A DNA stretch of 64,000 nucleotides, taken from positions 3,410,001-3,474,000 of the forward strand of contig NC_089432.1 in NCBI RefSeq assembly GCF_026210795.1, given 5' to 3'. This document shows, piece after piece, positions 1-64,000 of this stretch. The position numbers and the translations under genes were made by a program. A model generated the notes under the pieces. The model was not told where the DNA came from. It saw only the letters and a list, made by a program, of their open reading frames with translations, and ran no database searches. The DNA is from Rhizophagus irregularis. Taxonomy: Eukaryota. Position 1 is the first letter of the stretch; the number at the start of each line of letters is the position of its first letter.

Positions 1-68
1 TTAATTCTATTATTACTTTAACATATAATTTAAACTAACTAAATTCTTTATTTAAAAATTATTTATAG

Positions 69-1612
69 AGTGTAAGTTATTTATTTTTTATTACATACAA
101 TTTATATAATTTAAGCTAACTAAATTCTTTATTTAAAAAATTATTTTGTAATTTTTTTAGTTAGAAGTAGCATCGAAGAATTTGAGGAAAATGACTCTGA
201 AGAATTCAAAGGAAATGACTCTGAAGAATTTGAAGAAAGTAGTACTAATGAATCTAAAGGTATATTAAACAAACTGAAATATTAAATTTTTGTTTGTAAA
301 TAATTTGAATACTATACCTTATATGATGCACAAATATAATTTAAACTATCTTATATTATACAAAAATTATTTTAAATAATTTAGCTCGTAAGTTGATAAG
401 ATAACTTATAATTGAACAATAATGGGATTACTTACTATTTAATTATATTTCATGTAACTAAATAATTTATTTAATGCATAATAATACTATAGTCAGTAAG
501 TTATCAGTTATTGTTCTTTACTTTACTTATTTTATAAAATATTCAAATAACTAAATTTTTTGTTTTAATAATTAATTATATTACAGATGGTAAGTTACAA
601 CATTATATTTATTTGACAAATATTTTATATATTTTAACTAATTATATTCTTAATTTAAATAATTAGATTGTTAGTAATATATTTAATTTACAGTAAATAT
701 TTTGTACTATGTTTACATCCAATTAATTAATAATTAATAATACTACATAAAGGGTGTAAGTTATATTTATATTTCTATTATTAATATAATTTAAACTAAC
801 TAAATAATTTTATTTAAAAATTATTTTGTAATTTTTATTTAGTTGGTAAGTTATAAATTATTTATTTAATTCTATTATATTACTCATTATATAATATTTA
901 CATATAATTTAAACTAACTAAATTCTTTATTTAAAAATTATTTAATAATATAGGGAGTAAGTTATTTATTTAATTCTATTATAACTTATTTATATAATAT
1001 TTATATATAATTTAAACTAACTAAATTTTTTATTTAAATAGATTGTAAGTTATAAGTTATTTAGTTCTATTATTACCTATTTATATAATATTTACATATA
1101 ATTTAAACTAACTAAATTCCTTATTTAAAAATTATTTTGTAATTTTATTTAGTTGGTAAGTTTAAGTTATTTATTTATTTATTTCTATTATTACTTATTT
1201 ACATAACATTTATAATAATTTAAACTACTTAATTCTTCATTCAATAATTTTATTTAGTTGGTAAGTTATAAGTTATCTATTTAATTTTATTATTACTTAT
1301 TTATGTAATATTTTACATATACTGTAATTTAAATTAACTAAATTTTCTATTTAATAGATTGTAAGTTACAAGTTATTTAATTCTATTATTACTTATTTAT
1401 ATAACTAAATTCTTTATTTAAATAGATTGTAAGTTATAGGTTATATTTATTTTACTTATTTATATAATATTTACATATAATTTAAACTAACTAAATTCTT
1501 TTTTAAAAAAAATTATTTAATAAATATAGGGAGTAAGTTATTAATTAATTCTATTATTACTTATTTATACTAACTAAATTCTTTATTGGAAAATTATTTA
1601 ATAATATAGGGG
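69..1612 (+). CDS. Candidate micro-exon gene (partial; 5' end outside window, 3' end unresolved): fifteen 3-nt exons plus one 99-nt exon
   Basis: AG|NNN|GT(A/T)AGT units at 69-71 AGT, 385-387 CTC, 493-495 TCA, 587-589 ATG, 667-669 ATT, 753-755 GGT, 843-845 TTG, 954-956 GGA, 1042-1044 ATT, 1153-1155 TTG, 1258-1260 TTG, 1358-1360 ATT, 1426-1428 ATT, 1530-1532 GGA, 1610-1612 GGG. Larger exon at 161-259 (acidic NDSEEF repeats). Intervening segments are 65-125 nt with CTAAC/CTAAT-type branch motifs. The spliced product is open in two phases. Confidence 0.7.
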
Positions 1613-1685
1613 GTAAGTTGTTTATTTAATTCTATTATTACTTATTTATATAATATTTACATATAATTTAAACTAATTAATGCTT
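756..1685 (+). repeat. Degenerate tandem repeat of intron-like units (about 65-110 bp)
   Basis: Recurring GTAAGTTAT...TTAATTCTATTATTACTTATTTATATAATATTTACATATAATTTAAACTAACTAAATTCTTTATTT...AG; related copies also at 1-160. Confidence 0.9.
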
Positions 1686-2038
1686 TATGATATCTAAAAA
1701 ATTATTGTATAATTTATGAATTTTTGTATGAAGGCTTGGCGTGGCCTTTCAAAGAAATGGTCATTCCACAAATTTATACAGTGCTGAAATTTCTGTCATG
1801 TGACTTTATCATTTCTCTATTTCAGTTCTGCGCCCTTTTAAGTAATTATGACATGAAAACTCTTTCCCTTTTTTATGTTTTGTTAGTTTTCTGCTAATTT
1901 AGCGCAAGTTTTTTTTTTTTAGTTTCTATTAGAAACACCAAAGGGGAGAGGCCCAACTGGGTTTTTTGTTCTATACATACCCACATAATAAGGGATTATG
2001 ACTTCAAATAATTTTGTTGAAATAGACTGGTCTTGCAC

Positions 2039-2762
2039 TAGAGCTCCGAACAGGTCAGCCAAATTCAGGTAACCTGACCTGACCTGACCTGAAATTCAGG
2101 TCAGGTATGAGATTTTTAAAAAAAATTCAGGTCAGGTATGAAGATTGACCTGACCTGATTGACCTGTTGACCAGAAACTATTGATTCTACTATATAATAA
2201 AAGTGAGTTGCAGTATTGCGATTCACTTTTTATATAGATTCTATATAAAAAGTGAATCGCAATACCGCAACTCACTTTTTTTATACAAAATCAATATAAA
2301 AAAGTGAATTGCAGTATTGGGATTCACTTTTTTATATGATTTTAATATAAAAATGTTGAATCGCAATATTTCAAGAAAAAACGTTGCGAAAACGTTTTTT
2401 CATAATATTATATTAAAAAAATGTTTCGTAACATTTTTTTTTTTGATATTTCAATAATAACATTGCGAAAACATTTTTTTCATAATGTTATATTAAAAAA
2501 AACGTTTTGCAATATTTTTTTTCAATATTTTAATAAAAAACGTTGCAAAAACGTTTTTTTTCATAATATTATATTAAAAAAAAAAAGTTTTGTACCATTT
2601 TTTTCAATACTTTAATAAAAATAGTCCTGAAATTTTTCAGGTTTCAGGTCAGGTCAGGTCAAACAGACAACCTGATATAACCTGACCTGACCTGACCTGA
2701 AAAAAAATTTCAGGTCAGGTTTATCAATTAACCTGACCTGACCTGACCCATTCAGAGCTCTA
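2039..2762. mobile_element. hAT-type MITE
   Basis: TIR TAGAGCTCYGAA..GGTCAG at both ends; 8-bp TSD TCTTGCAC (2031-2038, 2763-2770); subterminal ACCTG pentamer arrays. Confidence 0.9.
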
Positions 2763-3548
2763 TCTTGCACTGTAAATTTCTTCCGGTATAAGCTCTTCTT
2801 CATGGAGAGTAGAGTATGTGTAAGGGTAAATATTATCAATATCAAAGAAAAAATATCCTCAGTAGTAAGAATTATTTGCGGCTCAGTGTTTTGTATAGAG
2901 TTTTCTAAGTCATCTCTTGCTGGTGTTGGGTTACCAAGTTGTATAAAGGAGTGTTGCGAAGTGGAAGATTATTTTGATACTCAACGTAATGCTCCTGTCA
3001 AAGAAATCAGTTATGGAGGGGGCACTTACCTTCACCACCTCCTCATACTCCTTCAACGCCTAATCATAGTGATGTTACTCCTATACCTTTAGATAATATC
3101 ATATCTTCACCTTCGAAAGGCTTTCCTTTCAAAATTTCATTCAAAAAATTTCACGTGACCAATATCAAAAAATCTGGATTTACGTTCAAGAAGTTTCTTT
3201 TTGAGATTGTTGATCAACATTTAAACACCAATCAAATTCATTTGAAGATACACACAAATGATTAGTTATAAATCCACAAGCAAAATTCTGAACGCCAAAT
3301 ATCAAATTAGCAAAAGCCTCCAGCATTTTTTTTCTGCACAAAGAGTTATTCCACGTAGAATTCAAAAAAATATTTCAATTTAATTAGAAATAAACTATTG
3401 GACCGTATCAAGATCATCAAATCACGTGAACAAAAAATTAATGATCATAATTATATGACACGCACTTTTTTTAATTTGATAACATTTTTATTTTGGAATA
3501 TATGTCCCGTGTAATGGTCAAATTACACATGAATTCAACAAGAATAAT

Positions 3549-3741
3549 AGGACCCCGAGCAATATATAAATAGGTAACAAGAGATCAGCACAAATTTACT
3601 AATAGCTCTACGCATCTCTTCAGGGCCGGCACTATGTAATGCTGGTAAGAATTATCCAAAAAGGAAATGATCTACATACTTTTTGGGCTCATTCTACGCA
3701 AACTCTCTATTGTTACCTTTTCATGTATTGTTCGGGGTCCT
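3549..3741. mobile_element. MITE with AGGACCC termini
   Basis: TIR AGGACCCCGAGCAATA / TATTGTTCGGGGTCCT; 8-bp TSD AGAATAAT (3541-3548, 3742-3749). Confidence 0.85.
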
Positions 3742-3787
3742 AGAATAATCCTCAAATATGTTCAGCGCCTAGTCCCATAATTATGTC

Positions 3788-4023
3788 AGGACCCAGAAAT
3801 ATATATAAAAGGGTCAGGTTTGAGTTTATGTATTTTGAACTAAAAAAATCATGAAAATCTTTCCTTTTTTAGATAATTTCTGATAATGCCGGTCAGAATT
3901 TTTTATTTCCTATTATAGTATCTGACTGACATTATCATAATTCCGGCCCTGAAAAAATGCGTACAGCTTATAGTAAAAAATTTTTTTCATCACCTGACCC
4001 CTATATATATATTTCTGGGTCCT
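3788..4023. mobile_element. MITE with AGGACCC termini
   Basis: TIR AGGACCCAGAAATATATATA..GGGTCAGGT and its inverse; flanks ATTATGTC / ATTATGTG (8-bp TSD, 1 mismatch). Confidence 0.8.
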
Positions 4024-6010
4024 ATTATGTGATACAATTGTGGTATCCATTTTCAAAAACATAACCAGATTTTGGTTATTCGACGAAAAGACAATATATT
4101 TGATAACAACAAAGCAGAGCATGCTAATTTACTTCACGACCGATGGAATAGTAGGGAAAAAAAATTATTGTTTTAAGAAAAACTGGTTGTTCTTATACTA
4201 ACGGTATATAGCCCATTTTATGGAAAATATTCGAGATATTGGACACAAATATATGTATTCCTGTGGACCACAAGACTTACATTTCACACCAAACCACAAC
4301 GATAAAGTAGCTAAACGACAAAGGTCACGATTTGAACATGCTTGCAGACATCTTTTCAATAAGGTCAAACTTCGACCGGGTACTACTTTAAATCATGCAC
4401 AATGTTTATCCATTGTAAAGAAACATAAATTTCTCTTCTTTCCATCTCAGAAGTTCAAATACAGAATTTCTCATCTTACTTACAAGAAAGCTAGGATCAC
4501 TCCTAGCGCTGATGACTATAAGTTTAAAATTTCTTTTAGGCTTCCAATGCCATTTGTTCCTACATCCACACCTTTACCCATTGAAGAAGACGTAATAGAA
4601 GGGACAGTTTTCGCAGTATTACTATACAACCCTACATCTAATATGTTTATCCCTCTCAAATATAGGAATATTATTCCCTCTGATCCTTTATATGATCAGA
4701 ATGGTTGTTATATTATACCTGGGTCACGAGAATGGTTCACATATATGTATAATCTCAAGAAACAATTGGCAATACAAACTGAAGAATGACGTCATCAAGA
4801 ATTTCTTAATAGGGAACATGAAGCTATTGAACAACAACGACTGAGATCTCTTCAACAGTCATTAGCTCAAGCCACATATCACGGCACAAGTCCGAAATAT
4901 CTCAAAAAATGTTGGACACAAACAGCTGATTTGTTGAGTTTTAGTGATACTTATCATAGACGCATGTCGTATTATAATCAGGATCTCATGAACCCTCATT
5001 ATAGTTCAAAACAGGATCAAGCTAAAATTAGACAAGATATACAGGAATTTATCATGGTTTCCCGCAAGTTGTAAGGATCCCTTTATCACGCCGCTATAAG
5101 CAAAAAGATTACACTCAAGGCTATTATACCCATCCTTACGATGCTTACCTCAGTTATGATTCTGCTTTTACTTCTGAAGGCACTAAAGCCCTGGAATCTC
5201 GTCCACTAAAACGTGATGCTTATACGTCACGAAATTTATCATTTTCTGATAATATTACAGTACCTAAATGACTCTGTCAAGATCATCCTTCTGAAATTGA
5301 CTCCACGGTGGCGAAATCGTCAAAGAGTACTAATTTAGCTTGAATTTTATAATATTTTATTTGATTTTTTAGTGTGATTTCATTCATTTTACTTTTTTGT
5401 TTTATTTTCCTTTATAGGAGTTATTTTATATATAGATATTTATCTATTTCTAGTTTCTCAAATTTTCTTTTTTTGTGTTCGTCTATTTTTTTTAGTTCGT
5501 TTCTTTAACAATTAGAATAGTGTGAATCATTCCACCTCTGACAGTATTTACAGGTGGCAGCTATTTGCTGAAAGAACAATACGGGTTTGAATTTTTTTTA
5601 GATTGCCATTTGATTAATTAGCGTAGTCCTACTTTATCAAATAGTACAGATCGAAGAGTGAAGTCCCGTAGGGGATGAAGAATAAAGTTCTATGCACACA
5701 TATTAGATTTAAGTTTTTTTCAAATCCTTTCTTCTCTTATTTGTAATAGTCTGGGTTCTACTACTCTTTTAGATAAAATAAACAGTAATTATGACATCAT
5801 ACAAATCTCATTACTGTTATTAATAAAATTCTAAGCCTCACTATTCCCAAAACAGCTAGTGGCTGAGCTGTGATTAATTAGTAAGTTCGTATTACCTAAT
5901 CTAATAATGACTCATAATAAAACGCGTACTCCTAGACTTCTTAGTCATTTAAAATTTTCTGTTTTTTCACAATTAACACATAAAGAAAATCATCAAAAAC
6001 TTGTACGAAT

Positions 6011-6580
6011 ATGGTTAACGAATGATTGAAAGAATTTTTAAAAGACTTAAAAGAGAATTTTTTGGCACCTATCATAAAAACTGAGGAAATTGTGGTAAAT
6101 AAGACTCAGAAGGATATTGAAGTCGTAAAAGACTTTTTTTCGGAACTAAAAACAAAAACTGAGGAAGTTTTGGAGGAGAACAAGTCCCTTAAGCGTATGT
6201 GCTCTTTTCTCGAAGAAGAAAATAAAGGTTTGCAAGAAAAAAATTTATCCCTAGAAGCAACTTTGGACAAGAAGGAACAGGGATTTAAGAAGCAAAAAAT
6301 GCTTCTACACGAAGAACAACAACTTGCGTCTCAAGAGTTAAAATCACTTAGCAGAGTGATGGAGGAGACTTTAAAGGCTTTTAGATCAAATGAAAAAGAA
6401 AGTCCCGAATCAAAAATTTTTTACTCTCAAAAGGATCCCGTCTGGTCTGAAGCTCAAGACTTAGAATGTGAATCAGATGATCTTGTTTATTGCAATCATT
6501 ACAATATGAGTTTGAAATCAAAATCATTGACATGTACAAAATGCCACCAAAGCATAGCTATACACGTAGTTGTTTCTTAA
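6011..6580 (+). pseudogene. Coiled-coil protein of unknown function with C-terminal CxxH..CxxC; early in-frame stop
   Basis: ATG at 6011 reads MVNE*LKEFLK... (TGA 6023-6025) in frame with ORF 6026-6580; E/K/L-rich heptad-like sequence. Confidence 0.45.
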
Positions 6581-9500
6581 TTCTTTTTAAATCAACATAA
6601 TAATTTCCTTGATAGCTATTGGCGCAATATTATATAAATAAATAGTTTAGAACCTAGCTTTTGTAAGTGAATTTAATAAAGCTTTTATTTGCCATGCTTT
6701 GAAAAATATCATCGACAAATGTGTTATCCATATAGATTGCTTAAGAGCACGTGGGCAACACCCTCGGGTATCGATGTCACATGTCATGCTTGTTGTCCAC
6801 TAATAATCTGTCCCGTAGTCAATATCCGTGCATTTGTTACGTAATTTTGGTAAAGGTATAGGATTTGGCCAAGAAATTTGTACTCCAGTGAATACAATAA
6901 TCTTATTGGCTTGCTGCTCAACTACGCTTCTTATTCACAACATATGTCATCAAAAGGAGTATAGTTATCCCGATTTTCCCGTATATTAAAAACTTGGCAG
7001 ATTTTGATTGACTAAGTTTGAGAGATCCTCATGTCATAAAAAAGGACTGATGATCATTTCACTATTCGAATACTAATCAACCCTTTATTCTGTCTAATGC
7101 CAATGGAGTAATAATTAATCTAGACTCTGAAAAGAAATGATGTACGTTATTAATAATCCGCTTCTGACTAACTATATGATAATATGTCTTTGAAACACTA
7201 TCAACACAAAAGGTTAATCATCTTCTGATCATATTTTTTGTTACGCATAATTCGTATTTTTTAGTTATGATATTTGTCTAAAGATAGGATTATGCCCATG
7301 TTCTTTTCTCATATGACACCGTTGATAAAATTCTGTGAATAAAATTAGGAACACATTGCGAAGCAATGCCATGAGCGTCTTGCCGCTCAACCACGCTCTG
7401 TATACATTATCAATTACGTAGATGAATAATAGACAGATGTCTACAAAAAAAATTCTCCATGATTTTTCGAGGAACGAGGAAAATTATGGAGGGGTATTTC
7501 CTAAGACCTTTGCAGAGGAACTTCTACCCAGAGGGTAGGGAGACTGCTCGAAGAGCACAATTTTGACGATCCATGATTACGTTATCCGTTGATGGAATCT
7601 TTTCTCCATTTGACTGGGGAAGCTCATTAGTCCATTGAATATTAAAATTGGACATGCATTGTATATTATGAAATTGGTAGAACAACTCAAGAAAAGGTGA
7701 TTTGTTGAAATAATATAGACGGGATTTTCATTCTTACTAGTGTAGGCGTAAAAAAAGGTGAAGACCGACATTAGTTTATGAAGCATAAGATCATTTCACG
7801 TAAATGTATTTTTTCTAATTATTTGTGAATATCACTTCCGTATTCGACCATAAAGTTATGATTACAAATCGACCGCTCTTTATTTTAATCTAATGCTAAC
7901 ACTAATTGGGTAATATTTACTAGTCTTTAAACAAGCGATGAGCAATAATATTAATCTATTTCTAATAATATATGAATCGAATACCTGTTTATCAACACAC
8001 GATCAACAAAAGGTCATGTATTTTGGTGGCGCAAAATCCTTATTTAATTTTGGAGTATATAAAAAATAAGTATTGTATGGAACGATATGTACGTATGTAT
8101 GGTAATAAATGTATGCTTACGTATGCTTAAGTATTGTAATTGTATCCATACATATATAATATAGCAGATCGATATCCTGTATGGATCAATTAGACAAACT
8201 AATGACAGTTGATTTGTACCACCGTAATAACAGATTAGATCATCTGATTTTTGTATTTTCCCGAACTCTCATTTTTACTAAATTATTTGAATTGGAAAAA
8301 ATTATTCATATTAAAAATATATTAATTTAATCCACTTGGAGCCTTTTTAAGTGACATTAAGCTCTCTAGATTTTGGAGTTTTATTTAGTAAATTGTTTAT
8401 AAATGTATAATATTATTATTACACGTAATGTAATATTATAGTATATATATACGGGAGATTTGGTCCTGTACTGTTAATCATATTATAGATAAGATCCGAT
8501 TTTATTGTACAACGTCAATTTATATAAATAATAAAAGTTCAGCCACTTTTAGTCAGAGAATCCGGGAAAAAGGTATTTTACATCTGTTCCTTTATTCCTA
8601 GTATGATAAAATATTAATTATATAATCAATAATTTTTAATTAAGAACAATAGATTCGGATGGGTAGATTTTTAATAATAGTTAAAATAGCTAAGATCAAT
8701 ATAAATGGTTTTAGAACAATATGTTAATCAATAGGATTTTTTTATTTAACCATAATCAGCTTTTTTCTCGCAATATATTTCTGAAAAATTATCAACCCTG
8801 AATTATTTGATTCCTTTTTTATCTATCGTTAATATAATATTCAAACGCCCATTTAAAATTTTAAGGTGAAATTTTTCTATTATTATATTTAACAATATTT
8901 ATTTAATTAATTAAAAAAAAAATTTTTTTTTTTCTTACTTTTATATTCGTTTTTAACACTTTGAAATGGAAAATTTTGAAATATCGGCGTGTAGTTCGAA
9001 TCGGTACTTTTTTTTTCGAATTACTAATTTTATTTTAATAAAATCAGTATTTAGTCTTATTGATGCCGGTAATTTAAAATAATTGAACACTAACGGTGTT
9101 TCTCTTCTTTTTTAAGGTTAAATTCAGTATTAGGATGATCATACTGCAGTCACGCTGATCTTTTTTATCAGATTGTTCTTAATCATTGTGTTGATATTAA
9201 TAGTTAATTCTAACGGTATTTCTCTATTTAGGATCGGATGTCCAATTCGGGTTGGTACATTAATTGATTTATAGAACTTAAATAATTGGGGATGCTTTTT
9301 TACTGTGACTCATTATTTTCAAAATAATAAAATGCGACAAATTTAAAACAAACTGGTGTAGTTTAATAAAATTATAAATACATATTAAAAAAAAAATTTA
9401 TTTTATTAAAACTTTTACAAATATCTCACGTAAATAAAATAAATAAAGCATAAAGAATTTTTTAATACAAACTACATGAATTAAACATATTAAAATTTAA

Positions 9501-10107
9501 TATTTTTTAGGTCGGATTGACAAACAAAAATAATACCTGGTAAACAGTTTATCCCTATCCGCCCAATATACAAATATTGGCGATCGACCAGGCTAGTGTA
9601 ACGTATTTTATCCAAGGGGTTTGGATTTTACGTAATGTGTCACTAGTTCCTGTAATCTGATTTATATTTAAAGTTTGAACTATAAATCTATAACATATAA
9701 GGCTAATAGCTAATTTATGTTATGACTTCGAAATGGTAAAGATGTCATGATTCACATATGACTTTATAAGATCATCTAATCTGATAAAATTTTAATTCTC
9801 CAAAATTATCATTGGTTAAGAATCTCTATTCTAAAAAAAAAAATTGGCATAAGACTTTAGTAAACATAATCGAACATAATAATAGACGTTACTAGGCATG
9901 ATTGTGATATAAAAGATTTATAGACATATGACCTCAGATCGACACGCGATTCCCCAAACGATCCTATTAATAAGTGAAGATCATTACACGTATACAGTAT
10001 ACAGTATATCAATCCCCCTTTTTTTAAAAAAAAAATACATAAATACATAAATATAGCCAAAATGATTTCATTGAACCACTAGTTTCTATAATTCCACATA
10101 CGAAGCT

Positions 10108-12041
10108 ATGGCTACACGATCTTCATTGTCAAGTGAATTACCAGAGGAAAGAAGAATTAGTATTGATTCTAAGCACGAAGATAATGATAAAGCTTCATTA
10201 GAAGAAGTAACTTATGAAGAAGAAAGACCTTGGAAATATAAATTGATTGCTTTGTTATGCGTTTTATCTTTAGCTGGTAGGTATTTAAAGTAGAAAAAGC
10301 AATATGTTAATTGATGATTTAATTATTTTTTTTTCTAGTGGGAAGTCATTATGCCGCTCATACTCTTGACGCTTTAAAGTCAATCGTCAAGACAGTATGT
10401 ATATCTTCTATATTGCTTTTCCCACAATCACATGATGTTAAATTATTCTCTTTAACTATAAGGAATTGGGCATTTCAAATTCAAAATATGGAATTATTCA
10501 ATCAGCAGTGTCGTTGGTTAATACAATTCTGCCTATTTTCGGTGGTATATTTATTGATATATTTGGTACTTGGATTGGTTCCATATTGGCCACTTCTCTT
10601 ATTGCTGTAGGAAATATATTTGTAGCATTATCAGCAAATTTGAGATCATTTGCTATGATGGTAATTGGTAGAACCTTATATGGAATTGGTAGTGGGACTA
10701 TTGTTATAGTTCAAACAGCTATTTTAAGTCATTGGTTTAAAGGAAAAGGATTAGCCATTGCCGTAGGAACTCAAATTGCTGTGTCAAGACTGGTACGATA
10801 TATTATTATTAATAATGCAAAGGTCAAAGTCGCACGTGGTAATTTAATTAACCTTTTTTTCTATCAAAGGCATCATTCCTGAGCAATCTGACGGTAGTCC
10901 CTATCTGGGAAAGTACAGGATTTTATGGATGGGCACTTTGGGTATGATGATTTTTAATTATTCAACTTAAATCTTTTGCTTATCCTTCTTTTTTATGATA
11001 TAGTTTTCTGCGCTTCTTTGCGTTATTTCATTAATAATCAACATCATATACATTTTTTTGATGAAAATGCTCCATGACGAATTATCAAGACATGAAATGA
11101 AAAAGATAAAACAAAAGAAAAAATTTAGTCCTAAAAAATTATTAGTATTTCCTAATATTTTTTGGATCTTTGTTCTACTTGAATTTGGTTTGGGAAGTGC
11201 ATGGACTTCATTTTTACATACTCAAACGTAAATAAGAGTATTTATTTCATTCATTTTTATGTATTAATTATAATAATGATTTGACTTGCATTTTAATTAT
11301 AGGGAATTGATAAAAGTCAGATGGAATAGCACAGATAAATATGCTGCTTTTGCTTCTAGTATTGCCCAGTTTTTACCAATATTCGTTTCACCTTTCCTTG
11401 GACACTTTTTAGATCGTTTTGGAAATCGATCTCTAACATGTAAGAATTATCTTACTTCTCTAACAAAATTTATTATATACATTTAAATAATTATATAAAT
11501 ATCGTTCTTTCAACTGTTTGAACTAGTGATTATGTCCTCAATTTTTCTTACCATATCAATGTGTCTCCTTGGATTCGTAGAATTAACACCTATAGTAATA
11601 ATTATGGGAACGATCTGTTTTTCAATTTCACTTTCATTAGGACCAGTAGTTTTATTGTCATCTATACCAATAATAATGCCGTTAGATTATGTTGGTACAG
11701 CATTAGGTATAGATAAATCAAGTTCAAATATTGGTTCAACAATTTATGATATACTTGTTGGAATATTACAAGATAAAGATGGAGGCAAATATGGAATGGT
11801 AATGCGATTTTATTTGGGTAATAGTGTATGTGTTATATTTATATCTATATTATTATATTTTGTATCAAAAAATTGGCGTAATGGTATTTTAGATATGAAA
11901 GAAGATGAAAGAAAAAGAAAACGTGCTATTGTTAAAGTTAAAGATTATAACAAACCTATAAAAATGAATTATTTTTATATCGCTATTTTTATTGCTTTAT
12001 TAATTACAAGTTGGGTGTTATTCTTTAATTATATTAATTAA
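10108..12041 (+). CDS. Major facilitator superfamily transporter, MFSD1-like, multi-exon
   Basis: ORF pieces 10108-, 10466-, 11286-, 11526-12041 with many TM helices, GGIFIDIFG and GHFLDRFGNR motif-A variants, GRTLYGIGSG, WFKGKGLAIAVG; GT-AG introns (e.g. 10277-10338). Confidence 0.88.
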
Positions 12042-14763
12042 GATATGTATATATATAAGTATTAAATGTACTGTATATCAAAAAGTAAGTCTATCTATGA
12101 TATTCTTTGTAACATTACAAATTTAAATTTTTCCCTAATATGTTATGTCAAATTCTTTTTTATATTTTTGTATTATTTTAAAAAGTTAATACATACAGTT
12201 AATAAAAAAAAAATTAGAAGGGAGGATTAATTTGCTGATTTGATATGTAATAGATTCAATGTAGGAATTTCTATAATAAAATGTTACATATTCTCAATAG
12301 TTTCACCATATTACTTTGCAGTTCATATTGCATGAAAGAGCATATTTAATCTTTTTATAGGAGTAGAAAATTTTTTTTTGCGTGATTTTTTACATTTATT
12401 TGAGATGATCATCTTTGAATCAAGTACTTTGGAATTTTCAATTAATAAGAATTTATGAATACAGGATGAGAAATTTTATGACTCATTTTTACTTTATGAC
12501 TAGGAAATAGAAATATGTTGTGAGTCCAGAGATCCATTGTGTTCTGTTGTTTAATTTATAGTTTCAGAATGGTTTCGATTGTAAAATTTAGCGAATCAGG
12601 TAAAATAATTTATTTGAAGTGATTTATTATTTTATTAATAGTTTCTCATTTAATTAATCTAATTTTATTTAATCATTACTAATAATAGATCTTAATGAAA
12701 ATTAATCAAGAAGAAGATAATTTGAATGATGAGATTTAAATTATAATAGTTTTTTTTTTGGGAATAGTCAGAATTTAAAAAGATAATAGTTAAAAATTTT
12801 TTATTTAACTTAGTTCACATTTTTATTTACCTTAGTATTATTATATCTTTGTGGGAATTTTTATGAAAGAATCAAATAAGCAAAAAAAAAGAAAAAATAT
12901 TAAAAAAGAGACGCTCAACTTTGATTACAATCAAACTTTAGAAAGCGAAATGTTTTGACAAATATTCATTCTGATATCATGATAAAAATTAAATAAAAGT
13001 CTTAGTAGGTTAGATTGTCTTACTTATTAAACCATTAAGAAAGACTTAAAATTGATTGCAAAACAAACAAATAATTTTTAAATTTGTTATTAACTTTATA
13101 TATATTTTTAAAAGTGATTTGTTTTTATATTTATTATTAATCCTTTTTTTATTTTTTTTATTCGAATAAGTTTTTAATTAAAGTTATTTAAAAACTTTAA
13201 CTTGATCTATCTAAAATTATTTTTGAGGTGGGTTAAAATAAATCGTACATTTTCTTTCATGTGCAACTCGGTATCTGCAGTAATCACCGTAGAAAAATAT
13301 AAGTTTCATTTATCATATAATTTCCATAAATTTAATAGAATATATGTTCACAATATTAAAGGACAAAAAATAATAAATTGATCGAAACTCGACCCAGTAA
13401 AAATTTTTAAAGAATTTTATTTCTCCTCTAAATAATATATTGACTTTGCTTAAAATTTCAGTACTAATTAGTTATTTCATGAATTTTATCATTTAAACAC
13501 CTACAATATAAGAAAAATTGAACTAAATTGTTTATTATCATATTTGAGTATAAATTTGATAAATAGAAAAAAAAATGTAGACGTAACCACAGCGGTGTAT
13601 AATGTCCACCAAATTAATTCTTTTTTCTCAATTAAGAATATGGCCAAATTTTTCATTTTTTGTTAATTTTTAAAAAAAAATTTTTTTTTTTTTACGTTTC
13701 ATTAAGATAAGGTAATCTCCTTAATTAATTTTTATTCAGGAAATAACCACCAGGATTTGGATCATAAAAACTGGCTAAGTAATTTACCGAAAGATGAAGT
13801 CACATTAGTCACATTATTGATTGTGCTGATTAATATATATTTTCTATAAATATCACTATCTAATTTTGCAATTGAAACAAAAAAAAACTATTTATTACAG
13901 GTATGTAGTGAGTTTTACTTTCACAGAATAAAAATACCTTTGTAATATTAAGCCAATTTGGAATAAAATATAAAATATATATACTATTTTTTAAAAAAAA
14001 AGTTTAGTACAATAAATTTTAAATAAAATATTAAATCTGAGGAATGTTTACAATTGAAGAGGCTTTTAAGTTACTGGACATTTTAAAAGAGAATGATAGT
14101 AGGAATCAACAAATCGATTTTGTGTAACTAGGAGAAATTTGCTTTACAGATCATATCAATATTTTACTCATATTACATCGTATTAATAAAAATTTTTATG
14201 TATAACATTGATCATGATAAAATGTCATGGTTTTTTATATTCTAAAAGTTACATGACATCAGGCCAGTTATCCGTAATGTATTTTTCTCAAAAGATCAGC
14301 ATAGATATAATAGATAAAGGCGTGTAGACTGAATAATTTATTTTGAAATAATAGAAAATAGATAGCTAAAAAAATTAGTGAGATAATTGCTCTCTTTAAA
14401 CGTCCATTACTACATTATTTTTTTACTATCTCATTAGTTAGAGACAGCTCCAAATAAAAAAACGTGATTAATAAGAAAAATGTGCACGGTTAAATAATCA
14501 AAATAATTTTAAGTTATTTGTAAATTATGGTTTAAACCTAATTTATTTATATAATATTAGTTATAAATACAGATAATTGGAAAAAGTACAAAAGACAATG
14601 TTTAAAAAAAACTCAACAGCTTTCATTTTCTAGTATAATTAATAATAATTTGAATACAGAGTGATTATAATTATAGAAAATTTGTCCAGTTTATGTCATC
14701 AACTTCCAAGATTAAAAAGTAATCCTATCATACTTCAACTTTTTAAATTTCTCATCATCAATG

Positions 14764-17533
14764 TCAAGCCTTTCCGGGGTGTCCTTTGCGTTTAAGGCGT
14801 ATATTATTTCTCTCTTCTTCATTGAAGCCAAGAATTGTGAGTGACTCAACAGGTGCAGAATTGAAATATATTTTTTCGTTTGCTATGTAAATGTAAAAGA
14901 ACATTAGCAAACATTATAATCAAAAAGGAAATTCCAAATTACAAACATACCAGATGCAAATTGTGCACGACTCGCATATGTATATCCATAAAACTTTTGA
15001 AAGTTTTTCATAGACACTAATGCACTGTTTGGTTTATTATCTATAGACAGGTTGTTTTCTTTATTTGCATTCGTTAAGAATAATAAAACCCATTCTTTCA
15101 CCTCAGCCTTATTCATAGCTTCAGCAACCTTATTATATGAGAAAGAGATTTGTTAATCAACAATTTTAACGATGCATGTGCACTTAATATATGAAGCAGT
15201 ATTGTTACCTTTTCATACGTTTTATCGTATAATTCTTGGTTAACCTCCCCAGGCGCATTAAAAAATAAGCAACCAATATATCTCTTGATATTACCTTCCT
15301 TCAGTAAATCAAGGTCAATATAACCATTTCTTACTTCTGTCATGTTTTCATATTTCACTTGATTATTCTTGTAAGTTTTAGTAACTAAATTATATTAGAA
15401 TGGGATTTGAGTCTGATGTGATTTGTTATTAGAAAAAAATCAGCAAAACATAATACCTGGGTATCGATGTAGTGATCTGTACAATTTGATATCTATAATT
15501 TTAGGTAAATCAACTTCAACATCTGGAAAACTAAGAGAGAAATCCGCACCTTTAAAAAGAGTCTTCAACTTAATCTGCTTATATCCTATTAAATGAAAGA
15601 GTCTGAGGCGTAATGCCCAGAACTTGGCATTAAAATCTTCAAAATTCTGCCATGGCTCATCATATCTTAACATCATGAATTTCAAATACATCATCCCATG
15701 GTCATCAGAACTTTCAACAATTGCACATACCCACACATAAGGTAAGCGAATAAGGTATTCTCCACGTTCTTCTGTTGGAACCAGGTTCACAACTCCCATT
15801 GAGCTAAGTTCCTGGTATGACATTGATATTTTGTTGAGCATGATCGTATCCATTTTTTTAACTGGAAAACCCAATATGGCCTTTGCAAGTGGTATTGTCA
15901 ACCAATGTGAGTTTAGCTCAAGAGAATATTTATCTATAATTTTTTGTTTAACAAATTCCATGATTTTCTTGATATTCACGTTATGAACAGCTGTTTCTAT
16001 TTTCTCTTCCTTTGACATTTTTTCTGTTTTTAGTTTTTTGTGTTCTGCTGCAAATTTTTGTGCAAAATACTCATAGTAATACTCCAATGTTCTCACATGT
16101 CCTCCAATATCACAAATACTTATTCGAAAATAAGGATGCAGTCTGACATATTTATCATCAAATAAATTCATTTTCATACCAATTCTGATTGCATCATCAT
16201 CATTAAGTAAGCGTAGTGGGAGGGGAAGTATTTCATGCATAGAACCTGAAATATAATCATATAAGTGTTCTTCAATTGTTCCAGCGAGAATAGGAATGAA
16301 ATAAATGTTTGGAGGTGGACGACACATAACTCCTCCAATTGCGTTAATAAGTTCCTTACAGATGCCTTTTTCGGTATCATGCAATTTGTTGAACTCGTCA
16401 ATGCCAAGAACCAGGACAAGCAGAGGATTAGAATTTATTTCTTGTTTCTTTTGTATAATAACATCAGCATAAATAATTCGGAGAGCAGTGCTCAGGGTAA
16501 AGCTTGAAATATTCGAATAATTATAGCAGTGTGATTGAAAATGAGAAAATTCTAAACTGCCATAGTTATGATTAGGTCGAAAGTACTCATATAGAATACG
16601 AATTGCAAGTGATGCCTCAGCACCAAAATTTACATCCATAGTTCCAGCAGGGGATCCATTCCCGTAGGTGGTGTTTATGACAGTCATATTGGTGAAAGCC
16701 TTCCGTATTTCTTCATCGTCAGACTCATTAGCATATTGACCGAGCAATCGTTCAACTTCATCCAGAAATCTGCTCTTTCCAACTCCAGGTCCACCCACTA
16801 AGATAGGAATTGGATGAAGGCCTTTGTCACTTACATTACGATATTTAAATCGGGCTTCAATTCCAGCTATCACTGTGCCTTTCCAAAGGGCTTTAATAGT
16901 GTCATCTCTTTGAAGAAACTTGAAGTCTTTGCCATAAGTTTTAACGAGCTGAAAAAGTCAATTCAATTTAGTCAGAGAAGCTAAAGACACATTATTAAAA
17001 AGAGAATAAAGCTTACTAGGTTTCGGCCACGGTTTGGTTTGAATTGTTTTATCCACTCGTAGACAGAAGAATCATCATTCCAATAAGGTTCTAAAAACCA
17101 ATAATAAGTAAGAGATTTGTTATAAAATTTCTTTGACATTAATACACTTACCAGCAGCAGTGGGCAATTGTACGATGACGTGAATGTTCTCATCTACAAG
17201 CGATTGTTCCAAAAAAAGTTTCTTAACTAAGAGGATGGGTACCAACTTCTTGCCTCCAAGCTCTTTTTTAATATCATCTTCAGTAGTAACATGTTTAAGC
17301 TTGTTTTCATCATTGTAAGCGATGTTAACCTTCCAAAGATCCATAATGTCAGAATCATTAATTCCTAACGTAGCTTTTTTCTTATTCCAAATAAGGAACT
17401 TGAGGTCTGAAATCCTTAAATTGTTAATATTGATCAAAGAACCACAAATATCGCTATCATTAGCAATGTTAACCACAAAAGTATCATCAAAAGAAGTCTT
17501 TCCTAGGCATAAACAATTTATTGACACCATCAT
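14764..17533 (-). CDS. Crinkler (CRN) family protein: ubiquitin-like CRN N-terminus, P-loop NTPase, apparently truncated nuclease region; possibly pseudogenised
   Basis: Exon 1 has DLKFLIW, DLWKVNI and HVIVQLP CRN header motifs; Walker A GGPGVGKS and Walker B LVLGIDE in 15440-16873; several GT-AG introns; last exon stops at 14764, while a shifted frame continues to 14712. Confidence 0.85.
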
Positions 17534-17748
17534 TTGTGTAAAGCGATTTATAGAAAGAAGTGTTTTTTAGTGAGAGAGAAATTTTGAGACTCGACCTGGC
17601 AAAAAATAGAAGTGATCCGATCTTAACCACGAAAATGCGAAAAATATCAGTTTTTGCTATAAACAAAAATATAATTGTTTAAAAATATATATTGATCAGA
17701 CTCTTATCAGTAATCATGTACTTCGAAAAAAAAAGAATTTATCTAGAA

Positions 17749-17826
17749 TGAGTATTCATCATATCGTGAGTATTCATCATATCGTGAGTATTCATCATAT
17801 CGTGAGTATTCATCATATCGTGAGTA
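17749..17826. repeat. 18-bp tandem repeat, 4.3 copies
   Basis: TGAGTATTCATCATATCG x4 plus TGAGTA. Confidence 0.95.
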
Positions 17827-19254
17827 CTTATTAAAAAAAAAAGTGAATTACTGTTAAACAATTTTTTAGTCATATGGTGACCGTATTTGACTAAGTGTCA
17901 GTTTTCAAGTTTTCAATTCCTTTAATTTGGTTCAGAAGATGCTGCTTAAACCATTAGACCATATTTAACTAAGCGTGGGGACAAGGTCTTAAGTCAAGAT
18001 AAATTACTGATTGTGTGTGAATTTAGGTTTAACACAAGATAATTACTGATTGTACTATCAACTTAATGTGAATTTAGCTTTAAGCCAATTTTGGCATTTA
18101 CTACGTAATACATATTTGCAACTCAAACTTCTAAACTAATTCAACTTTGAAACTAATAGAAATTAGTTCAAAACTAATTTAAAAGATTTAAATATGATTT
18201 AAAATTAATTTAAAACTAATTTGAAAGTCCAAAATTAATTTAAAATTAGACTTTACTGTGTCTTTAATAAAATAAAAAATTTAAATATTTTATTTATAAG
18301 GCGGCACAAAGTAAATAAATTAGTTCGAGGTTCCTCTCCAGTTCCTGGGGTTGAATTCACTCACATCGGCTAGTTTAGTCTCATTTTTGTAATTTGTGCT
18401 CTGTAAAGTCGTAATTTTGTTATTGTTTGAGAGTGTTTTTTTATAGCAGGTATAATATTTTCCCAACTCACATAATCAAAGGCTGATAATGTCAAATCTT
18501 TTAAATTATTTTGTAAAAAGAATCAATTCTTTTATTGTAAATTATGACATATTTGATACAATTGATGAAAAAAAATTAGAAGGAAGATTTGAACTGCAAT
18601 ATAACTCTGAAAGATCTTTTGCTCCAGAAAAGTAAGTAAAAGAAAAATTAATTAAATTAATAGTGTATTGATTACAGTAATAGTTCAATTTTTCAAAATT
18701 TGATTCATAAACATTTTAATAATTTCATTTGTAACTAAACAATTTACATTTGATAGTTCATTTTTAAGGACGTCTTCAACAATTACATTAATCCTACAAA
18801 TTGAAAGGACTTTGCAAAATGATGCACAATTAAATAGTGGTGGTTTTGATGTAGGTGTTGAAAGGAAAATTTCATTCTTATATAAGATTTTTCTTGATTC
18901 ATTGGGAAAACAAGAAACTAATGTAATAATTTTGCATTCATTGGAAAAAAGAGAGTGAGATCTATCTAAATGAACTAAAAATCATGAATTGAGTTACTGC
19001 TTGATGAATAAATGCATTCAAAATATTTATTATATTTGATCCTAAATTAGAGTGTATTTCACCTTTTAAAATAATGCAAAAATTATTTGTTTAGAATATA
19101 CACACAGAGAAAATAATGCCACATCACTAATATTAAAATTTATCATAAAATTTCTTAATTACCAACAAAGCTTTTCATAAAATCTAGTTAAAAAAGTTTT
19201 ATGACATTTTTGTTAAAAATTATCATGCTCATCCACATAAATGAAACGTTTAAA

Positions 19255-19462
19255 GTGTAGTCAATTACAGGAGTATATTAATATAACATGTCAGTTGTCA
19301 CACTCTTAGCGTTTCCGGTACAGTTTTTCAGAATAAATATATGGAGTTGTATTAATTAAGGGAGAGTATTATTAATTGATCGTTCATATATTCAAAATGT
19401 CCAAATCATAAGTTTCATAATTCCAATTTTCAGTAAATATGGACTCCTGTAATAAAACTTAC
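19255..19462. mobile_element. Degenerate MITE-like inverted repeat
   Basis: ATTACAGGAGTATATT near 19264 is inverse to AATATGGACTCCTGTAAT near 19436; TSD not resolved. Confidence 0.35.
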
Positions 19463-19999
19463 ATGGTTAGAAGCCACAGTTCTGAACCTTTATTTTTTAA
19501 CCTAAAATATTTCTTTATTTAAAAAAATTGCCAAGAAATCTTGAAGCTTAAAAAAGCTGGTGAATGTTATTGTTTTTGGCAAATGGCTAGTTGCGGCTAA
19601 TTCCCAGTAAATCATTTTGCCGATATAAGCAGTTTTTTGTTTTGCCGATCATATACGGGACAATTTTTTATAAGGAAGGCCACATGCCGTCTATCTTTAT
19701 AGAGTTACCGGGTGAAATATTACATGATATGATATAAATTGATTAAAAATTATGTTATATGACGCATGATTCTGATGACTTGTCATTTAAAGCAAAAATA
19801 TTAAAATAATAATTAAATTTATATCTTTATTAGTAATTTTATTTAGTAATTATTTATATATATAAAAGATAAAATATAATATAAATGTAATTTTGGTAAA
19901 AATTTATTATACTTACTATATTAAATATGTTCATACCATTATATAAAATCAATTTTATCTACCAATACTTATTTCTTTTCTAATATTATTAAATATACT

Positions 20000-22080
20000 T
20001 TAAATTTTGTTATAATTATAATTAGATATTACTTCTTCAATAGGTTTCCATAAAATACGACGAAAACCAATCACTAAAATAACAAATCCTTTTAATTTAT
20101 TAGGATTTGATTTAATTATTTCAATACGTTCATCAAATACTCCTGAACTAGAATAATTAGCAACTTTTCCTTTTGAAATTGTATTCATATATGATTTTAA
20201 TTGACTTATACCATTATTTAATATTTCACCTATAGTTGTCTGATTAGTTTTTTTCAATTCTTTTGACCAATATGTATATGATCTTTTTAATAAAATTTCT
20301 TCATTTTCTTTTTCAAGAATTTTATCTAAATTTTCTAATTCATTTGCACCAAATTCAACTTTTTGATTTTTTATCGAACCAACTAATGAAATATATTTTA
20401 ATTCTAAACTAATATAATTATCTCCTAATCTTTTTAAAACAAAAATATCTGAATAACCAAAGCGACCTGATCCTTTTAATTTTTTGCCATTCATTACTAA
20501 TGAAAGTTCTGGAATGCGATATTTTAATGGCAAAAGACTTTCAACAATTGCTCAAAGCATAGATTCATTTGCCAAAGATAAAGACATTTTTGATCTTGTT
20601 AATAGAAAAGTTTTTAAAATTTCAATAAAAGGTATAATATTACCTATAACAAGATCTTCATATGCTGAAGTAATAAGAAGTGCATCATTAACAACCTGTC
20701 TATACATTAAATTATCCTTATTTTGTTCTAAAATTTGAATTTGTTTCTTCCAGGTTCTATCAGTATCTTCAGTATCATTTTCTCTTACTCTTTTTAATTC
20801 ATTTGTTTGTTTACCTTGAAGAACAAGTTTTTCATTCCATTTTTTATTAAAAATACATTCTAATGTTTTACCTGATCTATATATTTCACTTTCAACATCA
20901 TTATATGTATAACAATTGCAAAATATTAAACGAATATCCTTTTCAAATTCTTCTAAACTTATATATTGATTATTTTTTAATTTTAAATTTATAGTAAATA
21001 AATCCATGGGATTTTTTATAGCCTTATTTTTAACATCCTTTTCAACATATTTATAGAATAAATTAGCATAAGATTTGTTTTCAAGTTCATGAAGTATATC
21101 ATAACAAAAGTCAGTAAATTGAAATTTCTTTTTAGGCAAAACTGATTGTGAAATTTCAGAAAGATTTTTAACAGGAATTTTAACTGTTATTTTTGAAAGT
21201 AATACATCTGCTTGTGAAGTTTCAGCAAGTATTATATTTTCCTTTTCACATTCCTTATTAACTTGTAAATCTGGTTGTAAAGGTTCAGAAAGATTTTTAA
21301 TAGAGTCTTTACATGTCTTTTTTGAAAGTGATGTTGCTGGTTGAGAAATTTCAGCAAGTACTAGATTCTTCTTATCACATTCCTTAATAACTTCTTGCTT
21401 ATTTTTAGGTAAATCTGATTGTGAAGTTTCAGGAAGATTTTTCTTCTTTTTATCAAATTCTTTAATAATTTCTTGCCAGAATATTTGTAATTCTTTTTTA
21501 CGTTGTAAATGTTCTGTTTTTATCTGTAATAAGAAGAAATTGTTAATAGTGCACAATTTTTTATTTAGTAGTAAAGAAGGTACATAGCGAGTTCCTCCTC
21601 CAAAACAAGCAGACTTTACTAAACAACAAAGCAAGGGCGCCTGAAATGAGAGCTTGGGTTGGTTACCAAACGAACGAAGACAGTAATTCTCATTAAGTGA
21701 CTACGAGGAGTTTTAAGAGTTACCCACACTTTGCAAAATAAAAAATAAACGCACCTTATCCTTTACTGCAACAAAAATATCTGGTTCAAATAAGTTTTTG
21801 ACTTCATTTAAAAATCGCTTGTACCAGGTAATGTTAAAATATTGCCATTTGTCCAAGTTCAATGCTAATGAAGAGTTAGTTGGTAAATTTAGTGAAGAAA
21901 TAATAATATCTCGGTTAAGATTCAAAAATCTGTGGTAAGTTGGATAATTTTTTGATTCAATTAAATAAGTAACAAGAGCTAATAATAGTCAATGAGTTAG
22001 TTAGAGGCTCTTTGTTAAATATTTAGAATTTTAGATTGATTCTTACCATCATATCCGATATAATTTTCAGTTATATTCAT
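20000..22080 (-). pseudogene. Bromodomain plus C-terminal PD-(D/E)xK-like nuclease fusion with one in-frame TGA
   Basis: Exons 22080-22047 (MNITENYIGYD), about 21978-21755, and 21523-20000. Bromodomain IKNPMDL...FEKDIRLIFCNCYTYN; nuclease-like E..GRFGYSDIFV..ISLELKYI..QLKSYM. ORFs 20552-21634 and 20000-20533 share a frame, separated by TGA at 20552-20554. Confidence 0.75.
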
Positions 22081-24019
22081 GATTCATTAACTTATGATGA
22101 AAAAAAAATATATTTATGACAAATGAATATGTATTAATATTATTAATAAACTTGATTATTATAATAATGAAAAATTTAAAAAAAATATTAATTTTAACAA
22201 TATTGTATTTTAAAAATATTATATTTGAAAAAAGCAAAGCAGTAAAATCAAAGTTGAGAAATTAGGGATTTATATATAAAAAAATCACACGAAAAAGCAC
22301 TACCAAATACTCAGCTTTTGTCATTATTACAAAAGATTATAAACTTCATATGTGATCCTTTTAAGAATGAATAAATATGGCTCATATTGCATAAAATAGA
22401 ATTTTAATATAACATTTTTTTATATTAATCTAGAACAAACTAGTGAAAAAATAAGTATCATGATGTATTTAAGATACGATGTGATCCATGTAAGAATGAA
22501 TAAATATGGTCACATTGCAGAAATAGAATCGTAATTTAACAATTTATAAGTAAATAAGTATCATATTGTACAATGTACACGTTTTTTTATTAAATTAATC
22601 ATGAGTAACATATATATAACATGTATACCAGATGATTTAATCATGAGTAACTTATATACAACATGTATATATTGTCGATCTTGATAAGATATTGAGCGTA
22701 ACAAATTTTAGTTCATAATTATATTCTTTAATTTCAATTGTTACGTATTAAAATTTTTTTTAATTTCAAGTTGACGAAATATGGAAAAATGACTTAATAT
22801 CCGTGCTTATTTACTTAATAAAGTATTAATTCTTTTTAATAAAGTGATATTATTAGCAAGTTATTATCGCTAAGAGTAACATTAAGGTAAGCGGTTTTTT
22901 CTAAATTCGTTTTTAACTTTGCTTTATTTCTATAATTTAACTAAAACTTTCATGAAATTTTTTTTTTCGTAGTATAACATAGTTAACGTACTTTTAAACG
23001 TAACACTCGTTTTATCAAAATTTTAGTGACTGCAGACAGACAACCGGGACATCACCACGTGATCTAAACGTCACTAAGTAGTAATATGGAAACAAAGGAA
23101 AATCTAGTTCTAAGAAATTATAATTTATGTTTTACTGAGTTCAATTCTAAACCAAGTTATCAATAAGATTTAATGTATTACTAATTATTTTTGAGAATAT
23201 TTGGAATAACATTTTGTTTAATAAACATTAATATTATTTTTTCTTTGTAATCTAATTAAGCAGAAAAATCATTTTTAAAATAATAAGAACGAGCACGTAA
23301 AATAACAAAATGTGCACGAAATTCTTCTATATTTTGATTTTCACCGACTTGATTAATAACGTTATAATCAGTATCATTTGATAATAAGATTAGAATGAAA
23401 AGTTAAATAAAAAATTCAAACGATGACACACTATTTAGTATTTAGGTTACACAAGTAGTACTGGAACAAACTTCCTGAATTGCATTATTATTACGTTCTT
23501 AAATTTATAAAATCAAATTTTTTTTAAAAAAAATCTCTTTATTAAACATCAAGTTCTATACGGATTTCCCACTGTTGGCCAGATTTAAAATACAATTTTC
23601 ACGCACCATACTGATTATACATATGTAATACTAGCCTCAACTATTTTGACTCTTTTGTTGACTTTTCTTCTTATTTTCTTTTTTATTTGAACCATGGATT
23701 TCAAATTAAGTCTAGTTAAATTATCAAAACTAAAAGTAATACTCGCGTTTTAAAGATTTTCTCATTTCTTTTCCAGAAAAAAAATATTTTCATTTTCCTA
23801 ATTTTATAATTAAATTACATTATAAATAGAACTATTCATAAATGAACCATGGAATAAAATTAATACATCCGTATAAATTTTAATAATAATTTTAAAACAA
23901 ATGCAAACTTTAAATTCTGCATGTGTTACTTACTTAATTAAAACTATTCTATAATCCCATAATGCAGGATCACCTCTTTCAGTTATCATTCCTCAAGGGA
24001 TGTAATGCACTTTCTGTTA

Positions 24020-24540
24020 ACTCCGCACGTATCGAGTTAAATTGACTCGAGTCGAGTTTAATGAAAATTATATGAACCCGTCGGGTACTCGAATTAGGGT
24101 CGTTTCTTTGACTTTGGTTAGCTCAAGATGACTCAAGTTAGACAATTATATTAAAAAATATTTAGTAATTAGAACTTAATAAATTTATTACAGTATGATG
24201 TATAAACAACACAAATCACGCATAAATGTGTTTGAAATCCTGGAATTTGCAAAGTATAGAAGGAATAAATCCATCAATTTTAAAAAGATATTTTGGTCAT
24301 TATCTTAATTAAATTGTAAATTTAAATTTATTATGATCAATTTTATTTATCCATCAATATATAATAATATTAAAAACAAATATATTTTTATATAATTTCG
24401 ATTAATGAGTCCAAAGTTTCCAAAATGATCGACCTGAATATTCATTCGAGTTGAGTTACAGTTGGATAACATGATTTGAGTTCAAATATCCCTTTAAACC
24501 TAATCCGACTCGACCCATGCGGAACTCATGCGGAGCACTA
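24020..24540. mobile_element. Degenerate hAT-like MITE
   Basis: Right end CATGCGGAGCACTA, left remnant CTCCGCACG, subterminal GAGTC/GACTC repeats; left terminus and TSD not clear. Confidence 0.4.
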
Positions 24541-25104
24541 CATGGAATATCATTAAAATGTGAATGATTTGGTACGACTATATATAATCACATTAATTAT
24601 ACTGTAAATAAAATTTTATATGTCAGAATTAAGTCAATTTTTCGGCATCAAGCAAGAAACGGTCATATTTCAAAAGTGAATTTATTTTCTAATGTCAAAT
24701 GTAGATTTTTGCAAAAAAATAATTAAATATTACCAAAATTATTTAAAAATATTAATAGATGATATTAATTTTACAATAAAACATTTAATATTTGTGGAAT
24801 ATTTTTTAGAAATAATTTATACATAATCAATAAAAAATATTAATTGTTAAAATTTTGCAAAATTTATATTAATATTAATAATTAAAAATATCAATTTTTT
24901 CATTAATTTTTGCGAAGTATCTTAAAAAAACTTTATTAAATAAAAACACGAAATTAAATATTAGAATTGTGCGACGCGTGATTTGTCTGCGCCTGATCTA
25001 TTTCATGTTCATAATGGCTAAAAACTATGGCAAGCCGAGCTGGACTAAACTATCAGGCATTGGGCGGGTGAAAAATCAAGCATGGATTGACAAAATGTTA
25101 CACC

Positions 25105-25515
25105 GTGCCTGATATTTTACCTGTTCATGCTTGATATTCATCTGTCCGTGCTTGATATTTATCTGTACGTGTTTGATATTTTTATCTGTTCATGCTTGAT
25201 GTTTATCTATCACGTGCTTGATATTTTTATCTGTTCATGCTTGATGTTTATCTGTACGTGCTTGATGTTTTATCTGTACGTGTTTGATGTTTTATCTGTA
25301 CGTGCTTGATATTTATCTGTACGTGCTTGATGGTTTTATCTGTACGTGCTTGATATTTATCTGTACGTGCTTGATGGTTTTATCTGTACGTGCTTGATGG
25401 TTTTATCTGACCATGCTTGACATTTTTATCCGTCCGTGCTTTATGTTTTTATCCGTCTGTGCTTGATATTTTTGTCCGTCTGTGCTTGATGTTTTTGTCC
25501 AACTGTGTTTGATTT
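25105..25515 (+). repeat. 21-23 bp minisatellite in left arm (inverse copy about 29325-29735)
   Basis: Repeated TTGATATTTATCTGTACGTGC variants. Confidence 0.95.
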
Positions 25516-26689
25516 AATCCAACTATGTTTGATAATTTTATCTTTAGTTTCTTTGTCAGCACAGGGTTGATATATTGTCGGTCACATGTTTTTAAGTTTA
25601 GCGTAGTTTTAAAAAAAATTTTTTTTTGAATTGGCTTTTTTTTATAAACAAATTTTGTAGAGAATTTTTATTTTTAATATAGGCAAAGGCTTTGTTTGGT
25701 AGAACTTCTTTGGGAATTTTTTAATAAGATTTTTTTTGATAAAAAATTTCGTTAGAAAATTTTTTTCATTGATAGAGACATTTCTGAGTTTTTTTCTTTT
25801 ATGATAATTTCGGAGAATTTTTTTTAATAAGATTTTTTTTTGACATATACTTAATTTGTTGGAACAATTTTTTTTTTTAACAGGAGAGATTTTTTTTTTT
25901 TGATAGAGAATTAATTGAGAATTTTTTTTTTTGTAGAAAATTATTTGAAGAATTTTTTTAATAGGGAAGATTTTTTTTTTGATAGATAATTTCGTTACTA
26001 GAAAATTTTTTTAACAAGTGAGATTTTTTTTGATAGAGAATTTCGTTAAGAATTTTTTTTTAATAGGAGGGAGTTTTCCTTGATAAAGAATTCTTTTGGG
26101 AATTTTTTTTAATAGTATTTTTGACGGAGAATTTTATTAGAGAATTTTTTTTTTTTTTGATAAAAATTTCATCATAGAATTTTTTTTTTAATAGGTAAGA
26201 TTTTTTTTTTTTTGATAGGATCATTTCGTTAATAATTTTTTTAACAGGAGATTTTTTTTTTTTGATAGAAAATTTCGGTAAAGAATTTTTTTTTTAATAG
26301 GAAGGAAGTTTTTTTTTTATAGAAATTCTTTTGAGAACTTTTTTTAATAGGTAAGAATCTTTGAATTTTTTTTTAATAGGGAAAATGTATTTTTTGATGG
26401 AAGATTTTCGTTAGAAATTTTTCTTAATCAGGGATATTTTTTTTGATTGAGAATTTCATTAGAGAATTGTTGGTTGAAAAGCCTTTTTATTTTTTTGATG
26501 GAGAATTTTGTTAGAAGTCTCAATAGAAAATTTTATTGAAAATAGTTTTTTTTTAATAAGGGTATCGAGAATTTTGGCTTGAAATTTTTTTTTTTAATAA
26601 AGAATTTCATTAGAGATCTTTTTTTTTATAAAAAATTGATTGAAAATTTATTGGAAAATTTTTTATTAAATTTTACAATTTTAATAAAT

Positions 26690-27963
26690 TTTTACTCCTC
26701 TTCATCTTCCCATCACTTCTTTTAATCTTCCATCGCTCCTTTTCGTCTCCCATCATTTCTTTTCATCTCCCATCACTCCTCTTCGTCTCCTATCACTCCT
26801 TTTTGTCTCCCATCACTCTTTTTCATCTCCCATCGCTCCCTTTCGTCTCCTATCACTTCTCTTAATCTTCTCATCACTTCTTTTCGTCTCCCATCACTCC
26901 TCTTAATCTTCCCATCACTTCTTTTCGTCACTCATCACTCCTCTTAATCTTCTCATCACTTCTTTTCGTCTCCCATCACTCCTTTCTATCTCCCATCACT
27001 CCTCTTCATCACCCATCACACCTCTTTGTCTCCCATTACTTCTTTTCGTCTCCCATCACTCCTCTTCGTCTTTTATCACTTCTTTTTGTCTTTCATCACT
27101 CCTCTTAATCTTCCCATCACTTCTTTTTTTTTATCTCCCATCACTCCTCTTTGTCACCCATCACTTCTTTTTGTCTTCCATCACTCCTTTTCATCTCTCA
27201 TCATGTCCTATTTCTCCTTTTGGTTCCTATCACTTCTCATTACTCTTTTTTACTCCCTTTCATCTTCTATTACTTTACTAAAAATGGCCAATTTTTTGAA
27301 ATGATTTTATAATAATTTTAAAATACTACAAAAATACATTTAATACATCAAAATGTTTTTATTATATTTTTGCTATTATTTTGTAATTATATTGTATCTA
27401 GGTCTATAAAAATAACTCAAAATAATATCACAATAATTTTTTAATGTTTTTTGTTATTATTTTATTATTATAATATAATTAACTTTGATATTATTTTAAT
27501 ATTTTAATCTCAAAAATACCTTAAATATATCTTGATATATTTTAAAAATTTTACAAAATAATTGCACAATTGTTTTGAAAGCCATTGTATCTAGGTCTAT
27601 AAAAATATTTCAAAAAATTGGCCATTTTTAGTAAAGTACTTTCCATTACTCCATTGTTATTTTATTCTTTTTTCCTTGATCATTGTAATTTACTTATCTT
27701 TTTTATTTATTGTTATTATTTCTTTTATTTGTACATTTCAATAAAAATAAATATGGTGATTTTATTCTTTAAAATCGTAAATTTGGCTTAAATTTTAATA
27801 TTTGTAAATAAAATTTCATTAAATAAGATTATTTTGAATAAATATGTTTGCAGAAAAAATTTTTTAAAAAAATATCTTTTTAATAATAACCGATCAAAAA
27901 TTAGATACATATTTGAAAAAAAAAACCCAGGCGATGATCGCCCAGGCGACATTTAGCAATCCC
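26690..27963. mobile_element. One-ended copy of a TIR element carrying a 21-bp pyrimidine-rich minisatellite (paralog of 53385-54684)
   Basis: TCATCTCCCATCACTCCTCTT-type array 26690-27270, downstream sequence colinear with 54300-54684, end CAGGCGACATTTAGCAATCCC. Confidence 0.7.
27273..27636. mobile_element. Tc1/mariner-type MITE (TA target)
   Basis: TIR CTTTACTAAAAATGGCCAATTTTTTGAAAT; TA on both flanks; empty site in paralog near 54379. Confidence 0.88.
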
Positions 27964-30825
27964 AATTTATATATATTAAAAGTATTTAAAATAGTAGATT
28001 TTCAAAAATGTTTTTATGCCAATTAATGATAAAAAGAAGAAACACTGCAAACAAATTTCTGCTATATACTTTTCTTAAAGTTAACATTATTAACTTTTTA
28101 ATTTATGTCAGCTCATGCGGAGCTTTACTAGTATATAAAATTTGCTTAATTTACTATGCTACTTAGGATTCTATCATAGTTTTTTTTAATTTTATCTTAA
28201 TCTTATTAATGTAATTTAGTGTTTTTTTAATTTTATAAAAAAAGATCTCTAATGAAATTCTTTATTAAAAAAAAAATTTCAAGCCAAAATTTTCGATACC
28301 CTTATTAAAAAAAAAACTATTTTCAATAAAATTTTCTAGAGACTTCTAACAAAATTCTCCATCAAAAAAATAAAAAAACTTTTCAACCAACAATTCTCTA
28401 ATGAAATTCTCAATCAAAAAAAAATATCCCTGATTAAGAAAAATTTCTAACGAAAATCTTCCATCAAAAAATACATTTTCCCTATTAAAAAAAAAATTCT
28501 TTACCGAAATTTTCTATCAAAAAAAAAATCTCCTGTTAAAAAAATTATTAAAGAAATGATCTATCAAAAAAAAAAATCTCTCCTGTTAAAAAAATTATTA
28601 ACGAAATGATCTATCAAAAAAAAAAAATCTTACCTATTAAAAAAAAAATTCTATGATGAAATTTCTATCAAAAAAAAAAAAAAATTCTCTAATAAAATTC
28701 TCCATCAAAAAATACTTTTCACTTATTAAAAAAAATTCCCAAAAGAATTCTTTATCAAGGAAAACTCCCTCCTATTAAAAAAAAATTCTTAACGAAATTC
28801 TCTATCAAAAAAAATCTCACTTGTTAAAAAAATTTTCTAGTAACGAAATTATCTATCAAAAAAAAAATCTTCCCTATTAAAAAAATTCTTCAAATAATTT
28901 TCTACAAAAAAAAAAATTCTCAATTAATTCTCTATCAAAAAAAAAAAATCTCTCCTGTTAAAAAAAAAATTGTTCCAACAAATTAAGTATATGTCAAAAA
29001 AAAATCTTATTAAAAAAAATTCTCCGAAATTATCATAAAAGAAAAAAACTCAGAAATGTCTCTATCAATGAAAAAAATTTTCTAACGAAATTTTTTATCA
29101 AAAAAAATCTTATTAAAAAATTCCCAAAGAAGTTCTACCAAACAAAGCCTTTGCCTATATTAAAAATAAAAATTCTCTACAAAATTTGTTTATAAAAAAA
29201 AGCCAATTCAAAAAAAAAATTTTTTTTAAAACTACGCTAAACTTAAAAACATGTGACCGACAATATATCAACCCTGTGCTGACAAAGAAACTAAAGATAA
29301 AATTATCAAACATAGTTGGATTAAATCAAACACAGTTGGACAAAAACATCAAGCACAGACGGACAAAAATATCAAGCACAGACGGATAAAAACATAAAGC
29401 ACGGACGGATAAAAATGTCAAGCATGGTCAGATAAAACCATCAAGCACGTACAGATAAAACCATCAAGCACGTACAGATAAATATCAAGCACGTACAGAT
29501 AAAACCATCAAGCACGTACAGATAAATATCAAGCACGTACAGATAAAACATCAAACACGTACAGATAAAACATCAAGCACGTACAGATAAACATCAAGCA
29601 TGAACAGATAAAAATATCAAGCACGTGATAGATAAACATCAAGCATGAACAGATAAAAATATCAAACACGTACAGATAAATATCAAGCACGGACAGATGA
29701 ATATCAAGCATGAACAGGTAAAATATCAGGCACGGTGTAACATTTTGTCAATCCATGCTTGATTTTTCACCCGCCCAATGCCTGATAGTTTAGTCCAGCT
29801 CGGCTTGCCATAAAAAACGTTTTATTATTTGCTGTATTACGTCACAACAAGCTACTATCGTTGATGGTTTATTATAATGAATTACTTTATTTAGTTAACC
29901 ACAAAAAATAATCATGAAAAAATAAACTATACTAAATATATGATGCATTAGTATCTGTAATATCTGTAATTAAATAAATAAATTTCTGATGTTTTTTATC
30001 AACTTCATTTAAAACATTGTATCACCTAGAAAAATTACATTTAAGAAAGAAGTTACAACCGTACAAGCTGGTAGAATGCAAAACAGAATCTTGTCTTATT
30101 GTTTAAAAAATTGCAAAATTTCTTTTAATAAATAATTGTTAAAAAATAATTAATTAAATAGAGTCCATTCAAGACACTTTTTATTGTTTAAAAAAATTAT
30201 GAAACTATAGTATGACCGAAATTGAAAATGAAAATGAAATTAAAACAGTTTTACTTCAAAATATTTTCTTGATTTTTTTTCATGTTTTGGCTGGATCAGT
30301 ACTTCCACAGGAAGCACTTTTTAAAGATGATATATTCAAAGTTGAAACTTCGAAGACTTTAAATTCTTATTTAATAGATTTCCACAAATTTATCATTTCA
30401 TTGTATTAAAGTAAAAAGTTTGTAATGTATTTACTGTTAATGAATTTTATCCTACAATCAATACTGCCCAAGAATCTGGAAATTTATTTCTTCATTAATA
30501 AATCTATTTGGTGTTTCAAAAACTTCCGTAAAAAAGGCTGATATCCCCCAATGTGTGTGGTGCCTGCACAATCCGCGGATAATTATTCGGACATCTCGAT
30601 TATTAAACATAATTCGGGCCAAATTCTGTAGTGCCGACCGGAACTACAGTAACTATAGACACGTGCTTGATCTAGGATAAAAAGTTTATCCGGACCGTAA
30701 ATGATAGTTTGTTGACGTATGTATGACTACATGAATCCTTTTAAATCCATAAATAGAATTTGATTTTAATTGCTTTACTCCATTTTATTTAATATTTTCA
30801 TTATTAAAAAAAATAAATAATAAAG

Positions 30826-32520
30826 ATGCAAAATAACGAAAATATAAATGAATGGATTATTTGGATTGAAGAAGCTATTAATAAAAAACATATTAAATAT
30901 TATGAATTTGAAAATTTTAAAAATATTCAGGAAATTGGTTCCGGAACATTCGGAAAGGTTTTTCGTGCAAATTGGAAAAATTTTGATCATTATTTAGCGT
31001 TGAAATCTTTTTTTAATCTTAACAGCATTACCTTAAAAGAAATTGTTAATGAGGTAATTTATACTTATTAAAAAATTCGATTGTACACAGTATTTTAAAA
31101 AATTTATTTTTTTTTATATTTTTGTTCTTTTTATATTTTTTTTTTCAAAAAATTTTTTTTTTCCAATTATTGTACGTTCATCATGCATTAGCTTAAATTT
31201 CAACGAGATGTATATTTTCATAATAATATTATTCGCTTTTATGGAATCACAAAACTTGAGTCAAGTACTGGTAAGAATATCATTAAAAAATAATTAATAA
31301 TAATTGTAACAGTCAAATTTGAAATAATAATTAATAACTATTTTATTAGAAAATATATTTAATCCAACAAAAGGTTATTTGTTGGTAGTAGAATACACTG
31401 ACAGTGGCACTCTTCGTGAATATTTGAAAAATAACTTCCATAGATTTACTTGGAATGATAAATACAACTTGGCATACCAATTGGCTTGTTCTGTACTATG
31501 TCTGCATGAAGAAGGAATTGTTCACCGGGATTTGGTATTTTTTTTTTTTATTAAAAAATATATTGATTTCAATAATTATAATTGATTTATATTCTTATTT
31601 GTATATTATGATAGCATTCTAGTAATGTGCTGATTCATCAGGGTTCAATTAAGTTGGCGGACTTTGGATTATCAAAAAGGATTAATGATGCATCTAAATC
31701 ACAATCAAAATTACTTGGTATGATTCCCTATATTGATCCAAAAAAATTGGTGGATAACAATTTAAGATCAAATGAGAAGTGCGATGTATATACAGTAGTA
31801 TTGGCGTTTTGTTATGGGAAATATCAAGTGGGAAACCGCCATTCCATAAAGAGGAATATGATTTTAGTTTAATGTATAAAATTTCACAAGGTCGGAGGGA
31901 AATAACTGTTCCAAATACTCCTAATGATTATTCTAATCTTTATACTGGTAAATATGATCAAATGTATTATTTATTTTATTTATTAAATCGATTATTTTGA
32001 CTAAGCATATTTCTTTTAATGATTAGAATGTTGGAATAATGAACCAAGTAAACGGCCATCTATACATGAAGTTGTTAATAGATTAAGAACTTCAAACCGC
32101 ATAACAATTTATCAACAGAATGATATATCTGATAAAACTAGTCCTATGCCAAATGAAAATAAAACTCCAATTAGAGAATTATCTAATATAGATACTACAA
32201 GTGAAATAGATAGGATGTCTACAAATGAACAAAATAAACAACTTGTTGAAAATTTGGAAAATTCTCTGGGTGAAAATGAAAATCTTCGGGAAAAATTACA
32301 AATTTTACAAAAGGGAAATACAGAACTTATTGAACTAAATAAAACGCTTCGATCTCAATTAGATGAAACTACGGCACAATTAGAATGTGCAAGACCATCA
32401 GTATATCAAGGAAACAAGGATATTGATGCTGTAATGGAAAACGACAAAAAGGTACGAAGTCTACTCGAATCTCGAATGGTAGATCTTATGGCCAAGAAAA
32501 ACAAGTTTATGTGCTTTTAG
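30826..32520 (+). pseudogene. Tyrosine-kinase-like protein kinase with coiled-coil C-terminus, frameshifted
   Basis: IGSGTFGKVFRA, ALK, HRDL|HS, LADFGLSK, DVY, LLWEISSG, CW..EP..RP across GT-AG exons; 5-nt insertion at 31791-31797 shifts the frame in subdomain IX. Confidence 0.85.
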
Positions 32521-33045
32521 GACTGTTCTTATGTGATCAATTCTCATTATAATGAAAGTATCTCAGTCTCTCAGATGGGTGGGTGATGCTTAAATCTCTC
32601 CTTTGTTCCAAAAAAAGGAATTTTTTATGCCGATCATTTAATTCTGGCCAGAATTAAATATGTCTCATTATTTGACGAAAAACACCAGAAAAAAAGTTGT
32701 CAAATAAGTCAAAAATGACATTAGAAATACATATACTATGCATTTTTTTCAAATTTCTATTACAGAATGCAAGATTTAAGTATTATACAGGGGGACATGA
32801 TACATACACATTTATCCTATTTAATAAGCTTTAATACTAAATTTCAAGCATTTGTAGTTAATTTTTTCAAATTTTTTCAAGTAAAAAAAAAGTCTAAATA
32901 ATTTTGCATATCAAATGATCAAAATTAGATGTATTTTTGAGCAAACTAACATATCCTTGTTATTTGAATGATTTAATTCTATTTTTATCATATAACTGAA
33001 ATCAAGCCAACTTGAAGAAGAATCTTCATCATTCCCATAAATGCA

Positions 33046-36000
33046 ATGTTCACCAGGGATAAATTCACCAGGGATAAAAATCACCTCAGGTAAATTCACT
33101 TTTATTATATTATATAATTATATTAAAATTTAATTTTTTTTTTGTTTAAAAAAATCTAAAAAAACTAAAAAAAAATCCAAAAACAAAAGTTGTACAATTT
33201 TAATACATTATATACAATATAAATGAATAAACCATCTAAAAATTAGTTTATATATTATGTACTACTGTAAATCAAGGTAAAATTTACCTCTGATAAATTA
33301 ATTTTAAATTAACCTCTGCTGAATGTCAAATTAATTCACTTTTATAATAATTTTCAAAATAAACACTCAAATAATAAAAAAGTTTTTAAGCCCATGAAAG
33401 AAATTTTTTTTTTTTGAATGGATGAATTTGTTATTTTGTAAAAAAAAAAACTAATACAAAAAAATAGATTAATTACAAATAGTATAGAATTAGGTTATAA
33501 AGGAAAGGTACATCATACTATATAGAGTATAGACCGATAGAATGTGTACATATTTAGGTTTGACCGATTCTATTATTGTTCGTATATTTGCATTAATGGT
33601 AAACGAGGTATTTCAAGAAAAAAACTTGAAAATGTCATCTATAAACCGAAATATGTTATACTCCTTAGATTCCAATTATATCTCAGAATTAGTGAATAAT
33701 GAAGACACTGAAAAGTATTTAAAATAATAAAAAAAAAATTATTTTTAATTTCCGGTTTAGTTTATCACTACAAAATTTAAATTCTAATTACATCTCAGAA
33801 GAATTAGAGCTTGATATAGACATTGAAAGGTATTTCAAATAACAAAAAAAAACAATATTTTTAAATGATACAACTAATTATTTGAATTTATCAACTTTTT
33901 AATTAGTTTATCATCTCCAAAATTTAAGTTCTACAATTCAAAATTTAGAATTAGAGCTTGATATAAACACTGAAAGGTATTAAAAATAATGATAAAAAAA
34001 AATGTTTTAAATAGCACAACTAATTAACATTCGTATAATTTTTTACTTACAAAATTTAAGTTCTGCAATTCAAAATTTTTCAACCTCTTTTAAAAAAAAA
34101 AGAAATGTAGAATTTTTAAAGGTAGTACCTCATGATAATAATGGTAAATATTCATTTGGCTCGATGTTATTTTATTTACTTTCGTTATAACCAATTACGT
34201 TAATATTCATTTAAATCAAATATAAAATATTATTTATAGGAAAACTTATTAAAACCTAATTATCCATAGAACTATAGCAGAAGTAAAATATTTCATTATT
34301 CTGCAAATACAGAGTATATAGAAATATTTAATAATTTTTTATTAGATTTTCTCAATATTAAAAGAAAATAATGTAAAGAAATTAGAATTCAGATATGATA
34401 TTTATTTAAGACTTGTATTTGTAATTTTTATTTCATGTACTATTAGAGATTACGAATGAATTGTTTATTTTTTTTTACATTTATATTTAAAGTAACTGTC
34501 TAATATGAATAAATAACAATAATTCTGAAAATCAATTTTATATTCTTTTTTAGGATTAATTTTATATTCACCAGTGGTTAATTTAAAATTAATTCACCAG
34601 TGGTGAATTTCACTTCAATTTTTATAAATTTTTATTAAAATACCAAATTTTAGTAATTTAATGGTGAATTTCACCTTGATTTACATGTATTACATATATG
34701 TGTTACATTAAATTTTTAAAATTTTATGGTGAAATTCACCTTCGGTGAATTTTACCCTAATTTACATAATGTATAAACAAACTTTTAGCCTTAGAACGCC
34801 ATTTTTCTTTTTTTGTTTTTATAATTTTCTTTAAAGAATATAAACAATATGGAGGATTCTAATGATTATAATAAAGATATATATAAGACAAATGCATTTT
34901 TTTCGCCATATTCTGAAACTTTAGACTTTTTATTATCACCATTTAATGATAATTTTGCTATAAATTTTTTACCAGTTGTTGAACCAGATTTTAATCATAA
35001 TTTTACAAACATAGATAGTTTTTCTCTTGAAACACCTTCTAAACCATCTATTAACCCTTCTTTAGAGTTACTTTCTGAGCCTTCTTTAGAGTTATCTCCT
35101 GAACCTTCTTCTGAACTTTCTTCTGAACCTTCTTGTGAAACTCCTTTTGAACTACCTTTTGAAGAACATTTTGAATCATTATCTGAACAGATTTATCAGT
35201 ATAATCTTACTGTAGGAGATTATTTTGATGATTGGCAATCAGTTGATACATTTATGCATCAATATTGTTTAGAAAGAGGGTTTGGATATCAAGTTTATCG
35301 AAATGATAAAGATCCAAATGATTTTACTATTATACGACGTAAATCATTTCGTTGTTCTTCAAATGGAAAATATGAATCCAGAAAAGTAATAGATCAGAAA
35401 TTGCATCATTTACGTGGTACTATAAAGACAAATTGTGAGTGGCACTGCAACTTCTCATTTCCAAAAACGGCAAATCAAGTAAAATGTACATCATTAAAAG
35501 ATATACATAATCATGAAGTAAACCCTACCCAATTACCTCATATCATTGCTAGATATAGACGTTTTGATAACGAAATGATAAAAGACTTGAAATTTTTTTT
35601 GGATTGCAAAGTTGCACCTATTATACAACTAGAAATTCTTAAAAGAAAGTATCCAGAACATGTATTTCATAAACAAGACGTTTATAATGCTATTTATAAT
35701 TTATGCCAGAATAATAAAAATGAAAGACCTGACTCTTTATTATTTCTTGATATCTTATTTGAAAAAATGACTCAAGACCCACGTTGGAAAGTTTTTGTTC
35801 GTCATACTGGTAGTGAAAATCGCCTATCAGGTATATTTTGGATATCTCCTAGTCAACTAGAATTGTATAGGCGATTTTCTGATATAGTATTAAATGACAA
35901 TACTTGTAAAACTAACAAGTATAATATGTACTTAAGTGTATTTATGATAAAAGATAACTATGGAAGATTTCGCAATGTGGCAAATGCTTTAATAGAAGAT

Positions 36001-38265
36001 GAACTTTCTTCAACATACACTTGGATTTTACAATGTTTGGTAAAAGCAACTGACAATATAATTCCAAAATCATTTTGGACTGATTCTGAACCTGGATTAA
36101 TTAATGCTGTTGCTCAAGTTTTTCCAAATACACCACATTTTTATTGTATGTTTCATATATGGCAGAATATTATAAAGCATCTTAAATCCAAATTAGGCGA
36201 AAACTTTAGTAATTTTAGTAAAGCTTTCTATGCATGTAGAAATGCATTATGTATAGAGATTTTTGAACAACGTTGGGAATTTATGATAAAATCATTTCCA
36301 AACTGTGAACGTTATATGACTAGAACATTATATAATAATAGAATTAGTTGGGCTAAAGCATATATGCCATTCCAGTTTAATAGTGGTATACAAAGTACCC
36401 AAAGTGTAGAATCGTTTAATAATATTATTAAAAGGTCTTTAAATAGTACAAGTACACTTTGTGAGGTAGAAGAAGCTATAAATAAGAGATATGAAGAAGA
36501 AATTAGATATTGTCAATTAACAGATCTTAAAGCAAAGTATACAACAGTTGGACTTCCACATCTTTCTTCTCAATTTTTTTCAGATGTTGATACAGTTATT
36601 GTTGAATTTTTAACATCTCTTATATTATCTTTACAACGTTTTCAAATTTCACAATCATTTACTTATGAAGGGCAATTAATATCTTGTTCATTTGATGTAT
36701 GTATTATTTCTTAAAAAATAAAACTATTGATATTAATTGACATTTATAAATAAAAAACATTATTTTTCATTACAGACCTTCTAATACTCCAGATGATAAT
36801 TTTGTAGAAGATATAGTAGATGAACCACAAGTAATGTTAAAATCTATATTAAATGATATGGATATATCAAATGTTGTTGAAACTTGGAAAATTTGTCAAG
36901 TAGGAGGTATTTCTCAAAAAGAAAATTTAGTAGTTCTTTTTAATGATGGATCACATATTTGTACTTGTTTGGAAACAATTACAAAAGGAATAATTTGCCA
37001 CCATTTTTGGAGAGTTATGCTTTATTCTAATACAGCAAAATTTCATATTAGTATTATTCCTATTAGATGGTACAAAGATGATATTTTAATGAAATTAAGT
37101 AGTAGTATACTTGAAAATTCACCTGTTCTTACAGCAGTAGAATCATCTGATACAGCAATGCTACATACAGTAGATTTTACTCTTCAAAGTTTGAAAAAGC
37201 ATTTTCAAGGATCTTATAATAACAAAATTATTCAACAAATTATTCCTAAAAGAAATAAATTTGGAGTAGCATTTTCAACTGCAAAGACTGCAATTAATAT
37301 TGCATTAGAAACTGGATGTGATAACGAATTAGTAAAATTGTTAAGAGATTTTATTTCAACTAAACAAAGAAGTCGAAATGCAGTTGATTTAGAAAATAAT
37401 ATGGAAGTAGAAAATATTGAACATGACGAAAATCAAAATAATATACTTCCTTTACAACAACAACTAATTGATATAACAGCAGATCCTTATGTTACTAAAA
37501 TTCGGGGAGCTCCTTGTAAAAAAAGAATGAAGAGTAGTATTGAAGTGATGGGAAGAAAAAAGGTAATGCATGAAACTTCAAATCATGTTAATGTACAAGA
37601 GACTGATAATAGTGGAGGAACATCAAAGTCGCAACGAAAATGTTTGTTATGCAAAAAACCGGGACATTATCAAAAGAAATGTCCAAGTATAAGAGAGTAA
37701 GACAGCAAGTGTGATGTTAATATAACGATAAGATGCAGTGCATGATATATATAGGTTCGTTAGATCATTTGATTATCTAATAGTTGATAAAGTAATATAT
37801 ATATGCGCATTATACTAATTAATAATTTAATTGCGTTACGTATTACTTAATTAGAGCGAACGCGAAATTGTACAATGTTGCGATACGTTTTTTAGGGGGA
37901 AGAGAAAAATCTATATAAAGAACTGCTGTCCACAGGTGGGTGGAAATTTTTTTTTTTATTCATTGCTTCTAATGAAACTTAATCATTTTTTACTCAATAA
38001 TCATAATAAAATATTCATTAGAAAGAGGAGAAAATTCTACACGTTTTTATTCATTTAAATTGTACTTTTTATTATATTTTTGATGATATAATGCCATGTT
38101 AAAAATTGGAATTTTTAAAATTTTTTTTTGTTTTGTTTTTTTTTGTTTTTTTATTTTTTTAAAAATAAAAATTTAAATTACGTAATATTTATTTCTGGTG
38201 AATTTTACCTGTGGTGAATTTTACCCCTGGTGAATTCACCCCTGGTGAGCGTTAAGATCATCCTC
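33046..38265 (+). mobile_element. Mutator-like element (MULE, FAR1 type)
   Basis: Inverted subterminal arrays of TTCACCAGGG / GGTGAATTTTACC motifs at 33046-33100 and 38196-38265 enclosing a transposase gene; left outer terminus and TSD not recognisable. Confidence 0.75.
34849..37700 (+). CDS. FAR1/MULE transposase with SWIM and CCHC zinc fingers (two exons; splice phase questionable)
   Basis: FAR1 DNA-binding region (FRC..CEWH..HNH), DDE core (NDNT, WTDSE, YCMFH, VESFN), SWIM CTC..GIICHH, knuckle CLLCKKPGHYQKKC; intron about 36697-36775. Confidence 0.9.
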
Positions 38266-41200
38266 TTTTTTAACTTTCGCTCAATTTTATAAAAAAATGG
38301 ACTTTTCAAAAATATTAATGGATAATCAAAATCTACTTGAAGCTTAAAATTTTTGGTGGTGAACATAGTACGATTGTACGAATGAATCTTTGGAATGAAT
38401 CTTTGTATTATTAGTAGATTCTAGTATTTTATTCCCAATTAATAATTTTTGAGATTTTTGCAAAGCACTTCTTTCAAGAGTATTTAAATACCACAATTAC
38501 ATTTAAAATGTCTCGACGACAATCCCCTCTTGTACATCGCAACATTGTTATGATGGATGTAAAAATTGAAATGGTGAAAGGGAGTGATGATGAAATTACA
38601 GTTAAAGAAAAAGGAAATACAAAATTTTGTATTAGTTGTAAAAGAGTTATCACCATAATTGCTCAAATTTCTTATATCAATTATTTATAATGCAAAAAAA
38701 GAACAAATGAAATATCTTAGCTGTTAGTAAATCACTTCTAACGAATTATACAAAATAGTGAGAAATGTAAACTCAATTAATGAATTAATTAAAGAATTTG
38801 AAGATATTGTTGCTAGTGAATCAAATTTGACTATAAATGAATCTATTGTGGCCTTAAAACATTTTTCTATAGGAAATTATTTTAAGTTCAGTTGAAAATT
38901 TATGTTATACCACCGGGAACACTATATAATCTTTTATATTGTAACTTTTTAATATGATCGTATAATAATTAATTGCAGTACCGATCCAAATTTTTTTATG
39001 GAAAATTAAAAATTATCTACTTACACAGTATCTAAAATTACTATAAGTCTCCAACTAATTATACATTAGGTAATAAATTAAATAATTTTTATTTCTTAAT
39101 CAAATTATATTATTAATTTTAAGATAATAGTCAGTTGAATTTTTACGCAGTCATGACGTTCAAGGAATGACATTTTCAAAAGGTTTATCATATTATCATA
39201 ATGAAGAAGTAGATAAATTGATTTATTTTGATCTTACTCGTACTACTTCTTCAGATATCCAATCTTAATATTATCAGTGTTTGGGTTTTGGTAATATAAA
39301 CTAGTAATGTTAAGTATCATGTGGGCGAGTGGGTCTTATAAACTACCCCAAGAGCACCGTAACTAAAAGCTATAGTCACGTGATATTTTGATTGTATTAC
39401 AAAATGTCCCAATAAAACATCCCCCTATTAATAACTTGCCGATAAAATTTTGTATTACGAATATCAAATATATAGATAATCTTTTTTTCTGCCAATATAT
39501 TGACTCATTTTAACGTTAATACTCAACAATTTTTATCTTTTCTTTATTTTAATAATGGAAGAATATACACTTGTAGCCGTTGTTCCAAAAGCAAAGCAGC
39601 AAATTTTTTATTTAGTAAAAAGGAGAAGAGTTAAGGAAAGTATGTTCTCAATGTCGCGAACAAATATCTAGCTAATAACAATAAAAAGCAAAGTATCAAT
39701 AATAGAACTTGATGAGTTAAAGCAAATCATTACTGGAAAGATACGTGTTAATAATGATCATAACTGTTTTTATTAAATTCCACAAAAGAATAAAACATGT
39801 GTAGCATTTTCAAACTCAAATAGTAAAATTTTCAAAAGATTTTATTGATTTTATAATTATAATATTGCTAATTTTTCACTTTTTTTTATTTATAAGCTTT
39901 CGTGATGTTACAAACGATTTGGTTATCAATAATGGCAGCATACGAAATAATGAAGAAATAAAAGATGGTGAATTAATTTTTGCTGAACTGGATACTTATT
40001 TAGATGAAGCTAAAAAAAATAGTTATAGAACAACACCAAGCAAAAAATTAGCGCTGGGCCAATTAAGTAGTTAAAAATTTTTCGTTTAATAAAGCCCTAT
40101 TTAGTAAAATAGTATCTAATATAGTATATCAATAAAAATATGTGCAATCTTATATAATTACTTTTTTTTTGTAACTTACTAATTAATAAAATATAAAATA
40201 AATATATAAAACCATTTCTAATGTGTGAATTAAAATAATTAATTTAGAACTTTTTATTTATATTCTCAAGAGCTGATAACTATTAAATTAATTAAGCCCA
40301 ATATTTTTAAATCAAGTATAAAATACTGATAACTATTCTTTTGAATTCACAAATAATGGCTAAAGTTGCCCTTTTATAATGAATTTAGAATTATTCTAAA
40401 TGGAAACTAGTATAAAAATTATTTTTAAATTTCAAAGCTTTCTAAACTTCTAAACTTTTAAACTGATTTCTAAACTTCTATATTATGAAATATGCTAAAG
40501 TACTTACTAAAGAATTATTAATGGTAGTTATTGAATATAGACTATATTTAAAAATACTTTGAAGTATTTACTTAAAATACTAGTATAATACAATATCTGA
40601 TATTAATTTAATATATAATGAATTTTGTGATGATATGGCTACATGTAGTCATTGTAGTGCATGGATTACTTTCTTCTACAAGGGTATAATAGATTAATAG
40701 CACTATGGCAGGCATATATCACTATATTTCATTTATAGTCCATATAAGTGATTCAATACTAAAAGCACCCAATATCTGAAGGTAGGGTCCTATATTGCAT
40801 GCCAAATTGCCAATATTATTTCATATCTTAGATACAGTATATACTTTCTATTTGTGTTTAACAATTAACACATAACTAATTATATATATGTTCTTTTTTC
40901 TTGAGCATAAATCTGATGAGATTGAAACTTATTGGCCTTCATCAAATTTTGATGGCTTCATCAACATTTATATTATACTGTAGTAATATTATTTCATACA
41001 CTATATATTACAAATACAGATAAAAGAATGCAAATTACAAACTGTACAAAAAATTAATATTGCAAAAAGCCATCATAAACTTCAAAAGATTTCCCAAAAA
41101 TCTGTAAATCTCCTTTTTAAAGAGAAGTTATCTAGAAAGGTATAATATTATTTTCTTGCAAATCGTTTTTCATCAAACTTTAACTTGATTATCTTTATTT

Positions 41201-42310
41201 AATGAGTAGATAATAAAGTATTTTTTAATAATAATCATGAACTCACATTGAAGAGAATAATGATAAAATCATAAAATCAATTAACAGATAGTAGATAAAG
41301 CTGAAATTTGTTAGTGACTTTTGACTTTACTTGATTGATAATTATCAAATAGAAAGAAAAAGATACTGAGTAATTATAAATATACCTGGCATATTAAAAT
41401 TGAAAAATTTTAGTTTAGAACTTATGACTACCAAAATCAAATAATGACTTTATATGATTACTTTCTAATGGTGCAGTGCATGGGATAAGACAGCCAAAGT
41501 TATTGCTAGCATCTGTTATTGATAATGTAAATAGAATAAAACAATATATTATTGATTTATTAAAGTAACAAATATCCTCTTACTTTACTTCAAATCTTTT
41601 CATTAATTTCTTACAATATAGACAAGAAAATTTCATAAATGTCAATAGAAGTTATGTGAAAACACAAAATCATAATATTATTATTAAATTATTTAAACCT
41701 TTTTTAAGAAACTTTTAATGAATGTATCCCTTCAACTTCTTATATCTTAAATTCAAGATTTTTTCCTTTTATTTGAAAGAGATGATGATTTTACTAGCTA
41801 TAATTTATCTGAACCAGAATATCAGGAAATCTTTTTCCCTCTAATGCATAGTCTTTCATATAGAAAGTATAAGAAATAAGTATTTTGTTGTGAGTATATG
41901 AATTATATAATACAATCTTTCACAATACAATTTTTTCTTATTTTATATCCATTTTTTAATGAGTTGTAATGTATATTTATTTGGCAATAAAAAATGTTTT
42001 TTTGCTTCATCAAAGAGAAAATAATAGAAAAATTATAATGCTAGTTGAAATCTGCTGGTAGCTGACCTTAATTTTTCCATAAGTTAAGTTAGTGGGCCAT
42101 TTTATATATTTGTTATATTCATTTTATCTGTTATATCAAAATTTGTAGTTAGTTTTATATAAATACAATGCTTTAGACAAGAGAAATATTTAATACTTGA
42201 GTTTTAGTTTAAGAATTTAAGTAATTTGGAATTAATTAATCTTTTATTTTATGTCTAAAGCTATAGAAGTATATATATTATTTAGAAATAATAGATTAAA
42301 AGGCCAAGAT

Positions 42311-43162
42311 TAGGGATGGCAATGGTCGGTTATCGGTTGGTCATAACTGGTTATGGGTCTTTGACTGACCGACCATTTTGGCTGACCGTTTTTCTGACCG
42401 TTTAACCGACCGTTTAACTGACCGTTATCACAACGTCTGCCACCCGTCGCATACAAATTACTTCTTATTATTATCTTATTAATCATTATTTCACATCATT
42501 ACTCTCCTATTTATGCATTTTTAAGAAAATCATTTCTAATATTATCTTTAATCTATGACTCAACTTGAATAATTATAACTCATAGATTATCATCTTTCCA
42601 TCTGATTCCATCTATTTCCATCTAATCTTTGAGTCACGCTAAACTAATTATAACTAATCTAATAATAACTAAACTATAAATAAAGCTATTCTAAAAATAA
42701 ATAATTATAAATAAATATAATTATAAATAACTATTATATAACTTTAAACTATCATTTATTCTAAATCATTTCGGTTAAATATTTTCCTTTGGTTAAATAT
42801 TTATCCAATCATGTGATCATTATAATTTTCTATTATTCTTTATAACTTGTCCATTATCGTTGGTTACACCATTTAACCATTTTTTTTAGTGAATTTAATT
42901 AAGAAAAAATGTTAAAAAGTTTTTTTTGATTAAATCCGCTAACAAAAACATTATACAACTTTTTTTATTGATTAAGCTCATAAAAAAAGTGCTAAATGAA
43001 TAGGGTTGGTTAAATGGTCGGTTAACGATCAGTTAAATGGTCAGTCAAATGGTCAGTCAAACTGGTTGGTTAAACAGTCAGTCAGAGCCTTTGACTGACC
43101 GATATCGGTCATGGTTATTAACCGGTTATGACCGGTTATGACTGTAACCATTGCCATCCCTA
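42311..43162. mobile_element. hAT-type MITE
   Basis: TIR TAGGGATGGCAATGG; 8-bp TSD GCCAAGAT (42303-42310, 43163-43170); GACC-rich subterminal repeats. Confidence 0.95.
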
Positions 43163-43618
43163 GCCAAGATAATAATGATTCTATTAAATATTTATCATAA
43201 TCACTAACTTTTAAAATTTTGTTCAAAAAATGTGGTTTCCTTTTAATAAAAGGTGAGCTGTTTTGTTCGTCTTGATAATCCTATATTACTCACTAGTTAT
43301 TAGAATCAATTACTTAATTCCTTTTCTTTGAGACTATTTGGCTTACCAAGTTTCCACAAAACATTTTACATAGTGGTGCTGTTATATTTATATCTAATTG
43401 GATTATTTTATTTAGTTTCTTATTTTTCTTATTTTAATAAATCTTTCACTTACCTTTTGCATTTTATTTACTTTTGTAAATATTAAAGAACTGGTTTAAT
43501 AATAACATAAAAATATACATGAATTTTAGTTTATTAAATCATATGCTTTCATGTTTATTGTAAGTAATTTCAATTTTGAAATTATTCATATATTATGGCC
43601 ATTTTTATCACATACTGA

Positions 43619-43980
43619 TCTATATATTTAAAAACACTGCAATCACGTGGGCGTTATGTTTAGATTAACCATATAAATAAGTCATTTGAATTGTGTAACC
43701 CTACTCCTATTCGTCGCTAATGTTACACAAGACCAAAAAAGGAAATTTTATTTCTGGCGAAAAACTGAAATTTTGGGTTACACAGAATTCCATAAAAGGA
43801 AATTACCAGTTACGCGAATTTCCAAAAAAAGGAAATTTTGTTACTTTTCAGAGAAATTAAAAAAATTGTGTTGCTCGAATTTCCAAAAAAGGAAATTCTT
43901 TGCAGATCTTTTAATTCTGGCCGGAATTATGCCATTTTAATACATATTAACCGTTGTCGTAGACAACGGGTGAACACTAG
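43619..43980 (+). mobile_element. Non-autonomous Helitron
   Basis: 5' TCTATATAT, 3' hairpin CCGTTGTC-GTA-GACAACGG followed by CTAG; inserted between A and T with no TSD; empty site in duplicated segment near 49115. Confidence 0.9.
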
Positions 43981-44050
43981 TATAATTAAAAAAAAAAGTA
44001 ATTCATAATAGAATTTATTAAATAAAGTTAATAAATTATACAAAAATACA

Positions 44051-46198
44051 CTATTTATGTTTCTTTAATTCATTTAATCTGTCTTGAGCATATTGATATC
44101 CTTGCTCAGCAGATTTTTCATACCAATAAGTTGCTTGATTTATATTCTTTTTAATTACTTCTCCATTTTCATACATCGAAGCAAGATTATATTGAGCATA
44201 ACTTTCACCTAAATTTGCAGCCTTTTGATATAATTCAAATGCCTTTTGTTTATCAATACTAGTTCCAATTCCTTTTACATAACAATATCCTAAAGCACAT
44301 ATTCCAGATAATTCTCCTAAATTTGCAGCCTTTTGATATAATTCAAATGCCTTTTGTTTATCAATATTAGTTCCAATTCCATTACTATAACAATATCCTA
44401 AATTATATATTCCACGTGAATTTCCTAAATTTGCAGCTTCTTGATATAGTTCAAATGCTTTCTTGTTATTAACACTGGTTCCAATTCCATAATTGTAACA
44501 ATATCCTAAACTGGTTATCCCAAATACATTTCCTGAATTCGCTACATTTTGGTATAACTCAAATGCCTTTTGTTGATCAACATTAACTTTAATTCCAAAG
44601 TGATTAAATATTCCAAGTAAAAAAACAGAATTTAAATTATTTTGATTATTTAATAACCAAGCATAAATTTCTTGTGAAGTTATATTATAATTATTAAGAT
44701 AATTAATGACTTCATGTTTTTTCCTTACAATTTTTGTTTTATCAAGTAGGAGTATTATTTCATTAACTATTATGTCAAAGTTATTGATTGATGACATTGT
44801 AGGTTCTATTTCTTCTATACTCATTTTATTAAAATTTTTAATGATTTGAGACATTTCTCCGTATAATAAATTATCAATAATATTTTTGGGAACTTCACCA
44901 TTACTCTTCTGTTCACTTGATAATTGAACATTTTCTTTTGGAATAATTGCATTTAATTTTGCAATAACCTGGTTGACAGTTGGACGATTATCTGGTTCAT
45001 TATTCCAGCAATCTGATATAAATAAGCTTATAATTAATCAATATTGTCATTATTAATATAATTAATTTAATTGTACTTACCAGTGTATATTTTTATGTAA
45101 TCTACAGGTGTATTAGGAATAGGTTTTTCTCTAAGACCTTGTAAAATTTCCATAGCCAAACCAACATCATGTGGTTCATTATGAAAAGGTGGCCGTCCAC
45201 TAGAAATTTCCCACAAGAGTATGCCAATACTGTAGATGTCACTCTTTTTATTTAATGAATATACTATTTTGATATTATTACTATCCCTTTTGCTATTAAA
45301 TACTTGTGGATCAACATATGCAACCATTCCAAATAATTTTGATTGAACATTGGATGATTCTTCAATCCTTTTTGACAATCCAAAATCTGCTAATTTAATG
45401 GTATTCTTATGAACTAATATATTATTTGAGTGCTATTATTAAATGCAATGACTAAATTAGTATAATTATACAGTATAAACAGTATAATTTATTAAAGTGT
45501 AAATAACTGAAGTAAATTAACCTACCAAATCATGATGAACGATATCTTCATCATGTAAGCATGATATAGCATTAGCTAATTGAAATGCTAGTTCCAATTT
45601 ATTGTTCCAAGTGAGATTATCAAAATGTTCACTTAAATAATTTCGGAGAGTACCACTATTGGCATATTCCATAACCAGTAAATATTTTTTTGAATTATTG
45701 TCTTGGTTTGCTTTTGAGGAAAAAAAGAAAAATTATTCGGATTTATTTTTTTTTCAAAAAAAAAAGATAATAATGATTCAAATTACATATCATACCTGCT
45801 GTTGTAATGCCACAAAAACGAATAATGTTTTCATGAAAATCAATTTTGCGCTGAAGATTAATCTAATATTGAAATAAAATTTTAAGTTAGAAACGTAATA
45901 TATAATTAAAGATAGAAAAACAAAAAAAAATGATAAAATGTCAACATATACTAGTTATAATTACTTCATTAACAATTTCTTTAACTGTAGCATTATTGAA
46001 ATTAAAGAAAGATTTTAATGCTAAATGATTGCAAAAACTTTTCCAGTTAGCACGATATACTTTTCCAAAATTTCCAAAACCAATTTCTTGAATATTATTA
46101 AAATGCTTGTAATCGTAATATTTAATGTGCTTTTTTGCAATAGCTTCTTCAATCCAATCAATCCACTCATTTGAATTAAATTTAGTATTACTAGACAT
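44051..46198 (-). CDS. Tyrosine-kinase-like kinase with C-terminal Sel1-like repeats (copy 1)
   Basis: IGFGNFGKVYRA, HHDL|HS, LADFGLSK, SDIYSIGILLWEISSG; Sel1 repeats (LGYCY..GIGT..D.QKAFELYQKAA); five exons joined by GT-AG introns. Confidence 0.9.
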
Positions 46199-48298
46199 TG
46201 TTACAAAACTTTGATTCAGTTTATACTTAAAGTTTAATAATAAAAGGATAATTATAAAAAAATGATTTTAAGGTAAAAACGTTAAAGTTATATAAAGTTA
46301 TGAACTTCTTAATTTGAACGAGCTCATGGTCATCGTAACGTAGTGCAAGAATGTTGTGTCTCTGTGCTCCCACGAAGGTCACATCATACATAGATCACGT
46401 GATCTTAAATATCAAACTTTATGCAATGACTAAAAAATTTCTTTGATATAAATATTTTTCAAGTAAAAGGAAAAAAAATTACACAATACCATTAATTTAT
46501 ATATAAATATTTAGAGGAATGAATGCACAAACAAGCGTAACGTAAGTATTATGTACACGTCAAAATAAAAAACAATTAAAATATTTCTTAAATAAATTAG
46601 TTGTATAATTATTTATGTTTGAATTGTATTGTACAAGAGTTATAAATAAGAGAATTTTCATAAAAATTTATTATAATAAAAGATGTATTCCTTATAAAAG
46701 AAAACTTCAGAAAAAATCAAAGCAAATAGAATTAAAATATTGAGCAAAAATGGAGTTGTAAATAAAATTAAACGTGTTAAATTTTTAAGTATGTAATTTT
46801 TAATTTCATGCACTCTTATTAATTTAAAACCAAAAATTATAAAATTTGAATATGCAACTTGATTGCAATTTTGGCCACAATTTTTTGAGAAACTTGCAAT
46901 ACTTAATTTTGCATAGGCTAAATTTATATAATTTTCTTTTTTTTAAAGAAATAAATTAGTTATCTGAGAAAAGATTGTATATTTGTTTATAATATTGTGT
47001 AAAAAAGTGTTTCTTGAGGAAAATAGTTTGTTATTAATGAAAGAACTCTTTAAAAGACTTTAGTTAAGAAGGACCGTTAAAAAACGGTTGTGTAAAAAAT
47101 TTGTGCCAAAATTTACGGAAAGGGTTCTTTTCTCTAATAAAAATATTTAAGGTCGAGCGTACATCTGACTTACGTTACTGTGAACTGACGAGAATCGACT
47201 AAGGCAATATTAATAAGAAATTTTATTCTGGAAAATTAAGAAAAATTTCCTTTTTTTTTTGCCTCGAAATAATTTAATATAAAATTTTAGGAATGAATTT
47301 TTTTTTTCTGACTCGCTCTGCTTATCACTATTCAAACTGTGGATTCAACTTCAATATCACCCGTACGCCTCAAAAAATAAAAATTAGACTTCGCAAACCT
47401 ACAAAATTTTATCACTTTTATTTCCATTGAATTTCGCTTAATTACTTCCACGATGTTCACAACTGATGACACACGTGGAAGTTTCACATTATACAACAAG
47501 AAGCCAGATATTACTTATTATGATTAAGACCAAAAGATTTCAATTGGTATTATTCTCGTTTCTTAGTGATTACAAATAACGAGGATCTAATTATCATTAT
47601 TGTAATGTAGGCAAGTTGTTATTTATTTGTAAATTGTAATTTTACTAATATTTCTTTTCTATTGTATCTTAAATCTATTTTTTTTTTATAGAAATAAATG
47701 AAATTTGTCAAGATAGTGAGCATAATATTGGATGAAGTTGCTTTTTATGTGAAAGTTGAGTCAAATAGTTTAAATTACTAGCTCGTATATTGAAGTTAGT
47801 TTTACTTCTATTTTCTTTTACTATTATTCATGTTGTACTATATAGTACATAAAGATTTATTGATTTTATATTTACTAGGAATATTCTATAAAAATAAAGA
47901 TTTTTTTATTTTTATGCTCACTTGATGATTACTACTTAATATAAAACTATAATACAGTATATTTGCAACTGCCAACATCGTCTGGACATCATACCAGTTG
48001 ACATCTGAATATTATTTTTATGTTTATAGAGTATTTATTTGTTTTCGTTAAATTTTTTTTTTGTTTTTTAACGTTAAATTTTGTTCGTTATATTGGATCT
48101 GAATTACCGCTTTCATAAGGTTTTCATATATACTATTTAGCAGGCAACATGAAATCCAATTATACATTGTGAATATAAAATATTTCCATGCTGATTGTTA
48201 TAGATAACTAATAATATAAAATATCATTAATATCATTATGATTATTTTAGATAATTAACCATATCGTTAATAAACCTTACACTTATTGGATAGGAAGC

Positions 48299-48554
48299 TA
48301 TATCGCCCTATAAAAAATGTTTGTCTGATAAATATTCGGAATGGGGTCGATTTTCCGAACGCTCGCACGTTATTATACAATATTTGTTACCATTTAGTAC
48401 AAGATGCAGAGATTGAGAATTTTCGACCACATAAAAAACGTACAATATCATGATAATTGTCCAATATATGTCAAGTAAATGTTCGGAACGGGGTCAATTT
48501 TCTGAACAAAAAACCGAACAGTGTTTGGACAACTTTTTTTATAGGGTCGGTCTA
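48299..48554. mobile_element. Degenerate MITE-like inverted repeat
   Basis: CCCTATAAAAAATGTTTGTC at left vs GACAACTTTTTTTATAGGG at right; internal TTCGGAA.GGGGTC repeats. Confidence 0.4.
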
Positions 48555-49097
48555 ACAAATAATATGGCCCCAGATAATAGATGAAAATGTGCCACTGCGG
48601 CACATCCAGTGATTTGTTGCTAGCTACTTCCCTATCCATTAACTATTTAGTATATTTTTTATAATTAATGTAACTTGAAAAAAATTTTCCTAATATTTCT
48701 ATATCAGAGCAATTATTATCTTACATATTTAGGTTTTTATAAATTGACATTTTTTCATATATAGTTTAGTCTGTTTTATTTTCCACACCCACAATATTGT
48801 TTATATTTTATAATTAATAAATAAGGTAAAATTATAAGTTTAAAATTAATAAATATTACAATAAATCAATTAATTAAAGCAAAAGCATACAATATAAAAA
48901 TTTACAATTTTTATTAGTGAAATATTAAAATTTTTGGGAATAGATTTATGTATTTTGCAACTATCAAATACCAGAATTATGGTATTTCAAGATATGTGAG
49001 TTTCAGATTTATAGTTTAAAATCTTAGTATTATGAGTTTTGGAGTATTACGAATTTTTTTGGATTTTGGAGAGTTATGAGTCGGAGTTGTACCAAAT

Positions 49098-51990
49098 CAT
49101 TTTTATCCCATACTAATATAATTAAAAAAAAAGTAATTCGTAACAGAATTTATTAAATAAAGTCAATAAATTATACAAAAAATCCTATTCATGTTTCTTT
49201 AATTCATTTAATCTGTCTTGAGCATATTGATTTCCTTGTTCAGCAGATTTTTCATACCAATAAGTTGCTTGATTCATATTCTTTTTAATTACCTCTCCAT
49301 TTTCATACATTAAAGCAAGATTATATTGAGCATAACTTTCACCTAAATATGCAGCCTTTTGATATAATTCAAATGCCTTTTGTTTATCAATATTAGTTCC
49401 AATTCCTTTTTCATAACAATATCCTAAATTGTATATTCCAGATAAAAGTCCTAAATTTGCAGCCTTTTGATATAATTCAAATGCCTTTTGATTGTCAATA
49501 TTAGTTCCAATTCCATTACTATAACAATATCCTAAATTATATATTCCACGTGAATTTCCTAAATTTGCAGCTTCTTGATATAGTTCAAACGCTTTCTTAT
49601 TATCAACACTGGTTCCAATTCCATAATTATAACAATATCCTGAACTAGTTATCCCAAATACATTTCCCAAATTCGCTACATTTTGGTATAACTCAAATGC
49701 CTTTTGTTCATTAACATTAACTTCAATTCCAAAGTGATTAAATATTCCAAGTAAAAAAACAGAATTTGAATTATTTTGATTATTTAATAACCAAGCATAA
49801 ATTTCTTGTGAAGTTATATTATGATTATTAAGATAATTAATGACTTCATGTTTTTTCCTCACAATTTTTGTATTATCAAGAAGGAGTATTATTTCATTAA
49901 CCATTATATCAAAGTTATTGATTGATGACATTGAAGGTTCTATTTCTTCTATACTCATTTTATTAAAATTTTTAATGATTTGAGACATTTCTCCGTATAA
50001 TAAATTATCAATAATATTTTTGGGAACTTTATCATTACTCTTCTGTTCACTTGATAATTGAACATTTTCTTTTGAAATAATTTCATTTAATTTTGCAATA
50101 ACCTGGTTGACAGTTGGACGATTATCTGGTTCATTATTCCAGCAATCTGATATAAATAAGCTTATAATTAATCAATATTGTCATTATTAATATAATTAAT
50201 TTAATTGTACTTACCAGTGTATATTTTTATGTAATCTACAGGTGTATTAGGAATAGGTTTTTCTCTAAGACCTTGTAAAATTTCCATAGCCAAACCAACA
50301 TCATCATGTGGTTTATTATGAAAAGGTGGCCGTCCACTAGAAATTTCCCACAAGAGTATGCCAATACTGTAGATGTCACTCTTTTTATTTAATGAATATA
50401 CTATTTTGATATTATTATCCCTTTTGCTATTAAATACTTGTGGATCAACATATGCAACCATTCCAAATAATTTTGATTGAACATTGGATGATTCCTCAAT
50501 CCTTTTTGACAATCCAAAATCTGCTAATTTAATGGTATTCTTATGAACTAATATATTATTTGAGTGCTATTATTAAATGCAATGACTAAATTAGTATAAT
50601 TATACAGTATAAACAGTATAATTTATTAAAGTGTAAATAACTGAAGTAATTAACCTACCAAATCATGATGAACGATATCTTCATCATGTAAGCATGATAT
50701 AGCATTAGCTAATTGAAATGCTAGATCCAATTTATTGTTCCAAGTGAGATTATCAAAATGTTCACTTAAATAATTTCGGAGAGTATCACTATTGGCATAT
50801 TCCATAACCAGCAAATATTTTTTTGAATTATTGTCTTGGTTTGCTTTTGAGAAAAAAAAGAAAAATTATTCGGATTTATTTTTTTTTCAAAAAAAAAAGA
50901 TAATAACGATTCAAATTACATATCATACCTGCTGTTGTAATGCCACAAAAACGAATAATGTTTTCATGAAAATCAATTTTGCGCTGAAGATTAATCTAAT
51001 ATTGAAATAAAATTTTAAGTTAGAAACGTAATATATAATTAAAGATAGAAAAACAAAAAAAAATGATAAAATGTCAACATAAAGTTATAATTACTTCATT
51101 AACAATTTCTTTAACTGTAGCATTATTGAAATTAAAGAAAGATTTTAATGCTAAATGATTGCAAAAACTTTTCCAGTTAGCACGATATACTTTTCCAAAA
51201 TTTCCAAAACCAATTTCTTGAATATTATTAAAATGCTTGTAATCGTAATATTTAATGTGCTTTTTTGCAATAGCTTCTTCAATCCAATCAATCCACTCAT
51301 TTGAATTAAATTTAGTATTACTAGACATTGTTACAAAACTTTGATTCAGTTTATACTTAAAGTTTAATAATAAAAGGACAATTATAAAAAAATGATTTTA
51401 AGGTAAAAACGTTAAAGTTATATAAAGTTATGAACTTCTTAATTTGAACGAGCTCATGGTCATCGTAACGTAGTGCAAGAATGTTGTGTCTCTGTGCTCC
51501 CACGAAGGTCACATCATACATAGATCACGTGATCTTAAATATCAAACTTTATGCAATATGACTAAAAAATTTCTTTGATATAAATATTTTTTCAAGTAAA
51601 AGGAAAAATAAACATTACACAATACCATTAATTTATGTATAAATATTTAGAGGAATAAATGCACAAACAAGCGTAACGTAAGTATTATGTACACGTCAAA
51701 ATGAAAAATCTACCACACAATTAAAATATTTCTTAAATAAATTAGTCGTACAATTATGTTTGAATTGTATTGTACAAGAGTTATAAATAAGAGAATTTTC
51801 ATAAAAATTTATTATAATAAAAGATGTATTCCTTATAAAAGAAAACTTCAGAGTATGTAATTATTAATTTCATGCACTCATTAATTTAAAACCAAAAATT
51901 ATAAAATTTGAATATGCAACTTGATTGTAATTTTTACCCGCAATTTTCTATGAGAAACTTGCATAATCTTGCACTATTCTTACATAAACT
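49098..51990. repeat. Segmental direct duplication of about 43600-46925
   Basis: Near-identical exons, introns and upstream region, offset about 5.13 kb. Confidence 0.92.
49185..51328 (-). CDS. Tyrosine-kinase-like kinase with C-terminal Sel1-like repeats (copy 2)
   Basis: Same exon structure and motifs as 44051-46198. Confidence 0.9.
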
Positions 51991-53384
51991 AAATTTTTTT
52001 TTTTTTTGTCATTTGAAGGAAGTAATTGGTTCAAAAAAAAATAAAATTTTTTCATAATTTTTCGGGACCAAAAAAATCTACAACTTTTGGTCGAAAGTCA
52101 TTTGATAAAAATTTTTATTGTTTATCAGGAAGTAATCAAATTAATTGATTGTTTTTTATTTTTTCATTAAATCATGTTTGATAGAAGAATCTTATCGAAG
52201 TCGAGCTTTTTTTTACACAAATAATGCCAAATATCTTTATAATAAATTTTATTTTATTCTACATGTAATAAAATTAATAATAAATTAGCTGTTACCTAGT
52301 GCATTGCAACAGTATTAATGAAAATTCTGAAATATATTTAGGAAAATATACTAAATAAAATAAATTATAATAACTAATAATAAAAAAGAACAATATTAAA
52401 ATAATTATTAATTATACTAATTATTATATAATTTAAATTAGTCATCTTAATAACATGGGGCAAAACTTTATAAATAAATCTATTTTTATTTATTCTTTAC
52501 GTCCTAAACTTAAAAGGTGAAAGAACGAACAAAAAAAGCAAATAGGAAAAAAAATATTACTATATATATTATAAAGAGGGAAAAATTAAACCCTGGATAA
52601 AAAAGAAATTTCAAAAAAAAACTGAATAATGGAATTACTAATTACTATTAAGAATGATCATATTTGATACTTTCGATACGTGGTTCTAATGCAATGGCAA
52701 GACTTAAATGTTGTTGGCAAATCCAATAATGCTTCATAATCGGCAAATGTATATATATAAAGCGGCTTTATATTTGTACTACAAATTTTACGTTTATTTT
52801 CGATTTATTTTTTCCTTTTTATACTCGGTTTATATCTACTCGGTAAATAGGCGATGATAAAAGTTTATTCCATTTAAAATTTTTTTTTTATCCTCTTTTA
52901 CTGATTGTTTGATTCAATTTATCAACAATCAGATTATCGACAAATATATTTGTGTGTATATTAACTTTTTACTACACGCAGTTACTGCGATCGCAGATCA
53001 ATTTTTCAATCAATCCAATTTATTACAACTTTAAAGAAAAATTTTTAACTTCTTAACCATATCAATAAAATTTAGTAAAATATATTATATAAAATAATTA
53101 TAAAATTTAATAAATATATTCTAAATATCTCGTAAATACATTATTAAAACTACATTGTTAAATTTTAGTGAATACTAGCAGTTACCGCACCGGGACCAAT
53201 GAGTTTGTTTAAATAGAAAATTTTAGTATTATAATGTAATACTAAGTAAATTAAAGATGATTACAGCAGTTTTTTATTTATAATTAGGAATTAATATAAG
53301 TAATAATTAGTTAACAAATTTTAATAAAATAATATGTATTAAATTATAATTATAAATATTAGAATGATATAAATAAATTATATT

Positions 53385-54684
53385 GGGAATTGGTAAACAT
53401 CGCCTTTGATTGGCCATATTGGCCACATGATCGCGTCATGTTTATTTGCTTATCGAATCTCATTTTCATTATAGGTTCGAGGTTCGTTTCCTCGGTTCTT
53501 TTCAATCTCGAGGTACTTCAGTTTTCTTTTTTTTCTTTTTATTTTTGTTTCTAACTTACATTCTTACACTTTGTTTCTTAATTATTTTTAGGTCCTTTAG
53601 TTCTTCCCGTTCTGCAATTAAGGTTCAGTTATTTTCACTTTACATTTCGTTTCTTATTTTTTTATTTTTTTTATTTTGTTTCTGTTTCATATTTCGTTTT
53701 TAACTAATTTTATTAAAAGTATGTTTTTTTATTTTGTTTCTAACTTATATTTCGTTCCTTACTAACTTCATTTTTTTTTACTTTATGGTTTATTTTTTAC
53801 CTGGTTTCTTATCATTTTCTTTTGCTACCCAACCTCCTATCATGATCATCTTTTTATTTTTTGTCTCTCATCATTTTTCACCTCCTGTTACTTCTCATTA
53901 TTCCATCCTTTTCGTCTCCCATTATTTTCTATTACATCTTTTCATTTTTCATTATTTCTTTTCTCTCCTATCATTTCTTTTTGTCTCTCATCACTCCTTT
54001 TCATCTCCTATCACTCCTCTTCATCTTCCTATCACTTCTTTTTGTCTCCCATAGTCCCATTACTCCTTTTCGTCTCCCATCACTCTTTTTCGTCTCCCAT
54101 CATTCCTCTTCTTCATCCTCTCATTATTCCTCTTCATCTTCCCATCGCTCCTTTTCATCTCCCATCACTCCTTTTCATCTTCCCATCACTTCTTTTTGTC
54201 TCACATCACTCTTTTTCGTCTCCCATCACTCCTCTTCATCCTCTCATTATTCCTCTTCATCTCCCATCACTCCTCTCCATCTTCCTATCACTCCTCTTCA
54301 TCTCCCATCATGTCCTATTTCTCCTTTTTGTTTCCTATCACTTCACATTACTCTTTTTTACTCCCTTTCATCTTCTATTACTTTTCATTACTCTATTGTT
54401 ATTTTAACATCTTTTTTCTTGATCATTGTAATTTACTTATTTTTTCTTTTATTTGTATCACTTCATTAAAAAATAAATACAGTGATCTTTTTCTTTAAAA
54501 TCGTAAATGTGTGATTTAAATTTTAATATTTGCAAATAAATTTCATTAGATAAGATTATTTTGGATAAATATGTTTGCAAAAAATTTTTTTTGCGATAAA
54601 AGTTTTAGCCGATCAGCCGATTAATAAATTTACCCTTTATATATTTTACATCATGTGACAAAAACCCCAGGCGACGTTTACAAT
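53385..54684. mobile_element. Non-autonomous TIR element with internal 21-bp pyrimidine-rich minisatellite
   Basis: Left GGGAATTGGTAAACATCGCCT inverse to right AGGCGACGTTTACAAT; array about 53860-54380; paralogous to 26690-27963; TSD not resolved. Confidence 0.65.
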
Positions 54685-55921
54685 AATGTAGCTATTTATA
54701 TTAATGATTTGACGTTTGAGTGTAAAATGAAATTCGGATTAATTAAGGAATTATGAAAAATAATTATCAATAAAAATTGATTAATTTTTTTAGAAGTATT
54801 TCGAAAACTTTAATACTATGAAAATACTACAAATATTTTTATTATATTATATAGATTATAAATTTTATAAATTATTTCTTATTATTTTATATTACGTCAA
54901 TCTTAAACTTATAACCAACTTAGGAAAAATATTTGAACAATTAAATATGTATTAAAAACTGTTCATTTCATAAAGAAAGAAATCGGTTTAAAAAAAAAAG
55001 GAATCTAAAAAAAATTAAGTACCGGAAAATTCGGACAATAATTCGGTCCAAAAAGAGTAAAAAAAAAAACAATATAGTCTAAAAAAAAAGATTGAAAAAA
55101 ATAATATAAAAAAAATCGGTCTTAAAAGACCGATTATTTAATAAAAAAAAATAATAATTTTTCAGTTTGGGAAAAAAAATTAAACCTAAACGGGAAAGAA
55201 TGAGAAAAAACAAAATTTTTCAGTTTGAAAAAAAAAGATGAAAAAAAAAAATCGGTCAAAAAAAATTAATAATCAAAAAAAAAAAATCCGATTATGATAA
55301 CTGAAATTGGATTAGTTGATTGGAATGCACACGGAGCAAATAGTTTTTGAGGCAGGCATGGGATTTCAAGTTACTGTATATAATTCAAACTAAAATTTTG
55401 AAATAATCATAACAATAATTTCTCTTAAATTATTATTATTGTTTAGATATAATAATAAATTGTATATATAGGTAAAACAGTATGGATACATGGGTTCATA
55501 ATGGGTGTGATACTATCGAGTGTCTTATCGCACAAAGGCTTTAATTTTTTTTGTACCTGATGATCAAGAAAGTTTTTCCCTTATGTTTGGCGTTCCATAC
55601 TCCACTGAAGACAACAAATGGCGCGGACCATCCAATAATACTCAGGATATCTGTTGGCACTTTGAAAAAAAGAGTTGAAGAAAATAATAATTTGATAGGA
55701 ATATACAACTTTGCTATGCATTATATTTCTTTCACATTTGATTAAATAAAAGATGTTGGATTATAAAATGAGTTACTTAATGTATTAACGTAATGCGCAT
55801 TAAAAACACTGGATAACAAAAAACCTTAAATTCATTCATATTTATTTTTGGGTTAATTCAAACATTTTCATATCAGAACTCGCAACAACATCTAAATTTA
55901 TTTATAGTAAATAAGCAAGTA

Positions 55922-56800
55922 TTATTTAGTCACAATAAAAGTTTCAATCTCCTCAATAGTATACGTATTTGATTTACAAACATTCTCGTAATAATAAGAA
56001 TTCTTTCTAAGATATAAAGTTCGATCATCCATATACATTGATTCACAAAACCTAAATCCGTATGTTTCTTTTTCTCTCCAACTAATACGTTCTTTTTTTG
56101 CACGACCTATTTTCATGGTTTGTCCTTCTTTAAATGAAAAAACAAAGTTATTTGATATATCTTCACCTAACAGTCCAAAAGAAGCATATCCACCAAAGAT
56201 TTCATTCGATTGTAAAACCTTAATTAAAACTAAAGTTGCTACTCGATGATTACATTTATTTATAAACGATATATTACTAATTCCATCATGACTACCACGA
56301 TAAATAAGACTAAATTTATAAAATATATCATTTCCAGTACGAATGTCCATGGCATTTTTATTATCAATCCAATTAGCAAATATATTTATAAGTTCTTCCT
56401 TGATAATATTTGAATCAATTCTACCTGCTCTAGTTGGTAAAATTTTAGTTTTTGGTAAGGTATTTATATAATATTATTCATCAATTTCTTCGTAAATATC
56501 ATTAGGGATAATAGCCCTATATGGTCGAACTTGATTAAAAAAATCTGTGCGACAAATACTCATAAACCGAATAAGTGGAATGAACGGATCTAAAATTTTC
56601 TTTAGTTCTTTGTAATTCTTATCATTCCATTTTGTTCTATCACTATTCTCACTCCCAAGACCAGGAGTTTGTTTAATACCCCATTTAATTAAATAATTCC
56701 AAATATTAATCTCCTTAACTTGTAAGTTATCTTTTTTAAGAATATCGGAAAGACACAAAAAATTTTTCATATTTTCATAGTGGCAAAAAACTAATATCAC
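55922..56800 (-). pseudogene. BACK-TLDc fragment of a BTB/POZ-BACK-TLDc gene
   Basis: DNLQVKEINIWNYLIKWG, FIPLIRF, FSLIYRGSHDG, IFGGY, IEEIETF; in-frame TAA at 56474-56476 between the two ORFs; no BTB N-terminus seen. Confidence 0.8.
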
Positions 56801-57559
56801 GTGATTTATAATTTATATGTAACAAAATCCCATTAATGATTGATTTTTGAGTATTGTACTACCAACTTAATGTGAATAACAATTTTGACATTTTACTACG
56901 TAATACATATTTGTAATATATACAACTACAATAAAACATATTGTTTACTAGAAACTTCCATAAATCATTTTTGCATAACTATTATATAATTATATATAAT
57001 GACTAACAACTAAATAGTTTTAAAATATATTACACAATTACACAATATACACAAAGTATACAAAGGCGCCACAAAAAATAATGTCATCTAATTTTAAAAT
57101 TATTCTACCCATTAGAAAATGTAAGTCATTAAACCTAACTTTAATTATATTATTGAAAAAGGTGTTTATCCTAGCACAAATAATATGAACGAAAAACTGT
57201 CCAGTAATAAGACTAATAAGGCCTGCACAACAATACAAATTTTCACATAATTATGTTATAGAAACTCGAATTGCTAAATATCGAACTAGGAAACCGTTGA
57301 AGTCTTGTCGCGTTATTTGATTTTATATAACAAAAACAGATTATCATTTTTTTTAATAATTCTTTTTTCTTGCGAAAAAAAAAACAAAAAATATTATCAG
57401 TGATACAAAAAATTGAGATTATGTGTTATAACTCCTTACAAGTAAAAAGTGTTACATAATCAAAAAAGAAAATCTATAATAGAAAGTCCTTCACTACGCT
57501 CCGGACAATTTTTTTTTTAATATATTAAAAAAATATTCAATTATTTTGATACTGATGAT

Positions 57560-58850
57560 TTTTATCATAATGATAATATTATTGAATATATGGTATATCT
57601 CAAAATCCAGATACAAAATATTACATCATTGTTCTTGACTATGCAGAAGGTGGAAGTTGTAATATTTGGATAAATAAAAATTATAATAGCAATAGTTTTA
57701 CATGGGATGTTAAAGGGGATCTATTGTTTGGTGTTATAAAAGGTCTTAAAGCAATTCATCAAGAACATATGATTTTCATGCAGGAAATGTACTACTAAAT
57801 ACGAATTATATATACAGTGAAATTCGACAAACCGGATCCATCGGTTCCACTAAAAATATCGGATATCAAGTATAGCGAAAATTTCGATATACCGGATTTC
57901 ATAAAATCATGTGATAATCCGGTATATCAAATTTTTATGCGAACGTAACAAAAATTAAAAAACTTAAAAAATCTCTATTTAATTTATCAAAATATTGCAT
58001 ATACTAAAAACAACTAAATTTGAAAAAAAATCTTCTAATCTACCCTGCTGGCCACAGATTATCTGTATCACGTGAATCAATTTAATTGGTTTTCAAATGT
58101 ATCAAATCACATGATCCGGGTTATCAAATCATTTTTGATCCGTTATAGCTTTTACTAGTAAACTCCGGTATATCGAAACTATTTTAATATGCGTGATTTT
58201 GTTTCAGCAAAAAAGTCCGGTTTAGGCCCAAATCCTGTTTATTGAATTTCACTGTGTATACTGTATATGATGTTAGATTTCATATTTATATATTTATTTC
58301 AGATATGGGAAGAAGTTCATGTTGTCAATCAAAGTAATATTTATGGAGTTATACTTTATATAGCACCTGAAGTGTTAAAGGGAAAACCTTATACTCAAGC
58401 AGCAGTCATATATAGCTTTTGCATGATTATGTATTTTATAGCAACTGGAAGACAACCTTTTGCTAATTGTGCACATGATGAAATTTTAGTATTAAATATT
58501 TGTGATGGAATTAGACCTGAAATAAAATGAACCAGTAGCACCAAAATGTTATATTATGTTATGAACTAATTAATTCATTTAGACATACACGATTTAATGA
58601 AGCAGAAAAATACAGAATGTTACATATTTCCTTTTCTAAAAAAAAATAGACAATTAACTCATGCACAAGCTATTTATACATCTCGATTACTTAATCCTTT
58701 TACAAAAAATCTACCAAAATATGATAATATTGACAATAATACAATAGAAGTTATTGACTTTACAAAGTAAGTATTAGCAAATTTTTGATATGAGATTTTA
58801 TTTACTTATTAATTTGAAACTAAATCCTTTATGTAGATTAACAGATGAGT
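57560..58850 (+). pseudogene. Decayed protein kinase gene
   Basis: YGISQNPDTKYYIIVLDYAEGGS, DFHAGNVLL, IYGVILYIAPEVLKGKPYT, HAQAIYTSRLLN fragments with deletions, stops and a MITE insertion. Confidence 0.8.
57815..58254. mobile_element. Tc1/mariner (pogo-like) MITE
   Basis: TIR CAGTGAAATTCRAYAAACMGGA; flanks TA / TG; interrupts kinase pseudogene. Confidence 0.85.
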
Positions 58851-59789
58851 AGAACAATAACAGATAAGAAAGGAATTGTCAAAATTAAAAATATTTTTGC
58901 ATGAGAATTATATGTTATAATATATTCTTATTTTTTTCTAATTTACCGTAGTATTTCTTTATTTTAGTATATATATATCTATTTATATTATTCAACACTG
59001 ATTATAGAGTACATGTAAACTTATGTTTTTACATAAATAAAATCAGTTTGTAATTGAATAATAATTCGAAAAAAAAATCATTGGTAATCTAAACATATCA
59101 AGATGTTTGATATTTTTTTTTAATTGATTCTGGATATTAAATATGTCAAGATTTATTACGAAAGATATTAAAATATGATATAAAATATACATTTAATATT
59201 GTAACATAAATGGCATAAACTTTACAATACTGAAATTGATTATACTTAATATGATTACAAGAAAAATTTTCATTTTTTTTGTATACAATAAATTAAAAAA
59301 AAAATGCTCAATGAAAAAAACTTTGACAAACGTACTATATTTAGATCATTTATATTACTAAAATAGCGTAATATATCTTTGCATATCATGAATCATAGGT
59401 AAAAAATAAATTTTCATTACCTGACCAAATATCAGTTTGAAAATGATTCAATTTTGTGTATTTGATGTTTAATTAATTGCCATGTCAAATAATCATATAT
59501 TGCAAAGCAAACATGAATCAAAAAATAACATTCAACATGCCGTTACCAATAATTTAATAATATATGGGTTTAATATATGATTTCATTCGAGTGTTTTTAA
59601 ATTTATTTATTAAAATTTTCATTGTAAATATCATTTATTTAATAAAATAGACTAATATATATATATATATAAATACAGATAATTAATAATATGAAGAATT
59701 TTTTACATTTTCATATCATGATCTAAAATGCGTAAATTCACCAACAATCAATACATAATAATCATGTAATATCTCCTAAGTGATACAAG

Positions 59790-60116
59790 TAGGGATGGGA
59801 TCAGTTCGTCGGTTCTATTTCGGTTCTTCGTCGGTTCCGCTTCAGTTCTCATTAAGTAAAATATGAGCTACATCATCAAATTTAAGACGCAGGTAGAGCA
59901 TTTGATGAAGATCGTCGATTAGAAAAATTTTGATTGGTCATCAAAATGATGGGTGGTCCGTGATCGTCATAATTTTGATGGCAGATGGCAACCCAATTTG
60001 GACCCAATTCGATTTTTAGAACAGTTCGCAGAGTGTTTCAAGTTCAGAATCTGCTAAAATTAGAATCGGTTCCAGAAACAGTTCGGAACCGCTCTGTTGG
60101 AACTTTCCCATCTCTG
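59790..60116. mobile_element. Degenerate hAT-like MITE
   Basis: TAGGGATGGGA ... TCCCATCTCTG termini, GGTTC/GAACC subterminal repeats; TSD only partly matching. Confidence 0.5.
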
Positions 60117-60139
60117 ATACGCTTGCTGGGTAAATCCTA

Positions 60140-61920
60140 TTATCATTACTGCGCCATGTATGTAAAACGAGAACCTTAAAAGTCGGCATCCACTTTTCAC
60201 TTTATTAGATTCTAAAACCAAATTTTGTTAACCATTCATTATTAAAGGTTACTCATAATTTTAAGTATCGTTCTTGATGCTCATTTTTTAATGACTAAAC
60301 AATGGAAAGCTACGATCATCTTATAAAATATAATGAAGATGGTAGTGTACCATTTGGACGTGCTGCGGAGTATTACATATCAAAAATATCCTTTATTAAA
60401 AAATATTAGATTAAAAGCTTGAGAGCATCACAACTCGTTAATGAAAGAATTATTACAATCAACATTTATGATGAGGAATTGGTAAATGTAATTCTGATTG
60501 TCAAAATGCTAATAATTTAAAAAAATAGTACTGATAGGCATCAAATATATATATATATCGACGGAGTCTATCAAGCGAAAACGGGCAGAAAATGACATCT
60601 TTGAGAAACAAATTCAAGATATAGAAGCTGGTAGCAAATTCCTTTTTCAAAGATCTATTACGGCCTTTTTCAATGTAAGGATCAATGCCCGTAATATACT
60701 GTATGATGATTTATACTATTTTACATCCAATAACCTTCTATTCTAACATGCTTGAAGAAATTATAACGTTTCGGTTTTGTTGGAAAAATTGCGTGTGTCG
60801 TGTAGTATCTGAATTCAGACTTTCTTAGGTGAAGGTTGGCATCTACCTCCAAATGCTCTTATAACTAAGGATGGCAATGGTTACGGTCATAACCGGTCAT
60901 GACCGGTTAATAACCGTGACCGATATCGGTCAGTCAAAGGCTCTGACCGACCGTTTAACCGACCGGTTTTGACCGACCGTTTGACCGACCGTTTAACCGA
61001 CCGTTTAACCGATCGTTAACTGACCATTTAACCAACCCTATTCATTAAACACTTTTTTTATGAGCTGAATCAATAAAAAAAGTTGTATAATGCTTTTGTT
61101 AGCGGATTTAATCAAAAAAAAAACTTTTTAACGTTTTTTCTTAATTAAATTCACTAAAAAAAATGGTTAAACGGTCGGTTAAACGGTCGGTTAAACGGTC
61201 AGAAAAACGGTCAGCAAAAACGGTCGGTCGGTCAAAGACCCATAACCGGTTATGACCGACCGATAACTGACCGTGACCGACCGTTGCCATCCCTACTTAT
61301 AACTCATGAACCTCAAATGACGAGAGTTCTGCTTGTGATAAAATTATAATTAGAAGTAGAGCTAGCTGATCGTTGGGCTGCTGATGATGTTAAAAAAATT
61401 TTTGGTTTTTAAACAAGGTGCAACTGAAGCTGATCTCAGTCAGGAAGTTGTTAAAAATAGAGATATTTATAATAATAAACAACTTAAAGACTTATTATAC
61501 ATGATGATCGTAGAGTGGCAGGTTCTTGGACCATTCCTCAAAATTATATCCAGGATTTATTAAAACCCCGTGACCATGTTTTATATTATCATACTCCTGA
61601 TTTATCTTCCCCTGAAGATTCGCCCGAACGTAATTATTATCAATTAATTGTTTCTGATAATTTATGGCTGAAGAATTATTGTTTCTGCATCGATGAAAAC
61701 AATGAATTAAATATTATGGAACAAGCAACCATTTTGGCGATAGTTGTTGAATTACCCTCTAGCATTCCTTGAAAGGCTTTTGGAGTTAAATACATAGAGA
61801 TGTTTTACACGCAGATAATGTACCTAGCAGAAATAATCATCAAGATGCTGGATTAATAGCATTCTTTAATTCACAAACATTAGATCACCAAGATGATAAT
61901 TCCAAGAAACAAAAACTTAT
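60140..61920 (+). pseudogene. Decayed MULE-like transposase remnant
   Basis: Coding-like fragments including VLYYHTPDLSSPEDSPERNYYQLIVSDNLWLKN..FCID..ILAIVVE; multiple stops and indels; family assignment from recall only. Confidence 0.45.
60866..61295. mobile_element. hAT-type MITE, shorter inverted sister of 42311-43162
   Basis: TIR TAAGGATGGCAATGG / CCGTTGCCATCCCTA; 8-bp TSD CTTATAAC (60858-60865, 61296-61303). Confidence 0.95.
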
Positions 61921-62567
61921 ATAATTCGTAATTTAAAGAAATTATAGGATTTTCTTTAAAGACTTCTATTGTGAGATCCTCCCATAATATTGCGTTATAT
62001 GAAAAAATTTCACGTCTTCTAAAGAATAAATGTATTGTTTTCATTCAGAAGTCATTATAACAAATGTATAAATTGAATTCACTCTAAATAGGATTTACAA
62101 GAAAATTTTAAGCTTCATACCTTTAATGTTTCACTCAAAAAAAAAATATTCATAGATGCTCATTATGCATTGGTACTTATTTGTGCGATTTCTTTGCCTT
62201 CAATTATATTGTATATTTCAACTTTATAATTCGAATCAATATATGAATTTTTTTTTTTGATCACTCAAAAATAATTAAACATTTTTAATACACTTAGGAA
62301 ACTGTTTATTAATTCAAAAACTATTGAATATGGCCCCTACTCTCGCCATATTCTGTCACTTCCAAAAATCAAAATTTGAAGTGTCCAACCCCTAATCCTT
62401 CGAAATACAGTACAATAATAAATAATACATTCCTTAACATAACAAAATTAAATATTTCCTGGATGCTGCCCCAATCGTAAGCCAGGTATCAAACGAATAA
62501 TAGGCAAAATAAAATAAAAAAAAATCAGAAACTGGACAATTCTGCTCTATTAAAGAAAAGGATACAT

Positions 62568-63238
62568 TTAAACCATGTCCTCAGGAGTTAATTTATGCTT
62601 TCTAAAAATACTTGGTAACCTAGAAGAAAAAATGCGAGAAATAATAAATTTAGTATATACATAAATCATTACCTTTTTAGCCATACCCCTCATCCAGTCT
62701 TTGAGAAATATCCAGTTAGGAAGTAAGAAATCAGCTGCCTATAAAAGCAAATAAAATAAATTTAATGGATTAATTAATTTTAAATATAAATATTAAAATT
62801 AGTACATACACAATCCAAAAGGTAATCTGATATTTTCTTATATATCACATTAAGTACAATCAGATCAAACCTTCTGAAAAAACGTCCAGCTGATTCAGGA
62901 TATTCTTGAAAAATCCAAATGAAAAGGGAAGGTACCATGTGATCTCCCCTTTCCATTAGTTCTTTCAAGTTCCTTATAGAGCAGAAGTCCGAATAGTTAT
63001 TGTATAGTTTTTTGATATAAATAACTATTTGTTGTCCAGTTTCTGATTTGTAAAAATCTAAAACTAAATAAAATAAAGTAAAAAGAAAATTAAAGAAATC
63101 ATAAAAAAGTGATGGCCTTCCAAAGGCCAACACAACCAAAGAACCAAAAAGAAACCCAGTAAGAAACCATACAGTCCTGCTGCATGGTGAAAGGCCTGGG
63201 TTGTAATAGAGCGGAAGAATAGTACGTTGATAAGCCAT
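62568..63238 (-). CDS. Hypothetical membrane protein, three exons
   Basis: Exons 63238-62810, 62738-62673, 62619-62568 splice in frame via GT-AG introns (...LLDC|AADFLLPNWIFLKDWMRVWLKR|LPSIFRKHKLTPEDMV*); hydrophobic N-terminal segments. Confidence 0.65.
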
Positions 63239-64000
63239 TTTTTTTATATTGCCAGCAAATAAATAAAAAAGGCTTGAATATTTTTAATTTTCGCATAGAT
63301 AGGATATATATATTGTATTATCCTCAAATTCTGATTGGTTAAGCTTATGAAAGTTGGCGTTGGCGTTATAATTACATAATAATTATTTACAAAACGCGTT
63401 GTAGTTATCGAAAATATCACGCGTTTTTTAAAGTCAGACTGCCTGTCGTATTTTATCACCTGGTTACTAATTGGTATTCCGCCAGTTCCAATCAGAGTAT
63501 GACCCACGTGACGATCAACAGTACACCAATTCCAAAAAGTAGTCCTTTGCTTTCGCTCCGGCAAAAATCGGAATTTTTTGTTCACAAAACAAGATATTTT
63601 TTTTAAAAAAAGGTGAACTTACACAAATTAACTACGATTCTAAACTCTTATTTTTCAAAACATTTTATCATTAAAAACAGTTACAGTATTTTAAAAAACC
63701 GTTAAATTATTAGATGGTAATATTTTTTATTTTTCAATACTACTTTCGCATCCTTGTATACTTTTTGTACAATCTTTAATTAGTCTACAATTATCATAAT
63801 AGTAATCTTTGCACATGATTAATTTAGATTATATAATAGTTTCTCTATTTTTCTCGTCATGTATTCATATAATATAGTAATTATATACTGTATAATATAA
63901 TCTTGATAATAAATTGACTACGGGTCTTAATTTAATAAAGAAAAATTCATAAAATATAGCTTAAAACAACAACATTTATATAAAAATACAAGAAAAATAA

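Follow-up and report, generated by a model that had tools for sequence, protein, structure and literature searches.

We analysed a 64-kb window (the whole stretch of 64,000 nucleotides) of Rhizophagus irregularis DNA and found at its left edge fifteen units with canonical splice signals, in each of which the putative exon is only three nucleotides long. These units are probably the front half of an R. irregularis gene family, in which the tiny exons would be spliced serially between an acidic head and a kinase domain, and the copy in the window would be a truncated relic that carries no kinase.

The pattern AG-NNN-GT[AT]AGT occurs 15 times on the forward strand, always within 67-1612. A pattern count returned every element claimed in the initial annotation at its position: a triplet at 69-71, a further 14 in succession from 385-387 to 1610-1612, and a 99-nt exon at 161-259. 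The donor reads GTTAGT just once, at 670. The rest of the forward strand of the 64-kb window contains 0 such sites and the reverse strand 1. Three nucleotides is the only enriched distance between AG and donor: within 1-1700 it accounts for 15 sites, while the other offsets from 0 to 15 together total 1, and among the 46 other GT[AT]AGT sites of the window an AG stands at -3 in 1. Shuffling, the control named in the initial annotation, gave a mean of 0.04 sites and a maximum of 2 over 1000 dinucleotide shuffles, compared with the 15 seen. The spacers between the triplets do measure the claimed 65-108 nt; the one that follows the 99-nt exon has 125 nt and the donor GTATAT. Their GC content is 8-18%, and none has an internal AG within its last 45 bases. 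The branch-like CTAAC/CTAAT motif, which had been ascribed to the spacers in general, is present in the last 60 nt of 9 out of 17 and missing there from the remainder. Both exon lengths, 3 nt and 99 nt, are symmetric (divisible by three). None of the 120 skip junctions of the array creates a stop, an observation that we dropped as a sign of selection because few triplet types are involved.

The window opens within an intron. Positions 1-68 (+) are the 3' portion of an intron that belongs to the young family described below, ending in AG with ACTAAC at -35 and reaching z scores of up to 11-15 against 846-953 and 1045-1152, and the gene start lies upstream of the window. The 3-nt exon AGT at 69-71 (+) likely closes an array located upstream, as suggested by the A5 model P0001 with its second acidic exon. 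The 99-nt exon (161-259, +) consists of 24-nt repeats (TRF period 24), and its match to the A5 protein RhiirA5_423633, its codon usage, reads and contigs identify it as a second copy of the head exon of the family. The array that follows has two tiers. The old tier (260-755, +) holds 3-nt exons at 385, 493, 587, 667 and 753, and contig joins and model read-throughs indicate that it is common to the paralogues; its five spacers (260-752) are mutually unlike, with z at most 4 versus shuffles. The young tier (756-1612, +) has nine units of intron plus triplet, of the types TTG, GGA/GGG and ATT, with triplets at 843, 954, 1042, 1153, 1258, 1358, 1426, 1530 and 1610. A last intron-like unit (1613-1733, +), placed in the young family by intron similarity, has its first AG past the donor region at 1732-1733. 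The sequence after it has neither a kinase nor a Pfam match, and 1734-1897 (+) would be either a terminal exon that arose by chance or unrelated DNA where the copy breaks off.

The spacers at 1-68, 72-160 and 756-1733 form one young repeat family (z mostly 4-15) whose periods match at 75-84%, and therefore the 15 sites are not independent. The dissimilarity of the spacers of 260-752, stated in the initial annotation, is confirmed; 10 of the 15 triplets are preceded by a young-family spacer. In the nine young units the triplet type is coupled to the last 12 bases of the preceding intron (permutation p 0.004). Since the triplet type travels with the intron 3' end, the young tier likely arose as three kinds of intron-plus-triplet unit were copied and reordered, and not by fast triplet mutation; hypervariability of the triplets was rejected for this reason. 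The core of the young intron (107-146) is a dispersed intron-like motif. It occurs 6 times in the window, each time within the array, and is also contained, with unrelated flanks, in other abundant transcripts (57 reads in the poly(A) run X21) and in contigs of 1.5-1.7 kb from X6 and X10. Introner elements, for comparison, are near-identical introns at many unrelated sites.

Transcript evidence comes from reads of four runs (X6, X7, X10 and X21, from four studies), which were compared with positions 1-900 only. A search across sequencing runs had listed none on record as RNA, an outcome to which we give no weight. Of the four, X21 is the sole run on record as poly(A) RNA; X6, X7 and X10, with unrecorded library type, are RNA by guess only. 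In X7 four contigs extend past 259, and the first 15 letters of their consensus are the triplets at 385, 493, 587, 667 and 753 in this order. Beyond the fifth triplet the consensus diverges from the window (agreement 0.74) and continues with G/A-rich letters that resemble more triplets and not a GTAAGT donor. Additionally, one contig each of X10 and X7 runs for 43 letters past 259 before it enters intron-like sequence resembling 100-163. This stretch fits five spliced triplets (15 letters) followed by 28 bases from the start of a young intron that was retained. Among those listed, the contigs that end at 259 show 3-8 differences from the window and hence stem from strains or copies other than this one. 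Past the fifth triplet the contigs are not identical, which may reflect either paralogues or isoforms. The listed pieces that cross junctions of this copy with zero differences are three in number, all of low depth and all unspliced (X10 165-307, X6 212-426 and X7 234-384). X21, of which about 24% was read with 133 reads matched, has no loose end at 259 among the matches listed. In short, contigs of relatives show the 99-nt exon joined to the first five triplets, and the window copy itself appears unspliced among the pieces listed. Splicing is thereby evidenced for 5 of 15 triplets, all of the old tier. The joined five-triplet form comes from contigs of a probable RNA run, and it supports the view that spliceable 3-nt exons are real in R. 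irregularis.

One could read the young tier differently, as a non-coding minisatellite of copied intron units that are skipped or retained, so that the five old triplets would be the only true exons. The membership of the young spacers in one repeat family with well-matching periods agrees with this, as do the end of the read evidence for triplets at 755 (within the 1-900 compared) and the halt of the partly spliced contigs at a young intron. Against it stand the triplet-like letters with which the X7 consensus continues, the strict spacing of 3 in 9 of 9 young units, whose introns range from 65 to 108 nt, and the kinase model P0055, which reads through a junction like those of the TTG units. 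We consider this reading very improbable.

The acidic head leads from the window to a multi-copy family. A search with the 99-nt exon in the acidic frame gave one protein among 29 candidates, RhiirA5_423633 of R. irregularis, at 91% identity. The downstream part of this model matches the window at 2769-3020 and 4090-4786, showing that it is the syntenic orthologue. Its head, used as the query, retrieved 23 more proteins among 339 candidates (22 from R. irregularis, 1 from R. diaphanus). A HMMER profile scan over 1.84 billion representatives at 50% returned 23 hits, of which 20 are family members; P0040, P0046 and P0048 were dropped as unrelated low-complexity repeats. P0032, listed in one of the family clusters, was set aside as an enolase-like protein. 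By locus name, A5 and A4 have 9 loci each and DAOM 197198 has 6, all short. A second subfamily (P0045, P0054 and P0064) begins Met-Gly-Gln, a possible N-myristoylation start; in other members the second residue is Asp or Ser.

The family models coincide over a first exon of seven residues and over the acidic repeat exon, and diverge from there on. We examined 51 head-bearing database models, and 0 of the 51 spell the residues predicted from the spliced array. Instead, 27 read through the donor of some triplet: 21 end in a read-through of the donor of the first triplet and 3 in variants of the same, 2 read through the third and 1 through the fifth. Another 10 end in a read-through of the 99-nt exon's own donor, and 14 fall into none of these classes. 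The read-through tails match the window at the junctions 260, 385, 587 and 753, from which it follows that the old tier is common to the family and that the array is absent from all 51 records. The proposal of an unannotated fungal family with tiny exons is therefore borne out. No correctly spliced protein was found among the profile-scan hits. A metagenome scan gave 0 matches with the splice-motif pattern and, with the head alignment, 439 pattern matches of which 0 were confirmed. An Atlas search with the acidic head gave no usable hit, and with the other frame one hit at 0.75, to which we give no weight.

Two reading frames are open through the 99-nt exon. In the favoured one it encodes acidic 8-residue repeats of Glu, Phe and Ser, and the array, read in phase 1, a segment rich in Trp, Tyr, Phe, Asn and Asp. 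Codon usage scores the exon at +5.95 in the acidic frame versus -2.31 in the other (reference: 3769 codons from 15 ORFs of the window). The phase-1 acidic reading already put forward from the letters is thus favoured by the exon, with neutral results from the codon usage of the array (1.44 vs 1.0, no separation of the two readings) and from the substitution-position test, which is flat (23 vs 23). As far as sequence can tell, this reading probably holds. The description of the gene as one codon per exon is then right about length, but in the favoured frame each triplet would straddle two codons.

The same splicing in the other frame would give a head of Lys/Leu/Asn repeats, triplets that are whole codons and a hydrophobic, possibly membrane-spanning segment before the kinase, that is, a receptor-like kinase in which an exon of 3n+1 bases would restore the kinase frame. 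The open frame of the 99-nt exon, a mean hydropathy of the array of +2.3 versus -0.5 and the synonymy of GGT, GGA and GGG there speak in its favour. Read as whole codons, the triplets are 86% Gly/Ile/Leu/Val and in this resemble parts of three models (69-93%). In P0054 and P0062 a Gly/Ile/Leu-rich stretch lies ahead of the kinase, and P0025 ends in one. The protein searches, moreover, used the acidic frame and were biased against basic heads. On the other side, the codon usage of the exon disagrees, 0 of 15 kinase models have a basic head and 6 an acidic one (by inspection), and in the acidic frame a Met seven residues ahead of the head exon is conserved in two subfamilies that have diverged. 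We regard the receptor-like version as unlikely and continue with the acidic phase-1 reading.

The initial annotation had proposed a stand-alone micro-exon gene like those of schistosomes. More likely, the array is the front part of tyrosine-kinase-like genes. In two head-bearing models from the list of shorter proteins the head is joined to a kinase. When longer proteins were searched, 15 of 213 candidates were hits, every one a PF07714 kinase of R. irregularis or R. diaphanus; 6 of these bear the acidic head, and the remaining ones begin with unrelated sequence or at, or close to, the kinase. In total, 8 of the 51 head-bearing models carry a PF07714 kinase and 43 do not. Triplet-donor read-throughs lie between head and kinase in 4 of the 8 (P0019, P0039, P0051 and P0054). 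The matched relatives have PF07714/PF00069 domains or none, with no NACHT or ankyrin. In five models an intron read-through before the kinase implies a kinase exon of phase 1, which would be the phase found at the ends of the first and the head exons. Back-translated, this read-through matches an array intron in 4 of the 5, a weak correspondence that extends to 1-3 other places in the window. The likely gene layout runs from a Met exon over the acidic exon and the array to the kinase, as deduced from gene models that are themselves wrong at the array. It is likely that annotation usually splits the gene into a hypothetical protein of 50-70 residues and a headless kinase.

Schistosome micro-exon genes encode secreted proteins made mostly of exons of 6-36 nt, with runs of symmetric tiny exons. 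Such exons are found in both systems, but the family heads here are hydrophilic and lead to a kinase. A secreted-type start was not seen on inspection of the heads, which begin hydrophilic. An SP7-like effector was considered and dropped for want of a hydrophobic leader.

Across the remaining 62 kb of the window we detected no kinase cognate to this copy: the long matches reach 28-38%, and short catalytic pieces match at up to 62%, none of them over the kinase start. Nor did NACHT or ankyrin sequence follow the array in the window. The A5 orthologue has two acidic exons, carries Ile at the position that is Met in 12 of 12 aligned short models, and shares with the window the same unrelated DNA downstream. 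We take the window copy to be a probable truncated relic in which the module of head and array is duplicated and the kinase is missing. On a different view it would be a functional gene whose short product lacks the kinase and consists of the acidic head, the array segment and a hydrophobic tail of 54 residues starting at 1734; such a product might act as a decoy or regulator of the kinases. All 15 junctions of this copy are intact, the frame stays open as far as 1897 when the acceptor at 1733 is used, and most family models have no kinase, which would suit such a gene. Yet the exact matches listed for this copy are unspliced, the A5 orthologue has no Met, and the tail is without a Pfam match or a counterpart among the relatives compared. 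This makes a working short gene improbable, and we retain the truncated relic.

Further downstream, a MITE-like insertion follows the post-array sequence at 2039-2762. It has terminal inverted repeats and internal palindromes and is flanked on either side by a target duplication of 8 bases (TCTTGCAC), a length that we take to suggest the hAT class. The roughly 200 bases at 2769-2968 are inverted with respect to the gene model of the A5 orthologue, with short imperfect inverted repeats at their ends and the MITE at the left end. The fusion of the A5 model to a DUF8211-type ORF (4202-4789), part of which is inverted in the window, was taken as a predictor artefact and set aside.

How could such a gene work? 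Since all exons would be in phase 1, each 3-nt unit would add one residue, and the five old units would give a fixed short motif. Because the units would be frame-neutral, unequal crossover among the near-identical young introns could add, remove or reorder the three kinds of unit without a frameshift, altering the segment by single residues. Each paralogue would thereby gain its own segment ahead of the kinase. This segment would most likely be a recognition or regulatory linker, a putative means to tune what the kinase senses or binds, and exon skipping may add isoforms. One may speculate further about a live kinase subfamily whose recognition segment, encoded at one residue per exon, is reshuffled across paralogues and strains by intron crossover and within a gene by exon skipping. 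It would be an antibody-like generator of diversity for the sensing of nonself or partners in a fungus regarded as long-term clonal, and one case of a layout that immune-type genes of eukaryotes would have invented repeatedly. This extension is tentative, and we rather doubt it.

Codon-sized exon arrays as such are not new. The initial annotation knew of no such family described in this lineage; a fungal precedent is in print, the truffle (Tuber) NACHT-ankyrin nank genes, for which codon-sized mini-exons with alternative splicing are reported (Iotti 2012, as cited in PMC4986451 and PMC13449251). Both systems are fungal and combine an expanded signalling family with a long run of codon-sized exons, here 14 consecutive 3-nt units. 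They differ in phylum, in the domains (NACHT/ankyrin there, a tyrosine-kinase-like kinase here) and in the fixed old tier plus young tandem tier of the array here. Fungi do splice exons of 1-3 nt, and for Coprinopsis cinerea the accessible part of the report gives 27 exons of 3 nt in 26 genes (PMC12230235); those are scattered at about one per gene, unlike the 14 in a row here. R. irregularis has an expanded tyrosine-kinase-like (PF07714) repertoire, according to the portions available of three papers (PMC4219462, PMC6123716, PMC10234402). Relatives with the same head belong to this repertoire by their PF07714 domain, which the window copy does not have, and the subfamily described here is set apart by its acidic repeat head and array. 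Micro-exons go unmentioned in those portions of the three papers, with 0 occurrences of the word "microexon" in PMC6123716 and PMC10234402. Among the matches listed in the open literature, supplements aside (which could hold corrected models), no report of micro-exon arrays in mycorrhizal fungi or in this kinase family was found.

In this model species for arbuscular mycorrhiza, one subfamily of kinases appears mis-annotated in all records retrieved, split at an array that predictors miss. Corrected models would make it testable whether the fungus varies a signalling protein by single residues. Codon-sized exon arrays would extend from NLR-type genes of truffles to another phylum and another domain architecture, and the array offers a natural system for how the spliceosome joins many 3-nt exons in a row.

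The window holds several other features. On the reverse strand, ORFs with a P-loop lie at 15440-17566, and their N-terminus is presumably Crinkler-like. A large fold-back spans 25104-29735, where the arrays of 23/44-base tandem repeats at the two ends are reverse complements of each other; its interior has T-rich and A-rich arrays and a central 20-base pyrimidine array that recurs at 53958-54310. Two long ORFs at 34825-37700 (+) are, we assume, of the MULE-type transposase. Finally, a tandem pair of near-identical kinase genes (44051-46267 and 49185-51397, -) carries 108-base (36-residue) repeats, which we take to be SEL1-like.
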